The position numbers and the translations under genes were made by a program. A stretch of DNA of 64,000 nucleotides from Candidatus Aenigmatarchaeota archaeon (lineage in GTDB: Archaea; Aenigmatarchaeota; Aenigmatarchaeia; Aenigmatarchaeales; Aenigmatarchaeaceae), in assembly GCA_016933455.1 (NCBI GenBank), contig JAFGAZ010000015.1, forward strand, positions 11,583 to 75,582, written 5' to 3'. Of the stretch, positions 1 through 64,000 are shown in pieces. Under the pieces are notes generated by a model. The model had not been told where the DNA came from and ran no database searches. It was given only the letters and a program-made list of their open reading frames with translations. Positions within the stretch are counted from its first letter, which is position 1. Every line of letters starts with the position of its first letter.

Positions 1-1
1 G

Positions 2-127
2 GAAGCTCCAAAGGAAGAGACTCCAAAAGAAGAAGCGCCTAAAGCTGAAGAAAAGCCAGCAGAACAGCCAAAGGCAGAAGAGAAGCCAAAGGAAGAAAAA
101 CCCGAGGAAAGTAAAGACGGTGAGTGA
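2..127 (+). CDS. 3' end of a CDS that runs off the window; Lys/Glu/Pro-rich low-complexity tail ([41 protein letters not shown])
   Basis: Frame 2 is open from the window edge to TGA at 125-127, 2 nt before the S27ae ATG. It is absent from the ORF track because it has no start in the window. Identity is unknown. Confidence 0.3.
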
Positions 128-129
128 TT

Positions 130-345
130 ATGGGTAAGAAGAAAAAGTCAAAGGAAAGAAAAGGAAAAAGAGCACCAAGCAAAAGCAAGCACAAGAAAGT
201 GCAAGTCTGGACAAAGTACAAGGACGGCAAAGTCCAAGGCAAGTTCTGTCCAAGATGCGGCCCTGGCGTTATTTTGGCAAAGCACAAAAACAGGGTAACG
301 TGCGGAAGATGCAGCTATTCTGAAATAGAAGTTGCGAAAAAGTAA
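130..345 (+). CDS. rps27ae: 30S ribosomal protein S27ae (eS31)
   Basis: Basic N-terminus followed by a C4 zinc ribbon, CPRCG...CGRC, in the typical S27ae arrangement. The ATG at 130 is preferred over the GTG at 124 used by the ORF track. Confidence 0.9.
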
Positions 346-372
346 TAAGTTTCAAATTTCTGTTATATTATT

Positions 373-1338
373 ATGATATGCCTAGGTATAGAGTCAACTG
401 CGCACACTTTCGGCGCAGGTATTGTAAATAATAATGAAGTTGTATCTGACGTAAAGGACATGTACATACCGCCCAAGGGCTCTGGTATAATTCCAAGAGA
501 AGCCGGCATACATCACATTGAGAAATCTACTTCTATTATCAAAGAGTGCCTTGAAAAGGCTGATATGACCATGAAAGACATTGATGCTGTTGCGTTTTCC
601 CAAGGACCTGGTCTTCCACAGTGCCTAAGGGTGGGTGGTGTTGTTGCAAGGATGCTTGCATTGAAGCACAAGAAACCTCTGTTAGGCGTTAACCACTGCG
701 TTGCTCATATTGAGGTTGGAAAGAACTGTACAAGTTCCAAGGACCCTGTTGTGCTATACCTTTCCGGGGGCAACACGCAGGTAATAGCCTTTACAGAGGG
801 TAGATACAGGGTGTTTGGCGAAACGCAAGACGTTCCAATTGGCAATGCTTTGGACATGATAGCAAGGAGTTTTGGACTTTCAATGCCTGGCGGCATTCAC
901 ATAGAAAGACTTGCAAAAAGCGGCAAGTATTTCGAGCTTCCCTATGTTGTCAAAGGAATGGACCTTTCTTTCTCAGGTCTTGCCACAGAAGCCATAAGAC
1001 AGTACAAGAAAGGCGTTAGCATGGAGGATGTCTCTTATTCTTTCCAGGAAACATGCTTTGCCATGCTTGCTGAGGTTGCTGAAAGGGCGATGGCACACAC
1101 TGGAAAGAGGGAGCTTTTGCTTGTTGGCGGGGTTGCTGCCAACAAGAGGTTGCAGGAGATGCTAAACATTATGTGCGAAGAGCGCGGGGCAAAGTTCTTT
1201 GTTGTCCCAATGAAGTATTCTGGAGACAACGGCTCCATGATAGCTGTGACAGGCTCTATCTATAATCGTCCAATAGAAATTGAGAACAGTGATGTTCGCC
1301 AGAAGTGGAGAGTTGACGAAGTAGCTATTGATTCCTGA
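373..1338 (+). CDS. kae1: tRNA N6-adenosine threonylcarbamoyltransferase Kae1 (KEOPS catalytic subunit), not fused to Bud32
   Basis: The N-terminus MICLGIESTAHTFGAGIV, the metal-binding HCVAHIE motif and GGVAANKRL are typical of the Kae1/TsaD family. Length is 321 aa. Confidence 0.9.
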   Translation: MICLGIESTAHTFGAGIVNNNEVVSDVKDMYIPPKGSGIIPREAGIHHIEKSTSIIKECLEKADMTMKDIDAVAFSQGPGLPQCLRVGGVVARMLALKHKKPLLGVNHCVAHIEVGKNCTSSKDPVVLYLSGGNTQVIAFTEGRYRVFGETQDVPIGNALDMIARSFGLSMPGGIHIERLAKSGKYFELPYVVKGMDLSFSGLATEAIRQYKKGVSMEDVSYSFQETCFAMLAEVAERAMAHTGKRELLLVGGVAANKRLQEMLNIMCEERGAKFFVVPMKYSGDNGSMIAVTGSIYNRPIEIENSDVRQKWRVDEVAIDS

Positions 1339-1939
1339 TATTTCTTTTGCTATGCTCCAAGATTTGCTTGTGTGTGTAAATGAAAAAATTTTTGTCTTTA
1401 GGCCTGTAGTTTATTGCAACATCCTCTGAAAAACCGCCATCCTTTTCCCACTTTTCTATTAGAAACAATGGATTTTCCATTATAGGCACAGTTGTAAAAG
1501 TTTCTGGTATGATGACAGCATCTGATGCTATTGTTGTTGAAATATAGGGGTTTTTGGATCTTAGTTTTTTTGTTATGTAATCCTCAATAGAAGCGTGATG
1601 GGAGTATACCCTAACATTCACATCATCCTTTTTGAAAACGTTTACCTGAGAAATGTTTTCAATCGGTACTCTTAATTTGGGGAATTTTTCTTGAACTTGG
1701 TCAGACGGAACCTTTTTCACAAAGCCCACGGGGTTGTTGGTGAAGAATCTGCTTTCGAAGACGTCGCTATGGAATTGGTTTAGCTGTGCATATTCCCCTG
1801 CATGACTAAAACCCATATAGTCGCAAAGCAAAGAGCGGCATTTCAATTGGAATACTCTTGATGAGAGCTGCTTTGGCTCATGAGAAAATATCTCCAAAAG
1901 GTCCTCTTCTATTTCTTCCAAATTCTCAGAAAGGTTCAT
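1325..1939 (-). CDS. hypothetical protein (204 aa), no recognisable motif
   Basis: Long ORF in a gap between conserved genes. Its 3' end overlaps the kae1 3' end convergently by 14 nt. Confidence 0.45.
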   Translation of the reverse strand: MNLSENLEEIEEDLLEIFSHEPKQLSSRVFQLKCRSLLCDYMGFSHAGEYAQLNQFHSDVFESRFFTNNPVGFVKKVPSDQVQEKFPKLRVPIENISQVNVFKKDDVNVRVYSHHASIEDYITKKLRSKNPYISTTIASDAVIIPETFTTVPIMENPLFLIEKWEKDGGFSEDVAINYRPKDKNFFIYTHKQILEHSKRNIRNQ

Positions 1940-1963
1940 AATAATATTCTATCTTGGAATAAT

Positions 1964-2338
1964 TTAACACGATATGTTGAGCATTCTTTTTAGCATGTGC
2001 TTGTCGTCAAGCAATTTCTTGTACTCGTCATAGTTTCTTATTGCACGAAGAAATATTATGTTTCTTTCTTTTGTCACGCAGTACAGTATGTGCTTCTTGC
2101 CTACTTTGGCTCTGAATATGATGTTGTCATCGATGTTTTCCTCGTACTTGTGAAGTTCATGGAATTCGGTGTGCGAGGTATCGGTTACCTTCTTGACTAT
2201 TTTGTCTATTTTTTCTTGATCCTTTATGTCCCGTTCAAAGTGCTTTGTTATTATAACTTCCTTTATCAGAGGCTGAAGTTTCATAAAGTGGCTGTTGCAA
2301 ACATCGCATGATTCTTTTTTGCACGAATGAAAACTCAT
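1964..2338 (-). CDS. RelE/ParE-like small protein with an N-terminal Cys cluster (CKKESCDVC)
   Basis: The C-terminal pattern FRAKVGKKHILYCVTKERNIIFLRAIRNYDEY resembles the RelE/ParE core (R-x-x-x-G-x-x-R-[IL]-[IL]-Y ... hRxxxY). The ORF was trimmed to Met44 (ATG at 2338) because the track ORF extends into the aCPSF1 coding region. Confidence 0.4.
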   Translation of the reverse strand: MSFHSCKKESCDVCNSHFMKLQPLIKEVIITKHFERDIKDQEKIDKIVKKVTDTSHTEFHELHKYEENIDDNIIFRAKVGKKHILYCVTKERNIIFLRAIRNYDEYKKLLDDKHMLKRMLNISC

Positions 2339-2379
2339 AGAATGAATTTGGTTTATCTTAATAAAAATAAGAGAAAAAA

Positions 2380-4263
2380 TTATTTCAGCCTGATAGTTTC
2401 CAGATTCTTGGGGCAGATGGTCTCTGTTCTGAAAAGTTTGTGAAGGGTCTTTGCAAGGCTCATGCATTTTGATGCTTCTCCGTGGTCGACTATTATCCTC
2501 TCCGGCCTTTGCTTTAGCCTTGAAAGATAGTTTAGGATCTGCTTGTGATCAGAGTGTCCGCTAAGACCGCTTACATTGAATATCTCAAGGTTCACAGGAA
2601 CAGCTGATGTCCTGCCGTTCTTGCTTTCCATTGGCACTTCCTTCCAGCCCTTTTGTATTCTTCTTCCAAGGCTTCCTTCTGCCTGGTAGGAAACGAACAC
2701 AAGCCCGTTCTTTTCGTTTTCCGCTAAACTCTTTAGCCACCAAACGCTAGGTCCGCCTACAAGCATTCCAGATGTTGCAATTATTGCGCACGGCTCTCCT
2801 GCTTCCAAAATCTTTTTCCTCTCTTCAGCAGAACCTATTCTCTTGAATATTGGGTTGGTGAAGGGGTTTTCTCCCTGTTGTAGTATCTGCTTTTGCAAGT
2901 CCCTGTTGAAATACTCTGGATATGCTGTGTGTATTGCTGTTGCATCCCACACCATGCCGTCAATGTAAATAGGATACTTGAAGCCTGCTTTTGAAAGCAT
3001 TGCCATGACGTCCTGCGACCTTTCAACAGCAAAGCTTGGGACCAAAACAATGCCGCCCCTGTCGCACGTCTTCTTGCATGCCTCGACTAGCTGCGCTTCC
3101 GATTCAGCCCTTTTTGGCGTTACGTCTTCCCTTGCGCCGTATGTTGACTCTGTTATCACTGTCTCAGCCCTTGCAAAGTTTGTGCTTGCCGGCTCGAAAA
3201 GAGCAGTCCTGTCAAACTTGTAGTCGGATGAGTATAATACATTGTGGAAGCCGTTTCCAACGTGTATGTGCACAAGGGAGCTTCCGAGTATGTGGCCGGA
3301 ATTTAGAAGCGTAAGCCTCATGTCAGGGGTTATGTCAGAAACCTCTCCGTATTCTAGGCATATCGAGTGCTTGACAGCCTCCTTTATTCCCTTTGTCGTG
3401 TAAGGAGGGGTCTTGCCTTCCCTTTGGGTAAGCTCGATATAGTCCATGCAAAGTAGAACCATTAAATCTCTGGTAGGCGCTGTAAGATACAGCGGACCGT
3501 CAAAGCCCATCTCGTATAGCAGAGGAACAAGGCCGCAGTGGTCTAGGTGAGCGTGAGATAAAACCACGGCGTTTATTTTTGACAAGTCAGCTTCTGATAT
3601 TGTAAGATAAGGGAACTCGTTGGAACCTGGCTTTATGCCGCAGTCAAGCATGACCCGGCTTTCTGGTGTTTGAAGCAGTATGCAAGACCTGCCGACTTCC
3701 CTAAAGCCCCCAAGAGTCGTGAGCCTTAGCCATTCTGTTTCCTTCCATCCGCTGTGTATGTGCTTTCCAACCTTGTCTAAGAACTCCTTTCTAAAGTCCG
3801 ACTCCTTGTACATGAGGTCTCTTAGAACCTTGACAATGTCTGATGGTATCACAGGCGCCCTTTTTACTGTTGGCAGCCACGATGTTTGCTTTCTTATCTC
3901 CCTTAGGTTCTCGCCGCCCTTGCCTATGACAAGGCCTGGCTTTTCTGCCTCTATTGTAACTGAGCCGAAAGCTGGCTCAAAGTCTATGTCAACAAGCCCG
4001 GCTTCTTTTGGCACTAGCTTTTCAATTATTATTTTCGATGCTTCCGCATCCAAGCATATGGAAGGGTCCGGCCTTAGTATGACCCTTTTCTTTAGGCTAG
4101 ATACTAGCTTCTTTATTTCAGGCGGGTCTGCTGTGAAAAAGTCCTTGTTTTTTGTGTACAAAACAATTTCGCAGCCCTCGTATCTTATGTCAGAAATATT
4201 CGCGTCGCTGGGCAAACTCTTTTTTACTTTTTCGAATAAGTCGCTTGTTTTTTCCTCTACCAT
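2380..4263 (-). CDS. fttA: archaeal CPSF1 / FttA: KH domains + metallo-beta-lactamase + beta-CASP ribonuclease (transcription termination factor)
   Basis: 627 aa with N-terminal KH repeats (GKGGENLREI). It has the MBL motif HAHLDHCG and beta-CASP/RMMBL C-terminal motifs (SGHSD, VDHGE). Confidence 0.9.
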   Translation of the reverse strand: MVEEKTSDLFEKVKKSLPSDANISDIRYEGCEIVLYTKNKDFFTADPPEIKKLVSSLKKRVILRPDPSICLDAEASKIIIEKLVPKEAGLVDIDFEPAFGSVTIEAEKPGLVIGKGGENLREIRKQTSWLPTVKRAPVIPSDIVKVLRDLMYKESDFRKEFLDKVGKHIHSGWKETEWLRLTTLGGFREVGRSCILLQTPESRVMLDCGIKPGSNEFPYLTISEADLSKINAVVLSHAHLDHCGLVPLLYEMGFDGPLYLTAPTRDLMVLLCMDYIELTQREGKTPPYTTKGIKEAVKHSICLEYGEVSDITPDMRLTLLNSGHILGSSLVHIHVGNGFHNVLYSSDYKFDRTALFEPASTNFARAETVITESTYGAREDVTPKRAESEAQLVEACKKTCDRGGIVLVPSFAVERSQDVMAMLSKAGFKYPIYIDGMVWDATAIHTAYPEYFNRDLQKQILQQGENPFTNPIFKRIGSAEERKKILEAGEPCAIIATSGMLVGGPSVWWLKSLAENEKNGLVFVSYQAEGSLGRRIQKGWKEVPMESKNGRTSAVPVNLEIFNVSGLSGHSDHKQILNYLSRLKQRPERIIVDHGEASKCMSLAKTLHKLFRTETICPKNLETIRLK

Positions 4264-4310
4264 TTAAACACTTTAGAATTCTTGATATTATTCAAATTAT
4301 GAAAATAAAA

Positions 4311-4940
4311 TTACATGTACTTTTTGATTTCCTGCTCGGTCAATTCTCTAAATCCGTTCTTGTCAATCACAGCCACCTGGAGGCTGTCGCCGCCTGATGC
4401 AATGTCTCTTTGTATTGCTGCCTTTATTGCTTTCACTGCCAAGGCGATCGCCTCTTCGACTGTAAGACCTTCCTTGTATTCTGCTTCCAAAACACCATAG
4501 ACATATGGAGAACCTGAGCCTGTTGATGTAAAGTTGTCATTGCCGTCATAACCGCCGAATGGGTCAAAAGAATAAACCTGAGGCTTTGTGTCATAGCCGC
4601 CTAAAATGAACTGGTTCATGAACGGATAGTACTTGGAACCCTGAAGAATGTTTGACAGAAGCGATGTTGCTGCCTTTAGGGATATCGGACCCCTTTCGAG
4701 CTTGTATAGCTTGAACTGAGCCTTTAGCAGCCTGACCATTGCCTGCGCGTCTCCGACCCCGCCAGCTACTGTAAAGCCTATGTGGTCGTCTAGCTTGTAG
4801 AGCTTTTGGCATTTCTTCGAAGCCACCATGTAGCCCATGCTGGCCTTTCTGTCTGTTGCCAAGACAACTGCGTCTTTGGCAATCATACCAAGTGTTGTTG
4901 TTCCTTTCTTTGCTTCCATTAATTCACCAGAATTTGACAA
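4311..4940 (-). CDS. psmB: proteasome beta subunit
   Basis: A short propeptide is followed by TTTLG, the catalytic Thr after processing, then the Ntn-hydrolase pattern DRKASMG. Length is 209 aa. Confidence 0.9.
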   Translation of the reverse strand: MSNSGELMEAKKGTTTLGMIAKDAVVLATDRKASMGYMVASKKCQKLYKLDDHIGFTVAGGVGDAQAMVRLLKAQFKLYKLERGPISLKAATSLLSNILQGSKYYPFMNQFILGGYDTKPQVYSFDPFGGYDGNDNFTSTGSGSPYVYGVLEAEYKEGLTVEEAIALAVKAIKAAIQRDIASGGDSLQVAVIDKNGFRELTEQEIKKYM

Positions 4941-4984
4941 TTATGATATTATAGAATAAATGTATATAAAGATTATGGTGACCT

Positions 4985-6439
4985 CTAGTAGGTCTTTGCA
5001 ACTAAAACAGAGTATTTTGCCTTCTTTCCGCAGCAGATACATTTATTCACATTTTCCTGTTTTAGTGGGATTGTAATTATCTTTGCAGTTGTGTCTTCCT
5101 TTATCTTTTCCTCACATTTCTTTTCTCCACACCAACACACCTTTACCATTCCCATTTTTGTTTTTATTATTTCCTTTAAATCATCATAGTTCTTTGCAAT
5201 ATGTGTGTGATTTTCCATTATTTTTTTTGCGTTTTCCAAAAGATTGCTGTGAATACCATCAAGCAAGTTTTCTATTTCCTTTGAAATATTGTTAATCTTT
5301 ACAATAGACTTTTTACCAGTGTCTCTTCTTACCAATACTACCTGCTTTTTTTCAATGTCTTTAGGTCCAATCTCAAGCCTTATCGGAACTCCTTTTAGCT
5401 CCCATTCGTTGAACTTGAAACCAGGAGAAACGCCGTCTCTGTCGTCGACTTGAGTTCTGAAATCTGATAATGTGTTTTCTATTTTCCTTGCCTCTTTCAA
5501 TACATCATTTCTGTTTTCAGTTTTGTATATTGGAACTATGACCACTTGCGTTAAGGCCACCTTTGGTGGAAGTACCAGTCCCTTATCATCTGAATGTAAA
5601 GAAATCATAACACCTATTTCCCTTGTTGAAATGGCAAAAGTGTTTTGCCATGCGTATTTTCTTTCCTTTTTTTTGTCAAGAAATGTTATGTCGAATGCTT
5701 TGGCGAATTTTTGTCCGTCGTGATGAAAATCAGGTCCTTGAATTGCCCTTCCGTCTGGAAGCATGTGCTCGAATGCTATGGTGAATACTGCTCCTGCGAA
5801 CTTTTCCTTTTCGGTTTTATTTCCAATGATGCTCGGTATTGCCAAGACATTTTCTGTTATGTTCTTGTATATGTTCACTATCTCTTCCTGCTCTGCCAAG
5901 GCTTCCTTTTCTGTTGCAAAAACAGTGTGCCCTTCGTTCCAAAGAAATTCCCTTGTTCTAAGGAAAGGAACTGCGTGCTTGAACTCCCACCTTACAACGT
6001 TGTTCCATTGATTGAAGCGCAAAGGCATGTCCCTCCAGGACCTTATCCATTTGGAATAGCTGGGATACATTATCGTTTCTGAAGTAGGCCTTACTGCAAG
6101 TCTTTCATCCAACTCTCTTTCACCCGCATATGTTACCCATGCCACTTCAGGATTAAAGCCCTCTACATGTTCCTTTTCCCTGTTAAGAAGTTTCTCTGGT
6201 ATGAAAAGCGGGAAATAAACGTTCTTTATGCCGACTTTTTTGAATTCTTTGTCAGTGTATTTTTGTATCTGCTCCCATATGAAATAAGCGTCAGGTCTTA
6301 GAATCAAGCAGCCTGAAACGTCGCTATAATCCGCTAATTCCGATCTCAGAATTGTTTGGATGTACCACTCGTCAAAGTTTTCTTTCTTTTTTACTGTTAT
6401 TCCCAATTCCTCGGACATTTGACTCACTTTAAATTTCAT
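4985..6439 (-). CDS. proS: prolyl-tRNA synthetase, archaeal/eukaryal type with C-terminal zinc-binding domain
   Basis: 484 aa with class II aaRS motifs. The ProRS-specific C-terminal extension carries Cys clusters (CWCGEKKCEEK...CICCGKKA) and ends in Y. Confidence 0.9.
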   Translation of the reverse strand: MKFKVSQMSEELGITVKKKENFDEWYIQTILRSELADYSDVSGCLILRPDAYFIWEQIQKYTDKEFKKVGIKNVYFPLFIPEKLLNREKEHVEGFNPEVAWVTYAGERELDERLAVRPTSETIMYPSYSKWIRSWRDMPLRFNQWNNVVRWEFKHAVPFLRTREFLWNEGHTVFATEKEALAEQEEIVNIYKNITENVLAIPSIIGNKTEKEKFAGAVFTIAFEHMLPDGRAIQGPDFHHDGQKFAKAFDITFLDKKKERKYAWQNTFAISTREIGVMISLHSDDKGLVLPPKVALTQVVIVPIYKTENRNDVLKEARKIENTLSDFRTQVDDRDGVSPGFKFNEWELKGVPIRLEIGPKDIEKKQVVLVRRDTGKKSIVKINNISKEIENLLDGIHSNLLENAKKIMENHTHIAKNYDDLKEIIKTKMGMVKVCWCGEKKCEEKIKEDTTAKIITIPLKQENVNKCICCGKKAKYSVLVAKTY

Positions 6440-6498
6440 GTGTTACAATTTAAATCTTTATTAATTTTTGATTTCATTAACTATTATTCGTGGTTCTA

Positions 6499-7701
6499 AT
6501 GAAGATAGGTATATTTTCCGACTGCCATTGCGGCTACAAGTTCGGTGAGGAAAGGGGCGAGGATAGCTTCATTGCCTTGGAAGAGGCCATGGAAAAGACC
6601 ATGGACTGTGACATAATCCTTATAGCAGGGGATTTGTTTGACACAAGAATTCCAAAGCCAGAGATATACGCCAAGACCTCGAGGATTCTTAGCACTGCCC
6701 AGCACTTTCCTTCCAGAACAAAGCTAATCGAGATAATAAACAAGGAAAAGCATCAGCTATCCCCCTTGGCCTTTAGGGGAATACCTGTTGTCATGATACA
6801 CGGCACGCATGAAAAGAGAAGCAAGTACACGACAAATCCCATACAGTCGCTTGAGGATTCTGGCCTTATAGTGCATTTGGACTGCGCAACTGCCGTGTTT
6901 GACATCGACGGGGAGAAGGTCGCAGTGCATGGCATGAGCGGAGTTTCTGACAGGTATGCGATGGACAAATTGAAGGACTGGGATCCAAAGCCCATCGAGA
7001 ACGCAAAGAACATATTCATGATACACCAGTCGATTGACCCATACATCTACTCTCCACTTGAGCCTCCCACGATAAAGATAGACGACCTTCCCCAAGGCTT
7101 TGACATCTATGTTTTGGGCCACATGCACTGGAACGAGATAAGGCCTTTGCATCAGGGAAGGCTGATACTTTGCGGCAGCACCACTCCCACTTCTTTGCAC
7201 AAGATAGAGGCTGACCAGCCCAAGTGCGTATACAAGTACGACGGCAATGAGATAGAAAAAGTTGAGCTGGAAAAGCAAAGAAAGATCGTGTGGAAGGAGT
7301 TTGATTTCGAGCCCAACATAAAGGAAAGAATAGAGGACTATGTTAAAACAATTTCCGTGTCAGACAAAAAGCCTATCGTTAACATAAAGGTCAAGGGCCT
7401 TGTCAAGAAGGACAGCATGCTTCCCAAGTTCTCTGAGATAGAGGAAAAGTTCGGCGACAAGTCGATACTTAACATAAACAAGAACCTGGAAGTCGAGGGG
7501 CTTCAGGAGCAAATAGAGATGCTAAAGACCTTCAAGACAAACAGGCTGTCCCCAGAGGAGCACGGCCTTAGGATACTCCAAAACAACCTGGACCAGATGA
7601 ACTGCAGAATAAAGGTGGAAGACATATTCGACTATCTTGTGGAAGGCAACACCGAGTTGATATTCAACTTGCTGACAGGAAACCAAAAAACCTTAAAGTG
7701 A
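6499..7701 (+). CDS. mre11: DNA double-strand-break repair nuclease Mre11
   Basis: Calcineurin-like phosphoesterase motifs appear in order: DCHCG, AGDLFD, GTHE, GHMH. The gene sits immediately upstream of rad50. ATG 6499 is preferred over the GTG at 6490 used by the ORF track. Confidence 0.85.
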   Translation: MKIGIFSDCHCGYKFGEERGEDSFIALEEAMEKTMDCDIILIAGDLFDTRIPKPEIYAKTSRILSTAQHFPSRTKLIEIINKEKHQLSPLAFRGIPVVMIHGTHEKRSKYTTNPIQSLEDSGLIVHLDCATAVFDIDGEKVAVHGMSGVSDRYAMDKLKDWDPKPIENAKNIFMIHQSIDPYIYSPLEPPTIKIDDLPQGFDIYVLGHMHWNEIRPLHQGRLILCGSTTPTSLHKIEADQPKCVYKYDGNEIEKVELEKQRKIVWKEFDFEPNIKERIEDYVKTISVSDKKPIVNIKVKGLVKKDSMLPKFSEIEEKFGDKSILNINKNLEVEGLQEQIEMLKTFKTNRLSPEEHGLRILQNNLDQMNCRIKVEDIFDYLVEGNTELIFNLLTGNQKTLK

Positions 7702-7706
7702 AAAAG

Positions 7707-8087
7707 ATGAAAACAACAATGACAATAGACCTGGAAAATGCCTTTTTTGTTTTCAATAAAAAAGATGCTGAAAAAATATATTTGGAAGGGAACAAAAGCA
7801 TCAATTATCTTAGCAAGGCAGAAAGAGAAAGGTTTGCAGAAATAACAGGTAAAAAAAATATCAGGGAAGTTGTCCCCCTAAGAAAAAGGATGATGCAAGG
7901 CAAGTACAATGTTCTTGATTTCTACTATCTGATGAAGGCAACAGGTCAAAGTCCTGCTGAAATATTGTCAAAAAATAAGCACGACACATACATTGTTAGC
8001 TCCATCAGGCGCAGCGGAGGAAGGAAAAGGAAAGTTAAAAACGAACTAAAAGAAGTAATCGACATGGCTATGGGCGAGGAATTATGA
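7707..8087 (+). CDS. hypothetical small basic protein wedged between mre11 and rad50
   Basis: About 126 aa. It overlaps the mre11 stop if the GTG at 7698 is used, and overlaps the rad50 start by 4 nt (ATGA), which implies translational coupling. The C-terminal part is K/R-rich (RRSGGRKRKVK). No known motif was recognised. Confidence 0.45.
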   Translation: MKTTMTIDLENAFFVFNKKDAEKIYLEGNKSINYLSKAERERFAEITGKKNIREVVPLRKRMMQGKYNVLDFYYLMKATGQSPAEILSKNKHDTYIVSSIRRSGGRKRKVKNELKEVIDMAMGEEL

Positions 8088-10456
8088 TAACAAAAATAAA
8101 ACTAAAGAACTGGAGAACGCACCTTGACAGCGAGATAAAGTTCTCAGAAGGCACCAACTGCTTTATCGGTCCCATGGGTTCTGGCAAAACATCGGTTATG
8201 GACGCTTTGTGTTTCGGTTTGTTCGGTACTTTTCTAAACCTCCAACAAAGAAAAATAAAGCTAGAAGACATTGTAATGAAAAAGCCCGTCCCAAAGGACA
8301 GGGCTGAAGTTACGATATTTTTCGATATGAACGGTTTTGAATACAATGTCAAGAGAATTGTCAACAACGGCAGGTCCACTGCGGAGATAAGAAAGAACGG
8401 GGAGCTTATCGAGGGACCCCAGGCCACCAAGGTTACAAAAGAGGTCGAGAGAATTTTAAAGATGGACTATGATCTATTCACTAGGGCGATATACTCTGAG
8501 CAAAATCAGCTAGACATGTTTCTTACCATACCCAAGGGTCAGAGGATGAAGAAGATAGACGAGCTTTTGGCAATAGACAAGTTCGAAAAGGCAAGGTCCA
8601 ACACAAAGTCATTGATAAACAAGTTCTCAGACACCCTGAATGAAAAGAAGAAGATGATAGAATCCATGAAAAGCGACGAGAGCTTTAGGAACGTTGAGAA
8701 CATAAAAAGGGAATTTTCGGAGCTAAACGAGAGGGGCGCAAGGCTCAGGCAGAGATTGGCCGAGGTTGTAAGAAGCAAGGAAAGCATAGAAAAGGAGCTG
8801 TCAAAGCTAAAGGAGCAGCAAAAGCAGGTGCAGAGAATAGATGAGGACACCAAAAAGTTCAAGGCGCTTCTTGAGATAACGGAAAAGGACGTTGACAAGC
8901 TAAAAGAGGAGCTGGTTGAGTTTGCCGAGGCAACCCCCGAGCAGATGAGAAAGGACTATGATGATGTTACCGAGGAGATTAAGAAATACTTTTTCCAGAT
9001 ACAAAGCGAGAAGAAAAGCTTTGATGATTTGAAGGAAGAGTATGCTGATGACAATGCCAACATAAGGATAATAGAGAGCGAAAAGCTGCCTAAACTTGAG
9101 AAAGATGTCGAGGAATCCAAAAAAATATCAGAGGAGCTAAAGGCAAAGCCTCTAAAAAAGCTCCAAGCGCAGCTGGAAAAAGAAAAGGCCTTGCTTGAGA
9201 AAAAGCAGCTTTCACTGCAAAAGGCGAGCGTTAAGATATCCGAACTGGAAGAATCCATGCGCGAGCTTGAGAATGTTGGCAATGTCTGTCCTATTTGCGA
9301 TGGCAAGCTAACTGATGCGAAGAAGGAAAAGCTCCAGGCAAAGAGAACTGAAAATATCGATGCCATGAAAAAGGAGATAAAGACCCTTCAGCCCGAGATA
9401 GTCAAGATACGAAGGACCATAGAGACTTTGGAAAACGACATCGGCAGGGTTTCTGTCATGGAAAAGCAATTCGAGAATATAAAGGATTCTGAAAAGAAGC
9501 TAAAGGAATTGCAAGACTTGCTTGAAAAGTCCAAAGCCAAGACAGTCGTTTTTGAAAAGCAGAAGAAGATGTTTGAAAAGAATCTCGAGATGCTTGAGGC
9601 AAAGCACAAGGAGCTTCAGGATAGGCAAAACAAGATAACCCAAGTTATTTCCAAGGAAGAGGAAGTTAGCGAAAAGATCACTAGAATGAAGGACTATGAG
9701 AACAAGCTTTTCGCCCTAAGAAACGAAAAGGAAAGCTATGTTTCTTTCACGCCTTCAATACTTGAAAAGCGCGAGCAGGAATACATGGCAGCTTTGGGCA
9801 TGAAAGCCGAGGTTGAGACCAACATAAAGAATCTGGCAGAAATTTCCGAGGACAAAAGAAGGCTTCTCCAGGAAATTGAAAGCAAGAAAGACATGATAGA
9901 AAAAAGCAGGAAGGAAATAGAGAAGATGGACACTACATCCATGCAGCTTGAAAAGCTGGTAAATGCCCTTGCGCTTACTCAAGAGCAGCTAAGAAAGGAC
10001 TTTGTAGAGTCGGTAAACAAGGCAATGGAGACCATATGGTCCGAGCTCTATCCCTACAAGGACATCTACAACATACGTCTTGGCATCGAGGACCGCGACT
10101 ATGTTCTGCAGATGCAAGACTCCACGGGCTGGGTGCCAGCTGATGGCATAGCTTCCGGAGGCGAGAGGTCAATGGCTTGCCTTGCTCTTAGGATAGCCTT
10201 TTCATTGGTATTGGCTCCCCAGCTAAAGTGGCTGGTTCTTGACGAACCCACTCACAATCTTGATGCCAAGGCTGTCGAGGAATTGTCAAATGTCTTGAGG
10301 GAAAGAATAGCAACTTTTGTCGACCAGGTGTTTCTGATAACGCATGACCCTGCTTTGGAGAACGCTGTGTCAGGATTTTTGTACAGACTTGATAGGGAAA
10401 AGGAAAAGGATGGCCACACCAAGGTGAATCTTGTTTCCAGCCCTAGCGAGATATGA
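8084..10456 (+). CDS. rad50: DNA repair ATPase Rad50
   Basis: Has Walker A GPMGSGKT, a long K/E-rich coiled coil and a central zinc hook CPICDG. Also has the ABC signature SGGE and Walker B LVLDEP with D-loop, then a His-switch ITHD. Length is 790 aa. Confidence 0.9.
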   Translation: MITKIKLKNWRTHLDSEIKFSEGTNCFIGPMGSGKTSVMDALCFGLFGTFLNLQQRKIKLEDIVMKKPVPKDRAEVTIFFDMNGFEYNVKRIVNNGRSTAEIRKNGELIEGPQATKVTKEVERILKMDYDLFTRAIYSEQNQLDMFLTIPKGQRMKKIDELLAIDKFEKARSNTKSLINKFSDTLNEKKKMIESMKSDESFRNVENIKREFSELNERGARLRQRLAEVVRSKESIEKELSKLKEQQKQVQRIDEDTKKFKALLEITEKDVDKLKEELVEFAEATPEQMRKDYDDVTEEIKKYFFQIQSEKKSFDDLKEEYADDNANIRIIESEKLPKLEKDVEESKKISEELKAKPLKKLQAQLEKEKALLEKKQLSLQKASVKISELEESMRELENVGNVCPICDGKLTDAKKEKLQAKRTENIDAMKKEIKTLQPEIVKIRRTIETLENDIGRVSVMEKQFENIKDSEKKLKELQDLLEKSKAKTVVFEKQKKMFEKNLEMLEAKHKELQDRQNKITQVISKEEEVSEKITRMKDYENKLFALRNEKESYVSFTPSILEKREQEYMAALGMKAEVETNIKNLAEISEDKRRLLQEIESKKDMIEKSRKEIEKMDTTSMQLEKLVNALALTQEQLRKDFVESVNKAMETIWSELYPYKDIYNIRLGIEDRDYVLQMQDSTGWVPADGIASGGERSMACLALRIAFSLVLAPQLKWLVLDEPTHNLDAKAVEELSNVLRERIATFVDQVFLITHDPALENAVSGFLYRLDREKEKDGHTKVNLVSSPSEI

Positions 10457-10506
10457 ATTCTATTTGTAATAGAACAGAATTTTAATAACAAATCTCAAAT
10501 ATTTTT

Positions 10507-11241
10507 ATGAAGTTTCTCACAGAGCCCGCACTGCTCTTGGACAACAATACTGTAGTAGTTACAGATTTGCACATAGGCATAGAACATGAGATATACAAAA
10601 AAGGAATAACAGTTCCATCTCAACTAGAAAGAATTAAAGACAAATTGGATAAGATAATAAAGCAGACCAAGGCAAAGCATCTGATTTTTCTAGGAGACAT
10701 CAAGCACCAAGTTCCTTCTATATCGGTTCAGGAATATCGAGAGATACCCAAATTCTTTGAGCATTTTTCAAAAATCAAAATGTCCATTGTCAAGGGCAAT
10801 CACGACGGAGGCATAGAAAAAATTGTCCCAAGCAAGGTCGATATCTACGAGCCCAAGGGTTTGAGATTAGGAGACTTTCTTCTCACACACGGTCAGGCAT
10901 GGCCTGACAAGGAAGATTTGAGTGCCAAATATATTGTCATGGGACATGTGCATCCTGCTGTGGAATTTTGGACAGACAATTTCAGGGCCGTTGAACCATG
11001 CTGGTTGACATGCGATGTTGACAAAAAGATTCTAAAGAAAAAATTCAAGGTCGATAGTAAATTGGAACGCGGCATTATCATGCCGTCTTTCAATCATCTT
11101 ATTGGCGGTATGGCATTTAATTCAGAAAAGTTCAAACCAATAGGCCCTCTTCTAAAAAATAATATTCTCAAATGGAAGAAATCTGAAGTCTATCTGCTAG
11201 ACGGAACTTTCATAGGAAAGGTCTCAGATCTAAAAAGTTAA
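10507..11241 (+). CDS. ICC/PdeM-like metallophosphoesterase
   Basis: Phosphoesterase motifs DLHIG, GDIKH, GNHD and GHVHP are present. Size and layout resemble the COG1407 / ligase-associated PdeM family; that family assignment is from memory. Confidence 0.65.
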   Translation: MKFLTEPALLLDNNTVVVTDLHIGIEHEIYKKGITVPSQLERIKDKLDKIIKQTKAKHLIFLGDIKHQVPSISVQEYREIPKFFEHFSKIKMSIVKGNHDGGIEKIVPSKVDIYEPKGLRLGDFLLTHGQAWPDKEDLSAKYIVMGHVHPAVEFWTDNFRAVEPCWLTCDVDKKILKKKFKVDSKLERGIIMPSFNHLIGGMAFNSEKFKPIGPLLKNNILKWKKSEVYLLDGTFIGKVSDLKS

Positions 11242-11525
11242 TATATGAAATTCTTCATTGTCTTGGTCTTCTCTTCCAAATCATCGTCTAATATTTCATT
11301 TACAATGAAATTTTCCGCTTCATATTCTTCCAGATCATTTAATTCTGAAAGCGGGTTGTATTTTTCTAGATTCGGATGAGCAATGCTTGTTGCTTTCCTT
11401 ATATACGATGCTACACCCGGCGTATTGATGCTAATTAATCCATCATTTATGACTCTTAGCATCTGGCCTGCAGCAATATCTGGGTCAGTGAATCCTAGAT
11501 TTTTATTTTTATTCATATTTCTCAC
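11238..11525 (-). CDS. hypothetical acidic protein (95 aa)
   Basis: ORF only; no motif recognised. It ends convergently against the phosphoesterase gene. Confidence 0.4.
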   Translation of the reverse strand: MRNMNKNKNLGFTDPDIAAGQMLRVINDGLISINTPGVASYIRKATSIAHPNLEKYNPLSELNDLEEYEAENFIVNEILDDDLEEKTKTMKNFIY

Positions 11526-11581
11526 TAATAAAAAATAACAGAAATTAAATTATTTATACTTAACCCAAAAGAACGAGTAAA

Positions 11582-11875
11582 CTACTCTACGGACTTTGCT
11601 GAGCCGCCCTTGCCGATTCCAAGTTGCATAATGTCCCTGAACTCTTTTGTAAAGGCGTTTGTTACCTCAACCTCTGTGCCGTTCTTGATATCCTTTGACT
11701 GGTCTCCCCAAAGAACAAGCTTTATTGAACCCGAGTCGTCTTCCAAGGTTGCCTCGGTAAGGGTTGTTACAGAACCAAACTTTGTCATGATTTCTCTTGG
11801 CTCTGATAAATCGGTAACTTTAGCTTTCAAACTTATGCCGTTCATGCCGGTTTTCAATTCACTTATTTTTACCAT
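11582..11875 (-). CDS. single OB-fold nucleic-acid-binding protein (short SSB/RPA-like)
   Basis: 97 aa. The pattern ISLKAKVTDLSEPREI...GSVTTLTEATLEDDSGSIKLVLWGDQ is typical of archaeal short OB-fold (tRNA_anti-like) proteins. Confidence 0.6.
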   Translation of the reverse strand: MVKISELKTGMNGISLKAKVTDLSEPREIMTKFGSVTTLTEATLEDDSGSIKLVLWGDQSKDIKNGTEVEVTNAFTKEFRDIMQLGIGKGGSAKSVE

Positions 11876-11905
11876 GCTATCAATTGTTTGGTATTATTTA
11901 TAAAT

Positions 11906-12319
11906 CTATATAATGCTGCCAGCGCAGTAAATCAAAACCAGCATGATTAGAATTATCAGATACTCACCAAAGCCTCCTGTTCTCACAGGCCCGTTGAATT
12001 TGGGCTTTTCCAACGGCCAAAGAGGCATGATGCCCCTATGAGTTAGCGAGTCTGCCATGAGATGGCTAAGAAAGCCTATTGAAAATACTATAGCGGTTAG
12101 TTGGTCAAAGAAGAAAAATCTGAATCCTAAAAACAAAAGAATAATTAGAAACCATATGTTATGGAAAACCTTTCTGTGGAATTTCTTGAACTTGATATCA
12201 ATGTCAGGTATCAGAACCCCGACAAAGGCAACTAATGACATGTAAATTGGAAAGTTTAGGACAAAACCGAATATGGTCAGAACGAAAAATGCGAATATCA
12301 GGTGCGTAACTTTTTGCAT
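11906..12319 (-). CDS. membrane-bound metal-dependent hydrolase, YdjM/DUF457-like
   Basis: Multi-TM protein with conserved His residues (THL..., HNIW, SHLMADSLTHRG). The start was moved to Met7 to avoid overlap with the divergent HAD gene. Confidence 0.6.
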   Translation of the reverse strand: MQKVTHLIFAFFVLTIFGFVLNFPIYMSLVAFVGVLIPDIDIKFKKFHRKVFHNIWFLIILLFLGFRFFFFDQLTAIVFSIGFLSHLMADSLTHRGIMPLWPLEKPKFNGPVRTGGFGEYLIILIMLVLIYCAGSII

Positions 12320-12354
12320 AAGATTATATGTCAACAACCATAAATCAAATTAAC

Positions 12355-12990
12355 ATGAGACCAAAGGCGATACTTTTTGACTTGGACGGTACTATTCTTC
12401 CATTCGACGGGATAATAAAGCATTTGCAGCTAACTTCCAAGCATTTTTGTGTTAGGGTTCCAACCAAAAAGGAACTGCTTGAAAGGGCAATGGGCTATAG
12501 CCTAAAAGAGATAATACCTAAAATAATTCCAGAGACAAAAGACATCATCGATGAATTTCGGAAATATTACAAGAGAAATTACAATGCTGATGTGAAAAAC
12601 ATAAAGCCTTTTTCTTATGCCAGAGATGTCATGGTCCTTGTTAAGAGAAAGAAGATAAAGATAGGAATAGTCACTACAAAGCGCAATCACCAGTCCAGGG
12701 TTACTTTGAAATACTACAAGCTTCCCTTTGATGTTTTGGTAGGATTCGATAATGTCAAGAAAAGAAAGCCCGATCCCGAGCCCATCTTCAAGGCTTGCAA
12801 AAAGCTAAGGGTTTTGCCTAAAGATTGCATTTTTGTTGGCGACCATCCCTTTGACATGCAAGCTGCAAAGGCTGCAGGTTGTTTTGCCTTAGGCGTTACA
12901 GTGGGTTTTGGCAATAAAAAAACTCTTAAGAAAGCTGGCGCAGATTTGGTGGTTAAAGATTTAAGAAGCTTGAAAAAATTATTACAATAG
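12355..12990 (+). CDS. HAD-superfamily phosphatase (phosphoglycolate phosphatase-like)
   Basis: Motif I is FDLDGT, motif II is VTTK and motif IV is VGDHPFDMQAAKAAG. The start MRPKAILFDLDG is preferred over the track start at 12328. Confidence 0.8.
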   Translation: MRPKAILFDLDGTILPFDGIIKHLQLTSKHFCVRVPTKKELLERAMGYSLKEIIPKIIPETKDIIDEFRKYYKRNYNADVKNIKPFSYARDVMVLVKRKKIKIGIVTTKRNHQSRVTLKYYKLPFDVLVGFDNVKKRKPDPEPIFKACKKLRVLPKDCIFVGDHPFDMQAAKAAGCFALGVTVGFGNKKTLKKAGADLVVKDLRSLKKLLQ

Positions 12991-13000
12991 GGTAAGAGAC

Positions 13001-14482
13001 ATGAACAAGTTTTACGTTACAACGGCGATAGACTATGTTAACGCAGCCCCGCATATAGGTCATGCTTATCAGAAAATAGTTGCCGATGTTCTTGCCAGAT
13101 GGAACAAAGTCTTGGGCAAAAAGGTTTTCTTTCTTACAGGAACCGATGAGCACGGCAAGAAGATAGCAGAATCTGCCCAGAAAAACAATAAGACACCCAA
13201 GGAGTTTGTTGACGAGATATCGCAGAAATTCGTTACTTCTTGGCAAGCGCTTAATTTGGATTTTGACAGATTCATCAGGACAACAGACGAAGACCACAAG
13301 AAAACCGTTTTGGAATTCGTGAAAAAGATAGAGGAAAGCGGCGACATATACAAGGGCAAATATTCCGGCTGGTATTGCGTTGGTTGCGAAAGATACTATA
13401 CGGAAACAGAAATGCCAGATAAAGTATGTCCGTTTCACAAAAAACCTCTTGAAGAGGTTAGCGAGGATGCTTATTTTTTCAGGTTAAGCAAATACCAGGA
13501 TTTTCTTTTGGGGCTTTACGAAAAAAACCCGGAATTCATACTGCCTGTTGAGAGAAAGAATGAGATGGTGAACAGAGTAAAAGAGGGTCTTCAGGACCTT
13601 TGCATAACAAGGGCTTCTCTTGATTGGGGCATACCGTTTCCTCTTGACAAGAGCCATGTCATTTATGTTTGGTTTGATGCTTTGATTAACTATTACACTG
13701 CTATAAACAGTGATGACAAAAAGATTTTCTGGCCGGCCGATGTTCATCTGCTGGGAAAGGACAATGGCTGGTTCCACGCCATAATATGGCCTGCCATGCT
13801 AAAGTCCGTAGGAATCGAAATGCCAAAGAATGTTTTCATACACGGCTTTTTGACATTCAATGGCAACAAGATATCAAAGTCGCTTGGTAATGTGATATCG
13901 CCCTTGGTTTTGGCTGACAAATACGGTGCTGATCCCATAAGGTACTATTGCCTAAGGCAGATACCCTTTGGTGAGGACGGCGACTTTTCAGAGGAAGCTT
14001 TGGTCAACAGGCACAACTCGGAACTTGCTGACACTCTGGGCAATCTTGTTAATCGCGTTATTGTTTTAACAGAAAAGAATTTTGATGGTCTTGTTCCACA
14101 AAAAGGCGAAGATGACAATTTGTCAAAGCTGGCATTGGAAACTGTCGAAAAGACAAGAAAAGCGTTGGACAACTTCCAGTTCAATGTCGCTCTAAACGAC
14201 ATATTCTATTTCCTTGGCGAGGCAAACAAGTACATCAATGACAATGAGATATGGGCCATAAAAGACAAGGAGAAACTTGGCAATATGATGTATAATTTAC
14301 TTGAAGCAATCAGATTTTCATCGATACTTCTATACCCCTTCATACCCGAAACTTCTGAGAAGATAACAGAGCAATTGGGTCTTGAAAAGAAATTTTGTTT
14401 TGATGATTTGAAATGGGGCTTGCTAAAAACGGGAACAAAAACAAAACGCGGAAAAGTTTTGTTCCAGAAGATAAAGTGTTAG
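13001..14482 (+). CDS. metG: methionyl-tRNA synthetase (core only, no C-terminal tRNA-binding domain)
   Basis: Class I signatures HIGHAY and KISKSLGN are present, with a zinc knuckle CVGCE...CPFH. Length is 493 aa. Confidence 0.9.
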   Translation: MNKFYVTTAIDYVNAAPHIGHAYQKIVADVLARWNKVLGKKVFFLTGTDEHGKKIAESAQKNNKTPKEFVDEISQKFVTSWQALNLDFDRFIRTTDEDHKKTVLEFVKKIEESGDIYKGKYSGWYCVGCERYYTETEMPDKVCPFHKKPLEEVSEDAYFFRLSKYQDFLLGLYEKNPEFILPVERKNEMVNRVKEGLQDLCITRASLDWGIPFPLDKSHVIYVWFDALINYYTAINSDDKKIFWPADVHLLGKDNGWFHAIIWPAMLKSVGIEMPKNVFIHGFLTFNGNKISKSLGNVISPLVLADKYGADPIRYYCLRQIPFGEDGDFSEEALVNRHNSELADTLGNLVNRVIVLTEKNFDGLVPQKGEDDNLSKLALETVEKTRKALDNFQFNVALNDIFYFLGEANKYINDNEIWAIKDKEKLGNMMYNLLEAIRFSSILLYPFIPETSEKITEQLGLEKKFCFDDLKWGLLKTGTKTKRGKVLFQKIKC

Positions 14483-14568
14483 AATTGTTTTTAACCAGTT
14501 TAGATCAATATTTAATTCCAATTAGTTGCCTTTAATAGGATATTTTTCTATTTATGAATAATTATTCG

Positions 14569-14576
14569 TTTAAATT
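14569..14576 (+). promoter_or_regulatory. TATA-box candidate (TTTAAATT, within cgTTTAAATtg) 29 nt upstream of the ATG; implies a leaderless mRNA
   Basis: There is no SD upstream of ATG 14598. The same CGTTTAAAT core occurs at 21410 and 62802. Confidence 0.4.
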
Positions 14577-14597
14577 GTTTTCTGTTCATTAAATGTT

Positions 14598-17500
14598 ATG
14601 AGAAAAAGTTTGTTTTTTTTGATTTTTGTCTTGCTATTGTCTTCTATAGCCATCATAACTCTTGCAGATGATGTCATTTCTGAAAATACAACACAAGCAG
14701 AAGATATCGTGATGTCGGAAAGCATAGAAAGCACCGGCACTTTGTTCGAGACGGAAACGCCCTTTCTAATTTTAGAGAGCAGTGAGCCCTTACACATATC
14801 TATGGACGTAGTCACCTCTTCTCCGGAAATAGGCATGATCGATATCAACATAGAGGACTTTGAAGGCTTTGCAACTATTGTATTGGAGGGGTTGGAAGTT
14901 GGACATGATTATTATGTTTATACCAACAGCTATGAAAACAAACAGATTTTAAAAGCGGTTGCAAAAGAATGCGAAGATAAATGCGAAACAGAAGTCAAGG
15001 GCACAATATCTTTCAATGTTTCAGGTTCGCCAACGCACATTTGGTTACAGAACAAACCGTCCACAAAGATAATAAGGGACAATACAAATGGTGGGGACTG
15101 TTACCTTGTGGGTACATGGGACTATGCAACAAAGACATGCGTACTTAATCAGGACCTTACTGAAAGCGTCCAGATAGAAAGCAACAACATAGTTTTCGAC
15201 TGCAACGGTCACAGCATAACCGGCTCAAGAACTGGTAACGGGATATACATGTATTACGCAGATTATGCTACCGTGAGAAACTGCAAGATAAGCAACTTCA
15301 CATATGGCATCCGTACTTACAACGCGGATTATGGCAATATAGAAAACAATGTGATTTTCGAGAATTTGGACCGTGGTATTTACATATACTATGGTAACGG
15401 CAATTTCATGGTTAACAACGATATCATTCTAAACAACAACTATGGTATCTACATATATAGGTACTATAACAACAGGGTATACCACAACAACTTTATTGAA
15501 AACCGCATTCAACTTTACAATTACGGTGGTTATAGCAATTATTTTGATAACGGCTATCCATCAGGAGGCAACTACTTTTCTGATTATAGCGGAATAGATA
15601 GTGACGGGGATCACATAGGCGACAGCTACTATGTCTTCAATGTGGGTCAGGATCACTATCCTTTCGTGGATGACTACGGTTGGCTTGGCGCTGACTTTGA
15701 CGGCGACGGCATATGCAGAATAGGATGGACCAACGAAAGTTGCATAGGTTCTGATAACTGTGTGTATATCTTCAATCCAGACCAGACCAATTCAGATGGC
15801 GATTCCTTTGGTGACGTTTGTGACATATGCCCTTTTGCGACAAATGAAGACCAGCTAGATAGCGATGAAGACGGTTTTGGCGACGTGTGCGACAACTGTC
15901 CTGATATTTCTAATAATGATCAGATTGATGTTGATAGTGATGGCTTAGGGGACGCCTGCGACAACTGCATTAATGATTTCAATCCAATCCAGACCGACAG
16001 CGATAACGATGGTCTGGGCGACGCATGCGAAAAAATGCTAGGTTTCCTGATTAATCCATTAATGCCTTTGACAGTTAGTCAGAACGAGCCTTTTACATTC
16101 ACTACAAGAGTTGAATGTAACAATGGTCCATGTAGCAATGTGGTTGCAATTCTAGACCCTATAAATAAACCTTTATCATGCAAGTACATTTATTATGGAG
16201 GTGTTAGGGAGAGTGGTGTTTATACTATATATCCATCAGGTCCAGAGTCTGCTGGTTACGACGTCTTCTGTGATATGGAAACTGATGGTGGAGGCTGGAC
16301 ACTTGTAGCCTCTACATACCTTAATACTTTGAACGATCAGGGAGGGTCGTATTATGTTGATCTAGAAACCCTTTACCCAACTTCTTCACATGAAAGTGTT
16401 TGGGATGGTATGAGACCATTATCATTGGGAATGGAAGATGACATAAGGTTTTCGTGCAAGGTTGACAGAACTGATATTGATTTTGCTGTTGATTTGGCTT
16501 TCTACGACATTAACTGGTATTACGAGATAACAAACTCTTCAACTGACGAGGGTGTTTATTTCGAAGATAATAACGGTGTTGGACAGACCCTGCCCGCGCC
16601 TGCCAGAAAGAACATACTAACTGGAGACACCAGAGTTTTAGGTGACCAGTGGAATTATGGTTATTTGGAAGGAGAAGACTATAATGGTGACACTTATGAT
16701 TTTACTGTTGATTTTGATGATAGAGGAATGGACTCTAATCAGCAGGACGGAACAGACTGGGGAGAAGATGATGGTGAGAAAAAATGCGGTTCGGTTTATC
16801 CTTCATATGGAACATGGTTCATATGGTTCAGAGAGGGAATGGATTATTCTAAAATAAAGGGTGTCGTGCCTATGGACGAAAGTGCAAAACCCTTTTACAC
16901 AACAACTCAGAACCCTATGTCTGGTTCTGATATATCCTGTCTGCAAGACATGGACACTGGAGATATTTGCGAGCAAACATGGAACGTCATGCCCACAGGA
17001 CAGCAAGGATCATCATACAGCTTCTTTACGATTTACAGCTTCATGGATGATGAAGCACTTACTGACACAGTCAATATAACGATTTACTGTGAAGATAGTG
17101 ATGGAGATGGTGTATGTGTTGATGTTGACAACTGCCCCTTTGTTATTAATCCGGATCAGCTAGATGATGATAGTGATGGTTTAGGGGATGTGTGCGACAA
17201 CTGTCCTGATATTTCTAATAATGATCAGATTGATGTTGATAGTGATGGCTTAGGGGACGCCTGCGACAACTGCGTTTATGTTTATAATCCTGATCAGGCT
17301 AATTCTGACAACAGTGCATTAGATTTCACTTTTATTATAGTGGGGGACGAGAATGGCCATCGCTATCTTATCAAATCCAATAACGACGGAACATTCGAAG
17401 CCTCTGTTGATTTGGGCGTTTTTGGCGGCAATTTGAGGGGAGGTGCCGTAGCAGACTATGACAACGACGGCGACTATGACTTTGTGACATGCAACGATAA

Positions 17501-20500
17501 CGATAATTGGTGCTATTTCGTTGCCCAGGAAAGCAAAGGAGTGTTTTCTTCAGGAACAAGAATCGGCAGCATTATTACGTCTTTGAGTGGTTATGAGATG
17601 GACATGGCAGCAGCCGATTTCAATAACGATGGCAACTATGACTTTATAGTTGGTGGTAATAATGATGATATTTATCTTTTTCTTGGTGATGGTATGGGTG
17701 GATTTACAACTTCCACAATAACAACTGATGCTCCAAACAATTATGGTAGAGGAAAGGATGCTGGCGATATAAACGAAGATGGTAACATGGATTTTGTTTA
17801 CGGCGACAACGGCAGCGGTCTTGTCTATGCTTACTATGGCGACGGAACAGGAAGTTTTTCCTCGCCCGTGTCTTTGTTTGACACTCTCGGAAACAGCAAC
17901 GATCCTTACGGTGTCACTCTTGCTGATTTCAATAATGATGGTAATCTAGATATAATTGCAATAGGTGGAAGTAGTGGTAATTTTGATTTGTGGACTGGCA
18001 ATGGTGCTGGAAGTTTCACATATCAATGGCAAGTTTTTGACACCAATAATCATGGTTCTATAGATAACTATGATTTTGACAACGACGGCGACCAGGACGT
18101 TGTTATAACAACGTACAGTAATAGACAAATAATGTATTACAGCAATGATGGTGATGGTCATTTCACGTATTTATCCACTATTGCTTCAACAATCGGTTAT
18201 TCATTCGGAATTTCAGCACCACCTGTTGCCAAACTCGGAGACGAATTTGGAGATGCTTGTGATAATTGCCCATACACAGATAACCCTGAACAAACTGATA
18301 CCGACAATGACGGCGTTGGTGATGCGTGCGACAACTGCGTTTATGTGGTAAATCCAGATCAGATAGACAGCGATTCTAAAACCATATCTGATATTGTGGT
18401 TTTTGAGGAAGATTTTAATGATAATATGCTTAACACAACCAAGTGGACAACAGATATTGTTGGGGACAGTACATATCAGGAGACTAATCAAGAAGGCAAG
18501 TTCAATATTCTTGGTCAGGGAAGCAGTTCCACATATCATATTTACTTGGTTTCTGAGAATATTCACGTTGAGGACTGGGAAACTCTTACAGTAGAAGGCA
18601 AATGGATGTTCAGCAGCTCGGCTACAACACCTGAGATGCTATTCCAGCTAATAGATTCCGATACTAGCAGTGTAAATGGTGTGGGCTATGCTACATGGGG
18701 TTCTAGGATTAGATACTTCCTTTCAACAACTACCGAAGACTCTAGAACCATACCAAGAACATACGCTGCATTCAAAATGATAATAACAAAGACAAGCATG
18801 GAATACTGGGAGAATGGTGTAAAGATAAAAGAGCTACCAACAACATCACTTGCGTTAGGAGAAAATTTCAAGCTAAGGATAGGTGGCTGGGATTATTCTA
18901 GAATTGCTGGCCAGTATGCATATTTTGACGACATAAAAATATCCATCAACGGAGAATCAAACGATGGCTTAGGGGATGCGTGCGACAACTGTCCATATGT
19001 TCCCAATCCGAGCCAAGAGAACAATGACGGTGACAAAGCTGGAACGGCATGTGATTGCGATGATAACGATCCTTTGAATTATCCTGGCGGTGTTGAGGCC
19101 TGCGATAATAGAGACAATAACTGTAATTACATTGTTGATGAAGACTTGGTAGAGTCTTGTGGAGAGGGTGCATGCATAGGAACATCGACATGCTCTGCCG
19201 GTATTTGGGGAGACTGTTCAACCTACGGCAATGACGCGGGCACATGCGCCATATGCGATATTTCAGGCATACCTTCCTTTGATGAGACTCAGGATAGTGA
19301 CTGTCCTAACACACAGTGCCAGGATTCTTGTTTACTGACTCCTGATGGAAATCCCTTTACTTGGGACTATGCTGAAGACGTTCCAAACGAGTGTTCTGCA
19401 TTGTTTACATGCACATCTAACGATTGCATTTACGAACACGAATGCAATGTTGAAACATGTTCGGCTGAATGTGATGCGACTCATGATTGTGAGGATAGCA
19501 CGTGTTCCCAAATATATGACGACGAATGCATTGGTTTGAAGCTAAAGGATTGGAATTCCAATATGGATTATGACAGTCTTTTGGTTGAAGAATCTTGTAG
19601 TAATTCTTGCCTTGATACATGCCTCTGCACTGATTGTGAGGTTGATTGTACAGCACAAGAACCAGAACCATATTGTGTGAAAAATGTCTGTAATGCTGAA
19701 TGTGACATGGACGAACATTGTTTAGCTACAGAGTGCGACCAGAACGACGGTTGTTATGACAACATCTATAGGGACTATGAAGACGTAGACAATAACTGTC
19801 TTGGAGATTGTTCCTGCGAGAATAATGAATGTACGATATACAGTGAAGAAGCGGACAATGATGGAGACGGTTATTCGGTAAACTGTGGGGATTGTGACGA
19901 TTATGATATCACTTCATATCCCGGTGCCCCAGAACTTTGCGATAGAAAGGATAATAATTGTGATGGTATTATTCCCGAAGACGAGATAGATGACGATAGT
20001 GACGGCATGACAGAATGCGAAGGAGACTGTAATGACAACGATGCGACAATGTATGTTGGTGCCGAAGAACTATGTGATCTCAAAGACAATAATTGTGACG
20101 GTCAGGTCGACGAAACCATTGCAGGTCAGGAGACAGATGCTGACAGTGACACAGTAAATGATTGTTATGATGACAAATGTTTTGGAACAGGTCTCTGGTA
20201 TGCAGAAAAGACTTTGCAACCAAATCATTTCGATTCATCGAATACCAATCTTGAAGAAACATATGGTTGCAGCTGCGAGCAGATACTTTACTGCAAACCT
20301 GGAACTGATACAGGAGAGTACAAATTCGGATGTTCTGTAGGCACTATGAACGTCTGGATATACCAAAAGGCCGAAAGCTGGGCTCCCGATTGCCAGATAG
20401 ACGGCAAAGTCGTCATGGAAGGTGAGGGCAAGCCTTTGTTTGAAAATACTGATGATGATTGGATGCTAGATATTATAGACTTCGATAACGACAATGATGG

Positions 20501-20594
20501 TGTGGATGATTCTTTGGACGACATGCCGGAAGATTCTGACCCTGAAGGATCAGAAGGTCATGGCACACCAGATTGGTATAAGAAAAAGAAATAG
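14598..20594 (+). CDS. giant secreted mosaic adhesin-like protein (1998 aa)
   Basis: All sub-coordinates below are approximate.
- Signal peptide: [23 protein letters not shown].
- NosD-like parallel beta-helix, ~15068-15675, ending in the [20 protein letters not shown] motif.
- Three thrombospondin type-3 Ca-binding repeat blocks, ~15691-16033, 17088-17312 and 18232-18375.
- Fibrinogen-like signature.
- FG-GAP/VCBS propeller.
- Jelly-roll/ConA-like region, ~18395-18948.
- MopE-like C-D-D-x-D...PGAxExCDxxDNNCDG repeats, ~19050-19140 and 19886-20113.
- Cys-rich blocks.
- No C-terminal TM segment. Confidence 0.85.
15885..15968 (+). repeat. 84-nt perfect direct repeat, copy 1 (TSP3 cassette [28 protein letters not shown])
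   Basis: Identical nucleotide for nucleotide to 17190-17273 by manual comparison. Confidence 0.9.
16170..16840 (+). other. fibrinogen-related-domain-like segment inside the 1998-aa ORF (approximate bounds)
   Basis: [21 protein letters not shown]...[19 protein letters not shown] (motif at 16269-16307) matches the hallmark C-D-M-[DE]-T-D-G-G-G-W-T of fibrinogen C-terminal domains. The canonical C-terminal WW..C..SNLNG signature was not seen. Confidence 0.5.
17190..17273 (+). repeat. 84-nt perfect direct repeat, copy 2
   Basis: Identical to 15885-15968. The flanks are similar at the protein level only. Confidence 0.9.
17320..18225 (+). other. FG-GAP/VCBS repeat beta-propeller region inside the 1998-aa ORF (approximate bounds)
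   Basis: At least five Ca-binding blades are visible: [51 protein letters not shown] and [13 protein letters not shown]. Each is preceded by a G-x-G-x-G-x-F element. Confidence 0.75.
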
Positions 20595-20719
20595 TTCCAA
20601 TTCTTAAAAGAACCTTATTCAAACTTATTTAATGGCGACAAATTAATATTTAATTTCAATAAAATTAGAAATTGATCTCCCAAAGAAAAAAGAGGAGAAA
20701 ATAGTTGAAAATAAAGCAA

Positions 20720-21061
20720 TCACATTCTTGCTACATGGGCAAAAGACGGTGTCAGAACGACCCAGTCTTCATCAATGCCTGCAATGTCCCCGTTTATGGC
20801 TACACAAGTCTTTCTAAGCTTGTCTATGGCCCTTTTCAGTTCCGATACGTCCTTGCTTCTCAAAGCCTTTATCTTGACAAGAACAACTGAACCGTCCCTG
20901 ACCTGCTTTTGTATCCTGTCAGAATCTGCAAAATCCTCTATCTTGTCAACTCTTATAATTACTTTGTCTTTTGGCTGATTGAGTTCGCTTGTGTCAAGCT
21001 CGATGAATTCTTCTTCGCTCATTTCTTTTAATCCTTTGCCGAACAGTTTTTCAAAAACCAT
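20720..21061 (-). CDS. sepF: SepF-like cell-division protein (DUF552)
   Basis: 113 aa. The layout IIRVDKIEDFADSDRIQKQVRDGSVVLVKIKALRSKDVSELKRAIDKLRKTCVAINGDIAGIDEDWVVLTP matches the archaeal SepF pattern. Confidence 0.65.
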   Translation of the reverse strand: MVFEKLFGKGLKEMSEEEFIELDTSELNQPKDKVIIRVDKIEDFADSDRIQKQVRDGSVVLVKIKALRSKDVSELKRAIDKLRKTCVAINGDIAGIDEDWVVLTPSFAHVARM

Positions 21062-21116
21062 CCGTATCTACCTCCAAAATTATTATAATTCTAATTATAT
21101 CTCGAAATATAAATAA

Positions 21117-21368
21117 CTATTTCTGTATGCTCTCCATGATGGAGACAATGTTCCAAATCTGGGTCCTGGTATACATTGGTATGTTTGGGTCGTTTGAGAC
21201 CTCGTCCATGGTAGAAACAACCGTGTTAACCCTCACGGCAACGTCCTCTTTATCATCCTTTAGAATTTCTATTGACTCTTCGCACTTTGTTCTTATATTT
21301 CTTGGAACTGTTCTGTCGCTAGCGACCTGTTGGATGAGATTGATAACTTCCTCGAACATAGTAAACAC
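21117..21368 (-). CDS. UPF0147-family small helical protein
   Basis: 83 aa with the conserved TVPRNIR...DPNIPMYTRTQIWNIVSIME pattern recalled for archaeal UPF0147. Confidence 0.6.
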   Translation of the reverse strand: MFTMFEEVINLIQQVASDRTVPRNIRTKCEESIEILKDDKEDVAVRVNTVVSTMDEVSNDPNIPMYTRTQIWNIVSIMESIQK

Positions 21369-21411
21369 GCTGCCGTATTAAACATACTAAGAATAAAATA
21401 GGTCTTGGCCG

Positions 21412-21419
21412 TTTAAATT
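21412..21419 (+). promoter_or_regulatory. TATA-box candidate (TTTAAATT within ccgTTTAAATtg) 30 nt upstream of ATG 21442
   Basis: The 11-nt core cgtttaaattg is identical to the one at 14567-14577. The geometry suggests a leaderless start at Met9 of the track ORF. Confidence 0.35.
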
Positions 21420-21441
21420 GCTTTCTATGTATATTATTTCT

Positions 21442-22356
21442 ATGTTTCTAGAGATTCCAGAGAAAATTAAATTTCCTGAGATTGTGAAGAAAAAAGGACC
21501 ATTAGCTCAATTTAATTATCTTAAGGAAGGCAAAAATATGAAAGGCCTTTCTTTAGGACAAAGCTTAGATGAATGCAGATGGGGTTCTCCAACTTCTATT
21601 TTGTACGAAGCAAATACTCTTGAAATGGCAGAATTCATAAAAAATTGGATGGAACAAAACAAAGACAATTTAGATTTCTATCACGGAGAACTCACAGAGG
21701 AATTTCAGCTTCCATACATAAATGAAACAGTTTGTCCAAGAAATGAAAATCATAAGATAAAGGTAAGGGCTCTAGACGGTACTATTAGATGTGGTAATGA
21801 AGAAGTAAAAGAAATCAAAAAGGATTATTTATATTCATATGATTTTTTCGACAAATTCTCTAAATCACATGTTAGGCGATATCATGAATCAAATCCTCTT
21901 TCCGGATCTTTTGAAGATGAGGAAGAAAGATTAATGGAAAAATATTATAATTCAAAAGATACAATAAAGATAACAGAAAGATGCGGTGCCATACTTTCTG
22001 AAAAGGATACTATAGTGCCTCTTCCACTTTTGGAAGTTCTTGATAGGATAAACATATTACAAGGCAATGAGTGTTTTTGCGAATCTGATGGTGTTACAAA
22101 AGGTTATTGTTTTGAGGCGAGAGATATGGGTTTTGAGAGAAAATGTTTTGGCCATAATATACAAAATCATTTCATTGCTTCTATGAGTGGCTGGTCTATT
22201 GCGGCTAATGTTCAAAGATGGTATGAACAATTGCCCGATGGTAAAGCTCCTCTAGCCACAAAAGATCTAGTAAATAGTTTGGTTAGAAAATCAGTCACGC
22301 CTGACAAAGTTGAAAAAGAAACCAAGTTATGGAAGAAAAAACTTGGGTTAAACTAA
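21442..22356 (+). CDS. hypothetical protein (~304 aa), Cys/His-containing, no recognised family
   Basis: Long ORF on the opposite strand between conserved genes. The start was chosen from promoter geometry; the track start at 21418 is a TTG. Confidence 0.5.
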   Translation: MFLEIPEKIKFPEIVKKKGPLAQFNYLKEGKNMKGLSLGQSLDECRWGSPTSILYEANTLEMAEFIKNWMEQNKDNLDFYHGELTEEFQLPYINETVCPRNENHKIKVRALDGTIRCGNEEVKEIKKDYLYSYDFFDKFSKSHVRRYHESNPLSGSFEDEEERLMEKYYNSKDTIKITERCGAILSEKDTIVPLPLLEVLDRINILQGNECFCESDGVTKGYCFEARDMGFERKCFGHNIQNHFIASMSGWSIAANVQRWYEQLPDGKAPLATKDLVNSLVRKSVTPDKVEKETKLWKKKLGLN

Positions 22357-22722
22357 TTACTCTGCAGCTGCTGACTGGGAAGCCCCAAGTAGCTCTTCCA
22401 ACTTCTTTTGACTTTCTTCCATTCTTTCCTTCATCCTGGTTTCCTGCTTGTGAAGGCTCTTTAGCCTAAGGTCGATTGTCTCTTTCTTTTCCTCAAGCTC
22501 TTTTGTCAGCTTGCCTTTTTCTGATTTTATCAGAATCGGGCCCACTGCCTTGAAGACGTCCTCGTCCTTTACCTTGCCAAGCTCCGAAAGTGCCTTGTCT
22601 ATTTCCATGTTCTGGATATTCAGGCTTTCCTTTTGCATCATGACGTTTTGCATCTGCTGCTGGTATGCCTGCAGCTCCATGAAAATCTGCTGCGTTTCTG
22701 GTGTTATCTTAAGTTCGCTCAT
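22357..22722 (-). CDS. pfdB: prefoldin beta subunit
   Basis: 121 aa with a coiled-coil/beta-hairpin/coiled-coil layout (QQMQNVMMQKESL...VFKAVGPILIKSEK...LRLKSLHKQE). It occupies the terminal position of the exosome superoperon. Confidence 0.85.
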   Translation of the reverse strand: MSELKITPETQQIFMELQAYQQQMQNVMMQKESLNIQNMEIDKALSELGKVKDEDVFKAVGPILIKSEKGKLTKELEEKKETIDLRLKSLHKQETRMKERMEESQKKLEELLGASQSAAAE

Positions 22723-22937
22723 TTAATCTCCTCCGTATTTATCGCGGCTCTTATTAGCTTTATGTAAGAGTTTATTCCTGCAAGCAAGCCCGCAATGTCC
22801 TTGGACTCAACTTTGAGTTCAATCCTTTCATCGTTAGCTTCAAGCTCAACTTCAAACCTTCCAGAGTCCATGTCAGGCTCTATTGCCTTGACGACTAGTT
22901 TTGGATTTTCGCACTCTATTTTTATCTTGGCTTTCAT
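22719..22937 (-). CDS. pcc1: KEOPS subunit Pcc1-like
   Basis: 72 aa. AKIKIECENPKLVVKAIEPDMD...ELKVESKDIAGLLAGINSYIKLIRAA matches the Pcc1/CTAG fold pattern. The gene has the usual position between rpoP and pfdB. Confidence 0.6.
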   Translation of the reverse strand: MKAKIKIECENPKLVVKAIEPDMDSGRFEVELEANDERIELKVESKDIAGLLAGINSYIKLIRAAINTEEIK

Positions 22938-22938
22938 T

Positions 22939-23073
22939 CTAATCCGAGCTTACAGTCACGACGTTTTTTGGGGTTTCCTTTGTTATTATCTTGTACCCGC
23001 AGTAAGGACATCTTACCTTTTCTTTTATTTGTTTCATGTCGACTTTTTCGCCGCATTTAAGACATTTGTACAT
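22939..23073 (-). CDS. rpoP: DNA-directed RNA polymerase subunit P (Rpo12/RpoP)
   Basis: Manual translation gives 44 aa: MYKCLKCGEKVDMKQIKEKVRCPYCGYKIITKETPKNVVTVSSD. This is the zinc ribbon CxxCG...CPYCGY typical of RpoP. It starts 1 nt after the L37ae stop and ends 1 nt before the Pcc1 start. It is below the ORF-track size cutoff. Confidence 0.8.
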   Translation of the reverse strand: MYKCLKCGEKVDMKQIKEKVRCPYCGYKIITKETPKNVVTVSSD

Positions 23074-23074
23074 T

Positions 23075-23290
23075 TTACTCACTCTTTGGGAAGTAGGCCG
23101 CACCTGCGAACTTGGTCTTGCATTTCTTGCAGTACCATATTCCTGCTGATACCCTTTTCAGGGCGTCCCTTTCGCAGTACGGGCATGTCTTCCTTGTTTT
23201 CTGCTTCTCTTCCATCTTCTTTATTATCTTCTTGGTCTTGGTGCCGTATCTTGGACCGTACCTGCCTGTACTACCTACTTTTTTGGTCAT
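23075..23290 (-). CDS. rpl37ae: 50S ribosomal protein L37Ae (eL43)
   Basis: Has GRYGPRYG and the zinc ribbon CPYC...CKKC. Length is 71 aa. Confidence 0.92.
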   Translation of the reverse strand: MTKKVGSTGRYGPRYGTKTKKIIKKMEEKQKTRKTCPYCERDALKRVSAGIWYCKKCKTKFAGAAYFPKSE

Positions 23291-24054
23291 TTAATCATCT
23301 TTCTTAATTCTTTGCCCTTGGCAATTGATAAATCTGCCGCCTTTGCTATCTCGTCGATAGTAAAGTAGCCTGTGCCGCCCTTTTGTATGGAGCAGATGTT
23401 GCCGTTCTCCATTGTTGTTATGGTTATCCTGGCGTCAATGCACTGCTCTTCTTCTGCGTTCGTGTCCAAAAGCAATGTGTTGCCTATCTTGACTGTTGTT
23501 ATTGCTATTGGCGTGTCTTTTACTGGCAGACTTCCTGTCTTTTCTTCGATGACAATCTTTTTATTCTCATACTTTGGCAAATTTGTTGCCTTGAGGGCTG
23601 CTATTGCCGCCAAAGCCGCTGCGTCCTGCAGGTTGCCATCATAGTCAAGAATATGCAAGTCAACGTTAACCATCCATACCGCTTCTCCAGGGGTTATGCA
23701 CAATTTTTCAACGTCAATGCACTTACTTTCTCTTACGCCACGGTCTGTTACCCTTGCCACTTCTATTGACCTCTCGCTTGGCGGGCCTGCCTCGAATTCC
23801 GGCGAAGCCACTGGCGAGAACTCTGCATTGACTATTAGCACGCCTTCGTTTGGCGTGTCAGAGAATGGTTCTCCAACAGACATCTTCACGCCGGCAAGAA
23901 CATGTGTCTTGCCTATCTTGACCCTTGCAGAGCCTTCGGCGTTCTTGATAACGTCTGTCTCAACGCTTATCTGCCTGAACTCTTCAAGCTTTCTTTCGTC
24001 AAGCCTAAGGCCGCTATCAGCCCTTTTTCTTATATAGTCTTCACTCATCAGCAT
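23287..24054 (-). CDS. rrp42: exosome complex subunit Rrp42 (RNase PH-like, non-catalytic)
   Basis: Has RLDERKLEEFRQISVETDVIKNAEGSARVKIGKTHVLAGV. Lies downstream of rrp41 with a 14-nt overlap. Confidence 0.88.
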   Translation of the reverse strand: MLMSEDYIRKRADSGLRLDERKLEEFRQISVETDVIKNAEGSARVKIGKTHVLAGVKMSVGEPFSDTPNEGVLIVNAEFSPVASPEFEAGPPSERSIEVARVTDRGVRESKCIDVEKLCITPGEAVWMVNVDLHILDYDGNLQDAAALAAIAALKATNLPKYENKKIVIEEKTGSLPVKDTPIAITTVKIGNTLLLDTNAEEEQCIDARITITTMENGNICSIQKGGTGYFTIDEIAKAADLSIAKGKELRKMIK

Positions 24055-24790
24055 TCATATCACCTGTATTGTATTTTTCTCTTATTGCCTGCTTTTGCTT
24101 CTCGTTTATCTTTGCGCATCCTTCTTTGGCAATACCTAGCATCTTAACCATCTCTTCCTTGGTTATTATGCCGTCCATCTGCAACAAGACCACCTTGTCC
24201 TCGTTGCCTACCATGGCCACTGCCATGTCAACATCGCCAAAGTTGTCCTCGATGCCGTATAGGTCTGTGGCTATCTGGCCGTCGACCTTCCCGACGCTGC
24301 ATGAGCTTACCATGTTGCTCATTGGAACGCCTGCATCAACTAGGGCTAGCGACGCTGCATTAAGAGCTGCGCATCTTGTGGAAGCATCGGCCTGCAAAAT
24401 TTCCATGAAAACGTCAACTGCTGTTTTGGGATACTCGTTGAAGAATACCACATTCGACAGTGCCTCGTTTATTACCATGGAAATTTCTGTTGCCCTTCTG
24501 CTCCTTCCTGGCCTTATTCTTTCCTTTGTCGAGAAAGGTGCCATAGCATATCTGCATCTTATTATGGTCTTTTGCGGGTTTTCCTGGTGCCTTGGATGCA
24601 CTTCCCTTGGTCCTTGCACTGCTGCCAGAGCATAAGTGTTTCCGAACTTGAAGGTTGCTGATCCGTTGGCATTGTTTAGCAAGCCCACTTCTATTTCCAT
24701 TGGCCTGAACTCATCAAGAGCCCTGCCGTCTAGTCTCTTGCCGTTTATTATCATTTTTTCCGGTTTACCTACTCCGCCCATATTAATCAC
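24041..24790 (-). CDS. rrp41: exosome complex exonuclease Rrp41 (RNase PH-like, catalytic)
   Basis: Has RLDGRALDEFRPMEIEVGLLNNANGSATFKFGNTYALAAVQGPRE and a phosphate-binding RPGRSRR region. Confidence 0.9.
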   Translation of the reverse strand: MINMGGVGKPEKMIINGKRLDGRALDEFRPMEIEVGLLNNANGSATFKFGNTYALAAVQGPREVHPRHQENPQKTIIRCRYAMAPFSTKERIRPGRSRRATEISMVINEALSNVVFFNEYPKTAVDVFMEILQADASTRCAALNAASLALVDAGVPMSNMVSSCSVGKVDGQIATDLYGIEDNFGDVDMAVAMVGNEDKVVLLQMDGIITKEEMVKMLGIAKEGCAKINEKQKQAIREKYNTGDMNADE

Positions 24791-25484
24791 CTTTCTCCAA
24801 AAACTTTGATATCTTGTCTGTTAGGCCTGACACGTGCGACTCTTTTTCTATCTTGAGTATTGTGTCTGCTGCCAGTACCTCGTTTTCTCCCTTTACCCAT
24901 ATCACGCCGTTCTGGCCCACTATTATCTGGCACTTTGTCTTTTCCTTTATTAGCTCTATCATGGAGCCGGACTTGCCAATGACCCTTGGGACCTTTGAAG
25001 GCGTTATTCTCATTATCCTGCCGCCAATTAGCTTTCTTGCCCTGTGGTCGTTCATTGTCAGCTGGATTCTCTTTGACTTTGATATGTTTAGCACCTTTGC
25101 GTAAACGATATCGCCTATGTCATAGTACACTGATATGTCAGTCTTGTTTAAATCTACATATTCGCCAACAGCCTCGCTTAGTGGCAGTATCGCGTCGTAT
25201 GGCGAGTTTATGTCGGCAATCCATATCGTGGTCTGCATGTCGGTTATGAAGCCTATTATGCCGTCGCCCACTTTTGGCGCGTAAACGCCTGAAAGCGGTA
25301 TTGCTCCCACGAACCTGTCCTTTACTTTTGCTAATCCTAAAATTTTAGACTTTATCTCGTTGTTAGCCCTAAAGCTACCTGAAGATGGCAGAAAGTCCAA
25401 ACCAGTAGCTAGTGTGTCTCCTGGAATGACAAGCTGCCTTTCTTTTACCAAAACCTCTGATTTTGTTTCATTCATTTTATTCAC
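24783..25484 (-). CDS. rrp4: exosome RNA-binding subunit Rrp4 (S1 + KH)
   Basis: An N-terminal domain and S1 domain are followed by a KH domain with VIGKSGSMIELIKEKTKCQIIVGQNGVIWV. Confidence 0.88.
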   Translation of the reverse strand: MNKMNETKSEVLVKERQLVIPGDTLATGLDFLPSSGSFRANNEIKSKILGLAKVKDRFVGAIPLSGVYAPKVGDGIIGFITDMQTTIWIADINSPYDAILPLSEAVGEYVDLNKTDISVYYDIGDIVYAKVLNISKSKRIQLTMNDHRARKLIGGRIMRITPSKVPRVIGKSGSMIELIKEKTKCQIIVGQNGVIWVKGENEVLAADTILKIEKESHVSGLTDKISKFLEKGD

Positions 25485-26184
25485 CTACTTTTTTAACTAT
25501 TTTAACCTCGACCTGACCATGTGTCAGGTTGTTTAATCTATCATAAACCTCCTGCTGTATGCCAGCAGGTATTTCTATGAGCGTAATTAGGCTGCCGTCC
25601 TTGCCCCATTCTTCTTTTAATAGGGTCCCAAAACTTCTTATAATGTTGCCGGCCTTGCCAGCGAACTGGGGCGTTATCTTAACTGCAATCTGCAGCTTTT
25701 CTATTCTAAGGGGCATGACCTTTTGCAAGGCGCTTATGGTGGTCTCTATTTGCTCCTCAACTCTTTTGTCCAATTCTATCTTGACCTTTGCCTCGTCCAT
25801 TGCCCTTAGTATCCTATCCATCGGGTGGGGCAGATTTGTCTGGGGGTTTATGCCCCTTTTCGAAATTATGGATGCAATGGCCTTTTTCTTGTCCTCTGCC
25901 ATCTGCCTTCTTTGCTCTGTTGTGAGCTGGACCTCGCCGTCCTTTATTATGATGTTGACGATTGTATTGACATCTGTTGTGCCAAACGCCTTGTTGATGT
26001 TTTCGCTTGAAGCCCTAAGGCCTTTTTTCGAATCCTCGAAAACCTCCTCAGAAGCTATCAAGTCGTCTAGTGGAATTTGCTTGCCCATCTTAACTTCTAA
26101 GGATTTATCCGGATCAACTAGCATCTCGAATTTGTTTCCAGATTTTACCAGTTTAGCTATAACAGCTTTGTCTACAGAAATCAT
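25477..26184 (-). CDS. sdo1: ribosome maturation protein SBDS/Sdo1
   Basis: FYSH-domain N-terminus (VIAKLVKSGNKFEMLVDP...EVFEDSKKGLRAS), 235 aa, in the canonical superoperon position. Confidence 0.88.
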   Translation of the reverse strand: MISVDKAVIAKLVKSGNKFEMLVDPDKSLEVKMGKQIPLDDLIASEEVFEDSKKGLRASSENINKAFGTTDVNTIVNIIIKDGEVQLTTEQRRQMAEDKKKAIASIISKRGINPQTNLPHPMDRILRAMDEAKVKIELDKRVEEQIETTISALQKVMPLRIEKLQIAVKITPQFAGKAGNIIRSFGTLLKEEWGKDGSLITLIEIPAGIQQEVYDRLNNLTHGQVEVKIVKKVGE

Positions 26185-26213
26185 TTAATCGCCTTTGTAA
26201 GTTAACCATTTAA

Positions 26214-26909
26214 TTACCAGTATTTTTTGATGAATTTGATTCCGTCGCTACCATGATACTTTGTGAAACCCTCTTCGTTGACAACAGCCAGCTCGACTTC
26301 TGTTATCTTTATGCTCTTTTCGCCGGCTCTTAGGGCCTGTATTGCCAATTTTATCGCGTCTTCCTGCTTTAGGTTTTCCTTCCAGCTCTTTCTTAGAAGC
26401 TTCAACGCCTCGGGTGCGCCTCTTCCTATTGAGTGCGCCTTCCATCCGTAGTATGCAGATGACGGGTCCACTTCAAAAAGCTGCGCTCCGTTCTCGTCTA
26501 TTCCTCCCATAAGGAAAGCCACGCCATAAGGCCTGACCCCGCCGTACTGGGTGAAGAGCTGCATTCTGTCTGATATCTCCTTGACAGATCCCAGCACGTT
26601 CATTGGCTCGTCGTACGTAAGCTTGTAGACCTGAGCCTTTACCCTGCTTGCGTCGATTAGAACTCTGCCGTCAGCTAAAAATCCTGATATTGCTCCTCCG
26701 AGATGATCGTCTATCTGGAAGACCTTTTCTCCGCTGCCGTCAGGCACTGCTAGTTCCATAACAGGCTTTGAACCCACAAGGACTATGCCCTTGTCGAACA
26801 CAAGACCCACAGAGGTTGTACCTCTTTTAACGGCTTCCCTAGCGTATTCTACCTGAAACAATCTTCCGTCCGGAGAAAACGTTACTATTGCTCTGTCGTA
26901 ACCCATCAT
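26214..26909 (-). CDS. psmA: proteasome alpha subunit
   Basis: Has the alpha-subunit signature YDRAIVTFSPDGRLFQVEYA. Confidence 0.92.
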   Translation of the reverse strand: MMGYDRAIVTFSPDGRLFQVEYAREAVKRGTTSVGLVFDKGIVLVGSKPVMELAVPDGSGEKVFQIDDHLGGAISGFLADGRVLIDASRVKAQVYKLTYDEPMNVLGSVKEISDRMQLFTQYGGVRPYGVAFLMGGIDENGAQLFEVDPSSAYYGWKAHSIGRGAPEALKLLRKSWKENLKQEDAIKLAIQALRAGEKSIKITEVELAVVNEEGFTKYHGSDGIKFIKKYW

Positions 26910-26984
26910 TTCTGGTATAGCTTGTATAATATCACCTTAGATGTAAATATTTTACAACTCCTAACCTTATAAAGGTTTTTCTTG

Positions 26985-27377
26985 TCAGGTGAATTCTGTT
27001 AGCCTTGTTTCGCCAAAGAACTTCATCTTGGCTGCGTTCATTGTTCCTGAAATTCCAAGCACCTTGAACACGACTCTTGCATCCCCTATTCTTTGTATGA
27101 GAGCTAGAGAAGCTCTTATCTTCTCAACGCTGTCATGCGAGCACCTGATAAGGCCTGTTTGAGTTTCCTCGTTGTATGTGTCCCTTGCAATCCACATGTC
27201 TGTTTCAGATGTTCCGTGCTCTCCGAGGAAGTTTAGAACAGAATGCCATATCGTGTTTGTTATATCGGCAAGAAGAACCTTCTCTTCTGAAATTACCTGG
27301 TAGGCAATGTATCTTCTCCTGCTTCTCAAAGTTGATGGCAGCGGCTTTGGCTTTTTCTCGTCAATGAAATCATTCAA
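26985..27377 (-). CDS. rnp2: RNase P protein component Pop5 (Rnp2)
   Basis: 130 aa. Has LRSRRRYIAYQVISE, which fits the RxRYIxF pattern, and the canonical position between rnp3 and psmA. Confidence 0.7.
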   Translation of the reverse strand: MNDFIDEKKPKPLPSTLRSRRRYIAYQVISEEKVLLADITNTIWHSVLNFLGEHGTSETDMWIARDTYNEETQTGLIRCSHDSVEKIRASLALIQRIGDARVVFKVLGISGTMNAAKMKFFGETRLTEFT

Positions 27378-28098
27378 CTATCTCAACTCCCTCTGTTATT
27401 TTCTTGCCTTCCATTGTCTTTTGGTTTTCCGAAACCATCTGCTGCGGAACTGTTGTCACTCCTAGAAACGCCTTGCCTAGTTCCAGGCCTAGAATATTGG
27501 CAATAGACACAAGTTCTCTTGGCGCCCTCATGTCCCAAACGCTTTTTGCACCCGAGCATATTATGACAGGTGTTCTGAAATGGTTTGCCAAGTTCATGTT
27601 CTTTCCTATGTGGTTTAGAACGTATGACCTTTGCTTTCTAAAAGAATCAAGTATCTGGCGGAAGTTTATTTCGATGGCAACATTGTTTCTTGCTGCGGCC
27701 TGCATGCATATGTCGTCAAGACCGTTGTCTATTCTGTTTAGTTCAGGATGCGCAAGCACGTCAACTCTTGGGTCTTCGCATGCGGCCCGATTTATCTGGT
27801 ACTTGCCGCCTGAAACAATCACAACGTTTACCTTGTCTCTAACCTTTGTTATCTTGTCCTTTAGGTCTGAGACGTTTTCAGCGCTTATCAGAGCGCCTGT
27901 GTATAATTCCAAGTCTGTTTTTGTTTCCTTTATTTTTGCTTTTATCTCTTCCAACTTTTCATCGCTTTCATAATCATCGCATATTGCTATGCCGCTGTAG
28001 CCCAATCTCTCCGCAAATCTTACAATTTCCTCAAGCGTGTTTTCCCCGTCGGAAAGCTTTGTCTTTATGTACAGGTCGTAAAACTTCATTGTTTTCAC
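27370..28098 (-). CDS. rnp3: RNase P protein component Rpp30 (Rnp3), TIM-barrel/PHP-like
   Basis: 242 aa with an MKFYDL start. It overlaps the Pop5 gene by 8 nt. The call rests on family pattern and synteny. Confidence 0.7.
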   Translation of the reverse strand: MKTMKFYDLYIKTKLSDGENTLEEIVRFAERLGYSGIAICDDYESDEKLEEIKAKIKETKTDLELYTGALISAENVSDLKDKITKVRDKVNVVIVSGGKYQINRAACEDPRVDVLAHPELNRIDNGLDDICMQAAARNNVAIEINFRQILDSFRKQRSYVLNHIGKNMNLANHFRTPVIICSGAKSVWDMRAPRELVSIANILGLELGKAFLGVTTVPQQMVSENQKTMEGKKITEGVEIVE

Positions 28099-28198
28099 TC
28101 TTTAGTGCTAATAGAATATTGTGATATACCTTTAAAAAATCAGAATTCGGCATTAAATCATCGAGTACCTAAAATGACGAAATTGTAAGAAAAGAAAG

Positions 28199-28603
28199 CT
28201 AATCGAATTTAATGTCATATGATTCTCTGATAATATCGTAGTATTCTGGATTTTCCATCAAAAAAGTTTCAGGGTTGCCTTCATGCGTGCCATTTCTGAT
28301 TTTGTTCGCTTCCTCTATTATGTCTGTTGGGCTGCAACCAGGCCTCCATGAATATGTTCTTGTGCCTTGGAGAACGTCGAGACATGCCATCACACCGCTT
28401 GTGTTTATTGCCTTTCCTAGAAATGTGGCGAATTCGCTTTCGTTCTTTCCCAGTTGGGAAAAATCGCCTTTTTTTATCATAACATTATATACAGCTCTGA
28501 AGAATCTTGTCTTTCCACTGTCGTCAAACCTTGTAAGAGCTTCATAATGCGGCAATGCTTTTAGTTGTTCAAATGCAGAAACATCCTTGACTATGCTGTT
28601 CAT
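28199..28603 (-). CDS. hypothetical protein (134 aa) inserted between rpl15e and rnp3
   Basis: ORF only; no motif recognised. Confidence 0.5.
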   Translation of the reverse strand: MNSIVKDVSAFEQLKALPHYEALTRFDDSGKTRFFRAVYNVMIKKGDFSQLGKNESEFATFLGKAINTSGVMACLDVLQGTRTYSWRPGCSPTDIIEEANKIRNGTHEGNPETFLMENPEYYDIIRESYDIKFD

Positions 28604-28631
28604 GCTAAACTTTAGTACCTAAAAGAATAAA

Positions 28632-29177
28632 TTACTGCTTCTTGCCAGGTTTGTTTCTTCTCTCAAAGCCACGCATTAGAGCCCTTGACTTTTTGCCAGA
28701 TGATGTAAGACCTCTATATGATCTGCCCTTTGTCTCGCACACCCAGTTTAGCTTCTTGTCTTTCTTTATGCACGGGTGCTGCGGGTCGACTAGAATTACC
28801 TCGAACCACTTTTTCTTGCCGTCCTCTGCAACATAGTAGGAATTTAGAACCTCCATGTTTGGGAACTTTTTGTTGACCCTCATTTCGGCAATGTGCTGGG
28901 CGTTCATCTTGGGGTTCATTTGCGTTTGTCCTGCGTGGATTGGCTTTCTGCCTCCGGACATTTTTTCTCTTTTAGAAGAACCCTTGCCTATCTTGACTCT
29001 TGCAACAACAAAGCCCTGCTTGGCCTTGTAGCCTAGAGCATGAGCCCTGTCAAGCCTTGTCGGCCTTTCCAGCTTTAGGATAACAGGCTCCTTTCTCCAA
29101 GAAATAAGTCTTTCCTTGATTATCTCTTTCTGCTGTGGACTTTTCCATAGTTGCTTCATGTATTTTTGATATCCCAT
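28632..29177 (-). CDS. rpl15e: 50S ribosomal protein L15e
   Basis: Has MGYQKYMKQLWKSPQQ...RLDRAHALGYKAKQGFVVARVKIGKG, typical of L15e. Length is 181 aa. Confidence 0.92.
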   Translation of the reverse strand: MGYQKYMKQLWKSPQQKEIIKERLISWRKEPVILKLERPTRLDRAHALGYKAKQGFVVARVKIGKGSSKREKMSGGRKPIHAGQTQMNPKMNAQHIAEMRVNKKFPNMEVLNSYYVAEDGKKKWFEVILVDPQHPCIKKDKKLNWVCETKGRSYRGLTSSGKKSRALMRGFERRNKPGKKQ

Positions 29178-29326
29178 CTCACATCACCTTTCGGTTTCAA
29201 GTTATTACTAGAATAGATTAGGTCAAAGGTTTTTATAGCTTATGGTTGTTTGGTATTGTAAATTTAAAGCGTTTTTTTTCGAAAGTTTTTTATATCATTA
29301 TCTCTATAAGGACAGTAGGTGAAACA

Positions 29327-29548
29327 ATGGGTCTAGGAAAAATACTAATAGGATTGATTTTCGTTATAATTGGCGTTTGGGCAATAATGCCCATTTCCTG
29401 GAACGGCCTTGGACTATGGGGAGCTTTTTGGACCGTTATCAAGGGAGTTGTGCCGATTTTTCTGGTTTTCATTGGCGTGATACTTGTCTGGATTGAGGCA
29501 GAAGAGATGAAGATCACCAAGCCAAAGAGAAGCAGAAGACGAAGGTAA
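29327..29548 (+). CDS. small membrane protein (73 aa, two TM segments, basic tail KPKRSRRRR)
   Basis: The ATG at 29327 is preceded by aGGTGAaac. The track ORF begins at an upstream TTG. Confidence 0.5.
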   Translation: MGLGKILIGLIFVIIGVWAIMPISWNGLGLWGAFWTVIKGVVPIFLVFIGVILVWIEAEEMKITKPKRSRRRR

Positions 29549-29624
29549 AAACTTTTTTAAAATATTTTTTATTTTCAATTAATTTTTTCTTAATTATTTA
29601 AGGCGGCTTTGCAAAGCTATTATT

Positions 29625-30098
29625 ATGAAAAAGGCCGTAAATACTGGTCTAAGCTTTGGCCTTACTTCTGGAATAATAACCACGCTCGGCCTTATGGTGG
29701 GGTTGCATGGCAGCACTGGTTCTTCCATGGTTGTAATAGGGGGCATACTTACCATTGCCATTGCTGACGCCTTTTCTGATGCTCTTGGAATCCACATATG
29801 CCAGGAATCTGTCAATCAAAACACGCGGGAAGTTTGGGAATCCACGATATCAACTTTTTTGTCCAAGTTCTTTTTCGCCCTAACGTTCACAGTTCCTGTT
29901 ATTTTCTTTGACATAACAACTGCGCTAATTATGAGCGTTGCATGGGGACTTTTGCTAATAGGTGCTGTTAGCTTTATCATAGCCAGAAAAAGAAAGGAAG
30001 CTGCATGGAAGGTCATATGCGAGCACCTTTTGATAGCACTGCTTGTCATAGCTATAACGCATTTCGTGGGTTTGTGGATAGCTGCTGTTTTTGTCTAG
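29625..30098 (+). CDS. VIT1/CCC1-family-like membrane protein (C-terminal membrane domain only)
   Basis: 157 aa with 4-5 TM segments. LSFGLTSGIITTLGLMVGL...AIADAFSDALG resembles the DUF125/VIT family. This is a weak call from memory. Confidence 0.45.
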   Translation: MKKAVNTGLSFGLTSGIITTLGLMVGLHGSTGSSMVVIGGILTIAIADAFSDALGIHICQESVNQNTREVWESTISTFLSKFFFALTFTVPVIFFDITTALIMSVAWGLLLIGAVSFIIARKRKEAAWKVICEHLLIALLVIAITHFVGLWIAAVFV

Positions 30099-30321
30099 TT
30101 CAATATGGCAAAATTTAAATTTCTAAAAATAACAATTTTTTTAGTTGATTTTATTGTATACACGCGAAGGTCTTATGAAAAAGGTCTTGAATATACTCCT
30201 GATCAATGGGAACAGGTTTCTGCTTGTTGCGAATTGTGTCTTTCAAATTGCAAACCCTTTGAAACGCGAATCAAGCCAAGACTTTTCTAAGCAATAAATA
30301 ATTCAGGGATTAATTTTTTGT

Positions 30322-31557
30322 ATGATGATTTCTTCTAATAGCAATCTTTGCGCCAGATGCAAGGGAAGGCTTTGGTGCGGCAAGCAAAGATGCCCCATAG
30401 TTTCAAAGGTATATGAGCAAAACAAGCCCAAGGTTTCAACTCGTCTCGAGGGCTCGTCTCCTCCATCCGTTTTCGTGGGAAGCTACAACTATCCCAAGGT
30501 ATTCGTGGGGCCCATGGTGCCCCAGCTGCACGGGGACACCAATTTCATGGACACGCCTGAATTGTGGTCAGAAAAATCCCTAGACGACATACTCGACTTT
30601 CGCTTCAAGCTGATACGCGGCAAGTTCCTAACAAATGTGGAGGACTTTAGCGGCAAGATAATAGAAAGGACAAGAGAGATTGCCCTTTGCGAAGAGTCGC
30701 CTGCAACAGAAATAGAGTTCAAGAACAAGCCCTCTGGCAAGGTGGGCATAAGCAACGAGATGCACCCTTTCGGCCCTTCGGCCTCGGTTGTTAATCTGGA
30801 TGTTGAGAACAAGCCCTTCAATAACAGGATTGAGAAGGCATTCTACGACACCGACTTGAAAACGGTTCCCGCAGTTTTGGACCTATACAAGAACGGTGTT
30901 TTGATATCCAAGCTGCAAAAGGCGCTTTCTGTCGGGGCTTTCGGCATAGGCAAAAAAAGAAAATTCGTGCCAACCAGGTGGAGCATAACAGCAGTGGACG
31001 ATATGGTATCCAAGAAACTTATTGAGCAGATAAGAAACTTTCCTTTGATAAACGAATACAGAATATACGAGCATGAGGCTTTGGACAATCGATGGTTTGT
31101 TTTAATGATACCGAGTGAATGGGGCTATGAGCAAATGGAGGCGTGGTACCCCAAGTCTTCATGGAACCCTTCTCAAACATTGGACATATCTTCTGGGCAT
31201 GAAAATTTCAAAGGCCTTAGGGGCTATCCTGACACTGCGGGCTGCTACTTTGCGACAAGGCTTGGCGCAACAGAACAGCTTGCCCAAGAAAGAAGGCAGG
31301 CAACTGTTATTGTTTTTAGGGAGGTTCACCCTGGATACGACATACCTGTTGGCGTTTGGCACACGCGCGAGAGCATAAGAAGTGCCGTTTGCAAAGTGCC
31401 AGAAATATTTGCTTCAATGAATGCTTCATTGGACTATCTTTCCAAGAAACTTTCCATACCCATGAAAACGTGGGTGGAGAAAAGCACTTTGCTGAGAAAG
31501 ACTATAATGCAAAGAACACTTTCCGATTTTATCAAGATTAAGCATTTTGTCAAATGA
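30322..31557 (+). CDS. archaeal Nre-family protein (putative DNA repair)
   Basis: The N-terminal Cys motif LCARCKGRLWCGKQRCP and the ~410-aa size match the Nre (DUF650/DUF651) family as I recall it. Confidence 0.6.
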   Translation: MMISSNSNLCARCKGRLWCGKQRCPIVSKVYEQNKPKVSTRLEGSSPPSVFVGSYNYPKVFVGPMVPQLHGDTNFMDTPELWSEKSLDDILDFRFKLIRGKFLTNVEDFSGKIIERTREIALCEESPATEIEFKNKPSGKVGISNEMHPFGPSASVVNLDVENKPFNNRIEKAFYDTDLKTVPAVLDLYKNGVLISKLQKALSVGAFGIGKKRKFVPTRWSITAVDDMVSKKLIEQIRNFPLINEYRIYEHEALDNRWFVLMIPSEWGYEQMEAWYPKSSWNPSQTLDISSGHENFKGLRGYPDTAGCYFATRLGATEQLAQERRQATVIVFREVHPGYDIPVGVWHTRESIRSAVCKVPEIFASMNASLDYLSKKLSIPMKTWVEKSTLLRKTIMQRTLSDFIKIKHFVK

Positions 31558-31563
31558 ATTGTC

Positions 31564-32283
31564 TTACGCTTTCTTGAAAACAACGCCTACTTTTTCAAGC
31601 CTTTCCCTAACTCCCTCGGAAATCTCTAGTTCCTCCTCCTCAAAGTCAAAGAAACTAGGGTCGATTGTTTCCAAGCGGTTTCTTAGATTCTCCAAAGAGT
31701 CCTGGTTGGAAAATGACACCATGACAGCCGGATATGCGGGCACGCCCGCCTGCTTTAGGTTCTTTAGGGCTTCTATTTGGTACTCAAAAAACCTAGGCTC
31801 AGCGCCGGTGAGCTTGGAAAACTCTGAAGGGGTTGCTCCCTTTATGCTGACCCTGACGCGCACAATGTCCTTGAATTCCGCAAGCTCCCTTGCATAGCTA
31901 AGGTCGCACCCGAGTATTATGCCGTTTGTTTCTATTATGACATCAAGCTTTGAATCTTTTAGATACTTTAGAACCTTGAGAAGATGCTGCCATCCAAGAG
32001 TTGGCTCGTTGCCTGAAAGCCTAACCTGCTTGAAGCTGTTTTCCCTGGCCATCTTGATTAGCTGGTCTGCAACGTCCTTTGGCTTGCAGAACTCGCCACA
32101 ATCTTCCGGCTTTTCTACTGTTTTCCAGGACTTGCAGAAAGCGCACCTAAGGCAGCACCCGACGCAGTCAGCTGTTGCTATGCCGCCGTATGACTTGGAT
32201 GGTTCGAAACTGTAGAACTTTTTGTCAGAGTTTCTGCACACAATGCTTTCGGTTTCCTTGGCTAGCTCCACTGGATTGAACAT
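31564..32283 (-). CDS. radical SAM domain protein
   Basis: Has a CxxxCxxC cluster within DCVGCCLRCAFCKSW, and SGNEPTL as the glycine-rich SAM motif. The start was moved to MFNPVEL (32283). Confidence 0.7.
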   Translation of the reverse strand: MFNPVELAKETESIVCRNSDKKFYSFEPSKSYGGIATADCVGCCLRCAFCKSWKTVEKPEDCGEFCKPKDVADQLIKMARENSFKQVRLSGNEPTLGWQHLLKVLKYLKDSKLDVIIETNGIILGCDLSYARELAEFKDIVRVRVSIKGATPSEFSKLTGAEPRFFEYQIEALKNLKQAGVPAYPAVMVSFSNQDSLENLRNRLETIDPSFFDFEEEELEISEGVRERLEKVGVVFKKA

Positions 32284-32324
32284 ATTATTAATACGGGGCA
32301 TTAAAATATAATCTAGGTGAAAAT

Positions 32325-32990
32325 ATGAAAAAACTAATTGTAATGACAATGCTGTTTCTTATGCTAAGCACAGTGACTGTCCTTGCAGCGCAAGAGCAGG
32401 TCGGTGTTACGGCAACGGCTACAGCAAAAAAAATATCAGCTTCTCCTGGCAGGATAACTGCTGCGCAGAAGAACCAGTTCAAGCAGACCCTAAGAAACTA
32501 TTTCTCAACAGCAAACCACGGCTACGGCATAGGCTTTACGGAAGATAACTACATAACAGCCAAGTGGTACATAAGCAATGTCAAGATAATTGACAGAGCC
32601 CAGGTAAACCAGATGGTTATGGAAGCCAAGCATAATGACGAGACCGACTGGGACGCTGTTCGGGAAAGGGTAAGAGAGGCCCTTGGTTCTGAGACGGCCA
32701 CTGTAAAGAAAGGCAGGATAAGGATATCTAAAACAGACTATGCCCTAACAAGCATAATTGTTTCCGAATCAGCAGTAACAGCAGACATTAGCGAATTGCC
32801 GGACTATGTTGCATGCGACGAGGCAGAGCTTTCAGCAGAGGAATGCGAAACCAATGCAGAGAAGGTCGGAGAGCTTTCGATAACAAGAAAAGCCAGCACA
32901 AGCGATGCGAACGAGCCGAATGTGTGGGCAGGAACACTGACATTAAGCGATATCGTGTACACTTTTGTAACGTTCGCTTACCCTAGGTGA
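32325..32990 (+). CDS. secreted hypothetical protein (221 aa)
   Basis: Signal peptide MKKLIVMTMLFLMLSTVTVLAAQ. No known domain recognised. Confidence 0.55.
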   Translation: MKKLIVMTMLFLMLSTVTVLAAQEQVGVTATATAKKISASPGRITAAQKNQFKQTLRNYFSTANHGYGIGFTEDNYITAKWYISNVKIIDRAQVNQMVMEAKHNDETDWDAVRERVREALGSETATVKKGRIRISKTDYALTSIIVSESAVTADISELPDYVACDEAELSAEECETNAEKVGELSITRKASTSDANEPNVWAGTLTLSDIVYTFVTFAYPR

Positions 32991-32994
32991 TTGC

Positions 32995-33285
32995 ATGAGA
33001 ATGACAATAATTGCAGCAGCCATTTTGATTGTAATAGCAGCTGTGGCAATACTCATGCTGCCAATTCCCGTTAGTCGAGACACTGGCGGCAACGAGCAGG
33101 AGGTCACCGTAGAGGACAGTGTGCAGGTCGAGCAGACAACAGTCGACGAGGAGTATGTTTTGGAAGATTTGTACACCGACATGCTAAGCGACGAGCTTGA
33201 GGCTATGGACACAGAACAAATGGACTATAACGAGGAAATGCAAGACACCATGGCAGAAGACCTAAGCCAGTTCTACTATGATTGA
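32995..33285 (+). CDS. membrane-anchored, strongly acidic small protein (96 aa)
   Basis: One N-terminal TM segment (IIAAAILIVIAAVAILMLPI) is followed by a D/E-rich tail. It starts 4 nt after the preceding ORF. Confidence 0.5.
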   Translation: MRMTIIAAAILIVIAAVAILMLPIPVSRDTGGNEQEVTVEDSVQVEQTTVDEEYVLEDLYTDMLSDELEAMDTEQMDYNEEMQDTMAEDLSQFYYD

Positions 33286-33295
33286 AAAACCATTC

Positions 33296-33315
33296 CCTTT
33301 CTTTTTATTTTTATT
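33296..33315 (+). terminator. oligo-T archaeal terminator candidate
   Basis: The run tttctttttatttttatt lies directly after the stop at 33285. Confidence 0.4.
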
Positions 33316-33344
33316 AAAATTTCTTAGAAATCATTAGAAAAAAA

Positions 33345-33476
33345 TCAACACAACATCTCAAGCCTTCTGACAGCGTCTCTTACTGCCTCGGACCTGTTGG
33401 GATATATGCCGTTGTCTATCAGGACATCTATTTTTTGGATCAATTCTCTTGTTAAACGTATCTGTATTGGGTGCAA
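33345..33476 (-). CDS. candidate 43-aa ribbon-helix-helix (CopG/Arc-like) DNA-binding protein, putative TTG start
   Basis: Manual translation gives (M)HPIQIRLTRELIQKIDVLIDNGIYPNRSEAVRDAVRRLEMLC*. This is a complete beta-strand plus two-helix RHH pattern. There is no ATG: an in-frame TAA lies 5 codons upstream of the TTG. It is not in the ORF track, and the promoter geometry is unconvincing. Confidence 0.35.
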   Translation of the reverse strand: MHPIQIRLTRELIQKIDVLIDNGIYPNRSEAVRDAVRRLEMLC

Positions 33477-33654
33477 ATTACCACTGTCTATTTATTTAGA
33501 GCAAAAAGATTTAAGCTTGTTTTGAGATAATACGACAAGAAATAGACATGTGTAGTTTTTGCGTAATGTCAAAAAAGAATATATAGTTTCAAGTACCATT
33601 AATGTTGTGTGTTTTCTAAAAATACAACAAAAAAATTCTGTGAGAGGTGAGTAA

Positions 33655-36600
33655 ATGAAGTTATTCGGTAATAGGTTAAAAGGTAGTTCTGGTGTCGCTA
33701 TCGGCGCCATGGTCGTACTCACACTCGCTTTCATAGTTGCTAGCGTGAGCTATATGATGCCTGTTTTGGCTGCTCATGACGCTTTAGTTACCATCACACC
33801 AAATAAAGCAAGCTGTAGTGATTTGCCCAGTACATTCAATGTTAATGTAGAAAATGTCGGTAATGGTGGTTATGGAATTTATAATGTAAAAATATACAAG
33901 GCAATGACTAACATCGTTTCGTTAACATGTGGCCCTGCTCCTTCTGGATGGACATTGGTTGGAGGCGGTCTCCAATTTGGTTCATATTGTGAATATACAA
34001 CTGACCCATACATTGGTGGCGTGATTGATTATGGGGAGGAATTAGACTTTACTTTTGATGCGGTTATAGACCAAGACAATTGTCAAAGCACTTTTAGGGT
34101 AACAACCTTGGATAATCAAGCAATTGTTACTGGTAGCGGTCAGGGAGAAGAAGAGAATCATGACAAGGTGTTAAATGTAGATTGTACACCGCCTGTAATA
34201 GAAAAACAGATAACTTCTGGTACATTTGATGAAAGAGATGGTGTTTGCCCTCCCGGACTACAGGAAGAGGGAGATGTTTGCTGGATGACGCAAGGAACAA
34301 TACATGTCACTGCAACCGATTCTAGCTGCAACGACGAATGTAACTTGGGTCTTGCTTATTGTGAATGGGACTATACTGTTGACGGTGTCCCAGAAGACAG
34401 CGGTAACGAAACCGCAAATACATGCGTTGAAGGATGGGACATTGTCTTTGATGAGGATTCTGAACATATTTTGACAATAACTTGTTATGACGTTGTTGGA
34501 AACAGTGTTGAAGATGTTGAAACATTCAAAGTGGATGACACTCCGCCTACAACAACAAAAGACATAGAGCCGGATGAATATGTTAGAGACGGTGCAGAAT
34601 ATATCGATACTGTGAATGAAATAACATTTACAAATCCTGACGGCGGAGATATATGCGCAATCGGTACGGACAAGACATGGTACAAGAATGTAGTTTATAC
34701 AGAAGAAGTTTTGAGGACAATAAATAATGACGGTCCTCACGGTTATGACTATTGTTATCAGCCAGATATGTATTGTAATGGAGCATATTTGGGAACTACA
34801 ACACCATATGAGAGTGGTGTAGAATGCATAAACGAAGCGCAGGAACATTGCAACGATAACGTTGTGGAAGGTTGCGACGGTTTGGACTGTCAAAGATGGG
34901 AAGCCGATGGATATGACAATTGGGAGAGGTGTGTTGAATCTTATGTATATGGAAATTGTAATGTAGATTCATCATGGAAACTATACGACGGAACCCCAAT
35001 AACAAAAGACCAGGAATCATGCCACGTACTTTATTACTTTAGTATCGATGAGCTAGGAAATGTTGAAGACATGCAGTACAACTGCTTCTTTGTTGACAAG
35101 ACACCGCCAGAATTATCAAAAGAAGTGGGCGATCCAAAACTACAATTTTGTGACATGACAGAAGAGCCTGAAGTATTAACAGAGGCCGATTTGTCCAATG
35201 ATGTGTTTGGAGTTACAGTAACAAAGTCATCCGACGGTACTAAAGTAAAGTGGGTTGTTGATTTTGACGAAACAGATATGGAAGGTCATACGGCTACAGG
35301 AGCTCAGGTTATGATAGCCAGTGAATCAGTTCCTCTATTCAATATAGGTATGATGCAAGATGGGGGCAATTGGTTTGCAGGATACAAGCCTTATGATGGA
35401 AGTTGGGGTGCTGCTACGAATGTTCTTCCAGATGGAATGACTGTAACAGGAAGTCCTAATTCGGAGTACTATGAGATAGAGATTCCTATTGAATCTCTAC
35501 CATGCCCTTATTATTGGGCAATAAATGTAGAAGCAACATGTCCAGGATGTGACGGATTCCCCGGTTCATCTTCGGCACAACAAAACTATCCAGAAGACTG
35601 GTCAAGATGGACAGCTGTAAACACAGCTTTGGGTCCACAAACAAACAATTTCTGGGTAACAGATGAGACGGACATAACATTTACTTGTAGAGATCCAGAA
35701 CCACACCCGTCCGGAGACGAGGAAGTATGCTTTAAGGTTTCGTACGACATGGAACAAGACGGATACAATACAGATGTTTATTGTGCCAAGTATAGTGGAA
35801 CGATGGAAGGAGACTGGTGTTGCATTGATTCTACACCACAAACACCTTTTGTTTTCAATTTCAATGCAGAGGAATATTCTTTGCATGACTTGGAATACTA
35901 TTGTAGAGATGCTGTTGGAAAAGAAAGCGAGCCGAAAATACAATACTACAAGGTCTATGCAGTGCCCGAGGTTTCAAAGGAAATGGCCGACGATGCTGTG
36001 TATATAGGAGACTGCCTGCCTGGCACAGAGCCAAGCGACGACGAATGTTATGTCAAATCCGGAAATGTCGTAGAAATAACATTCAGCGAGCCTCAAGCAA
36101 ACGGATGCTTGTTGCCAATCGAATGTACTTATGAGGTGAAATATCAAAACGAGATTGTAGACTTTGGCGATTTCAATGACGATATCACAATACCAATGTC
36201 AGGTGACTGTGAGCACATTCTTACAATAGAATGTGTAGATGCTATTGGTAATACAGCTTTCCATGATGTGGAAACATTCGAAGTGGATGAGACCCCGCCA
36301 GAGACAACAAAAACATACGGAGATCCGACTGTTGTTGACGGTGATTATAGATGGATTACTTCAGCTACGCCAATAACACTGACTTCAGAAGATGAAAAGG
36401 TTGGTGTCGATGGTATCTATTACACATACGAATGGGTTTCTGATGAAATGTGCGAAGCACATCCAGAGAATTCAAAGACAGACGAATACCAGTATCTACC
36501 ATCGTCTGGAAATTACGTGTTCCCTTCGACCAATGAAGATAACAAGAACGGGGAAAACGTCTACAGACCAGGAGTTATAGGACCTCATGTGAACTTGGTC

Positions 36601-44800: not shown

Positions 44801-45014
44801 AATTACAAAGAACGATACAAGATGTGTTATGCCAGATGGTCCTGTTTGTGACAATTGTGGCAACTCTGTTCCTGAAATAGAGATACCGACATTTAACATA
44901 CAAATGCCAAAGTTCACTGTACCTACATTTAGCTTTACAAAACCTTCTTTCGACTTTTCTAAGACTGTTTTCAAGATACCTAGCATAACATTCTCATCTT
45001 TCCTTAGAAGATAG
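41856..45014 (+). CDS. giant secreted Cys-rich protein (1052 aa) with PKD-like N-domain, disintegrin-like domain and repeated Cys-rich modules
   Basis: Has a signal peptide, a PKD-like INWGDGT motif and ICDNDIDDDCDGLVDCDDPDC. The disintegrin-like region begins VCGNGIVETGEDCDPGEDVSGDCCDATC and is followed by six disintegrin-loop-like repeats. Later Cys-rich blocks include FCNG/WCNG-type repeats. The C-terminus is a P-x-F periodic tail with no TM segment. Confidence 0.85.
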   Translation: MKASSIAFVLSVFFVSTIIISTIVFAGQAVYSIDVEQPVPGSNVINPVDITGIWHVSAPQGNIEQYNVQINWGDGTVVDIVNINRTEAGETQQTQEFFGNFSTLVLTDCDSDDGEDNCNVGLLSHTYGGEYLCQQTDVTVKLYHSTPPGTESSGDAQVNFILIPGIDEICDNDIDDDCDGLVDCDDPDCDGDPACPVQVCGNGIVETGEDCDPGEDVSGDCCDATCHYETSSYTCRDSVGVCDMPEQCTGSSALCPEDSFMSSSTVCRSGSGDLCDPDETCTGTDASCPADQISPAGMVCNYGSGDMCDPDETCTGVAGEACPVDSIMPYMTVCRSGSGDLCDPDEMCTGIEDMPCPEDNVASSDTECRQAAGICDVAETCTGVVGQTCPTDSFLSSSTVCRVSAGDCDLTEMCTGSSADCPDDAFVPQGTLCLDGSYCNGEEKCDGFGVCQSGSAVSCISNDISEIATCFNTPDGNDYTWDSRNPFTSICVDDDENTGHCTTGDDTVTSACDYEQCNAECDETHACDDSSCEETYDDYCDGFVLTEYDSDKIKDSTTVSDSCPNTCLGDCTCTDCDTDCSAPATSTYCVKDVCDAECDSDDDCDVTDCDYLDGCYGKDYYDYSDAENTCLGDCSCTVNSCTSPSISQNDARCTECQTDSDCDSKDRDYCVGTAVKHDEGRCVDYECSVETTTVQECDDTLWCNGDETCSNAACVSGTAPNVDDGVDCTIDSCDEANDVIINTPDDSYCDNGLWCDGQETCDISLGCQAGTAIDCSDDLFCTVDEYCDDDSDSCAFSPRDCSGNNIEGIATCNNDPDNNPFTWDYRSAFESSCDDENDVCTVGDSEISYTCHDCDLTDGIGTSLEERCCAECDQDSDCVQSTGYCDYENMTYCSRDSYGTCGDDCGCIDDAWSCDASEYCLYCDHCGDGEVNCGEDCEVGDQGDRCLPEGASIFTCINGDSYETPEFDVCTQTCEWDGCTQIITKNDTRCVMPDGPVCDNCGNSVPEIEIPTFNIQMPKFTVPTFSFTKPSFDFSKTVFKIPSITFSSFLRR
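42453..43154 (+). repeat. disintegrin-like domain plus six tandem ~33-aa repeats C-[RN]-x(3,4)-G-x-C-D-x-x-E-x-C-T-G-x(4,5)-C-P-x-D
   Basis: The repeats begin at Cys235, 267, 300, 334, 368 and 401 of the ORF. Examples are CRDSVGVCDMPEQCTGSSALCPED and CRSGSGDLCDPDETCTGTDASCPAD. Confidence 0.8.
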
Positions 45015-45274
45015 TTGTCTTATTCTTGTATAGCAAAAATCGATAAATTATTTAAAGAACATGCGTTCTGTAATAGTTTTGTATTGATTCTGTACTAACA
45101 TTGTGCGTAATTTGTCTCAGTGGGGATTAAATAATTTTTTTCATTCATTTAGTTTATGCTTAACTTTCTACAAGTTAGAGCGCCGAGGAGGGGCGCTATA
45201 ACAAGCCGAGGTTCACCGCGAAGCTTAGGCTTTCCTAGGGAAGCAAAATACCCAAATGATATGGTGAAAACAAA

Positions 45275-45865
45275 ATGAATAGCAAAATAATCGCAGCATT
45301 AGTTGGTTTGATGATGTTGTCAACACCTGTTTTCGCAACAGGCTGTTCTGGACCTGACTGCGTTATGCCAAACGACGGAAGCATAGACACATCATTTACA
45401 GGAAGTGGATGGAATGTTTGGTTTAATGACATGACAATAGTCGAGGAATGCCCATTCGATAGTGATACACTCACTGGAGATGACGTAATAATCGAAGATA
45501 TATCTACAATGTTCGGAGAAATGTCTGTTTTGCAAAACATAAACATTGAAGACAACAGAAGGTCACCAACAGAGGTTGTTTTGAATGCACAAATCGGCGT
45601 AACTCCATGGATGTTCTCAAATGCATACGTAGACACATACGCAACATGGGATAACGATGGATCTGTGTTCAGACAAGCAACATTGGGCGACGTGACAAAC
45701 GTAGTCAGTGTAGGTGCAAGCGAGGGTACATTTGTGGACAATTTGGCATACAAGGACACAATAAATGTGTACAAGTCAATTGGTTTGAACACATACAACA
45801 TATGCGACATTCATACAGTACACTCAGTCGACACACCCACATGTGATTGGTGTCAGACAGATTAA
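45275..45865 (+). CDS. secreted hypothetical protein (196 aa)
   Basis: Signal peptide MNSKIIAALVGLMMLSTPVFATG, with SD GGTGA upstream. The fully overlapping antisense ORF 45235-45810 was rejected. Confidence 0.65.
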   Translation: MNSKIIAALVGLMMLSTPVFATGCSGPDCVMPNDGSIDTSFTGSGWNVWFNDMTIVEECPFDSDTLTGDDVIIEDISTMFGEMSVLQNINIEDNRRSPTEVVLNAQIGVTPWMFSNAYVDTYATWDNDGSVFRQATLGDVTNVVSVGASEGTFVDNLAYKDTINVYKSIGLNTYNICDIHTVHSVDTPTCDWCQTD

Positions 45866-45878
45866 TAGAAAACCCTTG

Positions 45879-45904
45879 ATTTTTTTTCTTTTCCTTTTGT
45901 TTTC
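45879..45904 (+). terminator. oligo-T terminator candidate
   Basis: The run attttttttcttttccttttgttttc follows the stop at 45865. Confidence 0.45.
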
Positions 45905-45962
45905 AGGAAAAGACGACAAGCATTTAAAGATTTGTAATTAATTACAACCAAAAGGTAATGAA

Positions 45963-46802
45963 ATGAAAACAACAATGATAGCAACCTTGATTATGTTTAC
46001 TCTATTTAGCACTATGGCCTTTGCAACTTCTGTTAGCACAGATTACGAAGGCGTAGGAGAGTTCTCAATGGAAGTTACGATAGCTTCGTCAGTAAATCCT
46101 GATATAACAGACAGCGTCCACATAAACGCAGGTTGCTGCGGCACATGCTGCTGTCCTAACGAATGCTGCCCTGCGATCGGAGAAATAGGAGAATACCAGG
46201 GCAATTTGTTTATGACAAACAATCCCTTTTCGGTTTCATATCATTCAGCAGATGTCACCGAGGGTTGCGTTGACATAGACCAATATTATACCGATGTGAT
46301 AGGTGATATGACCATTCAGAGCTACTATCATACACACCTAAACGGCACAGGCACTGCGGAATCATACATGTTTTACGTTGTTCCTGGAGCAGCAGCTAGC
46401 ATACAGCTAGCAAACGGTACAGGAACTTCTCATGTTTCCTTTGGTCAGATAGCCTATGTAGGAACTGACTATGATTTTTCAGCAGAATATGGCGGAACTG
46501 TTTGGGCTTGCGCTCCTGGCTATGCTGGACTTTACAACGAGTACTATTACAGCGGCGGTCAGATTTACTACAGCAGCCAGCTTGGACTTTACTGCTCCCC
46601 GACTGACGGCAGCAAGATGAGCAGCTCTTTGTTTGCATCATCAACTGACAGCTTCAATCTGACAAGCGAGTTGCAGGTGGGTGATGTTGAGAATTGCCAG
46701 GAAGCAGGGGTTGAAAACGGTACTGCAGAATATGGATTTACTGCAAACTTTTACGACATGTTCGATGATGTTTATTTCGGTTTTGATATGATTTTAGGGT
46801 GA
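45963..46802 (+). CDS. secreted hypothetical protein (279 aa) with a CCGTCCCPNECC cysteine cluster
   Basis: Signal peptide MKTTMIATLIMFTLFSTMAFATS, with SD AAGGTAATGA. The mature part is Y/G/S-rich. Confidence 0.65.
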   Translation: MKTTMIATLIMFTLFSTMAFATSVSTDYEGVGEFSMEVTIASSVNPDITDSVHINAGCCGTCCCPNECCPAIGEIGEYQGNLFMTNNPFSVSYHSADVTEGCVDIDQYYTDVIGDMTIQSYYHTHLNGTGTAESYMFYVVPGAAASIQLANGTGTSHVSFGQIAYVGTDYDFSAEYGGTVWACAPGYAGLYNEYYYSGGQIYYSSQLGLYCSPTDGSKMSSSLFASSTDSFNLTSELQVGDVENCQEAGVENGTAEYGFTANFYDMFDDVYFGFDMILG

Positions 46803-46806
46803 TTTA

Positions 46807-47874
46807 ATGAAAAAAACTATATTAGCAACAATAATGGGAATAATGCTGTTATCTACGCTTGCGTTGGCAGACCAGGTTAACATGAACATAAGCGTGAACG
46901 GTGAGGCAAACCTAAACATAACAGTTGATGCAGACGATACAGAAGCAAGGGCAATGATCGCACAAATGCAGCTCGATGCCTACGGAACCATGACAGGCTC
47001 CGGACCTGCTGACATGATACTTGACGAGATACAGACAGGTGAGGGAAACCCCATAGTGACAACAGAAGGCATGAACACGGTTTATGATCTTTGCGAGGAC
47101 CCCTTCCTCAAGAACTATCTTGGAAACATAGGCGAACTTCCCCCTCTCGACTTTGTGGATTATGTAAAGGCATTGGGATACGATGACGAGGCTCACATAA
47201 ACCTCATATGGACAATATGCCAGCAAAAATACATAGCTGAGAAAGAAGAGAGATGGTCATCTGACACAGGAGTTCAGGTAAACGACATGGTGAGGTTCAT
47301 AGCAGGCGGCATAGAGTGGCTTGTTAGCAGGGACCCAACGCTTCCTGACGGATACAAGAAGATAGGAAGCTCAATGGATAGCTACTTTGCAAGCGACAAG
47401 GATGTGTGGATTTTGGTCAATAAGATAAAGGAACTCGAGGTAAGGCTTGAGACTTTGGAAAAGACCATGGAAAGAGTGGACACTGAGACGTACTGTGATG
47501 CAAAGCTTGAGGCAATGGACAAGTACAACCTAAGCTATGTAAAGTGTGGAGAGAACTCTACCATATACGCACAGGTAAATCCAGATGAATTCGGCATTGG
47601 AGTTGTTGGTTACACGACCAACGAGGTCAGATGTGAGGAAGACTGGACATGCACAGAGTGGGGAGAATGTGTTGACGGCGAGATGAACAGGGTGTGCACT
47701 GATGCGAACCTTTGCGGAACAACAGATAACATGCCTTTGCAAACGCAGGGATGTGTTGAAATAGAGATTATGGCAGAAGAAGACAAGTCAAACGCACCTC
47801 AGTTTTCTTACCTGTCAATGACAGCTGCTCTTTCGAACATTCAAGGTTTTCTTTTCCCATTGTTTATTGTTTAG
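46807..47874 (+). CDS. secreted protein (355 aa) with coiled-coil segment, TSP1-like Cys module and hydrophobic C-terminus
   Basis: Has a signal peptide, and starts 4 nt after the previous stop with SD GGGTGAT. The Cys module is CEEDWTCTEWGECVDGEMNRVCTDANLCGT...C (47632-47754). The protein ends ...GFLFPLFIV. Confidence 0.7.
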   Translation: MKKTILATIMGIMLLSTLALADQVNMNISVNGEANLNITVDADDTEARAMIAQMQLDAYGTMTGSGPADMILDEIQTGEGNPIVTTEGMNTVYDLCEDPFLKNYLGNIGELPPLDFVDYVKALGYDDEAHINLIWTICQQKYIAEKEERWSSDTGVQVNDMVRFIAGGIEWLVSRDPTLPDGYKKIGSSMDSYFASDKDVWILVNKIKELEVRLETLEKTMERVDTETYCDAKLEAMDKYNLSYVKCGENSTIYAQVNPDEFGIGVVGYTTNEVRCEEDWTCTEWGECVDGEMNRVCTDANLCGTTDNMPLQTQGCVEIEIMAEEDKSNAPQFSYLSMTAALSNIQGFLFPLFIV

Positions 47875-47899
47875 ATGGGAAGACAGAATTTTTTTCTAA

Positions 47900-47917
47900 A
47901 TTCTCTTATAAGAGAAT
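47900..47917. promoter_or_regulatory. 18-bp perfect palindrome ATTCTCTTATAAGAGAAT, 9 nt upstream of a TATA-like ATTTAAAG (47927-47934)
   Basis: Verified by eye. It lies between the T-run after gene 46807-47874 and the SD-led gene 47993-49111. Confidence 0.4.
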
Positions 47918-47992
47918 GCTATTAAGATTTAAAGTTTAGAAGAGTAATGAATAGTAGAAATTTTTTCTTAAAAAAATAAAAGGAGTGATAAA

Positions 47993-49111
47993 ATGAATAA
48001 AAAAATATTAGCTATAATACCAGTGCTTCTAATGGCTACAGTCGCTTTGGCAGACGGTTGCCCTGAAGGATATTCGGCACAGTTTGTTGAGACACTAGAT
48101 GTTCCTTGCGATAGCACTACATCTACAACGACAAGTTCACTTACAGAAGGTGTTCAGTACATATTTGATGCAAGTGGAACATGTTTCTGGCGTGTTGAAG
48201 GATCTGCCGGCGGATATATTGCAGATTCAAGCTATTGGTTGAGACATGATTCAATATACGAAGGATGGAGAGACCAGTATTCACTCGCTATGTGGGACAA
48301 CGGCTTTGTAAACATTCCATGGATAGGAACATATGAAGGTCCAAATGCTCATGAATACGAATATGATTATGTGACATTGACATCAGGACCCGTGCAGTTC
48401 ATATTCACAGATGATCAGTATGGCGATAATTCGGGTAGTTTGAATGTTGACATATACGAGTGCGTTCGAAATATTCCGGATAGGACAGCAGAAATAACTT
48501 CTCCAGAAATAGAAGAATCTGTTTCAGAATGTTCTGTGGACTTTGACGCATACCTAATAGACGATGACTATGATGCTGTTCAATGGGCAATTAGAAAGGG
48601 AACATGTGCTGCAGGTACAAATACCGTGTTTGGAAATGTCGATGGTTTCAACAACCCATTCGATTGGATATTCGATGGCGAATATACATATAACTTCCAT
48701 GCGCAAACTGACGTTTCTGGATGGGAAACAGGAAACTATTGTTTCGTTTTCAATCCAAAAGAAGATTTGGGAGAGTCGGACATAAGATTGACAAGAGAAT
48801 TTTCCATAAGCGATTTAGACGAAGACGGAATAAACGATTGTAGCGATATGTGTCTAGATAGTCAGAAAGACTTGATGGAACTTGGTACAAACAGATGGAT
48901 GGTCGAAGATTGGACATGGGTAACAGGAGAAATAAAGGGCAAAGGAAAAGGACCCCAGCTTTCATACGACTATAAAGGTTGCACATGTAGTGACATCTTG
49001 ACATGGCTGAACGAGAACTATCCAGAAGAATATGGAAACATGGAAGGTCATTGGAAATTCGGTTGCAGCATAAGCGTCATGAACGATTTCATATCTCTGA
49101 CGTCCCAATGA
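47993..49111 (+). CDS. secreted hypothetical protein (372 aa)
   Basis: Signal peptide MNKKILAIIPVLLMATVALADG, with SD AGGAGTGAT. The C-terminal module DEDGINDCSDMC...KGCTCSDIL...KFGCSISVM is shared with the C-terminus of the 1998-aa ORF. Confidence 0.7.
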   Translation: MNKKILAIIPVLLMATVALADGCPEGYSAQFVETLDVPCDSTTSTTTSSLTEGVQYIFDASGTCFWRVEGSAGGYIADSSYWLRHDSIYEGWRDQYSLAMWDNGFVNIPWIGTYEGPNAHEYEYDYVTLTSGPVQFIFTDDQYGDNSGSLNVDIYECVRNIPDRTAEITSPEIEESVSECSVDFDAYLIDDDYDAVQWAIRKGTCAAGTNTVFGNVDGFNNPFDWIFDGEYTYNFHAQTDVSGWETGNYCFVFNPKEDLGESDIRLTREFSISDLDEDGINDCSDMCLDSQKDLMELGTNRWMVEDWTWVTGEIKGKGKGPQLSYDYKGCTCSDILTWLNENYPEEYGNMEGHWKFGCSISVMNDFISLTSQ

Positions 49112-49148
49112 TTTTTTTGATTTTTCTTTTTCTCTTTATTTTTATTAT
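49112..49148 (+). terminator. oligo-T terminator candidate
   Basis: The run tttttttgatttttctttttctctttatttttattatt follows immediately after the stop codon. Confidence 0.5.
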
Positions 49149-49261
49149 TAGTGTAAACTTTGCGTAATTTTCACATGTTTAAACATCAGCTATTTATTTC
49201 TAGAAACCAAATATATGTTAAAATGTTTTCTTTGAATTTAATCAGAAAAGGAGGTATTAAA

Positions 49262-49939
49262 ATGAAAAAATTGCTAGTATTACTACCTATATTTTTAATA
49301 GCGACAATGGCGTTTGCAAAACAAGATTGCATCACGATACAAGATCAAATATTGACATACTCGACAGGTCATTATCTAGCAGGAGAACCTTTGACAATAG
49401 GATATGACGCATATGGTTACAATTATCAGGGACACATGTTCAAAGGATCTTATTTCAATGTATATTCTGGCGGTGCAGGATTCACACCTTATGTAGGAGA
49501 AGATGAGATTTATCTAGAGGAAAATCCCGCAGCAGAAACGCATTGGGCTTGGCCTTATAGAGACATTCAAATATTAATGAAATGGAATGATGCATGGCTC
49601 AGTAACAAAGACTGTGATAATGATGGCAAGTTGGATAGATATTATGGATATTCTAGCTATATCGGTTCAGGTGCGTGGGAGACAAATCACCAATTTGGTG
49701 AATATGAAATGGATGGAAAAACTTGTACATGGAACTATTTTACAAAAATAGTCGCAGCACCCACTGATGCCAACGTAAACACTGGTTACTGGTATACAGC
49801 AGATGGAGTAGAAATCGGACCTGTTTTATGGGGTTCGTTTGCAACAATATTAGACGTATACAACGATCCATGCGCGGGTGATCATGGCGTTGAATATAAT
49901 TCACCCGCACCGACAGGCTTCGGATTTTACATGCCTTAG
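49262..49939 (+). CDS. secreted hypothetical protein (225 aa), aromatic/Gly-rich
   Basis: Internal ATG with a strong SD (AAAGGAGGT) and signal peptide MKKLLVLLPIFLIATMAFAKQ. The track ORF starts at an upstream TTG. Confidence 0.7.
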   Translation: MKKLLVLLPIFLIATMAFAKQDCITIQDQILTYSTGHYLAGEPLTIGYDAYGYNYQGHMFKGSYFNVYSGGAGFTPYVGEDEIYLEENPAAETHWAWPYRDIQILMKWNDAWLSNKDCDNDGKLDRYYGYSSYIGSGAWETNHQFGEYEMDGKTCTWNYFTKIVAAPTDANVNTGYWYTADGVEIGPVLWGSFATILDVYNDPCAGDHGVEYNSPAPTGFGFYMP

Positions 49940-49941
49940 AA

Positions 49942-49976
49942 TTTTTTTTAATTTCCTTTCTTTTTTCTTTTATTTT
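49942..49976 (+). terminator. oligo-T terminator candidate
   Basis: The run ttttttttaatttcctttcttttttcttttatttt follows the stop at 49939. Confidence 0.5.
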
Positions 49977-50008
49977 AAGCATTTAAAGTTTTGAATATAA
50001 TTTACAAC

Positions 50009-50599
50009 ATGTTGCTAAATGTTTACAACTTTTCAAAGGAAAGAAAGGAAGTTGATACAATAAAGCTACCTGTGCAAAACATAATAGTTTTCAATGAGGA
50101 TCTTTTCACACCAATTCTACTTCCAAAAAACGAAAGAAATCCTGATTCTGTTGGATATTATGATAGGGAGCTAAAACTTGGTGGTGATGCCAGTAAAAAG
50201 ATTCTTCTTGTTGATGCATTAGAAAAAGGAAAATTAAAAAATAACAACATATATCCTGCAATAACTAATGCTTCTCTAGAGGACCTAGGAAGAATGGATA
50301 ATTTGAAAATAATAAAGGAATGGAAAAAATCTGTAAACGATAAAGTTTACTTTATCGAAATAGAAGAGAAAGATTTTCGTTCCAAAAAATACGAGATTTT
50401 ACGAGACAAATTTCTTCACAAACCTGATTTGTTTACATTGTTAACTTCATATCAACTAGGTGCCGACATCGTTTCGGACAAAAGAGAACTAAGAGCTCCT
50501 GAATTGGAAGAATACACCAAAGCCTTTTTTGAAAGATGGGGAATGAAGAAAAAATTCAGAAAGCATACTTCTGAGAGCATTATTAGAAATGCAAGATGA
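50009..50599 (+). CDS. hypothetical cytoplasmic protein (~196 aa)
   Basis: ORF only. The ATG at 50009 lies 28 nt downstream of the TATA-like ATTTAAAG (49981-49988). The track start at 49991 is a TTG. Confidence 0.45.
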   Translation: MLLNVYNFSKERKEVDTIKLPVQNIIVFNEDLFTPILLPKNERNPDSVGYYDRELKLGGDASKKILLVDALEKGKLKNNNIYPAITNASLEDLGRMDNLKIIKEWKKSVNDKVYFIEIEEKDFRSKKYEILRDKFLHKPDLFTLLTSYQLGADIVSDKRELRAPELEEYTKAFFERWGMKKKFRKHTSESIIRNAR

Positions 50600-51730
50600 C
50601 TATTTTCTACTTTGTATAGACAAAATGTCCCCGTTCTCAAGAACATAGTCTGCTGACACACGCCTTTTTGTCTTGGCATCAATGGCGCCGATGAACTTGT
50701 CGCCGATATCAGAGTGCACCTTGTATGCCATGTCAAGGGCAGTCGAGCCTCTTGGCAGAAGGATGACATCAGGCAAGACATTGCCCTTCTTGTCACAAAG
50801 TTTGGACTCGTTTTCAACCGGGTACACCGCGATATAGTCCATGAAATCAAACACTGCCTTATTGAGACAGTCCTGAACTCCGGTCGAGCCGAATCTTTCC
50901 AATACCAGTTTTCTTATTGTCTCAAGCCCCTTTTTCTGCTGCTCGGAAAGCTCCTTTTTGATTTCAAAAGATTTCTTGCCAGGAATGTAATCGATAAAGT
51001 CTGCCTTGGAAGCCATTCTCAAAGTTATCTCAGCTTCAGCAGAGCAAGGTACTATTATGGTTTCGGGGAATTTTTCCTTCATTCTTTTCAGATTCTCTTC
51101 AGAACATGGAAGGTCCATCTTGTTTGCTGCTATTAGTATCGGCTTTGACAAAAACCTTAGTTCCTTTGCCAAGGCGTTCGGGTCAAGCCCCACCTTGTTT
51201 ATTGCCTTTTCAACATGCTCTGGTCTTATGCCAAGGCCCGTCAAAGCATCGCACGCCTTTTGCTTGTCTCTTATCTTTTCCAGATTCTTTTTGATTATGC
51301 TAGCAAACCACATCACTATCTCGTTCTCAAGAAAGCCGACGTCCTCAGCAGGGTCGTAATTGTCAGTAGCGTTTCCCTCGGCATCGGTTTTGCCAGAAGC
51401 GTCAACAATGTGTATTAGCATGTCTGCTTGTATGATATCGCTTAGGAACTTGTTTCCTAGACCTTTGCCCTCGTGCGCGCCGGGTATTAGGCCCGCAATG
51501 TCCCAGAGCTTTACAGGAACAAGCCTTGTGCCGTTTATGCACTGGGAATTTTTTGGGCTGCACTTTACTTTCAGCTCCTGGCACGGGCAGGGGACAGTGA
51601 CATAGCATACCCCGACATTCGGCTTTATCGTTGTGAACGGCCTTGAAGAAATCGGCACGTCTATCATGGTTGCTGCCTTAAAGAAGCTTGACTTTCCCGA
51701 GGACGGCTTGCCGCATATTGCTATTTCCAT
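50600..51730 (-). CDS. YchF/Obg-like P-loop GTPase with C-terminal TGS domain
   Basis: G1 is GKPSSGKS, G2 is FTT, G3 is DIAGLIPGA and G4 is NKMD. The C-terminal TGS pattern is LPRGSTALDMAYKVHSDIGDKFIGA. Confidence 0.8.
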   Translation of the reverse strand: MEIAICGKPSSGKSSFFKAATMIDVPISSRPFTTIKPNVGVCYVTVPCPCQELKVKCSPKNSQCINGTRLVPVKLWDIAGLIPGAHEGKGLGNKFLSDIIQADMLIHIVDASGKTDAEGNATDNYDPAEDVGFLENEIVMWFASIIKKNLEKIRDKQKACDALTGLGIRPEHVEKAINKVGLDPNALAKELRFLSKPILIAANKMDLPCSEENLKRMKEKFPETIIVPCSAEAEITLRMASKADFIDYIPGKKSFEIKKELSEQQKKGLETIRKLVLERFGSTGVQDCLNKAVFDFMDYIAVYPVENESKLCDKKGNVLPDVILLPRGSTALDMAYKVHSDIGDKFIGAIDAKTKRRVSADYVLENGDILSIQSRK

Positions 51731-51815
51731 TTGATCATCTTATACAAAGATTGCAATCCAACACATAAAAAACAGAATAAAAAATTTTATATACAGGAAT
51801 TTAGTTAATATAGTT

Positions 51816-52319
51816 ATGAAATCTTCTATCTGCGAAGAATGCCTCAAGAAAAATGTTTTGTGCGACACATGCAACAAGAAACTTGCCGCAAGAAAAACCA
51901 GCGCAGAGGAGATAGATGTTCTAAGGTTCATATACAAGCTTTCCGAAAAGAACGCTTCTCTAAAGGATGTCAAGATCGTTAGGGTCTTGGACCAAAGCGC
52001 CCTTCTCATAGTAACCGGCAGGGGGGATGCTGCAAAGCTTGTTGGCAAGGGCGGCACCATTGTCAAGCTCATAGCCAAAAAGTACAAGAAATCAATCAGG
52101 ATTTTAGAGGAAGCCCCAAATTTTAACCGCTTTGTCGAGAATCTTCTAAACCCGGCAGATGTATCAGGCATAAACACTTTGTACAAAGACAGTGAGGAGA
52201 TAACAAGAATTAGGGTGCCAGAGTTCCAAAGAAACCGCATGATACTAACTCCAGAGGACTTTTCTCAGGTTGTCTCTTGCTTTTTCAAGAAAAAAGCAGA
52301 GCTTGTTTTCGATGTCTAG
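51816..52319 (+). CDS. NusA-like KH-domain RNA-binding protein with N-terminal Cys4 motif
   Basis: Has CEEC...CDTC, the KH GxxG loop VGKGGTIVKLIAKK, and a second KH-like segment FVENLLNPADVSGI. A TATA-like TTTATATA (51786-51793) lies 30 nt upstream of the ATG. Confidence 0.5.
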   Translation: MKSSICEECLKKNVLCDTCNKKLAARKTSAEEIDVLRFIYKLSEKNASLKDVKIVRVLDQSALLIVTGRGDAAKLVGKGGTIVKLIAKKYKKSIRILEEAPNFNRFVENLLNPADVSGINTLYKDSEEITRIRVPEFQRNRMILTPEDFSQVVSCFFKKKAELVFDV

Positions 52320-52924
52320 ATGCTTTCAAGACCTTTTATCAGCTTCTTGTAGGGGAATGTCAAGGCTGTCATGCCTAGCAGTACTCCGTTTATAGCGCCT
52401 GCCAAAACATCCAAGGGAAAGTGGACCCCAACATATATCCTGCTTATTGCCACGAGAATTGCCAGAACAATCAGGAACGGTCTTGCCTTCTTTGACAAAG
52501 CTCCGAGAATAGTTGCCCCTGAGAACGCCCTTTGGGTGTGGCCTGAGGGGAAGCTGGGTCCTATTTCCGTGTCGAATCTGAGCATCTTTATGTCTGAAAA
52601 CATCTGGTCCGGTCTTGGCCTTTTGAAAAATGTTTTCAAAACCGCAAGAAACAGCGTGTCCAAGACAAAGCATATCATCAGATAAGCTGATGCCTTTCTC
52701 TTCTTTTCCATCCAAAGAATTATTATCGAAAGTATCCAGAAAATAGAAGAGCCTGCATATGTTATGACAAAGAACATAGAGTCAAGAAAGCTGCTGTTTA
52801 TCCCGTTCAGCGTTAGGAATATTGTTTTGTCCAAAGCGATAACATTTGGCAAGAAGAGTATCAGCGCAGCGCATAACATGGCATACAAAACAATGCCAAG
52901 CATAATCTTCTTTAAGGGCTCCAT
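52316..52924 (-). CDS. PAP2-family membrane phosphatase (e.g. polyprenyl-diphosphate phosphatase)
   Basis: The three PAP2 motifs are present: KTFFKRPRP, PSGH and SRIYVGVHFPLDV. The protein is multi-TM. Confidence 0.8.
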   Translation of the reverse strand: MEPLKKIMLGIVLYAMLCAALILFLPNVIALDKTIFLTLNGINSSFLDSMFFVITYAGSSIFWILSIIILWMEKKRKASAYLMICFVLDTLFLAVLKTFFKRPRPDQMFSDIKMLRFDTEIGPSFPSGHTQRAFSGATILGALSKKARPFLIVLAILVAISRIYVGVHFPLDVLAGAINGVLLGMTALTFPYKKLIKGLESI

Positions 52925-52951
52925 GAAAATAATAGATATAGACGCAATATA

Positions 52952-53227
52952 ATGATTCTTATGAGAAAGCTGATGTTGTCCGTGGCCTTGGCAGTTGTTG
53001 TTGCCATTGTGGCTGTTGTGATATTTGTTTTAGAGAGCTATTTCGGCATGGGAGACGACTATAACATAATAGTCTGGAACTTTGTTCTTTCATTGATAAT
53101 TGTTGTTGCCATAGTCAATGTCATTTTAATCAAGCGCAGGAAAAAGAAGAAAAAGAAGAAGAAAAACAAAAAGACCCTTGAAGTTTACAACAGCCCAAGG
53201 GATAGCTACAACTCGGAATATTATTAA
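52952..53227 (+). CDS. small membrane protein with poly-lysine tract
   Basis: Two TM helices are followed by RRKKKKKKKKNKK. Confidence 0.45.
   Translation: MILMRKLMLSVALAVVVAIVAVVIFVLESYFGMGDDYNIIVWNFVLSLIIVVAIVNVILIKRRKKKKKKKKNKKTLEVYNSPRDSYNSEYY
53139..53175 (+). repeat. homopurine (AAG/AAA)n simple tract encoding the poly-Lys run
   Basis: The tract reads aggaaaaagaagaaaaagaagaagaaaaacaaaaaga, with 29 consecutive purines at 53139-53167. Confidence 0.8.
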
Positions 53228-53251
53228 ATTTCCAATACCAATTTCTAATTC

Positions 53252-54061
53252 ATGCCGACAAACGTTACCATCCACTATGCCAAGGCGCAGGAAAAGTACA
53301 TCAAAGCAAAGACCAGGGAAGAGAAGATTGCGGCTTTGGAGGAGATGATAAAGGAGGCCCCGTCCCACAAGGGAGGGGAGAACCTACGAAAGGAACTAAA
53401 GCAAAGGCTAGCCAGGCTTAGGCAGAAAAAGGAGGCCAGCACCTCAAGAAGAAGCTTTATGATCCCAAAGAAGGGCGATGCCCAGATTTGCATTCTCGGT
53501 GCCACACAATCAGGAAAGTCCACCCTTTTATCCAAGCTCACCAATGCCAAGCCCAAGATAACTTCCCATGCTTACACGACTGAAAAGCCGGAGATTGGCA
53601 CCTGCGACTATCTGGGCGTCAAGTTCCAGATGATAGAAATACCCTCGACTTATAGGCCTGTTTTCATGAGCATAGCCCATTGCGCTGACGCTCTTGTCTT
53701 GGTTTACAACAAAAAAGAGGAGCTAAAGGAAGTAAGAGAAGTTCTGGAGGGCTTTAGGATACAAAAGCCTTTCATAGAGGTAAGCCGAGACGAGGACCTT
53801 GACACCATAAAGGAGAAGCTGTGGGAAATTCTTGGCATGATAAAGATATACACCAAGGAGCCTGGCAAAAAGCCGAGCAAAAAGCCCATGGTCATGCCAA
53901 AGGGCTCAACTGTACAGGACGCTGCAAGGGTTTTGCACAACGACTTTCAGGATTATTTCAATTTCGCAAGGGTTTGGGGTTCGTCAAAGTATCCCGGGGA
54001 AAGGGTGGGACCAGAGTACGAATTGGAAGATGACGACATTCTAGAGGTCCACATCACTTGA
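53252..54061 (+). CDS. short DRG-like TGS-domain NTPase with degenerate G3/G4 motifs
   Basis: Has a DRG-type N-terminal helix (HKGGENLRKELKQRLARLRQ), G1 GATQSGKS, G2 YTT and a C-terminal TGS domain (PKGSTVQDAARVLHNDF). IEIPS stands where DxxG is expected, and NKKE replaces NKxD. Confidence 0.65.
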   Translation: MPTNVTIHYAKAQEKYIKAKTREEKIAALEEMIKEAPSHKGGENLRKELKQRLARLRQKKEASTSRRSFMIPKKGDAQICILGATQSGKSTLLSKLTNAKPKITSHAYTTEKPEIGTCDYLGVKFQMIEIPSTYRPVFMSIAHCADALVLVYNKKEELKEVREVLEGFRIQKPFIEVSRDEDLDTIKEKLWEILGMIKIYTKEPGKKPSKKPMVMPKGSTVQDAARVLHNDFQDYFNFARVWGSSKYPGERVGPEYELEDDDILEVHIT

Positions 54062-54074
54062 CGTTTATAAATAT

Positions 54075-54467
54075 TTGCCGTGCCCTAATAGTATTATGAG
54101 CATTTCCGCACCAACGCAAGCCATGCCAGAGAAGTGGTATTCTTCCATAGAAAAGAGCAGGGAAAAGGCAAACAAGCTGCTAAGAAAGGTTGTGGCAGTT
54201 GACATGAAGACTTCGATTGTTGTGGGAAAGCTAGACGACGTTTCTTTGGACAAGCTTTTTCGCATACAATATCCTTTTTGCAAGCTCACCCTAAGCCATG
54301 CAAAAAAGTACAACACCAACCAGAGGCTTGAGCCCTCCCAGGAGAGCGACCAGATAGCCTTTGTTAACAAGCCCGAGATGATAATGGATATCCAGGAGCT
54401 GTCTTCAAGATTTCCAGAGATTCACGCTGACACTCATGTTGATATAAAGAGGGGGAGGTTTGACTAG
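54075..54467 (+). CDS. hypothetical protein (up to 130 aa; start uncertain)
   Basis: ORF only. The track start is a TTG; internal ATGs exist. Confidence 0.35.
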   Translation: MPCPNSIMSISAPTQAMPEKWYSSIEKSREKANKLLRKVVAVDMKTSIVVGKLDDVSLDKLFRIQYPFCKLTLSHAKKYNTNQRLEPSQESDQIAFVNKPEMIMDIQELSSRFPEIHADTHVDIKRGRFD

Positions 54468-54468
54468 T

Positions 54469-54654
54469 ATGGCATTAAAGCAGATGGAAGAAAAGGGAGA
54501 CGAGGACAAGGTAAATTGTCCCCAATGCGGACAGAAAGCTCTTCTCATAGAAGCCAGGTTCATAAGATGGCTCACATGTCCGAATTGCAAGTTCAAGAAG
54601 CTAATAGAAAAGAAAGACGACTCTACAAAGGTCAAGATAGTTTCTTTAAAGTAA
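54469..54654 (+). CDS. small zinc-ribbon protein (61 aa)
   Basis: Has CPQCG...CPNC. The ATG at 54469 lies 10 nt downstream of GGGGGAGG. Confidence 0.5.
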   Translation: MALKQMEEKGDEDKVNCPQCGQKALLIEARFIRWLTCPNCKFKKLIEKKDDSTKVKIVSLK

Positions 54655-54687
54655 ATTTTTAAATGGCATTCATTATAATTCTTTAAT

Positions 54688-56025
54688 ATGCCTAACAATT
54701 ATTCTGAAAGTTTGAACAATGTTCTAGAGAAAAGCAAGATACAAATAGGAAATAGAATCATAGTGACAAAAGGAAAGCAGTGCTACGAGGGCTTTCTCAT
54801 GCCAAGAAACGATTCAGGGGACGGCAGTTTCATTGTTCTAAAGCTTGACAGCGGCTACAACATAGGCGTAAAGTTTGGAAGTGATGTTGAAATCAAAAAG
54901 TGCAAAGAGCAGGCCAAGAAAAAACAAGTTGTTGAGAAAACAAAGGCAAAGTTCGATTCCAAAAAGCCTACAATAAGCTTCATATCAACAGGCGGAACCA
55001 TTGTCTCAAGGGTCGATTACAAGACAGGGGGAGTTGCCCCGTTGGAAAAGCCAGAGGACCTTTTGGCAGGAGTGCCGGAACTTTACGACATTGTCAACAT
55101 AAAGAATGTTCTAAATCCAATTAGCAAGGCGTCCGAGGACATGCATCCAAAGGACTGGCAAAAGCTTGCAGATGTTGTTGCAAAGGAGCTGCAGACAAGC
55201 GACGGCGTTGTCATAGCGCACGGCACAGACACCATGCACTATACTTCGGCTGCATTGTCCTTCATGCTAAAGAATCTGTCAAAGCCCGTTGTAATCGTTG
55301 GTTCGCAAAGGTCGTCCGACAGGGGCAGTAGCGACGCTGCAATGAATCTTATATGCGCTGCACACTTGGCAGTTTCTGATATTGCAGAGGTTGGCATATG
55401 CATGCACGGAACTATTGATGATCAATATTGCAATTTCACAAGGGGCACAAAGGCAAGGAAAATGCATTCAACAAGAAGGGACGCTTTCAGGAGCATCAAC
55501 GAGCCGCCTTTGGCAAAGGTTTATCCTGACGGCAGGATTGTCATAATTAACAATAATTACAAAAAAAGAAGCAAGGGCAAAGTTGTTGCTGACACAAAGT
55601 TCGAGCACAATATCGCAATGCTTAAAATTTATCCGGGAAGCGACCCGGAAATACTAGAGCATCTTGTCAAGAAAGGGTACAAGGGAATTGTAATAGAAGG
55701 GACCGGCATGGGCCATGTTCCTACCAACTCGGAAATTTCCTGGATACCTGCTATCAAGAAAATAATAAAAAAAGGCATACCTATTGTCATGGCAACGCAG
55801 ACAATATATGGCAGGGTCAACACCAAGGTTTACACCAATCTTAGGATTTTATTTAGCGAGGCAAAAGCCATACCAGCAGAGGACATGACTCCCGAAACAG
55901 CATATGTAAAGCTGGGTTTTGTTCTTGGTCATGAGAGCAACATGGATAAGGTAAGAGAGATGATTTTAACCAACATGGCAGGGGAAATAACAGACAGGAC
56001 GGAAATCGATACTTTCATGGTGTAG
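54688..56025 (+). CDS. gatD: Glu-tRNA(Gln) amidotransferase subunit D (GatD)
   Basis: An N-terminal AD1-like domain is followed by an asparaginase fold. Motifs are ISTGGTI with the catalytic Thr, HGTDTM, and a C-terminal GTGMGHV. Length is 445 aa. Confidence 0.9.
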   Translation: MPNNYSESLNNVLEKSKIQIGNRIIVTKGKQCYEGFLMPRNDSGDGSFIVLKLDSGYNIGVKFGSDVEIKKCKEQAKKKQVVEKTKAKFDSKKPTISFISTGGTIVSRVDYKTGGVAPLEKPEDLLAGVPELYDIVNIKNVLNPISKASEDMHPKDWQKLADVVAKELQTSDGVVIAHGTDTMHYTSAALSFMLKNLSKPVVIVGSQRSSDRGSSDAAMNLICAAHLAVSDIAEVGICMHGTIDDQYCNFTRGTKARKMHSTRRDAFRSINEPPLAKVYPDGRIVIINNNYKKRSKGKVVADTKFEHNIAMLKIYPGSDPEILEHLVKKGYKGIVIEGTGMGHVPTNSEISWIPAIKKIIKKGIPIVMATQTIYGRVNTKVYTNLRILFSEAKAIPAEDMTPETAYVKLGFVLGHESNMDKVREMILTNMAGEITDRTEIDTFMV

Positions 56026-56027
56026 CT

Positions 56028-56300
56028 ATGTTGGAAAGCTTTGCTGAGATTTTGGGTATTGTTGTCACGGTTTATGGAGTTATGATGGCTGTTGCCAACT
56101 TTCCGCAGGCTATGAAGATAATCCAAAAGAAGAGCTGCGACGACGTTTCAATAACAACATATCTGATACTTTTTCCAGGAACAGTGTTTTGGATTCTTTA
56201 CGGCATTAGCATAAGCAATTTTCCAGTCACCTTTACTAACGCACTTTCTATGATATCAGTTCTTAGTGTCATAGTTGTTTACTTAATTTACAGAAAGTAA
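56028..56300 (+). CDS. SemiSWEET (PQ-loop, 3-TM) sugar transporter family protein
   Basis: 90 aa with three TM segments. The NFPQAMKIIQKKS...S PQ-loop motif and WILYG resemble bacterial SemiSWEETs. It starts 3 nt after the gatD stop. Confidence 0.75.
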   Translation: MLESFAEILGIVVTVYGVMMAVANFPQAMKIIQKKSCDDVSITTYLILFPGTVFWILYGISISNFPVTFTNALSMISVLSVIVVYLIYRK

Positions 56301-56363
56301 AAACATATTAGAAAGGATTGACCATATAATACCTGAACAAATTAAGATAAAAACGGTGAATAG

Positions 56364-57905
56364 ATGAGACTAACAGCAAGACCAATTGATTTGGAAGCAG
56401 GAGGAAAGTTCATAGTTATTCTAAACAAGGACGATGCAGACTATCTTGGAGTTCGAGCACTAGACAGGGTGTGTCTAAAATACCGAGACAAGACCATAAC
56501 GGCAATAGTTGACACTACAAACAAGTTCACCCTAAAAGGCGAGCTCATAGCAAACGACGACATAACAAAATACTTTGGCCTAAACGGAGGGGAGCACATA
56601 GAGGTAGACCCACAAAACGGCATAGAGTCGACAAAGTACATACGCCAGAAGCTTTGCGGCGCAAGGCTCGAGTACGACAAGATAAAGACTGTGATAAGGG
56701 ACGTTGTTGACAACAAGGTCTCGTCTGTAGAGCTTGCGGCGTTCATAACAGCCCTTCACACGCAGGGCATATCAATAGACGAGGCGGCCAGCCTTTCAAG
56801 GGCAATGGTTGAGACAGGAAGAACACTGAAACTAAAGCAGGAGATAATCTGCGACAAGCACTCGATAGGCGGGATACCCGGAGACAAGACCTCTTTGATA
56901 CTAGTTCCGATTGTTGCAGCTGCCGGCCTTACAATACCCAAGACATCGTCAAAGGCGATAACATCGCCTTCGGGAACAGCAGAGAGAATGGGGGCGCTAG
57001 CTCCAGTCAACCTTTCCTTGGAGGAGATTCAGGAGGTCGTGAAAAAGACCAACGCCTGCCTTGTCTGGGGAGGAGCTTTGGATTTGGCTCCTGCAGACGA
57101 CATGTTCATAAACATAGAGTATCCTTTGGGAATAGACCCCATGCTTTTGCCTTCCATAATGTCAAAGAAAAAGGCAATAGGCGCCAATCATGTTGTAATA
57201 GACATACCAATAGGAAACGAGGCCAAGATAAAAACAGCAGACCAGGCAAGGGAGCTTGCTGAGGATTTCATGGAGCTTGGCAAAAGGCTAAACATGCACA
57301 TAGTGTGCGGTATAACGTACGGCGACCAGCCACTTGGTCACTATATCGGACCTGCCCTTGCTGCAAAGGAGGCTTTGCTAACCCTTAGGGGAAACGGTCC
57401 AAAGGACGTTGTCAGCAAGGCGACAAATCTTGCAGGGCTTCTTTTCGAGGCAGTCGGAAGAGGCAATCGCATGACAGCGCTTCAGATGCTAAAGAGCGGC
57501 AAGGCTGAGAAGAAACTGCGCGAGATAATAGAAGCACAGGGAGGCAATCCCAACATAAAGCCTGATGACTTGCCGATCGGTGAAAAGTACGCCACTGTAA
57601 AGTCGGAATGTGACGGCAGGGTTCTTAGGATAAAGAATTCCGAGATTGTTCTTATTGCAAGAAGGGCCGGCGCTCCTTTGGATGTCGGGGCCGGAATTCA
57701 TCTTAATGTAAAGACGGGCGATTCCGTAAGAAAGGGCGAGACGCTCTTTACAATATTTTCCAACAACTACAACCGTTTGAACGAGGCCTTGGAACTAGCG
57801 GAAAATCTAAAGCCATTGACGGTTGGCAACAAGCAGGAAGAGAAGATGCTTCTTGGAGAGATGAAAGGCACTTGCGAGAAGAGAATATTTGTTTTGGACA
57901 GATGA
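56364..57905 (+). CDS. deoA: AMP phosphorylase (archaeal thymidine-phosphorylase family, DeoA-like)
   Basis: 513 aa. Has the characteristic N-terminal extra domain (MRLTARPIDLEAGGKFIVILNKDDADYLGV) followed by the glycosyl-transferase family-3 core (HSIGGIPGDKTS, TSSKAITSPSGTAE). Confidence 0.85.
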   Translation: MRLTARPIDLEAGGKFIVILNKDDADYLGVRALDRVCLKYRDKTITAIVDTTNKFTLKGELIANDDITKYFGLNGGEHIEVDPQNGIESTKYIRQKLCGARLEYDKIKTVIRDVVDNKVSSVELAAFITALHTQGISIDEAASLSRAMVETGRTLKLKQEIICDKHSIGGIPGDKTSLILVPIVAAAGLTIPKTSSKAITSPSGTAERMGALAPVNLSLEEIQEVVKKTNACLVWGGALDLAPADDMFINIEYPLGIDPMLLPSIMSKKKAIGANHVVIDIPIGNEAKIKTADQARELAEDFMELGKRLNMHIVCGITYGDQPLGHYIGPALAAKEALLTLRGNGPKDVVSKATNLAGLLFEAVGRGNRMTALQMLKSGKAEKKLREIIEAQGGNPNIKPDDLPIGEKYATVKSECDGRVLRIKNSEIVLIARRAGAPLDVGAGIHLNVKTGDSVRKGETLFTIFSNNYNRLNEALELAENLKPLTVGNKQEEKMLLGEMKGTCEKRIFVLDR

Positions 57906-57907
57906 AA

Positions 57908-60364
57908 CTAACCTGCCATTTCTGCTTGAATTTCTGACTGCGTCAAAGCCTTTTCAAATATCTTGACCTCGTCTATTGTTCCGTCAAAGAGCTTCCAGTT
58001 TGCTCCGGGATTGTTACCTATCCAAGCTGAAATAGTGTTGTCAGTTGCTATGCTTCCGGTTTTTGCTGTTATACCCACCTGAATTCCGTTCTTGTACAAT
58101 ATCATGTGCGTTGAGTTGTAAACTGCGGCAGCATGTGTCCATGTCCCTGTCTGCAGTTCGTCTGAGCTGTCTGGCAAGTCATCTCCGTATAGTGTGGCAG
58201 TTCCGCCCACGCTAGTTTTCAGTCTGAACCTCAAGTAATAAGGCGAGCTGCCTATGGTGCTTAGCATCCACCAATGATCCTGTTCATCCTGGCCTGTTGC
58301 CTTTGATATTATTCTCTGGTCAGAAGTTCCAAAATCATCTACTTTTATCCAAGCCATCATTGTCATTTCACTACCTGTAATATCCATAGTTCCTATGTCG
58401 ACATAATCGTCGTATCCGTCAAATTCCAAACAGTTTCCGTTATTGCAATCGCTTCCTGTTTTCCATGCTGAATCAGTAAACGTAGTCAATGTGCTTCCGT
58501 ATTCTATCTGGAAAGCGTCTACCCACAAATTACCCGTAGCACTACCTACCAAACCCAAAGTAAAATTATACTTAACAGCGCCTGGAGGTGGTACGTGAGT
58601 TGTATAAGACCTTTTCCAATCCCATGTACCTGTACCACTTCCTATTTTCGAATCAGGATATCTTGTATACGGAGAGCTTGTGTAACTAGTAATCTCATTA
58701 TCTGATGAATCATACCATCTTCCTATAATCAATGCATAATGCCATGATACCGAACCTAAAACTATATTTTCACCCTTGCTGTAAGTGCTTATTGTAATAG
58801 GATTATCGGTTGTAACAGGAATAGAAACAGGACCTGCATACTCAGAATAACTGTCTCCCGTAAGATCTTGAAACCTTGAAGATTTAGATACATGATAAAA
58901 ATCACTTGAAACGATGTCCCATGTTCCTCCTCCACTTCCCCAACCAGTTTTATCTGATTCAAAGCTCGGGTTTGTAATCTGGTTTCTCCCACTAGCATAA
59001 ATAGTGCCGTCGTTGCTGCCAGCACTGTCAACTGCTATTGAACCTGATCCTTCGTCAAAGCTCCAGAAGACTATTGGATTTGCTTCTTCTATTTCATATT
59101 TTTGATATTCTTGTTGTATTTCTTCCTGTGCAAGTTCCGTGTTATATATTAAAATCTCGTCTATTGTGCCGTCGAAATAATTGGTGCCATCGCTTCTTCT
59201 ACCAATATTCAAGTTGGCAGAATTGCCAAAGCCATAACCGCTAGGACTAGAGTCATCAATGCGAATTCCGTTGACATAAACCTTTATGCTGCTTGTTCCG
59301 TCGAATGTGAATGCTACGTGGGTCCATTCGTTGAGTGGTATGACGTTTCCAAGATTTCCTCTGTAATAGTTGACGCCCCCGTAGCGGTACTGTGCCATTA
59401 TCGAACCTGTGCTGCCCGACCTTGCTATTATGTAACTACCGTCCCCTCCATTCCCTTCGCTTATTATCCTGTCATAAGCGTCCCACGTGTCTGGTTTTAT
59501 CCACATCATGACAGTTATCTCACCGACTACATTAAGAGTGCTATCATCTCCGCAGTTAAGGTATTCGTCTGCACCGTTGAATCTTAAGCCTTGATTTGAT
59601 ATGCCGCTTACCCAATCAGTTGTTTCCATGTTGATGAGATTACAGTCGTTTCCATTGCCGGAAGTATCTGATGCGACAAAGTCGCCGCTGTCGTCAAAAT
59701 TCCAGAAACCTATTATGCCTGTTTCGGGATAGCCACAAACATTCGAGATGCACACCTCGCTACAACAATCGCTTTCTGATGTACAAGTTTCTCCGTCTTC
59801 TTTACACGGCTCTTCACAGTCATTGTCATTGGCATAGTTGCAGTCCAAGCCGCAGCATTCGTTGTTGTTATAGCAGCCGCAGTCAGGGTCCTCTGAAATT
59901 GTGCAGTCGCTTGGGCATTTACCATCACATAAACCGTTCGTTATGCAATCTGGCTCGGATTCTCCTGGCAAAGTTTTTGAAGAAGAGCCTCCCTGCCCTG
60001 AAGACACGCTTATCACAGCTCCTGGTTCAGGATCGAAAGACAGAGTCACAACCCCTATATCGTCTTCGTGTATTGTGGAAGGAACAATCGTTGCGCTGCT
60101 GTCAGCAACTCCGTCAACAAAAACAACTATATTGGTTGCATCCCCCCTTCCTGTGTTTCTTACATACACCTCTCTTTCAGGAAGATAAACCGACTCTATG
60201 CTAAGAGTTGATAGTAATGTTTTGGAAGTTTGCTCTGCAGCCTCAATGCCGCTTTGGGCGGTTTCAGAGACAGTGACGCTAAAGAAGCTGTAGGTTAGTG
60301 ATACGAGTGAGACCGCTATGATAAGTATTAGTATTGAAACGATAATAGCAGATACGCCTTTCAT
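57908..60364 (-). CDS. archaeal type IV pilin-like (class III signal peptide) adhesin with Cys-rich linker, two LamG domains and a CBM-like jelly roll (818 aa)
   Basis: The N-terminus MKGVSAIIVSILILIIAVSLVSL (60281-60364) fits the prepilin motif [KR]-G-[V]-[S]-[A]-[I] plus a hydrophobic helix (DUF361-like). Two LamG_3 C-terminal signatures are present: FDGTIDEILIYNTELAQEEI and FDGTIDEVKIFEKALTQSEI. The middle region has NPSFE...GW...LWVDAFQIE. Confidence 0.8.
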   Translation of the reverse strand: MKGVSAIIVSILILIIAVSLVSLTYSFFSVTVSETAQSGIEAAEQTSKTLLSTLSIESVYLPEREVYVRNTGRGDATNIVVFVDGVADSSATIVPSTIHEDDIGVVTLSFDPEPGAVISVSSGQGGSSSKTLPGESEPDCITNGLCDGKCPSDCTISEDPDCGCYNNNECCGLDCNYANDNDCEEPCKEDGETCTSESDCCSEVCISNVCGYPETGIIGFWNFDDSGDFVASDTSGNGNDCNLINMETTDWVSGISNQGLRFNGADEYLNCGDDSTLNVVGEITVMMWIKPDTWDAYDRIISEGNGGDGSYIIARSGSTGSIMAQYRYGGVNYYRGNLGNVIPLNEWTHVAFTFDGTSSIKVYVNGIRIDDSSPSGYGFGNSANLNIGRRSDGTNYFDGTIDEILIYNTELAQEEIQQEYQKYEIEEANPIVFWSFDEGSGSIAVDSAGSNDGTIYASGRNQITNPSFESDKTGWGSGGGTWDIVSSDFYHVSKSSRFQDLTGDSYSEYAGPVSIPVTTDNPITISTYSKGENIVLGSVSWHYALIIGRWYDSSDNEITSYTSSPYTRYPDSKIGSGTGTWDWKRSYTTHVPPPGAVKYNFTLGLVGSATGNLWVDAFQIEYGSTLTTFTDSAWKTGSDCNNGNCLEFDGYDDYVDIGTMDITGSEMTMMAWIKVDDFGTSDQRIISKATGQDEQDHWWMLSTIGSSPYYLRFRLKTSVGGTATLYGDDLPDSSDELQTGTWTHAAAVYNSTHMILYKNGIQVGITAKTGSIATDNTISAWIGNNPGANWKLFDGTIDEVKIFEKALTQSEIQAEMAG

Positions 60365-60398
60365 AAGAGTTATATTCTAGTCCCGTAATAAATATCAT

Positions 60399-60836
60399 AT
60401 GCCTAAAGCAAAGAAAAGGGCCGGCAAAAAAAGCAGGAAAGTTGCAAAAAGGACAAGAAGCAAAAGCGTAAAGAAAGCAAAGAAATCCTCTCCTAGATGT
60501 ATCAATGAGAGAATGCTTTTCGCAATATCTTCCATTCTCATACTTTCAGCTGTTATACTTTCCGTTCCTTCACAAGACATGGAAAGTATTTTTGAAGAAC
60601 AAGAGCAACAAGCAGATCAAATATCTGAGATTAAAGTTCTCTACTCATGCGAAAGCAATCTAGAGTGCTTCCTTGTTGGTTGCAAAAGTTCAGGCACGCC
60701 GTCGTTTATGGAGTGTGTGAATACCATGACGCAGGAAACATATTATGATAATTGCGAGGGTTACTGGGATGTTAGGGTCATCCAGGACTTTGCAAGATGT
60801 GCATGCGTGCAAGGCCTTTGTGAATTGGTGGAATAG
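60399..60836 (+). CDS. type II membrane protein: 35-aa K/R-rich N-tail, one TM segment, Cys-rich ectodomain (145 aa)
   Basis: The N-tail is MPKAKKRAGKKSRKVAKRTRSKSVKKAKK, followed by the TM segment LFAISSILILSAVILSV. There are 8 Cys in the C-terminal 70 aa. It lies divergent from the pilin-like gene across a 34-bp spacer. Confidence 0.5.
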   Translation: MPKAKKRAGKKSRKVAKRTRSKSVKKAKKSSPRCINERMLFAISSILILSAVILSVPSQDMESIFEEQEQQADQISEIKVLYSCESNLECFLVGCKSSGTPSFMECVNTMTQETYYDNCEGYWDVRVIQDFARCACVQGLCELVE

Positions 60837-60853
60837 TTAAGAGAAATGATATT

Positions 60854-62071
60854 ATGAAAAAGAAAGTTCTATTCGTTATATTAGACGGTGCTTCAGACTT
60901 GGGGGAAAAGACCCCTTTTTCAGAGGCAAGCAAACCCAATTTGGACATGCTGGCAAAGAACGGTGTTGCGGGCCTTGTCGAGAACAGATACGGTAAGCAC
61001 CCTGATTCTGGAATATCGAATTTCGTTTTATTGGGATGCTCCGAGCAAGAGTATCCGGGAAGAGGATACCTTGAAGCCCAGGGCGCAAATCTTAGAATCA
61101 CTCCTGATAGCGTTTATGTTAGGGCCAACTTTGCAACTGTAAAGGAAGTTGTTGAGGACGAGCTAAAGACAGGCACTTTCGAACCGCAGTTGGTAATTAC
61201 GGACAGAAGAGCTGGAAGGGATACAACAGGGCTTTTCGATATGTCAAAAGCCATACGCGAGTTTTTCATCGACGGTGTTAGGATGGACTTTTACAAGTCC
61301 TTGGCGCACAGGGGAGTCCTTGCCCTGAACTCGATAAACCTTTCCCCTAATGTTAGCGACTCTGATCCTAACGAGAAAGGCGGAAGGGTAAGAAGAGTTA
61401 TTGCCACAAACAATGACAGCAAGGCTGTAAAGACCGCTGCTGCTTTGAACAAGTTCTCTGACGAGGTGTACAAAATCCTAAAGGACCATCCCTCAAACAA
61501 GTACAGGCAGGTTCCTGCCAACTACATTCTGCTAAGGGGCGCAAGCCAGTACCAGTACATAAAGAGTTTCAAGGAAAGATTCGGCCTTAGCGCTGCTTGC
61601 GTTGCAGCTTCTCCTGTGATAAACGGCATAGCAAGGTCCTTGGACATGGAAGTTGTTAAATTTTCAGGGGGAACAGGAGACCTTAAGACAAACCTTACCG
61701 AGAAAGTGCTAAAGGCCATTGATGCTTTGAAAAGCCACGACTTTGTGGTGTTGCACATACTAGGAACTGATGTTGCTTCGCATGACAAGAGTTTCAATCT
61801 CAAGAGATTTTTCATAGAAAAAATAGACAGGGATGTTTTTAGCAGAATAATAGAATATATTGACTTTGAAAAAGTGATGGTGGCTGTGACATCCGACCAT
61901 ATAACTTCTGTAAACGACGGGGAGCACAAGCCTGGTTTTGTGCCGTTCACCATATACACAAAGGGAATTGAGGCAAACGAAGTTTCGAAGCACGACGAGA
62001 AGAGCTGCAAGTTGGGACCTGTTATCAAGATGGAAGACTTTATGGAAGAACTGATGCGATTCATTGCCTGA
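60854..62071 (+). CDS. apgM: cofactor-independent phosphoglycerate mutase, archaeal type (ApgM)
   Basis: Has VLFVILDGASD at the N-terminus and SDH...GEH metal-site motifs of the alkaline-phosphatase superfamily. Length is 405 aa. Confidence 0.88.
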   Translation: MKKKVLFVILDGASDLGEKTPFSEASKPNLDMLAKNGVAGLVENRYGKHPDSGISNFVLLGCSEQEYPGRGYLEAQGANLRITPDSVYVRANFATVKEVVEDELKTGTFEPQLVITDRRAGRDTTGLFDMSKAIREFFIDGVRMDFYKSLAHRGVLALNSINLSPNVSDSDPNEKGGRVRRVIATNNDSKAVKTAAALNKFSDEVYKILKDHPSNKYRQVPANYILLRGASQYQYIKSFKERFGLSAACVAASPVINGIARSLDMEVVKFSGGTGDLKTNLTEKVLKAIDALKSHDFVVLHILGTDVASHDKSFNLKRFFIEKIDRDVFSRIIEYIDFEKVMVAVTSDHITSVNDGEHKPGFVPFTIYTKGIEANEVSKHDEKSCKLGPVIKMEDFMEELMRFIA

Positions 62072-62097
62072 AAAAATAAAAGAAAAAGCGAATGTTT

Positions 62098-62736
62098 TTA
62101 GCACTCGCCTTCTTGCCAATATTCTATTTTGTTGCTGCAAGCCATGCAGGCGTTTCCATATGTTTCCGAAGTTCTGTCTGACATAAAGCCGCAAACAGGC
62201 ATATATTCCATTGTGCAAATTTCTGCTTGCTTTTCCTCTTCTGTGCAAAATACAGAGCTTTGTGTAACTTCCCAGTTTTCAATCATAACTTCCATTCTTC
62301 TATCTCCTGCATTCAGATTCAAAATCATCTGAACTTCAAAGCAACCATCACATTCTAAACTCGAGACATTTGTTATTGTGGAACCTTTCAATGGCTCGAT
62401 AAAATCTACTGCCAAAGAAGCTGCCATTTTCTGGTCATCGTCTAGTTCCCATTCTCTAATGCAAGAGCCCACGCTTTCGTTCCAGGAATAGCCTGCAGGT
62501 CCTAGGCATCCATTTTCGTCTCTTTCCCCGCCTATTGGTTCATCCAAAACCTCGACAAAGTGCTTTCCATCCGGGGTGTTGCACTGCCTGGGATAGCTTT
62601 CCAATGCCGGATAGCCCGCGGCAATGCAGTCCTCAAAGCTGTCAATCTCCGATTCAGCAACGCACCCTGATAGCATTACTATCGGGACGACCAAAGCGGC
62701 CAAAATTAAAAGTTTGCCTTTCATAATATAGAACAT
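62098..62736 (-). CDS. putative lipoprotein with C-terminal Kazal-like domain
   Basis: The signal peptide ends in the lipobox-like LSGC. The C-terminus CTEEEKQAEICTMEYMPVCGFMSDRTSETYGNACMACSNKIEYWQEGEC has Kazal-type spacing (C..C-x7-C...Y-x3-C-x2-C...C). Confidence 0.55.
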   Translation of the reverse strand: MFYIMKGKLLILAALVVPIVMLSGCVAESEIDSFEDCIAAGYPALESYPRQCNTPDGKHFVEVLDEPIGGERDENGCLGPAGYSWNESVGSCIREWELDDDQKMAASLAVDFIEPLKGSTITNVSSLECDGCFEVQMILNLNAGDRRMEVMIENWEVTQSSVFCTEEEKQAEICTMEYMPVCGFMSDRTSETYGNACMACSNKIEYWQEGEC

Positions 62737-62803
62737 GTCAAAGCTTGCCCTTAAAACCAGTTTATTTTGTTAGGTTTTTGCCGAAATGACATCATGGATA
62801 ACG

Positions 62804-62811
62804 TTTAAATA
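62804..62811 (+). promoter_or_regulatory. TATA-box candidate TTTAAATA (within acgTTTAAATac), possible 23S rRNA promoter
   Basis: This is the only strong TATA-like element between the upstream gene and the 23S 5' end. It would give a ~360-nt leader. Confidence 0.3.
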
Positions 62812-63197
62812 CTTTTTGAAATTAATAACTTCTTACGTGATAACATGTCAACTTCAATGTAATCATTGGAATCATTGCTGATTAGGCGACTAGATGAGGC
62901 TTCTTCTGACATTAACGTTATCCGTTTCAACCATACCATCAGGCTTGGTTGCTGTCGAGTGAATTATAACAGCTAAGTTTGAGCCCGAAAAGGGCTATGA
63001 AAAACCCCGTGGTATATGACGGCAGAAAAACGATAAGATGCTCATTGCGAATTGTTTCGCGGTGTAAGGGTTGAGGACTATGAATGTTTTCGAACACCTG
63101 TTGATGCCTACTTCGGGCAGATGAGAACAAGACGGTAAAACGAGTCCATAAGATCAATCATGATCAATGATACCGGCAGAGGTAGAAGGTAGGGTCT

Positions 63198-64000
63198 GAG
63201 CATATTCAAACCACCAGGTGGATAGCTCAGCTCTCGAGAGCGACGAAGATCCTAGCAAGCTGGGATAAGCTCGGGGTAGGCGCAAGCGGCCTTTGAACCC
63301 GAGATAGTCGAATGCGACATCGCACTGACTTTGGTCAGTAGTCCGAAAGGGCGGCGAACCCGCTGAATTGAAGCATCTAAGTAAGCGGAGGAAGAGAAAG
63401 CAATTGCGATTCCGTTATTAACGGCGAGCGAAAACGGAACAGAGCGAACCGAATTGCTGCAGAAATGCAGTTAAGATGTGGTACCCGGCAAAGCTTAGTT
63501 AGTCGACTTAAAGTCGCCTGGAAAGGCGCGCCATAGACTGTGATAGCCAGGTAGAGGAAGACTAAAAAGCTGATTCGGGAATTGACTACCATTCCTTGGA
63601 TATGGAGTGGGAAGGTGGCTGGCATCAACAGCCAACTCTAAACATCTCGAGAGTCTGATAGTGAAAAAGTAAGGTAACTGAAAGCTGAAAAGTATTCTTA
63701 ACAGAAGGTGAAAAGACCTTGAAACCTGTTGGTGATAGTTATCCATGGCCTGAAAGGTGTCCTTGCGAAGGAAAGACGAGTGATCGTCACATACGAGCAG
63801 GGGCTTACAGGGTCATGGAGTCCGTTTAGAAACACGGAGCGGGGAGTTTGTTTCTGTGGCGAGCATAAGTGCTTACGGCACGTATGCAAAGCGAAAGCGA
63901 AAAGTGCGTAGCGCAAGCATGGCACGGGGTCTGAAAGGGCCTAAAGTCACAGGGACAAGACCAGAAAGCACTTGATCTAACCCCAATCAGGATGAAGCGT
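63198..64000 (+). rRNA. rrl: 23S (LSU) rRNA, 5' ~800 nt, continues beyond the window; the 5' end is approximate
   Basis: Three stretches match conserved domain-I sequence: GGTGGATAGCTCAGCTC...CGACGAAG...GATAAGCTCGGGGTAGG, then GAATTGAAGCATCTAAGTAAGCGGAGGAAGAGAAA...TTAACGGCGAGCGAAAACGG, then CCTGGAAAGGCGCGCCATAGACTGTGATAGCC. All ORF-track ORFs here are spurious. Confidence 0.9.

What the first reader, a model, noticed from the sequence alone, without database searches (positions are those of the whole stretch)
14598..20594. 1998-aa mosaic protein combining metazoan-ECM-like modules (TSP3, fibrinogen-like, integrin-type FG-GAP propeller) with beta-helix and MopE-like Cys repeats
The sequence shows the following modules, in order:
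- a signal peptide
- a NosD-type parallel beta-helix
- TSP3 Ca-binding repeats, in three separate blocks
- a [13 protein letters not shown] fibrinogen-like signature
- at least five FG-GAP blades
- a jelly-roll region
- three CDDxD...PGAxExCDxxDNNCDG (MopE-like) units
- Cys-rich blocks
- an acidic tail with no membrane anchor

Each module is individually known from prokaryotic surface proteins. Combining them all in one archaeal polypeptide is unusual. It suggests a multivalent, Ca-dependent adhesin.
Basis: partly seen in the sequence, partly recalled or inferred. Interest (0 to 1): 0.7.

Follow-up and report, generated by a model that had tools for sequence, protein, structure and literature searches.

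The report
Modular calcium-binding surface adhesin, DPANN archaeon
A single intact gene in a tiny symbiotic-type archaeon (Aenigmarchaeota) encodes a 1998-residue secreted protein in which sugar- or ligand-binding modules are threaded into a calcium-binding "wire"; it probably lets the cell stick to a partner or surface, and it ends in a so far undescribed domain shared by many surface proteins of related archaea.

Summary
Window 14598-20594 (+) is one uninterrupted 1998-aa ORF with one hydrophobic stretch, the N-terminal signal peptide.

HMMs confirm a NosD-type beta-helix, TSP3 repeats (four blocks, not three), a fibrinogen-like GGGWT domain, an FG-GAP propeller with five Ca loops, and three MopE motifs. 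The fibrinogen-related fold is confirmed by an AF2 model and Foldseek. The "jelly-roll" call stays weak.

The contig is archaeal. NCBI already holds the protein as [quoted passage not shown].

Every module junction recurs in independent homologues, so this is not a fusion artefact.

New points:
- Close relatives carry the same modules in permuted or reduced order.
- Each globular module sits at a fixed phase inside a TSP3 repeat. The fibrinogen-like domain is further nested in a conserved two-part frame.
- An exact 84-nt in-frame direct repeat brackets that cassette.
- The "acidic tail" is a conserved roughly 160-aa C-terminal domain with no Pfam, NCBIfam or PDB match. It lies at the extreme C-terminus of varied secreted proteins in 17 of 19 archaeal loci, nearly all labelled as DPANN lineages.

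Best reading: a Ca-stiffened multivalent lectin-type adhesin, possibly held on the cell by that C-terminal domain. Function is inferred, not shown. Interest is moderate.

The parts
14483..14597 (+). AT-rich intergenic region upstream of the ORF; probably holds its own promoter (inferred only)
   Evidence: There are 115 nt between the MetRS stop and the ATG, with a TTTAAAT-like element about 25 nt upstream of the ATG. No functional test was done.
14598..14669 (+). Sec-type signal peptide (aa 1-24)
   Evidence: This is the only hydrophobic stretch in the protein, with Kyte-Doolittle maxima at aa 2-9. The sequence reads MRK + hydrophobic core + TLA|DD.
14670..15071 (+). N-terminal domain (aa 25-158), family-specific, no database model
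   Evidence: No Pfam or NCBIfam hit. It is 38-49% identical to the equivalent region of P0003, P0004 and P0074, and always precedes the beta-helix.
15072..15689 (+). Right-handed parallel beta-helix (aa 159-364), NosD/CASH type
   Evidence: Pfam Beta_helix 1.7e-15 and NosD 1e-14. TIGR03804 repeat scores 30 bits against a cutoff of 19.45. The NosD subfamily model TIGR04247 is far below its cutoff (48.6 against 300).
15690..16028 (+). TSP3 block a (aa 365-477): a cap plus four 23-aa Ca-binding repeats
   Evidence: TSP_3 42 bits against a cutoff of 25. Motif DxDxDGxGDxCDNC. 69-nt periodicity.
16029..16166 (+). N-half of the conserved two-part 'frame' (aa 478-523)
   Evidence: 46-55% identical to the N-halves in P0002, P0004 and L023. 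In every case an insert of 138-282 aa and a C-half follow. The fold was not resolved; pLDDT is below 50.
16167..16847 (+). Fibrinogen-related (GGGWT-type) domain (aa 524-750), the 'guest' nested in the frame
   Evidence: NF040941 45.9 bits, above the cutoff of 30. PF00147 36.9 bits, above the cutoff of 22, but covering only the N-terminal quarter of the profile. PDB sequence hits to MFAP4 and FIBCD1 down to 6e-10. AF2 plus Foldseek: the top 50 matches are all FReDs. It is 70% identical to P0002 aa 883-1116.
16848..17090 (+). C-half of the frame (aa 751-831), ending ...NITIYC
   Evidence: 50-62% identical to the C-halves in P0002, P0004 and L023. Junctions are conserved.
17091..17309 (+). TSP3 block b (aa 832-904)
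   Evidence: TSP_3 40 bits against a cutoff of 25.
15885..15968 (+). Exact 84-nt direct repeat, copy 1 (aa 430-457, in TSP3 block a)
   Evidence: Identical to 17190-17273, with 1305 nt spacing, in frame. It lies within a 191-nt repeat of 80% identity, which is the longest repeat in the 64-kb window. Other TSP3 unit pairs are 51-75% identical at the nucleotide level.
17190..17273 (+). Exact 84-nt direct repeat, copy 2 (aa 865-892, in TSP3 block b)
17310..18227 (+). FG-GAP/VCBS beta-propeller (aa 905-1210) with five DxDxDG Ca loops
   Evidence: FG-GAP_3 1.2e-34 with 5 stretches; FG-GAP 1.9e-6. Loops at aa 953, 1007, 1057, 1110 and 1159. It is 69% identical to P0002 aa 416-712. It sits inside a TSP3 repeat: NPDQANSD|...|[11 protein letters not shown].
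18228..18377 (+). TSP3 block c (aa 1211-1260)
   Evidence: Motifs at aa 1213-1259. It is a member of the repeat family D1.
18378..18962 (+). Conserved roughly 195-aa module (aa 1261-1455), possibly a lectin- or CBM-like beta-sandwich; fold unproven
   Evidence: CBM_4_9 23.1 bits, below the cutoff of 25.9. The 9-sequence profile gives only E >= 0.35 in PDB. It is 56-68% identical to P0002 and P0003, and ten more metagenomic loci encode it. It sits inside a TSP3 repeat.
18963..19049 (+). TSP3 block d (aa 1456-1484), about 1.5 repeats
   Evidence: [30 protein letters not shown].
19050..19145 (+). MopE-type Cys motif 1 (aa 1485-1516)
   Evidence: PF11617 1e-7.
19146..19847 (+). Cys-rich region (aa 1517-1750, 34 Cys), no database model
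   Evidence: No Pfam or NCBIfam hit. It is shared with P0002, P0003, P0270, P0325 and P0342. aa 1577-1746 are 48% identical to window 43260-43781.
19848..20111 (+). MopE-type motifs 2 and 3 (aa 1751-1838)
   Evidence: PF11617 3.5e-22, 2 stretches.
20112..20594 (+). Conserved C-terminal domain (aa 1839-1998) plus the stop codon. It runs DxDxDGVxD..DKC ... PNHYD ... [25 protein letters not shown] ... WAPDCQ ... ENTD.D...D.D.DNDNDG ... G.PDW[WYHF] followed by a basic end.
   Evidence: No Pfam, NCBIfam or PDB match. It is 50-67% identical to the C-termini of P0270, P0325, P0330 and P0388-390. The genome scan found 19 archaeal loci; in 17 the match ends 0-5 aa before the stop codon. AF2 failed, with pLDDT 37.

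Best explanation
The gene encodes a Sec-exported, very acidic protein (19% D+E, 92 Cys). It most likely works as a calcium-stiffened, multivalent lectin-type adhesin of an Aenigmarchaeota (DPANN) cell.

**Backbone.** About ten thrombospondin-type-3 repeats plus Cys-rich and MopE modules form a Ca- and disulfide-stabilised 'wire'.

**Inserted modules.** Globular binding modules sit in that wire at fixed phases:
- The FG-GAP propeller and the roughly 195-aa lectin/CBM-like module sit between the DxD and GxGDxCDNC halves of a repeat.
- A two-part frame carrying a fibrinogen-related (ficolin/intelectin-like) domain sits between the two Cys of a CDNC motif.
- An N-terminal beta-helix adds a further carbohydrate-binding, or possibly carbohydrate-cleaving, surface.

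**Retention and binding.** The mature protein has no membrane anchor. I infer that the conserved C-terminal domain holds it on the producer's own envelope. The distal modules would then bind glycans or proteins on a partner cell or on particles in a Ca-dependent way.

**Evolution.** Relatives show the same cassettes permuted, lost or swapped, and an exact 84-nt in-frame repeat flanks one cassette. The family therefore appears to evolve by recombination within the TSP3-coding repeats.

**Shown:** ORF integrity, export signal, domain identities, junction phases, cassette permutation, and the distribution and terminal position of the C-terminal domain.

**Inferred:** Ca dependence, ligands, surface retention, and a role in host or partner attachment.
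For: **Export and lack of an anchor**
- A signal peptide is present and there is no other hydrophobic segment.

**Binding-type domains**
- Beta_helix/NosD, TSP_3, FG-GAP_3, MopE, GGGWT_bact and Fibrinogen_C are all detected.
- The FReD fold is supported by AF2 plus Foldseek. All top 50 matches are ficolin, tenascin, MFAP4, intelectin or FIBCD1 type lectin or recognition domains.

**Ca-binding motifs read directly from the sequence**
- DxDxDGxxDxCDNC repeats, five DxDxDG propeller loops, and DNDNDG in the C-terminal domain.

**Organism**
- The contig is archaeal: LSU rRNA and the neighbours Rad50/Mre11, MetRS, SepF and exosome RNase PH.
- NCBI names the source Aenigmarchaeota.
- GC and GC3 of all modules match the neighbouring genes.

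**Cassette architecture**
- P0002 has the propeller before the FReD, at 69-70% identity.
- P0003 equals this protein minus aa 470-1214.
- P0004 and L023 carry the same frame with other guests.
- Junction phases are conserved in 6 of 6 and 7 of 8 cases.
- The exact 84-nt repeat is documented.

**C-terminal domain**
- It was found in 19 archaeal loci, nearly all DPANN. It is terminal in 17.
- Its carriers have signal peptides and unrelated passenger domains: Beta_helix, SdrD_B, CarboxypepD_reg, Glug, Big_13, Glucodextran_B, MopE and TSP_3.

**Literature**
- Pectin-lyase-like and lectin-like extracellular proteins have been proposed as symbiosis factors in the cultivated DPANN archaeon Nanobdella (10.1101/2023.10.27.564410).
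Against: - There is no functional, expression or localisation data.
- The host and lifestyle of this MAG are unknown.
- The FReD match is only partial. The Pfam profile is covered over 4-47 of 221 positions and Foldseek TM is about 0.44. The acidic putative ligand/Ca region is modelled at low confidence.
- The lectin/CBM call for aa 1261-1455 is below threshold.
- The frame halves and the C-terminal domain could not be modelled.
- No conserved neighbouring gene, such as a partner or sorting enzyme, supports an anchoring system.
- Synteny is not conserved among homologues.
- The beta-helix could be catalytic, which would shift the role towards glycan degradation.
- The signal peptide might stay uncleaved and anchor the N-terminus, which would reverse the proposed polarity.
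Confidence: 0.55

Rival explanations
1. It is a secreted carbohydrate-active enzyme. The beta-helix (pectate-lyase/CASH type) is the catalytic domain. The FReD, propeller and aa 1261-1455 modules are substrate-targeting carbohydrate-binding modules. The protein would be used to degrade exopolymers or a host's cell-wall or S-layer glycans for nutrients or entry.
For: - Beta_helix/NosD domain.
- Weak CBM_4_9 similarity.
- Other carriers of the C-terminal domain have large beta-helix arrays and Glucodextran_B.
- Pectin-lyase-like folds have been noted in Nanobdella surface proteins.
Against: - No match to any specific lyase or hydrolase family. No catalytic residues could be assigned.
- The beta-helix is about 10% of the protein, and P0002 lacks it while keeping the other modules.
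- The CBM call is below threshold.
Confidence: 0.15
2. It is a structural envelope or matrix protein: an S-layer-associated or biofilm scaffold. In this reading Ca-bridged acidic repeats cross-link cells or minerals rather than recognising a specific partner.
For: - Extreme acidity, many predicted Ca sites and 92 Cys.
- Several other large Cys-rich secreted proteins lie in the same window.
- TSP3-rich MtsC-type proteins mediate cell-cell cohesion in Myxococcus. The match to NCBIfam NF047638 is partial.
Against: - Lectin/recognition-type modules (FReD, propeller) and rapid cassette shuffling between relatives fit variable ligand recognition better than a conserved structural role.
- There is no lattice-forming or Ig-repeat S-layer signature.
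Confidence: 0.15
3. The polarity is reversed. The signal peptide is uncleaved and anchors the N-terminus. The conserved C-terminal domain is then the distal tip that engages the partner, for example its membrane or envelope.
For: - The N-terminal hydrophobic segment is the only one in the protein.
- The C-terminal domain has Ca-type loops and a basic W-rich end that could contact lipids.
Against: - The c-region TLA|DD looks like a signal-peptidase site.
- The C-terminal domain is conserved across Aenigmatarchaeota, Woesearchaeota, Nanoarchaeota and Micrarchaeota. That these lineages have different partners is my own expectation, not something tested here. If it holds, it fits binding to a self component better than binding to a host ligand.
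Confidence: 0.1
4. The ORF is an assembly or frameshift artefact that fuses unrelated genes, possibly joined through the 84-nt repeat.
For: An exact 84-nt repeat inside a short-read MAG contig is a potential mis-join point.
Against: - The reading frame is a single 5994-nt stretch.
- GC and GC3 are uniform across modules.
- Every module junction is reproduced in homologues from other samples: P0002, P0003, P0004, L023, P0270 and P0325.
- The 191-nt flanks of the repeat are diverged (80% identity), as expected for two real copies.
- The only consistent graph path is U-R-X-R-D.
Confidence: 0.03

Closest known systems
Bacterial 'fibrinogen-like YCDxxxxGGGW domain-containing proteins' (NCBIfam NF040941), mostly Myxococcota, often with MopE motifs
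   Same: aa 524-750 is 42-54% identical over the whole roughly 225-aa module to the 32 short homologues aligned. It shares the motifs [13 protein letters not shown], VDLSFYD..WY and [24 protein letters not shown]...KCG. MopE co-occurs in the same protein.
   Different: Here the module is nested in a two-part frame that is itself inside a TSP3 array, in an archaeon. The window copy has lost both members of a conserved Cys pair (C to Y and C to N).
Animal fibrinogen-related recognition domains (ficolins, FIBCD1, MFAP4, tenascin, intelectin, tachylectin-5A)
   Same: The fold is shared: all top 50 Foldseek matches are of this kind, with prob 1.0. The A-subdomain sequence signature is shared (PDB phmmer 6e-10 to MFAP4). 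These are Ca-dependent glycan or acetyl-group binders (established knowledge).
   Different: Identity is only 12-22% and TM about 0.44. The Pfam profile is matched only at positions 4-47 of 221. The ligand/Ca subdomain is not demonstrably conserved.
Thrombospondin/COMP signature region (type-3 repeat Ca 'wire' next to a lectin-like C-terminal beta-sandwich)
   Same: The 23-residue repeats have the canonical DxDxDGxxDxCDNCPxxxNxxQxD pattern and pass the Pfam TSP_3 cutoff. Globular beta-rich modules adjoin the wire.
   Different: There are no EGF repeats, no TSP_C match and no coiled-coil oligomerisation domain. The globular domains are inserted within repeats rather than following them. The organism is a prokaryote.
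Myxococcus cell-cell cohesion / outer-membrane-exchange TSP3 proteins (MtsC NF047638; TraA/TraB)
   Same: These are TSP3-rich surface proteins involved in cell-cell contact. There is a partial HMM match of 142 bits over four stretches.
   Different: The score is far below the equivalog cutoff of 350. There is no MYXO-CTERM sorting signal. The non-TSP3 domains differ.
Giant Ca-dependent RTX adhesins (MpIBP, LapA, SiiE, FrhA)
   Same: The working logic is the same: a long Ca-rigidified extender carries several ligand-binding modules and one end is retained on the cell (e.g. PMC5550230; listed, title and abstract only, paper not read).
   Different: There are no BIg extender repeats and no RTX GGxGxD nonapeptides or T1SS signal. 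The protein has a Sec signal peptide. The organism is an archaeon with a single membrane.
DPANN extracellular proteins proposed for host interaction (Nanobdella pectin-lyase-like and lectin-like proteins; nanohaloarchaeal giant surface proteins)
   Same: The setting is the same: a small-genome archaeon whose secreted proteins combine beta-helix and lectin-type folds (PMC10266531, listed, title and abstract only, paper not read).
   Different: No sequence relationship was tested. Those proteins are not reported to contain TSP3, FReD or FG-GAP modules or this C-terminal domain. No paper in the library links DPANN with these domains.

Membership tests
Thrombospondin type 3 repeat (Pfam PF02412) | Score at or above the gathering cutoff; a 23-residue Asp-rich Ca-binding repeat with a CxxC pattern | tested here: met
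   Scanned as separate blocks, the score is 42.0 and 40.0 bits against a cutoff of 25. The whole-protein score of 18 bits is below the cutoff. The 69-nt periodicity and the motif were read directly.
Fibrinogen-like YCDxxxxGGGW domain (NCBIfam NF040941) | Score at or above the cutoff of 30 bits; the YCDM..GGGW signature | tested here: met
   45.9 bits at aa 527-570. The full roughly 225-aa module aligns with 32 family members, with 31 invariant columns.
Fibrinogen_C / FReD (Pfam PF00147) | Full-length match to the 221-position profile (A, B and P subdomains) | tested here: not met
   The score of 36.9 bits exceeds the cutoff of 22, but only profile positions 4-47 are matched.
Fibrinogen_C / FReD (Pfam PF00147) | FReD three-dimensional fold | tested here: met
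   The AF2 model has pLDDT above 80 over most of the domain. The top 50 Foldseek PDB hits are all FReDs, with E down to 2.4e-7 and prob 1.0. TM is only about 0.44 and rmsd 8-10 A.
FG-GAP/VCBS repeat propeller (PF13517, PF01839) | Repeats above the cutoff, with DxDxDG Ca loops | tested here: met
   119.2 bits against a cutoff of 26.9, 5 stretches. Five DxDxDG loops are spaced 49-54 aa apart.
Integrin-alpha-type seven-bladed propeller | Seven FG-GAP blades | tested here: inconclusive
   There are five clear Ca-loop units plus partial N- and C-terminal units in 306 aa. This suggests about six blades. No structure model was made.
NosD (TIGR04247 nitrous-oxide reductase maturation) | Score at or above the subfamily cutoff of 300 bits; a nos gene context | tested here: not met
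   48.6 bits. The neighbours are MetRS and SepF, not nos genes. Only the generic parallel beta-helix (PF13229, PF05048, TIGR03804) is supported.
MopE-type motif (PF11617) | Motif score at or above 27 bits | tested here: met
   75.9 bits, three stretches. The match to the MopE structure 2vov is weak, at E = 0.016. Copper binding was not tested.
CBM_4_9 / jelly-roll carbohydrate-binding module | Score at or above 25.9 bits, or a significant structural or profile match | tested here: not met
   23.1 bits. The 3- and 9-sequence profiles give no PDB hit with E below 0.35.
MtsC cell-cell cohesion protein (NF047638) | Equivalog cutoff of 350 bits; a MYXO-CTERM signal | tested here: not met
   142 bits, from the TSP3 repeats only. 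There is no C-terminal hydrophobic segment.
Known archaeal/bacterial C-terminal sorting signals (PGF-CTERM, PEF-CTERM, LPXTG) and RTX/T1SS adhesins | A C-terminal motif plus TM helix and basic tail; or GGxGxD nonapeptides | tested here: not met
   There is no PGF, PEF, LPXTG or GGxGxD motif. There is no hydrophobic segment other than aa 5-23.
Proposed new DPANN C-terminal domain (this report) | A conserved roughly 150-190-aa module at the extreme C-terminus of signal-peptide proteins with varied passengers | tested here: met
   In 17 of 19 loci the match ends 0-5 aa before the stop codon. The alignment has about 40 positions conserved at 80% or more. The passenger domains are diverse. Its function was not tested.

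The most novel reading that the evidence does not exclude
The last roughly 160 residues would be the founding example of an undescribed, DPANN-wide C-terminal surface-retention (or sorting) domain. It would tag a whole class of secreted 'cargo' proteins for attachment to the cell envelope, without a transmembrane helix or a sortase-type signal. In the same reading, the body of the protein is a display platform: binding domains are nested inside thrombospondin-type repeats, and the FReD inside a further frame, and they are exchanged, permuted or deleted by recombination between the repeat-coding DNA. The exact 84-nt in-frame repeat would be a live substrate for this. The result would be rapid adhesin variation in host-dependent archaea.
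Probability: 0.35. Interest if true: 0.7.

Novelty: new variant of a known kind. Interest (0 to 1): 0.45.

Why it matters
DPANN archaea depend on contact with other cells, yet the molecules that make that contact are almost unknown.

This protein and its relatives give a concrete, testable set of candidate recognition modules: the fibrinogen-related domain, the FG-GAP propeller, the beta-helix and the aa 1261-1455 module.

The conserved C-terminal domain gives a sequence handle for listing candidate surface proteins across Aenigmatarchaeota, Woesearchaeota, Nanoarchaeota and Micrarchaeota. It also allows a direct test of how proteins are retained on these cells.

The fixed-phase nesting of domains inside TSP3 repeats, and the permutation of cassettes between relatives, is a clear case of repeat-mediated domain shuffling.

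If none of this holds, the gene is simply one more large modular secreted protein, which NCBI already lists under a generic name.

Tried and rejected
**Structure and fold searches**
- AF2 of the C-terminal domain with an 8-sequence alignment gave pLDDT 37, so no fold search was attempted.
- AF2 of aa 478-832 resolved only the FReD. The frame halves stayed below pLDDT 50 because the alignment had no depth there.
- Concatenated frame halves from five instances gave no Pfam hit at E <= 1.
- Profiles of the aa 1261-1455 module (3 and 9 sequences) found nothing significant in PDB.
- The C-terminal-domain profile found nothing in PDB. NCBIfam found nothing for the C-terminal domain, the Cys-rich region, the N-domain or aa 1261-1455.

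**Homologue searches**
- The word-indexed homologue search with the C-terminal domain found only 3 fragments.
- The exhaustive representative search with aa 1517-1998 was swamped by MopE repeats (14,959 hits). It still yielded P0270, P0325, P0330 and P0342.

**Context**
- Conserved gene neighbourhood around genes carrying the C-terminal domain: none.
- Synteny among P0001-P0004: none.
- An exact look-up of the window protein's own contig found no record.

**Hypotheses rejected**
- A diversity-generating retroelement: there is no template/variable repeat pair in the window. The only long repeats are the intragenic TSP3 repeat and the disintegrin repeats.
- An RTX-, LPXTG- or PGF-CTERM-type adhesin.
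- NosD function.
- Recent import of a single cassette: all shared modules are similarly diverged from P0002 (about 50-70% identity), and GC3 is uniform.

**Literature**
- Searches found no paper on this family.

Full report
**1. The observation**

Window 14598-20594 (+) is a single ATG-initiated ORF of 1998 codons with no internal stop. A 115-nt AT-rich spacer follows the MetRS gene upstream, and a convergent SepF gene lies downstream. The protein is very acidic: D 13.4%, D+E 19%, K+R 4%. It has 92 Cys. Its only hydrophobic stretch is aa 5-23, a signal-peptide-like MRK + core + TLA|DD.

On the whole protein, Pfam gives:
- FG-GAP_3, 5e-27
- MopE motif, 2.7e-21 (three stretches)
- NosD, 2e-14, and Beta_helix, 4e-13
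- TSP_3, only 0.0022

Scanned block by block, TSP_3 passes its cutoff (42 and 40 bits against 25). Fibrinogen_C appears at 36.9 bits against a cutoff of 22, but only over profile positions 4-47 of 221. NCBIfam adds the curated 'fibrinogen-like YCDxxxxGGGW' domain above its cutoff (45.9 against 30). It also shows that the NosD and MtsC equivalog models are far below theirs.

- There are four TSP3 blocks: aa 365-477, 832-904, 1211-1260 and 1456-1484.
- The 'jelly-roll' (aa 1261-1455) rests only on a sub-threshold CBM_4_9 hit and non-significant PDB profile hits.
- The 'acidic tail' is part of a conserved domain (section 5).

**2. Whose gene it is**

The window ends in an archaeal LSU rRNA. It encodes Rad50/Mre11, MetRS, SepF and exosome RNase PH subunits. 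The identical protein is in NCBI as 'MAG: VCBS repeat-containing protein [Candidatus Aenigmarchaeota archaeon]' on a 76-kb contig. GC (0.42) and GC3 (0.39) of the gene, and of each module, resemble those of the neighbouring genes. The gene looks native to a DPANN-type archaeon.

**3. The fibrinogen-like module**

aa 524-750 aligns over its whole length with 32 short homologues at 42-54% identity. Those that carry names are bacterial 'fibrinogen-like YCDxxxxGGGW' proteins, mostly Myxococcota MAGs, and many also carry MopE motifs. The alignment has 31 invariant columns, including CDM.TDGGGW, VD..F and a C-terminal acidic block DF.VDF.DRG...DGT.WG.

Against PDB sequences only the first roughly 50 residues match animal FReDs (MFAP4 6e-10, FIBCD1, tenascin, ficolins, intelectin).

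An AF2 model of aa 478-832 has pLDDT above 80 over most of the module. Its 50 best Foldseek PDB matches are all fibrinogen-related domains (E down to 2.4e-7, prob 1.0). TM is only about 0.44 and identity 12-22%.

It is thus a genuine but divergent FReD of the bacterial type. Its nearest relatives are prokaryotic, not metazoan.

**4. Architecture: nested cassettes on a TSP3 wire, shuffled between relatives**

The closest homologues carry the same modules in other arrangements.
- P0002 (1968 aa, a different sample) has the propeller (69% identity) before the FReD (70%). It lacks the N-domain and beta-helix, and has an extra frame with an unknown guest.
- P0003 (Woesearchaeota MAG) corresponds to aa 1-469 joined to aa 1215-1742. 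It therefore lacks both the FReD and propeller cassettes.
- P0004 and L023 carry the same two-part frame two and three times, with unrelated guests.

The frame is an N-half of about 45 aa and a C-half of about 80 aa ending ...ITIYC. It brackets an insert of 138-282 aa in all eight instances, seen in four proteins.

Junction phases are conserved.
- The propeller and the aa 1261-1455 module lie between ...NPDQxDxD and GxGDxCDNC of one TSP3 repeat, in 6 of 6 cases.
- The frame lies between the two Cys of a CDNC motif, as GDAC-[E...ITIY]-C, in 7 of 8 cases.

I infer that the TSP3 repeats form a continuous Ca- and disulfide-stabilised backbone from which the globular domains protrude as loop insertions. 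The FReD is nested one level deeper. The frame halves could not be modelled and match no Pfam family even when concatenated. 'One beta-sandwich split by a guest' therefore remains an inference.

At the DNA level, an exact 84-nt direct repeat occurs at 15885-15968 and again at 17190-17273, 1305 nt apart and in frame. It lies inside a 191-nt repeat of 80% identity, which is the longest repeat in the whole window. Other TSP3 unit pairs are 51-75% identical at the nucleotide level. The relatives show no such perfect copy. This indicates recent gene conversion or duplication. It also provides a substrate for in-frame loss of the frame/FReD cassette.

**5. The C-terminal domain**

aa 1839-1998 is 50-67% identical to the C-termini of P0270, P0325, P0330 (a Nanoarchaeia MAG) and three short fragments.

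A scan of one genome per species found 19 loci, all archaeal. Their labels are Aenigmatarchaeota, Woesearchaeota, Nanoarchaeota/Nanoarchaeia, Micrarchaeota and 'Nanohaloarchaea', plus one 'Euryarchaeota', two loci labelled only as archaeon or uncultured archaeon (one of them partial) and one partial 'Methanosarcinales'.

In 17 of the 19, the match ends 0-5 residues before the stop codon. The complete carriers are 233-2385 aa, and most start with a signal peptide. Their passenger domains are otherwise unrelated: Beta_helix arrays, SdrD_B/CarboxypepD_reg, Glug, Big_13, Glucodextran_B, MopE and TSP_3.

The 15-sequence alignment defines the domain as DxDxDGVxD..DKC ... PNHYD ... [32 protein letters not shown] ... 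EGE.K.LFENTD.D...D.LD.DNDNDG ... G.PDWW followed by a short basic end. That end has the variants HPKSKHK, C.KHP.KC and KKK.

No Pfam, NCBIfam or PDB entry matches it, and AF2 failed. No conserved neighbouring gene accompanies it.

A conserved module fixed at the C-terminus of diverse Sec substrates that lack any membrane anchor is what one expects of a retention or sorting domain. That role is an inference.

**6. Mechanism proposed**

The protein is exported by Sec, and the signal peptide is probably cleaved after Ala24.

About ten TSP3 repeats, five propeller loops and the C-terminal domain's loops bind Ca2+. This follows from established knowledge of thrombospondin type-3 repeats and integrin FG-GAP loops and was not tested here. 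Together with many disulfides, this would make a stiff, extended, strongly anionic stalk.

The FReD, the propeller, the beta-helix and the aa 1261-1455 module offer several independent binding surfaces. By analogy with ficolins, intelectins, integrins and CASH domains, their ligands are most likely glycans.

The C-terminal domain would keep the protein on the producer's envelope. For a DPANN cell the likely target is a partner cell's surface.

My confidence in this overall reading is 0.55. The rivals are:
- a glycan-degrading enzyme with targeting modules, 0.15
- a structural or matrix protein, 0.15
- reversed polarity, with the C-terminal domain as the distal tip, 0.10
- an assembly artefact, 0.03

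The artefact reading is countered because every junction is seen in independent homologues and composition is uniform.

**7. Comparison with known systems, and novelty**

The protein works like the giant Ca-dependent bacterial adhesins and like thrombospondin's Ca 'wire plus lectin' region. It is a member of none of these families as a whole:
- It has no RTX, LPXTG, PGF-CTERM or MYXO-CTERM signal.
- The MtsC and NosD equivalog cutoffs are not met.
- There is no TSP_C match.

Individual modules are bona fide members of TSP_3, FG-GAP_3, Beta_helix, the MopE motif and GGGWT_bact.

Large modular surface proteins, including pectin-lyase-like and lectin-like ones, have already been proposed as DPANN symbiosis factors (10.1101/2023.10.27.564410; PMC10266531, listed, title and abstract only, paper not read). 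I found no paper on this family or on the C-terminal domain.

I rate it a new variant of a known kind, with moderate interest (0.45). The mosaic itself is not surprising for DPANN. The C-terminal domain and the fixed-phase, recombining cassette architecture are the parts worth following up.

Noticed in passing
window 41856-45014 (+): A 1052-aa secreted, Cys-rich protein has three Disintegrin (PF00200) repeats (1.8e-12; DNA repeats at 42618-42910). It also has a module at 43260-43781 that is 48% identical to aa 1577-1746 of the mosaic protein. A disintegrin domain in an archaeon is itself unusual.
   Followed up: partly
window 33655-38328 (+): A 1557-aa protein with an N-terminal hydrophobic segment and many Cys has no Pfam match at all. 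It is a third large putative surface protein within 30 kb.
   Followed up: no
window 14598-20594 and 33655-38328: N-x-S/T glycosylation sequons are strongly depleted in the two largest secreted proteins: 8 observed against 23.2 +/- 4.2 in shuffles, and 1 against 10.4 +/- 3.0. Rad50 is also low (0 against 3.6), so the cause is unclear. It could be avoidance of N-glycosylation or a composition effect.
   Followed up: partly
window 16167-16847 (aa 654-655 and about 694-696): The window's FReD has lost both members of a Cys pair that is conserved in the bacterial family and in P0002 (SCF.E becomes VYFED; GED.C.D becomes GEDYNGD). This suggests the correlated loss of one disulfide.
   Followed up: no
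window 63194-64000 (+) and the whole window: The 5' part of an archaeal 23S rRNA gene lies at the window end. No 16S rRNA gene lies upstream of it within the window and there is no tRNA gene in 64 kb, so the rRNA genes appear unlinked here.
   Followed up: no
L023:123-968 (metagenome contig Ga0315295_10000003): In a 3307-aa relative with three frame cassettes, one guest insert weakly resembles the ALK/LTK glycine-rich domain (PF12810, 21.4 bits against a cutoff of 24.5). This is another 'animal-type' module, but the match is below threshold.
   Followed up: no
L009 and L011 (Nanoarchaeota SAG AM-311-I10, contig JBHPFA010000005.1): Two genes carrying the C-terminal domain (1009 and 2385 aa) lie within about 9 kb on one contig. 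Two Woesearchaeota MAGs also have two copies each, so the domain is used by several proteins per genome.
   Followed up: partly
L013:9156-10640 versus window 13001-14482: A MetRS gene lies close to the gene carrying the C-terminal domain both in a Woesearchaeota MAG and in the window. It is the only shared neighbour found, and may be a coincidence.
   Followed up: no
P0002 (L001:2911-8817) and L021: Some relatives end after the first, Cys-containing half of the C-terminal domain and lack the acidic/PDWW half. This suggests the domain has two separable subdomains.
   Followed up: no

Follow-up and report, generated by a model that had tools for sequence, protein, structure and literature searches.

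The region spanning positions 32325 to 49939 of the window, the 64,000-nucleotide stretch of archaeal DNA that was analysed, carries a two-gene core, encoding a giant secreted protein and a small membrane protein, that recurs across DPANN archaea. On balance, and with moderate confidence, we read the whole as a vertically inherited cell-envelope locus of Aenigmarchaeota (DPANN) and not as an acquired island: a locus for surface display, linked to regulators and centred on a two-part tethered giant, that probably serves contact or attachment. Domain content and the evolutionary pattern point to attachment or host interaction, and such a contact role is favoured over a role as a lattice. Systems of this kind are already known, and the pairing of the giant and anchor families appears to be undescribed. 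The core pair is a candidate for how tiny DPANN cells contact the outside.

Gene content and conservation of the locus

All 15 open reading frames (ORFs) of the initial annotation were recovered at the coordinates it gave, and the housekeeping genes that it had placed on both sides are indeed present.

31564-32283, minus strand: radical SAM gene, left flank (PF04055, E = 4.7e-18)
32325-32990, plus strand: 221-aa secreted protein with signal-like N-terminus, left-end member
32995-33285, plus strand: 96-aa protein with N-terminal TM segment (hydropathy) and very acidic tail (25% D+E)
33345-33476, minus strand: 43-aa ribbon-helix-helix (RHH, CopG-type) protein, TTG start, divergent from the giant
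33655-38328, plus strand: giant secreted protein, 1557 aa, 65 Cys (4.2%), pI 4.05
36913-38325, plus strand: conserved C-terminal region of the giant (aa 1087-1557), ~470 aa, family signature
38381-39127, plus strand: 248-aa membrane-anchored partner (g38381)
39174-39926, plus strand: 250-aa bitopic membrane protein with extracytoplasmic alpha/beta domain, GT2 partner
39914-40975, plus strand: family-2 glycosyltransferase (GT2) with C-terminal TM segments, synthase type (PF00535, E = 1e-31)
40962-41285, minus strand: 107-aa secreted protein with signal-like N-terminus, on the opposite strand
41375-41800, plus strand: 141-aa ArsR-type winged-helix (wHTH) protein
41856-45014, plus strand: 1052-aa secreted mosaic protein (g41856), 116 Cys (11%), disintegrin-type repeats
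45275-47874, plus strand: trio of secreted proteins (196, 279 and 355 aa), conserved in the clade
47993-49939, plus strand: two secreted proteins (372 and ~225 aa) with signal-like N-termini, variable right end
50600-51730, minus strand: Obg-like GTPase with TGS domain, right flank

As claimed earlier, 13 of the 15 ORFs carry N-terminal signal-like and/or TM segments by Kyte-Doolittle hydropathy, which together with alignment underlies all of our signal peptide calls, and the only cytoplasmic products are the two DNA-binding folds, RHH and wHTH, both above Pfam gathering scores. Among ORFs of at least 90 aa, an exported-type segment is found in 13 of 14 inside the region vs 15 of 46 elsewhere in the window (Fisher p = 1e-4). 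Exported proteins account for ~25.6 kb of coding sequence (~40% of the window), near the ~24 kb estimated previously. The sharing of protein modules that had been noted is also seen in pairwise matches among members and with a related 1998-aa protein: a 6-Cys module is common to the membrane-anchored partner (aa 146-202) and the last protein of the trio (g46807, aa 270-330) at 39% identity, and aa 416-884 of g41856 match aa 1482-1988 of the 1998-aa protein at 30%.

The label 'island', on the other hand, does not hold. The GC content of the region (0.38-0.46) is the same as that of the remainder of the window, a search of the region found no tRNA, no integrase- or transposase-type Pfam match occurs among the 15 ORFs, and a search of viral contigs found no relatives. 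Gene order is kept in relatives, with 12 of the 15 genes retained in L004 and nine in L006 (L numbers denote the loci compared). Related Aenigmarchaeota (L004, L006, L085, L091 and others) show the layout as a whole, and in many independent metagenomic contigs the genes again run RHH - (wHTH) - giant - anchor - wHTH - Cys-rich - trio. Since these genes do stay linked in relatives, as the earlier reading required, it is partly supported; it fails in the sense of a variable or acquired island and for three of its five 'orphans' (see below). A protein identical to the giant is JW700_03215 of a Candidatus Aenigmarchaeota archaeon on an NCBI MAG contig, and the same proteins are encoded on a separately assembled Logan contig from run SRR13394437 (the MAG may or may not derive from the same reads); colinear full-length homologues of the giant ORFs are present in more than 100 other assemblies. 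These contigs and homologues speak strongly against assembly chimeras. An origin as a mobile or horizontally acquired genomic island, or chimerism of the giant ORFs, is thus a highly improbable explanation that is already largely refuted, even though the region lies between housekeeping genes, the best database matches of g41856 are bacterial and the similarity of the giant is incongruent with that of its flanks.

The secreted giant and its membrane-anchored partner

The giant is a string of beta-sandwich modules that lacks a TM anchor of its own, its sole hydrophobic segment being the N-terminal signal region. It contains an OmpL47-type beta-barrel domain (NF047446, 55.6 bits against a cut-off of 40); no family was found in Pfam, and an NCBIfam search gave no TIGR01564/TIGR01567-type match. 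Because of the OmpL47-type domains and the beta-sandwich model, we regard its content as of the adhesin type. Its homologues number 147 (1400-2600 aa) and come from Aenigma-, Iain-/Diaphero-, Woese- and Nanoarchaeota; in 40+ of the homologues a Sec-type signal peptide is followed by the conserved mature N-terminus 'AHDATVTISPDIANC..LGNTFTVNV'. In GTDB genomes, the family occupies 77 loci, mostly one per genome, in MAGs labelled as Aenigma-, Iain-, Woese-, Pace-, Nano-, Micr- and Altiarchaeota; because genomes were scanned by sequence pattern, this taxonomic spread is a lower bound, and some bins may be misnamed, such as L007 ('Omnitrophota') and L016 ('Chloroflexi'). Tandem paralogues of the giant occur in L085, L091, L092, L109, L115 and L128, and in L122 the reading frame spans 3310 codons and is open at the contig end.

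The C-terminal region is located at the very C-terminus in 110 of 120 matches. Over this region, family members in alignment A1 are 47-64% identical to the window protein and share invariant Cys and Trp residues and the motifs KKWNL(I/V)S.P, PG.GYW and GWNL.GY.G; across phylum-level lineages, BLAST identity is 40-58%. An AlphaFold model of the region is all-beta (pLDDT 78, pTM 0.78), and a Foldseek search with it against the PDB returned only generic Ig/FN3-string matches (TM <0.2). We propose that this is a docking or assembly domain. Two inserts (~aa 500-660 and 950-1080) are less conserved, with homologue coverage dipping at aa 501-650 and 951-1050. The giant is 48-49% identical between the window and L004 while the flanking genes are 69-90% identical, and its C-terminal part is 59-64% identical to those of L006 and L002, although the flanks of these loci are more distant. 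The identity pattern of the anchor is similarly incongruent with the flanks.

In ~58 of 74 loci, the giant is immediately followed by a homologue of the partner, and a C-terminal hydrophobic segment is encoded by 54 of these following genes. In all-against-all clustering, only the giant and anchor families are common across loci (65 and 57 loci, respectively). Alignment A3 defines the architecture of the partner as a signal peptide, a conserved ~100-aa N-domain, a G/S/T-rich linker, the 6-Cys module, an '(I/P)TG(F/A)' motif, a C-terminal TM segment and a basic tail. No Pfam family was found for it, and its PDB matches were set aside as artefacts of the Gly/Ser linker; PDB profile and Foldseek searches gave no specific relative for the giant C-terminal region, the anchor or the GT2 partner.

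In the tethered arrangement that we favour, the giant would be exported by Sec, the signal peptide cut at an A-x-A site, and the mature form, without an anchor of its own, would dock with the conserved N-domain of the partner by way of its own conserved C-terminal ~470 aa, as gene adjacency and the distribution of conservation suggest. The partner would keep the giant off the membrane by means of its flexible G/S/T linker, 6-Cys module and C-terminal TM helix. The poorly conserved inserts would be the exposed contact parts, and their fast, phylogeny-incongruent evolution may reflect selection by partners, hosts or viruses. Conservation of the C-terminal region across phyla is unusual for a host-specific adhesin and could instead stem from a structural lattice or from horizontal exchange; some of the lineages that carry the pair (Iainarchaeota/AR10) are not known to need hosts.

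A lattice is the essence of the main alternative, which we consider unlikely and in which giant and partner form an S-layer or a second envelope layer organised like SlaA/SlaB of Sulfolobales. In that system, a large secreted 'canopy' (SlaA, ~1400 aa) stands on a small, C-terminally anchored 'stalk' encoded adjacently. The giant and its partner are alike in the strict adjacency of a large secreted and a small C-terminal-TM subunit, and the size of the giant near that of SlaA, its acidic pI, the DPANN-wide spread with mostly one locus per genome, and the strong Shine-Dalgarno sequence and TATA-like box ahead of the giant would all be in keeping with an S-layer, as the high C-terminal conservation would suit lattice contacts. 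N-X-S/T sequons are enriched 2-3.5-fold in part of the family, as in S-layer glycoproteins, but the window giant has one against 10.4 expected. Work on Nanobdella has led to the proposal of a pair resembling SlaA/SlaB in a DPANN archaeon (bioRxiv 10.1101/2023.10.27.564410), yet apart from generic Ig strings, searches by sequence and fold linked the giant to neither SlaA nor any solved S-layer protein, and the stalk of its partner is a G/S/T linker and not a coiled coil. A Cys content of ~4% is likewise atypical, the Micrarchaeum paper giving 'few sulfur-containing amino acids' as a hallmark of S-layer proteins. An S-layer role is less likely also because a structural survey assigns an MSTP-like S-layer protein to Aenigmatarchaeota and other DPANN phyla (bioRxiv 10.1101/2024.05.28.596244), and the giant is without the TIGR01564/TIGR01567 domains that the Micrarchaeum S-layer protein carries. 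Tandem paralogues, variable inserts and what appear to be dedicated regulators suit a variable adhesin better.

DNA-binding genes and their exported neighbours

Each DNA-binding gene adjoins a large Cys-rich gene, as the initial annotation had pointed out, with RHH divergent at 178 bp and wHTH on the same strand, 55 bp upstream; this link recurs in other loci and is no coincidence of one genome. The RHH protein (RHH_1, E = 4.8e-7, 29.9 bits with a cut-off at 20.5) keeps 90% identity in L004 and L006, two loci whose giants share 49-59% identity with that of the window. Genes of the same RHH subfamily lie upstream of, and divergent from, the giant or wHTH plus giant in L002, L003, L004, L006, L034 and L058, and 16 metagenomic wHTH loci contain RHH genes; adjacency to the giant is confined to one subclade. 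The region between RHH and giant contains blocks conserved in alignment A2 (window, L004 and L006), to which control functions can be assigned only provisionally:

33477-33654, no strand: divergent promoter/operator region, candidate RHH target
33503-33519: conserved block AAAAAGATTTAAGCTTG
33543-33568: conserved block TAGACA..TGTAGTT..TGCGTAATG
about 33578-33586: putative TATA-like AATATATAG, ~70 nt before the giant ATG
33644-33650: putative Shine-Dalgarno sequence GAGGTGA, before the giant

The wHTH protein (HTH_5, E = 5e-7, 29.9 bits with a cut-off at 22) has a counterpart of 87% identity in L004. For 39 metagenomic copies with enough downstream DNA, the next same-strand gene belongs to the giant family in 14, is g41856-like and Cys-rich in eight, g45275-like in two and of another type in 14 (most with signal-like N-termini), with no such gene in one; a same-strand gene of at least 150 codons, most often of exported type, hence follows in 38 of the 39. 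Of the wHTH loci, 37 cover 6 kb or more, and 22 of these carry a giant; different small HTH genes take the same spot in other lineages. The RHH and wHTH genes are linked to exported genes, and we infer that their products are transcription regulators of these neighbours; alternatively, wHTH may share a transcript with its neighbour and do something other than control it.

It is distinctly unlikely that there is no functional unit here, with exported genes merely clustering and the small DNA-binding genes as unrelated neighbours, in which case RHH could be a leftover antitoxin and wHTH a general metal/stress regulator. Toxin-antitoxin-type genes do lie near RHH in some loci (PIN_9 in L003, NTP_transf_2 in L002), nothing outside the giant-anchor pair is conserved beyond the clade, the GT2 pair is found only in the window, L004 and L006 among the loci compared, and nine of the 15 proteins are without assigned function. 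Chance clustering is countered by the gene order repeated in independent contigs and by the exported-type genes behind nearly every wHTH copy. Furthermore, the neighbour on the far side of RHH varies between genomes while the giant or wHTH side is constant, and both RHH and the RHH-giant intergenic region are conserved.

Behind wHTH, g41856 fills a variable 'Cys-rich slot'. It matches Disintegrin (PF00200, 48.3 bits against a cut-off of 35.1) in three stretches, and its 700 database matches are local only and mostly bacterial (Sorangium, Myxococcales, Binatia). Positional homologues after wHTH are found in L116 (41% over 656 aa) and L091 (N- and C-terminal parts, 44-48%), and the C-terminal 160-190 aa recur after wHTH at 43-55% in L085, L087, L088, L089 and L107; L004, L006, L002 and L092 have no homologue. 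The abundance of Cys in the big proteins (4-11%) raises the possibility, in our view a very slight one, that the exported proteins serve mainly extracellular metal/redox chemistry (metal binding or detoxification, or electron transfer), with wHTH as the metal/redox sensor. ArsR/SmtB proteins are classically metal sensors, the wHTH Cys in an 'ICSN' motif is kept in seven of eight aligned members, and the 1998-aa relative combines MopE-type metal-binding motifs with a NosD-like beta-helix. However, the canonical ArsR metal site, 'CVC', is not visible in the wHTH alignment, the patterns of Cys match disulfide-knotted modules (disintegrin, 6-Cys module), and Pfam and NCBIfam reveal no cytochrome, oxidoreductase or transporter gene within the cluster.

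The probable polysaccharide pair and the remaining secreted genes

The GT2 of the previously described EPS-synthase pair is confirmed by its PF00535 match and also matches Glyco_trans_2_3 (E = 6e-18); in NCBIfam it comes closest to PgaC_IcaA, whose 422-bit cut-off is far above the 125 bits scored, and then to NodC, and it is 74-79% identical in L004 and L006. The partner gene overlaps it by 13 nt and represents a rare family, with 19 matches; 1.84 billion proteins yielded no more than 11 representative clusters. We regard the two as coupled because P0141, P0142 and P0145 of other organisms carry a partner-family domain fused ahead of GT2. Seven of 18 family members match DUF2334 (best E = 1.2e-7; none for the window protein itself), which we take to comprise predicted deacetylases. 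An HG..H motif (aa 64-68) is invariant, as are R167 and N172-T173-D174 of an RVDD.NTD block in which D169 and D170 are nearly so. The model of the partner (pLDDT 89) had no significant match in the PDB. Together, GT2 and partner probably make a surface polysaccharide.

At the left end, the 221-aa protein, with no Pfam or NCBIfam family, has syntenic homologues in L004 (77% identity) and L006 (61%) and others beside RHH in several metagenomic loci. The gene for the 96-aa protein, with homologues in L004 (59%), L006, L091, L139 and L156, starts 4 bp after it, so the two are likely co-transcribed. L004 (50%) and L006 (29%) have a homologue of the 107-aa protein in the corresponding position. Five secreted genes had been called orphans. 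Three of these, the trio at 45275-47874, have homologues in the same order in L004 (42-74% identity), L085, L087, L091, L092 and L129, with no family in Pfam or NCBIfam. The call stands for the other two, 47993-49111 and 49160-49939, which have no Pfam or NCBIfam family and no match in loci L002-L160. The second of them probably starts at 49262 (MKKLLVLL...), and the first, g47993, is weakly similar to the 1998-aa protein (25% over 196 aa).

Gene content and setting of the cluster

The cluster under study occupies 32325-49939 and holds 15 open reading frames, whose coordinates had been given correctly in the initial annotation; it is flanked, as described there, by a radical-SAM gene on the left and an Obg-like GTPase with a TGS domain on the right. 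The genes most often referred to are the following (g followed by a number denotes an ORF by its start coordinate).

33345-33476 (-): RHH, 43 aa, DNA-binding
33655-38328 (+): the giant, 1557 aa
38381-39127 (+): the anchor, 248 aa
39174-39926 (+): GT2 partner, 250 aa
39914-40975 (+): GT2
41375-41800 (+): wHTH, 141 aa, DNA-binding
41856-45014 (+): g41856, Cys-rich, 1052 aa

Hydropathy confirms a signal-like N-terminus and/or transmembrane (TM) segments in 13 of the 15 ORFs. Among ORFs of at least 90 aa, a signal or TM segment is found in 13 of 14 within the cluster and in 15 of 46 in the remainder of the window (Fisher p = 1e-4), export being called from hydropathy and from homologue alignments. 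The two exceptions are indeed DNA-binding folds, namely the 43-aa RHH (RHH_1) and the 141-aa ArsR-type wHTH (HTH_5), and the sharing of modules between proteins is borne out by sequence comparison. Two labels fared less well. 'Island' does not apply, and a mobile genomic island was rejected because GC is 0.37-0.46 across the entire window with no shift at 32-50 kb, a tRNA search of the window found none, the 15 ORFs gave no integrase-type Pfam match, no relatives were found on viral contigs, and the genes occur in conserved synteny in relatives. 'Orphan' holds for 47993-49111 and 49160-49939, which are the only cluster genes lacking a homologue among the fetched loci, and fails for the other three of the five downstream secreted genes (45275-47874).

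The giant is identical to 'hypothetical protein JW700_03215 [Candidatus Aenigmarchaeota archaeon]', encoded on a 76-kb MAG contig (database search), and a separate Logan contig, from run SRR13394437, carries the locus too. Besides the cluster, the window carries archaeal housekeeping genes. The 5' part of an archaeal 23S rRNA lies at 63194-64000 (+), and neither 16S rRNA nor tRNA was found in the 63 kb preceding its start (63194), so that the rRNA genes appear unlinked. Bordering the cluster on the right, 49991-50599 (+) encodes a 202-aa basic, non-exported protein; its homologues in the related loci L004 and L006 adjoin radical-SAM genes, that is, the opposite side of the cluster, and this switch of sides points to a local rearrangement.

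The giant protein and its putative anchor

A database search returned 147 homologues of the giant (1400-2600 aa), and those with a named source derive from Aenigmarchaeota, Diapherotrites, Woesearchaeota or Nanoarchaeota. Similarity extends over the full length, with modules repeated internally, and homologue coverage drops at aa 501-650 and 951-1050. The match to aa ~1087-1555 is the C-terminal end of the protein in 110 of 120 matches, and short motifs stand out in the alignment of this C-terminal region (A1), along with invariant Cys and Trp residues. The homologues begin with Sec signal peptides followed by a highly conserved mature start, 'AHDATVTISPDIANC..LGNTFTVNV', and all contain ~4% Cys. 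Hence the mature giant lacks a membrane anchor. A class III (type IV pilin-like) signal at its N-terminus ('RLKG|SSGV') was considered and rejected, since the homologues are Sec-type, with an A-x-A site before a conserved 'H(D/T)ATVTI'. The giant carries an OmpL47-type beta-barrel domain (NCBIfam NF047446, 55.6 bits versus a cut-off of 40) and falls below the full-length OmpL47 equivalog (NF047441, 54.6 bits versus 250). An AlphaFold model of its C-terminal region (pLDDT 78) is composed entirely of beta-sandwiches; a Foldseek search of the PDB with this model gave just six matches at E <= 0.001 and nothing specific, only generic Ig/FN3 strings with TM < 0.2. Giant-family genes stand in tandem ahead of a single anchor gene in six loci (L085, L091, L092, L109, L115 and L128), and in L122 a single giant-family reading frame (10451-20380) runs for 3310 codons with no stop before the end of the contig.

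A pattern scan with A1 over one genome per GTDB species yielded 77 giant loci, from MAGs labelled Aenigmat-, Iain-, Woese-, Pace-, Nano-, Micr- and Altiarchaeota, among others, and including the complete AR10 genome; no cultured DPANN genome is among them. Sequence downstream of the giant is available for 74 loci; the gene immediately after the giant is an anchor homologue in ~58 of them, and 54 of the next genes encode a C-terminal hydrophobic segment. All-against-all clustering of the ORFs in these loci recovers just two widely shared families, the giant (65 loci) and the anchor (57), the rest being lineage-specific. An alignment of 29 anchor homologues (A3) defines a fixed order of signal peptide, ~100-aa domain ('PG.PHQFYG.V..NG.PAPDG...'), G/S/T-rich linker, Cys module, '(I/P)TG(F/A)' motif, TM helix and basic tail, in which six Cys and two Trp of the module between linker and motif are invariant. 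A Pfam scan of the 29 proteins matched no family, and an A3 profile search of the PDB returned Gly/Ser-linker artefacts only. From this organization we infer that the anchor tethers the giant: the secreted giant would be held on the cell by its neighbor, probably via its conserved C-terminal region. The anchor C-terminus, with its conserved '(I/P)TG(F/A)', TM helix and R/K-rich tail, resembles a PGF-CTERM/archaeosortase-type sorting signal. A literature search found no description of a giant + anchor pair in DPANN.

Divergence of the pair is incongruent with that of its flanks. Between the window and L004, identity is 69-90% for flanking genes, 48-49% for the giant and 49% for the anchor; in L006 and L002 the flanks are more distant (60-75%; RHH 76-90%), yet the giant C-terminal regions are closer (59-64%). 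The evolution of the pair would fit diversifying selection on exposed proteins, cassette-like exchange, or both. Giant + anchor contigs of DPANN type also occur in bins labelled Omnitrophota, Chloroflexi or Methanosarcinales (L007, QNCD01000087.1; L016, JAFCCG010000049.1; and L011, L062, L046, L069, L070 and L080); these DPANN contigs were probably binned wrongly and may come from cells that were physically associated.

N-X-S/T sequons are strongly depleted in the giant at 33655-38328 (1 observed versus 10.4±3.1 expected) and in two other large exported proteins of the window, those of 14598-20594 (8 versus 22.9±4.2) and 57908-60364 (2 versus 9.3±2.7). Over 110 members of the giant family the ratio of observed to expected sequons lies between 0 and 3.5, and strong depletion and strong enrichment are each seen in many members, which suggests lineage-specific use or avoidance of N-glycosylation.

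Two roles for the pair were weighed, and the known system closest in gene arrangement bears on one of them. SlaA of the Sulfolobales is ~1400 aa. As in SlaA/SlaB, the gene for a large secreted multi-beta-sandwich subunit without an anchor is immediately followed by that for a small subunit that has both a signal peptide and a C-terminal TM segment, and this type of arrangement is present at the locus. An S-layer of the SlaA/SlaB kind was initially our leading idea, on the strength of adjacency, sizes, acidity and distribution, and such a structural reading also draws on the high conservation of the giant C-terminal region across phyla and on sequon enrichment in part of the family. We now regard it as quite unlikely: according to a structural survey, Aenigmatarchaeota and other DPANN are predicted to have MSTP-like S-layer proteins (bioRxiv 10.1101/2024.05.28.596244), MSTP-like and TIGR01564-TIGR01567 domains are absent from the giant, for which an NCBIfam scan at E<=0.1 gives OmpL47-type matches only, and the protein of this genome combines 4% Cys with a single sequon. 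The giant matches no S-layer family in Pfam or NCBIfam, and SlaA is absent among the best 50 Foldseek PDB matches listed. Where SlaB has a coiled coil, inspection of A3 revealed no coiled-coil stalk and, in its place, the G/S/T-rich low-complexity linker and the 6-Cys module. Unlike SlaA, moreover, the giant combines a high Cys content with variable inserts, and in some loci its gene is duplicated in tandem; the hosts differ as well, being DPANN for giant + anchor and Thermoproteota for SlaA/SlaB.

Variable inserts, tandem copies, incongruent evolution, OmpL47-type domains and dedicated regulators better suit a displayed contact or adhesion protein, and we lean slightly towards contact or tethered display as the role of the pair. 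In its long strings of beta-sandwiches or barrels displayed at the surface, the giant is like the Leptospira OmpL47-type multi-barrel proteins and Salmonella SiiE, the latter being among the best Foldseek matches of the C-terminal model (TM < 0.2). It differs from these adhesins in that it would be exported by the archaeal Sec pathway and tethered by a separate membrane protein rather than by an outer membrane or T1SS. Within DPANN, a preprint on Nanobdella describes a large Ig-fold secreted protein without a C-terminal TM segment and a separate C-terminal-TM protein proposed as its anchor (bioRxiv 10.1101/2023.10.27.564410); these candidates are likened to the giant and anchor by description only, and their two genes are not reported to be adjacent. 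The same preprint states that for DPANN not a single S-layer protein is determined yet and that only candidates are proposed, and work on cultured DPANN, this preprint among it, puts forward candidates other than giant + anchor. In organization the pair resembles SlaA/SlaB and in content the giant Ig-repeat adhesins; membership in either fails on sequence and fold.

Gene order and DNA-binding genes in related loci

Gene order is kept for 12 of the 15 cluster genes in L004 (GCA_043802485.1) and for 9 of 15 in L006, with parts retained in L002 and L064. A reverse search of metagenome contigs with the wHTH family (alignment A5) yielded 79 loci, and the giant is present in 22 of the 37 wHTH loci of at least 6 kb. 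The usual layout (for example in L091 and L085) is g32325, g32995, RHH on the minus strand, wHTH, one or two giants, anchor, wHTH, Cys-rich protein, and the trio g45275, g45963 and g46807. Relative to this layout, the window lacks the first wHTH and, as in L004 and L006, its anchor is followed by an insertion of the GT2 pair and a small secreted gene.

The Cys-rich slot is filled in the window by g41856 (1052 aa, 11% Cys). Disintegrin (PF00200) matches this protein in three stretches (48.3 bits versus 35.1), the best being residues 183-258, and a near-complete CGNG.VE.GE.CD...CR...G.CD..E.CTG.S..CP.D signature is followed by about five added repeats of its last sub-motif. These features are shared with ADAM/snake-venom disintegrins and with bacterial Sorangium cellulosum sce9349; g41856 differs in being an archaeal mosaic without a metalloprotease. 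It aligns over 20-40% at most to any database match, the wider matches being local disintegrin repeats, mostly bacterial. Its N-terminal region and C-terminal ~180 aa are common only to positional homologues in related Aenigmarchaeota loci: that of L116 is 41% identical over 656 aa, L091 has the N- and C-terminal parts, and five shorter proteins have the C-terminal ~160-190 aa. A strain-specific insertion of g41856, which is absent from L004, L006 and L002, was rejected, since the metagenome loci have a recurrent Cys-rich slot after wHTH and partial orthologues.

The RHH protein matches RHH_1/CopG (PF01402; E=4.8e-7, 29.9 bits versus 20.5) with residues 4-39 over profile positions 2-36 of 39, and the wHTH protein matches ArsR/SmtB HTH_5 (PF01022; E=5e-7, 29.9 bits versus 22) with residues 35-84. 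Both resemble known proteins, CopG/Arc-type repressors and ArsR/SmtB regulators respectively, in matching above the Pfam cut-offs and in adjoining promoters. RHH differs from CopG/Arc-type repressors in consisting of the 43-aa domain alone, and the window has no toxin gene to partner it. The canonical ArsR metal-sensing Cys site is of the ELCVCD type, in helix 3; the wHTH family (A5) lacks this classical motif, since CVC is absent and only one Cys, that of 'ICSN', is semi-conserved. At its C-terminus the family carries a conserved extension of ~55 aa.

L004 and L006 carry RHH at 90% identity, and the 178-bp region between RHH and the giant is conserved, with no convincing palindrome by eye in a search for operator repeats. 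The giant/wHTH side of RHH is constant and its other neighbor differs by genome. On that other side, after RHH and on the same strand, L004 has a 216-aa weakly bactofilin-like protein (9042-9692, -) and L034 a 220-aa protein that is pentapeptide-repeat-like by eye (1833-2495, -), both absent from the window, where RHH has no such neighbor. That an RHH gene lies upstream of every giant was rejected, because matches to an RHH HMM among the 77 genome loci are confined to one subclade. In other lineages the spot upstream of the giant is taken by different small HTH genes, a 'LSPLQ...' wHTH family or an Lrp/AsnC protein.

Downstream sequence of at least 1.5 kb is available for 39 wHTH copies; the gene that comes next on the same strand belongs to the giant family in 14, is g41856-like in 8, g45275-like in 2 and another gene in 14, and 1 copy has none. 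The initial pairing of a small DNA-binding gene with a big Cys-rich gene is thus a recurrent one across loci. Most of the 14 other genes encode signal-like N-termini, and six have a TasA-like N-terminal motif, 'AYFSD.E.S.GNTFTAG' (L100 10642-11577, L101, L103, L104, L108 and L123); the L100 protein, the sole TasA-like one scanned, matches Peptidase_M73 (camelysin) with 26.9 bits versus 22.5. Surface-structure genes of several kinds are thus found beside members of the wHTH family. RHH and wHTH are candidate regulators of the adjoining genes.

A broader proposal, which we hold with more doubt than belief, is that giant + anchor is an ancestral, DPANN-wide contact apparatus. Its conserved scaffold would comprise a tip at the N-terminus, a dock at the C-terminus and, with its 6-Cys module, the tether in the membrane, while swappable inserts in the giant would determine host or partner specificity. 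The pair would be exchanged or diversified as a cassette, and a dedicated circuit of RHH and the ArsR-like wHTH would switch it, along with disintegrin-type and TasA-like surface proteins. Most DPANN lineages are uncultured (Aenigmarchaeota, Woesearchaeota, Pacearchaeota and Iainarchaeota), and how they build their surfaces and attach to cells is largely guesswork. If true, the proposal would give DPANN episymbiosis, outside the few cultured lineages, its first candidate for a common molecular basis. A giant with its tether, conserved over DPANN lineages and linked to small DNA-binding genes, offers concrete targets for surface biology, and the anchor, the GT2 partner (weakly DUF2334-like) and the wHTH subfamily are defined here as protein families that lack a Pfam match. 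Even if the locus is ordinary envelope furniture, the labels 'island' and 'orphan' stand corrected.

The GT2 pair and other exported proteins

The identification of GT2 was clear from PF00535 (E=1.2e-31, 110 bits versus 23.3), and GT2, like the RHH and wHTH regulators and the disintegrin domains, is a member of its broad family. Its best NCBIfam match is PgaC_IcaA (TIGR03937), at 125 bits versus a cut-off of 422, and it is therefore not a PgaC/IcaA equivalog; NodC is also close, far below equivalog cut-offs. The 250-aa partner belongs to a rare family (19 matches; 11 representative clusters in 1.84 billion proteins) in which HG..H is invariant and an RVDD.NTD block invariant or nearly so. DUF2334 (PF10096), which we take to be a family of predicted deacetylases, does not match the window partner and gives weak partial matches in 7 of 18 homologues (best E=1.2e-7). 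A Foldseek search of the PDB with the partner model (pLDDT 89) matched no solved structure, and hence no solved deacetylase, and a profile search of the PDB with the partner alignment (A4) returned nothing. The partial DUF2334 matches are swapped in order (39174-39926; homologues P0143, P0144 and P0146): aa ~46-78, with HG..H, correspond to profile positions 58-93, and aa ~157-201, with RVDD, to positions 3-42, which suggests that the partner domain is circularly permuted relative to the DUF2334 profile.

The partner domain is fused to a GT2 domain in P0141, P0142 and P0145, and the two genes overlap by 13 nt in the window; by this gene architecture, functional coupling of GT2 and partner is well supported. 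The pair likely makes a surface polysaccharide. It resembles PgaC/PgaB and IcaA/IcaB in joining a processive-synthase-type membrane GT2 to an extracytoplasmic protein weakly related to DUF2334, and differs from them in lacking PgaD/IcaD and PgaA.

Three further exported proteins are encoded elsewhere in the window. The 212-aa lipoprotein-like product of 62098-62736 (-) has a Kazal-type serine-protease-inhibitor domain (PF00050, 22.7 bits versus 21), a family for which we know of no archaeal occurrence. The 1998-aa product of 14598-20594 (+) contains a NosD/beta-helix domain, six FG-GAP repeats and MopE-type metal-binding motifs, and over its C-terminal ~500 aa it shares 30% identity with the middle of g41856. 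The 818-aa product of 57908-60364 (-) begins with 'MKGVSAIIVSILILIIAVSLV', which resembles an archaeal type IV pilin-like (class III) signal, and carries two LamG/ConA-like lectin domains (Laminin_G_3, E=3e-56).

Follow-up and report, generated by a model that had tools for sequence, protein, structure and literature searches.

The 818-aa protein encoded at 57908..60364 on the minus strand of the window, by which we mean the whole 64-kb stretch of DNA analyzed here, is probably a modular archaeal pilin-adhesin that a type IV pilus would carry as a sticky subunit. The ORF is in the window's ORF list as initially annotated, with an ATG start and a stop codon at 57908-57910; all of its parts described below lie on the same strand. 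Along the protein, a pilin module (residues 1-135) is followed by a linker (residues 136-215) and by LamG domains (residues 216-818), and this combination of pilin module, linker, and non-pilus-specific module is that of a modular type IV pilin sensu Raynaud et al. 2021, here a pilin joined to a lectin adhesin. The window is archaeal and Aenigmatarchaeota-like, its source being a tiny symbiotic-type archaeon, and the gene sits among housekeeping genes. An identical protein is encoded on an independent Logan contig, and the Aenigmatarchaeota MAG GCA_043802485.1 carries an orthologue in syntenic position.

The N-terminal pilin module

The N-terminus, MKGVSAIIVSILILIIAVSLVSLTYSFF, is letter for letter the one quoted in the initial annotation, and begins MKG↓VSAII (arrow, predicted cut site), where K occupies −2 and G −1 and the cut site is followed at once by a hydrophobic run of about 26 residues. 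A Kyte-Doolittle scan found the segment at residues 1-33 to be the only hydrophobic one in the whole protein, and the N-terminus contained neither an A-x-A site nor a twin arginine. From the family motif we infer that a prepilin peptidase cuts after G3, which defines a predicted class III leader, M-K-G (residues 1-3, 60356..60364). It is followed by the pilin alpha-1 helix (residues 4-50, 60215..60355), whose hydrophobic N-terminal half extends from residue 4 to ~30 in the hydrophobicity scan; AF2 modeled a helix at 2-50, with pLDDT 91-98 across residues 1-30. The prepilin-peptidase motif and ~20-aa hydrophobic helix reported earlier are therefore present, the motif as the charged K2 followed by G3 and the helix as hydrophobic residues from 4 to ~30. 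Among 145 N-termini of the family, position −1 was G, A, or S in all 145, −2 was K or R in 125, +1 was V, I, or L in 142, +2 was S in 133, and the leader was 3 aa long in 126; this processing motif is kept over hundreds of relatives at 20-30% identity. Archaeal processing sites carry a charge at −2 and G, A, or S at −1, and the predicted sites of characterized archaeal pilins include KAIS in UpsA, RALS in Aap, and RAVS in PilA, as well as KGQV (PMC4371748). Judged by its residues, K-G↓V-S fits this rule and resembles the predicted sites of UpsA, Aap, and PilA.

Homology and predicted fold identify residues 1-135 as an entire archaeal type IV pilin module, more than a pilin-like signal peptide. 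The pilin-like beta domain that had been placed after the helix proved to be a beta-sandwich head (residues 51-135, 59960..60214, with invariant N70 and G72) homologous to stand-alone and solved archaeal pilins, as assessed with AF2, a leave-out profile, and Foldseek. AF2 placed its strands at residues 54-131 with pLDDT >90, and the N-terminal model as a whole (helix 2-50 plus beta-sandwich) had a pLDDT of 88.5. The module aligned over the full length with hundreds of stand-alone, pilin-sized proteins of 129-140 aa, and family members carry the database names "type IV pilin", [quoted passage not shown], and "flagellin-like protein". Against a profile of 34 stand-alone members built without the target, the target scored 114 bits; residues 30-139, from which the helix was left out, still scored 60 bits (E=1.5e-14) against the same profile. 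When the family profile was compared with solved structures, it matched the Pyrobaculum calidifontis type IV pilus subunit 8fk7_A over its full length (E=9.8e-15), and also 9myg, 8fj5, Iho670, and the Natrinema PilA2 pilin. Foldseek matches of the module were FlaG, FlaF, 8fk7 (TM 0.59/0.60), and archaellins.

Curated models gave different results for the target and for its relatives. Among 36 aligned family members, the NCBIfam models UpsA, UpsB, and TIGR02537 matched 34, 29, and 17, respectively, and Pfam Pilin_N matched 12. The target itself, searched as the whole protein and as four sub-segments, had no Pfam pilin match at E<=10 (Pilin_N PF07790, Arch_flagellin PF01917, DUF361), scored far below cutoff against UpsA (21.9 bits, cutoff 130) and UpsB (20.3 bits, cutoff 70), and when compared alone with the PDB reached only E=0.045, to 8fk7. 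The DUF361/Arch_flagellin-like assignment suggested by the initial annotation was thus not borne out for the target, whose pilin membership, since it lies under the thresholds of the curated models, rests on the family profile; that profile and the relatives do match known pilins. As all UpsA and UpsB scores fell far below the equivalog cutoffs, we conclude from these comparisons of sequence that this is a separate, DPANN-centered pilin family and not an Ups orthologue.

Linker and lectin domains

The linker that follows the pilin module (residues 136-215, 59720..59959) is Cys-rich and was modeled by AF2 with pLDDT <50. The Cys-rich block described earlier is real, but its count of 18 Cys in 70 aa is not: residues 140-210 (71 aa) hold 16 Cys, the entire protein 20. 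Its final stretch has the pattern C-x6-C-x6-CC-x3-C-x4-C. A similar block occurs directly after the pilin module in seven other members (P0140, P0127, P0123, P0182, P0147, P0128, and P0135; BLASTP E<=3e-4), and Pfam searches with the linker returned weak toxin-knot matches only.

The two LamG_3 domains of the initial annotation were recovered by Pfam as two Laminin_G_3 stretches (E=3.4e-56, 190 bits against a cutoff of 27.6). LamG domain 1 (residues 216-425, 59090..59719; best Laminin_G_3 stretch 263-417) has a predicted concanavalin A-like lectin fold with AF2 pLDDT 83-95, and Foldseek matched it to neurotoxin Hc, neurexin LNS, and sialidase lectin domains, with probability 1.00 to LamG/LNS/neurotoxin Hc. 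These Foldseek results, obtained with the full-length model, were dominated by LamG and were uninformative on the pilin head and insert. LamG domain 2 is split. Its first strand segment (residues 430-459, 58988..59077) bears the motif VFWSFDEGSGSIAVDSAGSNDGT, which also opens LamG_3 domains in many matches, and aligns to the start of LamG-1 after removal of the insert; the rest of the domain (residues 630-818, 57911..58477), identified by the second Laminin_G_3 stretch, AF2, and alignment to LamG-1, had pLDDT mostly 83-96. With residues 460-629 taken out, 430-459 joined to 630-818 aligned over all of LamG-1 at 32% identity (E=1e-20), and we therefore conclude that the jelly roll lies nested inside LamG-2.

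This nested insert (residues 460-629, 58478..58987) is a beta-rich, jelly-roll-like domain of about 10 strands in the AF2 model (pLDDT 57-91) and is a putative carbohydrate- or receptor-binding module. Of the CBM-like jelly roll described earlier, the beta-rich domain stands; its status as a separate domain along the chain does not, nor does a CBM_4_9 assignment, as Pfam, including CBM_4_9 (PF02018), gave no match at E<=10 for the insert or for six homologous segments. A profile of the insert had its best match among solved structures in the phage central fibre protein gp20 (8zdo_v, E=1.6e-6) and reached only E=1.1 with a GH10-associated module, so that "CBM-like" remains a resemblance. Copies of the insert at 50-57% identity were present in pilin-type proteins (P0002, P0015, and P0165) and in non-pilin proteins (P0005, P0008, and P0013).

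The wider family and the genomic window

When the N-terminal 139 aa served as query, a word-indexed search for homologues returned one match only, so an exhaustive profile search, with a profile built from four N-terminal modules, was needed to reveal the family. Counted as cluster representatives, it comprised 1498 members at E<=1e-3 and 478 at E<=1e-10, with nearly all matches beginning at residue 1. A related-locus search with the whole protein found Chloroflexota (bacterial) LamG loci only. Among the best 150 relatives, 105 were longer than 250 aa and 38 were 94-145 aa long, and 60 of the 98 that were scanned contained LamG. The initial annotation had called the protein far larger than ordinary pilins, which is true of its 818 aa but is not unusual within the family, where most close relatives bear C-terminal grafts; the pilin-LamG gene is a typical member of a large family and no oddity. 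One such relative, P0015 (790 aa, beginning MEKGVSP), has the same nested module and LamG and is encoded directly upstream of a T2SSE/PilB3_C ATPase, with a second modular pilin of 1397 aa nearby. An Aenigmarchaeota MAG holds a tandem array of class-III-signal genes, near which a pilin-LamG fusion of 333 aa and a pilin-C-type-lectin fusion of 252 aa are encoded. At five other loci examined (one modular relative and four stand-alone pilin loci) there was no pilus machinery within 10 kb.

The window itself gave the same result. As the initial annotation had stated, no prepilin peptidase or pilus ATPase was found in it: tblastn of the 64 kb with the PilB-type ATPase from a relative's locus gave no match, Pfam scans of the window's membrane and unassigned ORFs found no T2SSE, T2SSF, or Peptidase_A24, and the other ORFs look like housekeeping genes. 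When all window ORFs were compared with the pilin-family profile, the 818-aa protein was the single match (next-best ORF, E=1.4), and hence no stand-alone pilin of the family is encoded there. Ordinary Sec signals, in which the hydrophobic region is short and an A-x-A-type site is present, occur in about 10 further secreted proteins of the window. Two large proteins with loosely class-III-like N-termini, of 1557 aa (33655-38328) and 1052 aa (41856-45014), were considered as further pilins and rejected, since both had a Sec-type cleavage site and no pilin-profile match.

Proposed pilus display and its alternatives

The earlier description of a class III signal fused to lectin-type domains, giving a tethered lectin, agrees with these findings, and incorporation of the protein into a filament, its position there, and its ligand are what we infer in the following model. 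The precursor would be inserted via Sec, and a prepilin peptidase of the PibD/FlaK type, whose gene would lie outside the window, would remove the 3-residue leader (MKG↓VS). A PilB/PilC-type machine would then take the module (residues 4-135) into a type IV pilus, the shaft of which would probably consist of ~130-aa stand-alone paralogues from the same family. The C-terminal ~680 residues, that is, the linker, presumably rich in disulfides, LamG-1, and the jelly-roll-containing LamG-2, would be displayed on the filament and would bind glycans of another cell or surface, in a DPANN-type archaeon most likely the host cell envelope. Given their bulk, the most likely position would be the tip or that of a sparse minor subunit. 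Several points count against the model: Pfam pilin models miss the target itself, which scores far below the UpsA and UpsB cutoffs and on its own reaches only E=0.045 in the PDB; a graft of ~680 aa may fit a filament poorly except at the tip; the window has neither a stand-alone pilin nor a prepilin peptidase, pilus ATPase, or platform protein; and the module also resembles ArlF/ArlG and BasA.

If it were not polymerized into a long pilus, the product would be a lectin, either anchored in the membrane or bindosome-like, that presents its LamG domains at the cell surface. Its class III-type N-terminus might or might not be processed, and the N-terminal helix would hold it in place singly or as part of a short pseudopilus, in the manner of the Sulfolobus sugar-binding proteins of the bindosome or of the ArlF/ArlG stator proteins. 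ArlF/ArlG and the bindosome protein BasA have class III-type N-termini, yet are not pilus shaft subunits. In favor of such a lectin, the aligned family members matched ArlF in 17 of 36 cases, BasA in 14, and ArlG in 5, FlaG and FlaF were the top Foldseek matches by E-value, and the 64-kb window showed neither pilus machinery nor a shaft pilin. However, true filament pilins are closer by sequence, UpsA matching 34 of the 36 members with a best E of 3.3e-12, and the full-length match of the family profile to 8fk7 contrasts with E=0.054 for FlaG and 0.69 for FlaF. The crystal structures of FlaG and FlaF lack the helix, and their Foldseek rank therefore reflects the beta domain only. Moreover, a relative (P0015) adjoins a PilB-type ATPase, and the family's stand-alone pilin genes are likewise without neighboring machinery. 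By the sequence scores we ranked an ArlF/ArlG identity below that of a pilin, and we consider a surface lectin of this kind rather unlikely, although it is the likeliest of the alternatives.

It is very improbable that the 818-aa protein is the major shaft subunit, which would polymerize into a pilus coated lengthwise with lectin domains on flexible Cys-rich linkers. Archaeal pilin heads point their C-terminus outward, the ~80-residue linker, predicted to be poorly ordered, could provide the space, some archaeal filament subunits are large (e.g., Iho670, 303 aa), and the window offers no stand-alone pilin in its place; on the other side, the many ~130-aa stand-alone paralogues in related genomes suit the shaft role, bacterial precedents put modular pilins at the tip, and ~680 aa per subunit would be expected to crowd a type IV pilus lattice. 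An ordinary Sec-secreted or signal-anchored lectin with a chance likeness to a prepilin signal is strongly disfavored and scarcely credible, for although the FlaFind-type motif is short and Pfam pilin models miss the sequence, the homology runs through the beta-sandwich without the helix, the motif is kept across distant relatives, and the long hydrophobic stretch lacking A-x-A is unlike the Sec signals of the window's other secreted proteins.

The pilus-borne adhesin that we favor is the archaeal counterpart of Streptococcus sanguinis PilC, in which a pilin module is joined to a ConA-like lectin and which has been modeled as tip-located (PMC9934059). S. sanguinis PilC and PilB, the "modular type IV pilins" (PMC9934059, PMC8179133), likewise combine a short class III-signal pilin module, a linker, and a ConA-like/LamG lectin; both systems graft functional modules on pilins and are proposed to display an adhesin at the pilus tip. 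They differ in that the module described here is of archaeal, UpsA/PilA-like type, with a 3-aa leader, no Glu5, and an Ig-like beta-sandwich head, and has no detectable sequence relation to the PilC module; in its two LamG domains, nested jelly roll, and Cys-rich linker; and in that PilC binds glycans in experiments, whereas the lectin role here is putative, drawn from sequence and predicted fold. With Ups/PilA-type pilins and the flagellar-like type IV pilus subunit of P. calidifontis (8fk7) the protein shares the K/R-G/A↓V/I/L-S motif, the long alpha-1 helix, and the beta-sandwich head, but those pilins are ~130-145 aa long and have no grafted domains. Large secreted LamG-like or lectin-like proteins tied to archaeal pilus systems are, like this one, predicted pilus adhesins; they were found by their position in pilus loci, whereas the link of the 818-aa protein to a pilus is its own pilin module. 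DUF2341 was not detected in it. TafC of the Haloarcula hispanica Tat-fimbriae (NF052521; PMC11821415) matched target residues 218-424 (65.7 bits), and since this match lies in the LamG-1 region, TafC, an archaeal surface-filament subunit, shares a similar domain. We rejected membership in TafC itself, as the score is far from the 410-bit cutoff, the match is confined to LamG-1, and the N-terminus (MKGVS) has no twin-arginine motif; Tafi subunits leave the cell by the Tat pathway and do not belong to the type IV pilins (PMC11821415).

The pilin-lectin fusion is no new mechanism but a further case of known modular pilins. The original census of modular pilins was limited to the bacterial signature IPR012902, so that archaeal members such as the 818-aa protein fell outside it; the idea, catalogued in bacteria, now includes archaea, and LamG is once more the most frequent graft in the sample. 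Host recognition and attachment by DPANN archaea are poorly understood. In published genome surveys, LamG proteins were numerous and were noted alongside type IV pilus genes (PMC5498576), and in one case annotation of the pilins was reported to be impossible (PMC9563170). By physically joining pilin and lectin modules, this gene and its family provide concrete candidates for host-binding pilus adhesins, and the family profile finds pilins missed by general models. Tentatively, as a possibility that we would not yet call probable, we propose that Aenigmatarchaeota and other DPANN archaea use a pilin display platform, in which one conserved ~135-aa pilin module is paired by recombination with interchangeable binding modules (LamG, beta-helix, pentaxin, C-type lectin, PA14, and the jelly roll shared with the phage central fibre protein) and the pilus is the main, rapidly diversifying organ of host recognition. 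Such a platform may be large and largely undescribed, with the 818-aa gene as one sample of it, and would, if it exists, be an archaeal parallel to the type IV pilus-dependent episymbiosis of Patescibacteria.

Pilin module and processing motif

The target ORF (57908-60364, minus strand) encodes 818 aa with the N-terminus MKGVSAIIVSILILIIAVSLVSLTYSFF, and a gene for the identical protein is present on an independent 7.4-kb Logan contig. The ORF joining a pilin-type signal to lectin-type domains, as described in the initial annotation, was confirmed, with two corrections concerning the number of Cys residues (16) and the placement of a nested insert. With the target as query, Pfam matched Laminin_G_3 only and no pilin model, and NCBIfam gave weak UpsA and UpsB matches over residues 1-88. 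A family profile, made from the N-terminal modules of four proteins (the target and three relatives), was searched exhaustively against 1.84 billion cluster representatives. At E≤1e-3 it matched 1498 proteins, of which 478 reached E≤1e-10, and nearly all matches began at residue 1. The N-terminal 135 residues of the target are a whole pilin module. Among the 150 best family representatives, 38 were of ordinary pilin size (94-145 aa), and members of this size aligned end to end with target residues 1-135. Against a profile made from 34 stand-alone proteins, with the target and its nearest relative left out, the target scored 114 bits; because 60 bits remained when the hydrophobic helix was removed (E=1.5e-14 for Z=1e6), the similarity to pilins, judged from sequence, is more than a common transmembrane segment.

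When 36 aligned family members were searched, matches were obtained to NCBIfam UpsA (34 members, best E=3.3e-12), UpsB (29, 1.1e-09), ArlF (17, 2.3e-07) and BasA (14, 1.5e-06), to TIGR02537 (17, 2.6e-07) and to Pfam Pilin_N (12, 2.1e-06). Several family members carry source names such as 'type IV pilin [Candidatus Aenigmarchaeota archaeon]', 'archaellin/type IV pilin N-terminal domain-containing protein' and 'flagellin-like protein'. The family profile matched the Pyrobaculum calidifontis flagellar-like type IV pilus subunit 8fk7_A over its full length (E=9.8e-15), as well as 9myg, the Haloferax volcanii pilin 8fj5, Iho670 and a Natrinema pilin; for the target alone, 8fk7 was the sole match among solved structures (E=0.045). 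AlphaFold2 modelling of residues 1-139 with 103 family sequences (pLDDT 88.5) predicted a long helix (2-50) followed by a beta-sandwich (54-131), and Foldseek with this model retrieved FlaG, FlaF, 8fk7 (TM 0.59/0.60, 143 columns) and several archaellins. Among the ORFs of the window, the target alone matched the pilin profile; the next best had E=1.4.

Archaeal prepilin peptidases require G/A/S at position −1 and a charged residue at −2, and the predicted sites in characterised pilins include KAIS (UpsA), RALS (AapA/B), RAVS (PilA4-6) and KGQV (Epd) (PMC4371748). The target motif is K-G↓V-S. In 145 family N-termini, position −1 was always G/A/S, −2 was K/R in 125 and H in 11, +1 was V/I/L in 142, and +2 was S in 133; the leader was 3 residues long in 126. 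The motif and the leave-out score, together with the LamG domains, supported the original reading of a class III signal fused to a lectin, and we infer that the target is cleaved by a prepilin peptidase. Classical Sec signals, in which a short hydrophobic stretch is combined with an A-x-A-type site, occur in other secreted proteins of the window. A 1557-aa protein (33655-38328, plus strand; N-terminus MKLFGNRLKGSSGVAIGAMVVLTLAFIVASV) bears a loose likeness to a class III signal (K-G-S-S) and has a Sec-type site, VLA↓AH; it matched no Pfam domain and not the pilin-family profile.

Linker, LamG domains and nested insert

The pilin module is followed by a Cys-rich linker (residues 136-215, AlphaFold2 pLDDT <50), in which we counted 16 Cys where 18 had been claimed; at least seven other family members have a similar block after their pilin module. 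Both proposed LamG domains were borne out as Laminin_G_3 by Pfam: LamG-1 (residues 216-425), a confident LamG domain, and LamG-2 (430-818). The opening strand of LamG-2, VFWSFDEGSGS...SNDGT (430-459), typical of LamG_3, is split from residues 630-818 by a beta-rich domain of ~170 aa, and with this insert removed the flanks aligned with LamG-1 over the whole length (32% identity, E=1e-20). The CBM-like jelly roll of the initial annotation was thus correct as a beta-rich domain and incorrect as a separate one. The insert (residues 460-629; 58478-58987, minus strand) matched no Pfam family. A profile of seven insert sequences matched gp20, the central fibre protein of a phage (8zdo_v, E=1.6e-6), and had a very weak match to a GH10-associated module. 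Units of LamG with insert, at 50-57% identity, occur in the pilin-type relatives P0002, P0015 and P0165 and also in P0005, P0008 and P0013, which have Sec signals or, in one case, a glycosidase-like N-terminal region. Since the unit is found in both pilin-type and non-pilin secreted proteins, it is a mobile, putative binding module.

Modular family and gene neighbourhoods

The target gene is a member of a modular family, in which 105 of the 150 best representatives were longer than 250 aa. Pfam scoring of 98 of these 105 identified grafted Laminin_G_3 in 60, NosD/Beta_helix in 12, Pentaxin in 10, CBM_4_9 and polysaccharide lyase in two each, and PA14, fn3 and GH39 in one each. The regions 6014-10399 and 13943-15706 of contig JACPJW010000001.1, from the Aenigmarchaeota MAG GCA_016187335.1, contain small tandemly arrayed genes whose products have class III-type N-termini and, nearby, a pilin-LamG fusion (333 aa) and a pilin-C-type-lectin fusion (252 aa).

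As initially stated, the window holds no pilus ATPase or prepilin peptidase: T2SSE was absent by tblastn, T2SSF and Peptidase_A24 were absent among the ORFs scanned, and the remaining ORFs are recognisable housekeeping genes. On a 437-kb JGI contig, 33 bp separate P0015 (790 aa, MEKGVSPIFS...) from a 537-aa T2SSE/PilB3_C ATPase that comes after it; before it lies a second modular pilin (1397 aa, MKKGLSSIII..., beta-helix and LamG). The orthologous stand-alone pilins P0268, P0301, P0309 and P0328 (~131-140 aa) keep a POR/SAM-synthetase neighbourhood; at loci L010, L012, L013 and L014, from four unrelated metagenomes, the neighbours are pyruvate:ferredoxin oxidoreductase subunits, an HTH protein, SAM synthetase and PolX. 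No pilus machinery was found within 10 kb of the four stand-alone loci, and archaeal PilA-type pilin genes are known to stand alone (PMC4858521); nothing can therefore be concluded from the lack of machinery next to the target.

The window is archaeal. It has a G+C content of 42% and housekeeping genes typical of archaea, among them exosome, proteasome, Mre11/Rad50, GatD and AMP phosphorylase, and it ends inside an archaeal LSU rRNA, of which it covers the 5' part (63194-64000, plus strand; 620 bits). Because no SSU rRNA was found in the 63 kb upstream of the LSU start, the rRNA genes appear to be unlinked. The closest relative of the target N-terminal part, P0121 (58% identity), lies at the end of a 265-kb contig of the Aenigmatarchaeota MAG GCA_043802485.1, where the order LSU rRNA, Kazal-like secreted protein, ApgM, small protein and target gene is the same as in the window (82% identity for ApgM, 91% for the LSU stretch). 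This places the source organism among the DPANN archaea, near Aenigmatarchaeota. Next to the target, ApgM has on either side a small Cys-containing protein, secreted or anchored (60399-60836, plus; 62098-62736, minus). A Kazal-type inhibitor domain was scored in one of the two (22.7 bits, cutoff 21), and that MAG has both in matching positions at ~60% identity.

Other secreted or surface proteins are encoded on the plus strand. A 1052-aa secreted protein (41856-45014) has three Disintegrin-domain stretches (Pfam 48.3 bits, cutoff 35.1), mostly a eukaryotic adhesion/venom domain and unusual in an archaeon. A 1998-aa Sec-signal protein (14598-20594) with NosD/beta-helix, six FG-GAP_3 repeats, three MopE metal-binding motifs and weak, sub-threshold TSP_3 and CBM_4_9 matches is a candidate for another giant adhesin. 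Four successive genes (45963-49939; 279, 355, 372 and 259 aa) encode proteins with Sec signal peptides, none of them matched by Pfam, and may form a secreted-protein cluster specific to the lineage.

Proposed role of the target

We consider it probable that the target is a modular pilin: the precursor would be inserted into the membrane via Sec, its leader would be trimmed by a PibD/FlaK-type peptidase, and the trimmed protein would enter a type IV pilus with a shaft of small paralogues, where its exposed LamG domains would serve as an adhesin, probably tip-located. The chief alternative is a surface lectin tethered by its helix, or a short bindosome-like assembly, which in either case never becomes part of a long filament; we regard this as serious though unlikely. 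A role as shaft subunit, for an 818-aa protein in a family with members of ordinary pilin size, is quite improbable, and a Sec protein resembling a pilin by chance, set beside the similarity outside the hydrophobic helix, is more improbable still.

For the modular pilin, the working analogue is S. sanguinis PilC, likewise a short pilin module with a ConA-like lectin, which binds glycans and has been modelled at the pilus tip (PMC9934059). Modular pilins have been shown, with a bacterial-only signature, to be widespread in bacteria (PMC8179133), and LamG proteins 'linked to type IV pili loci' have been described as expanded in Mia14, a DPANN archaeon (PMC5498576). The interest of the present DPANN family lies in its size and modularity and in its candidate role in host recognition.
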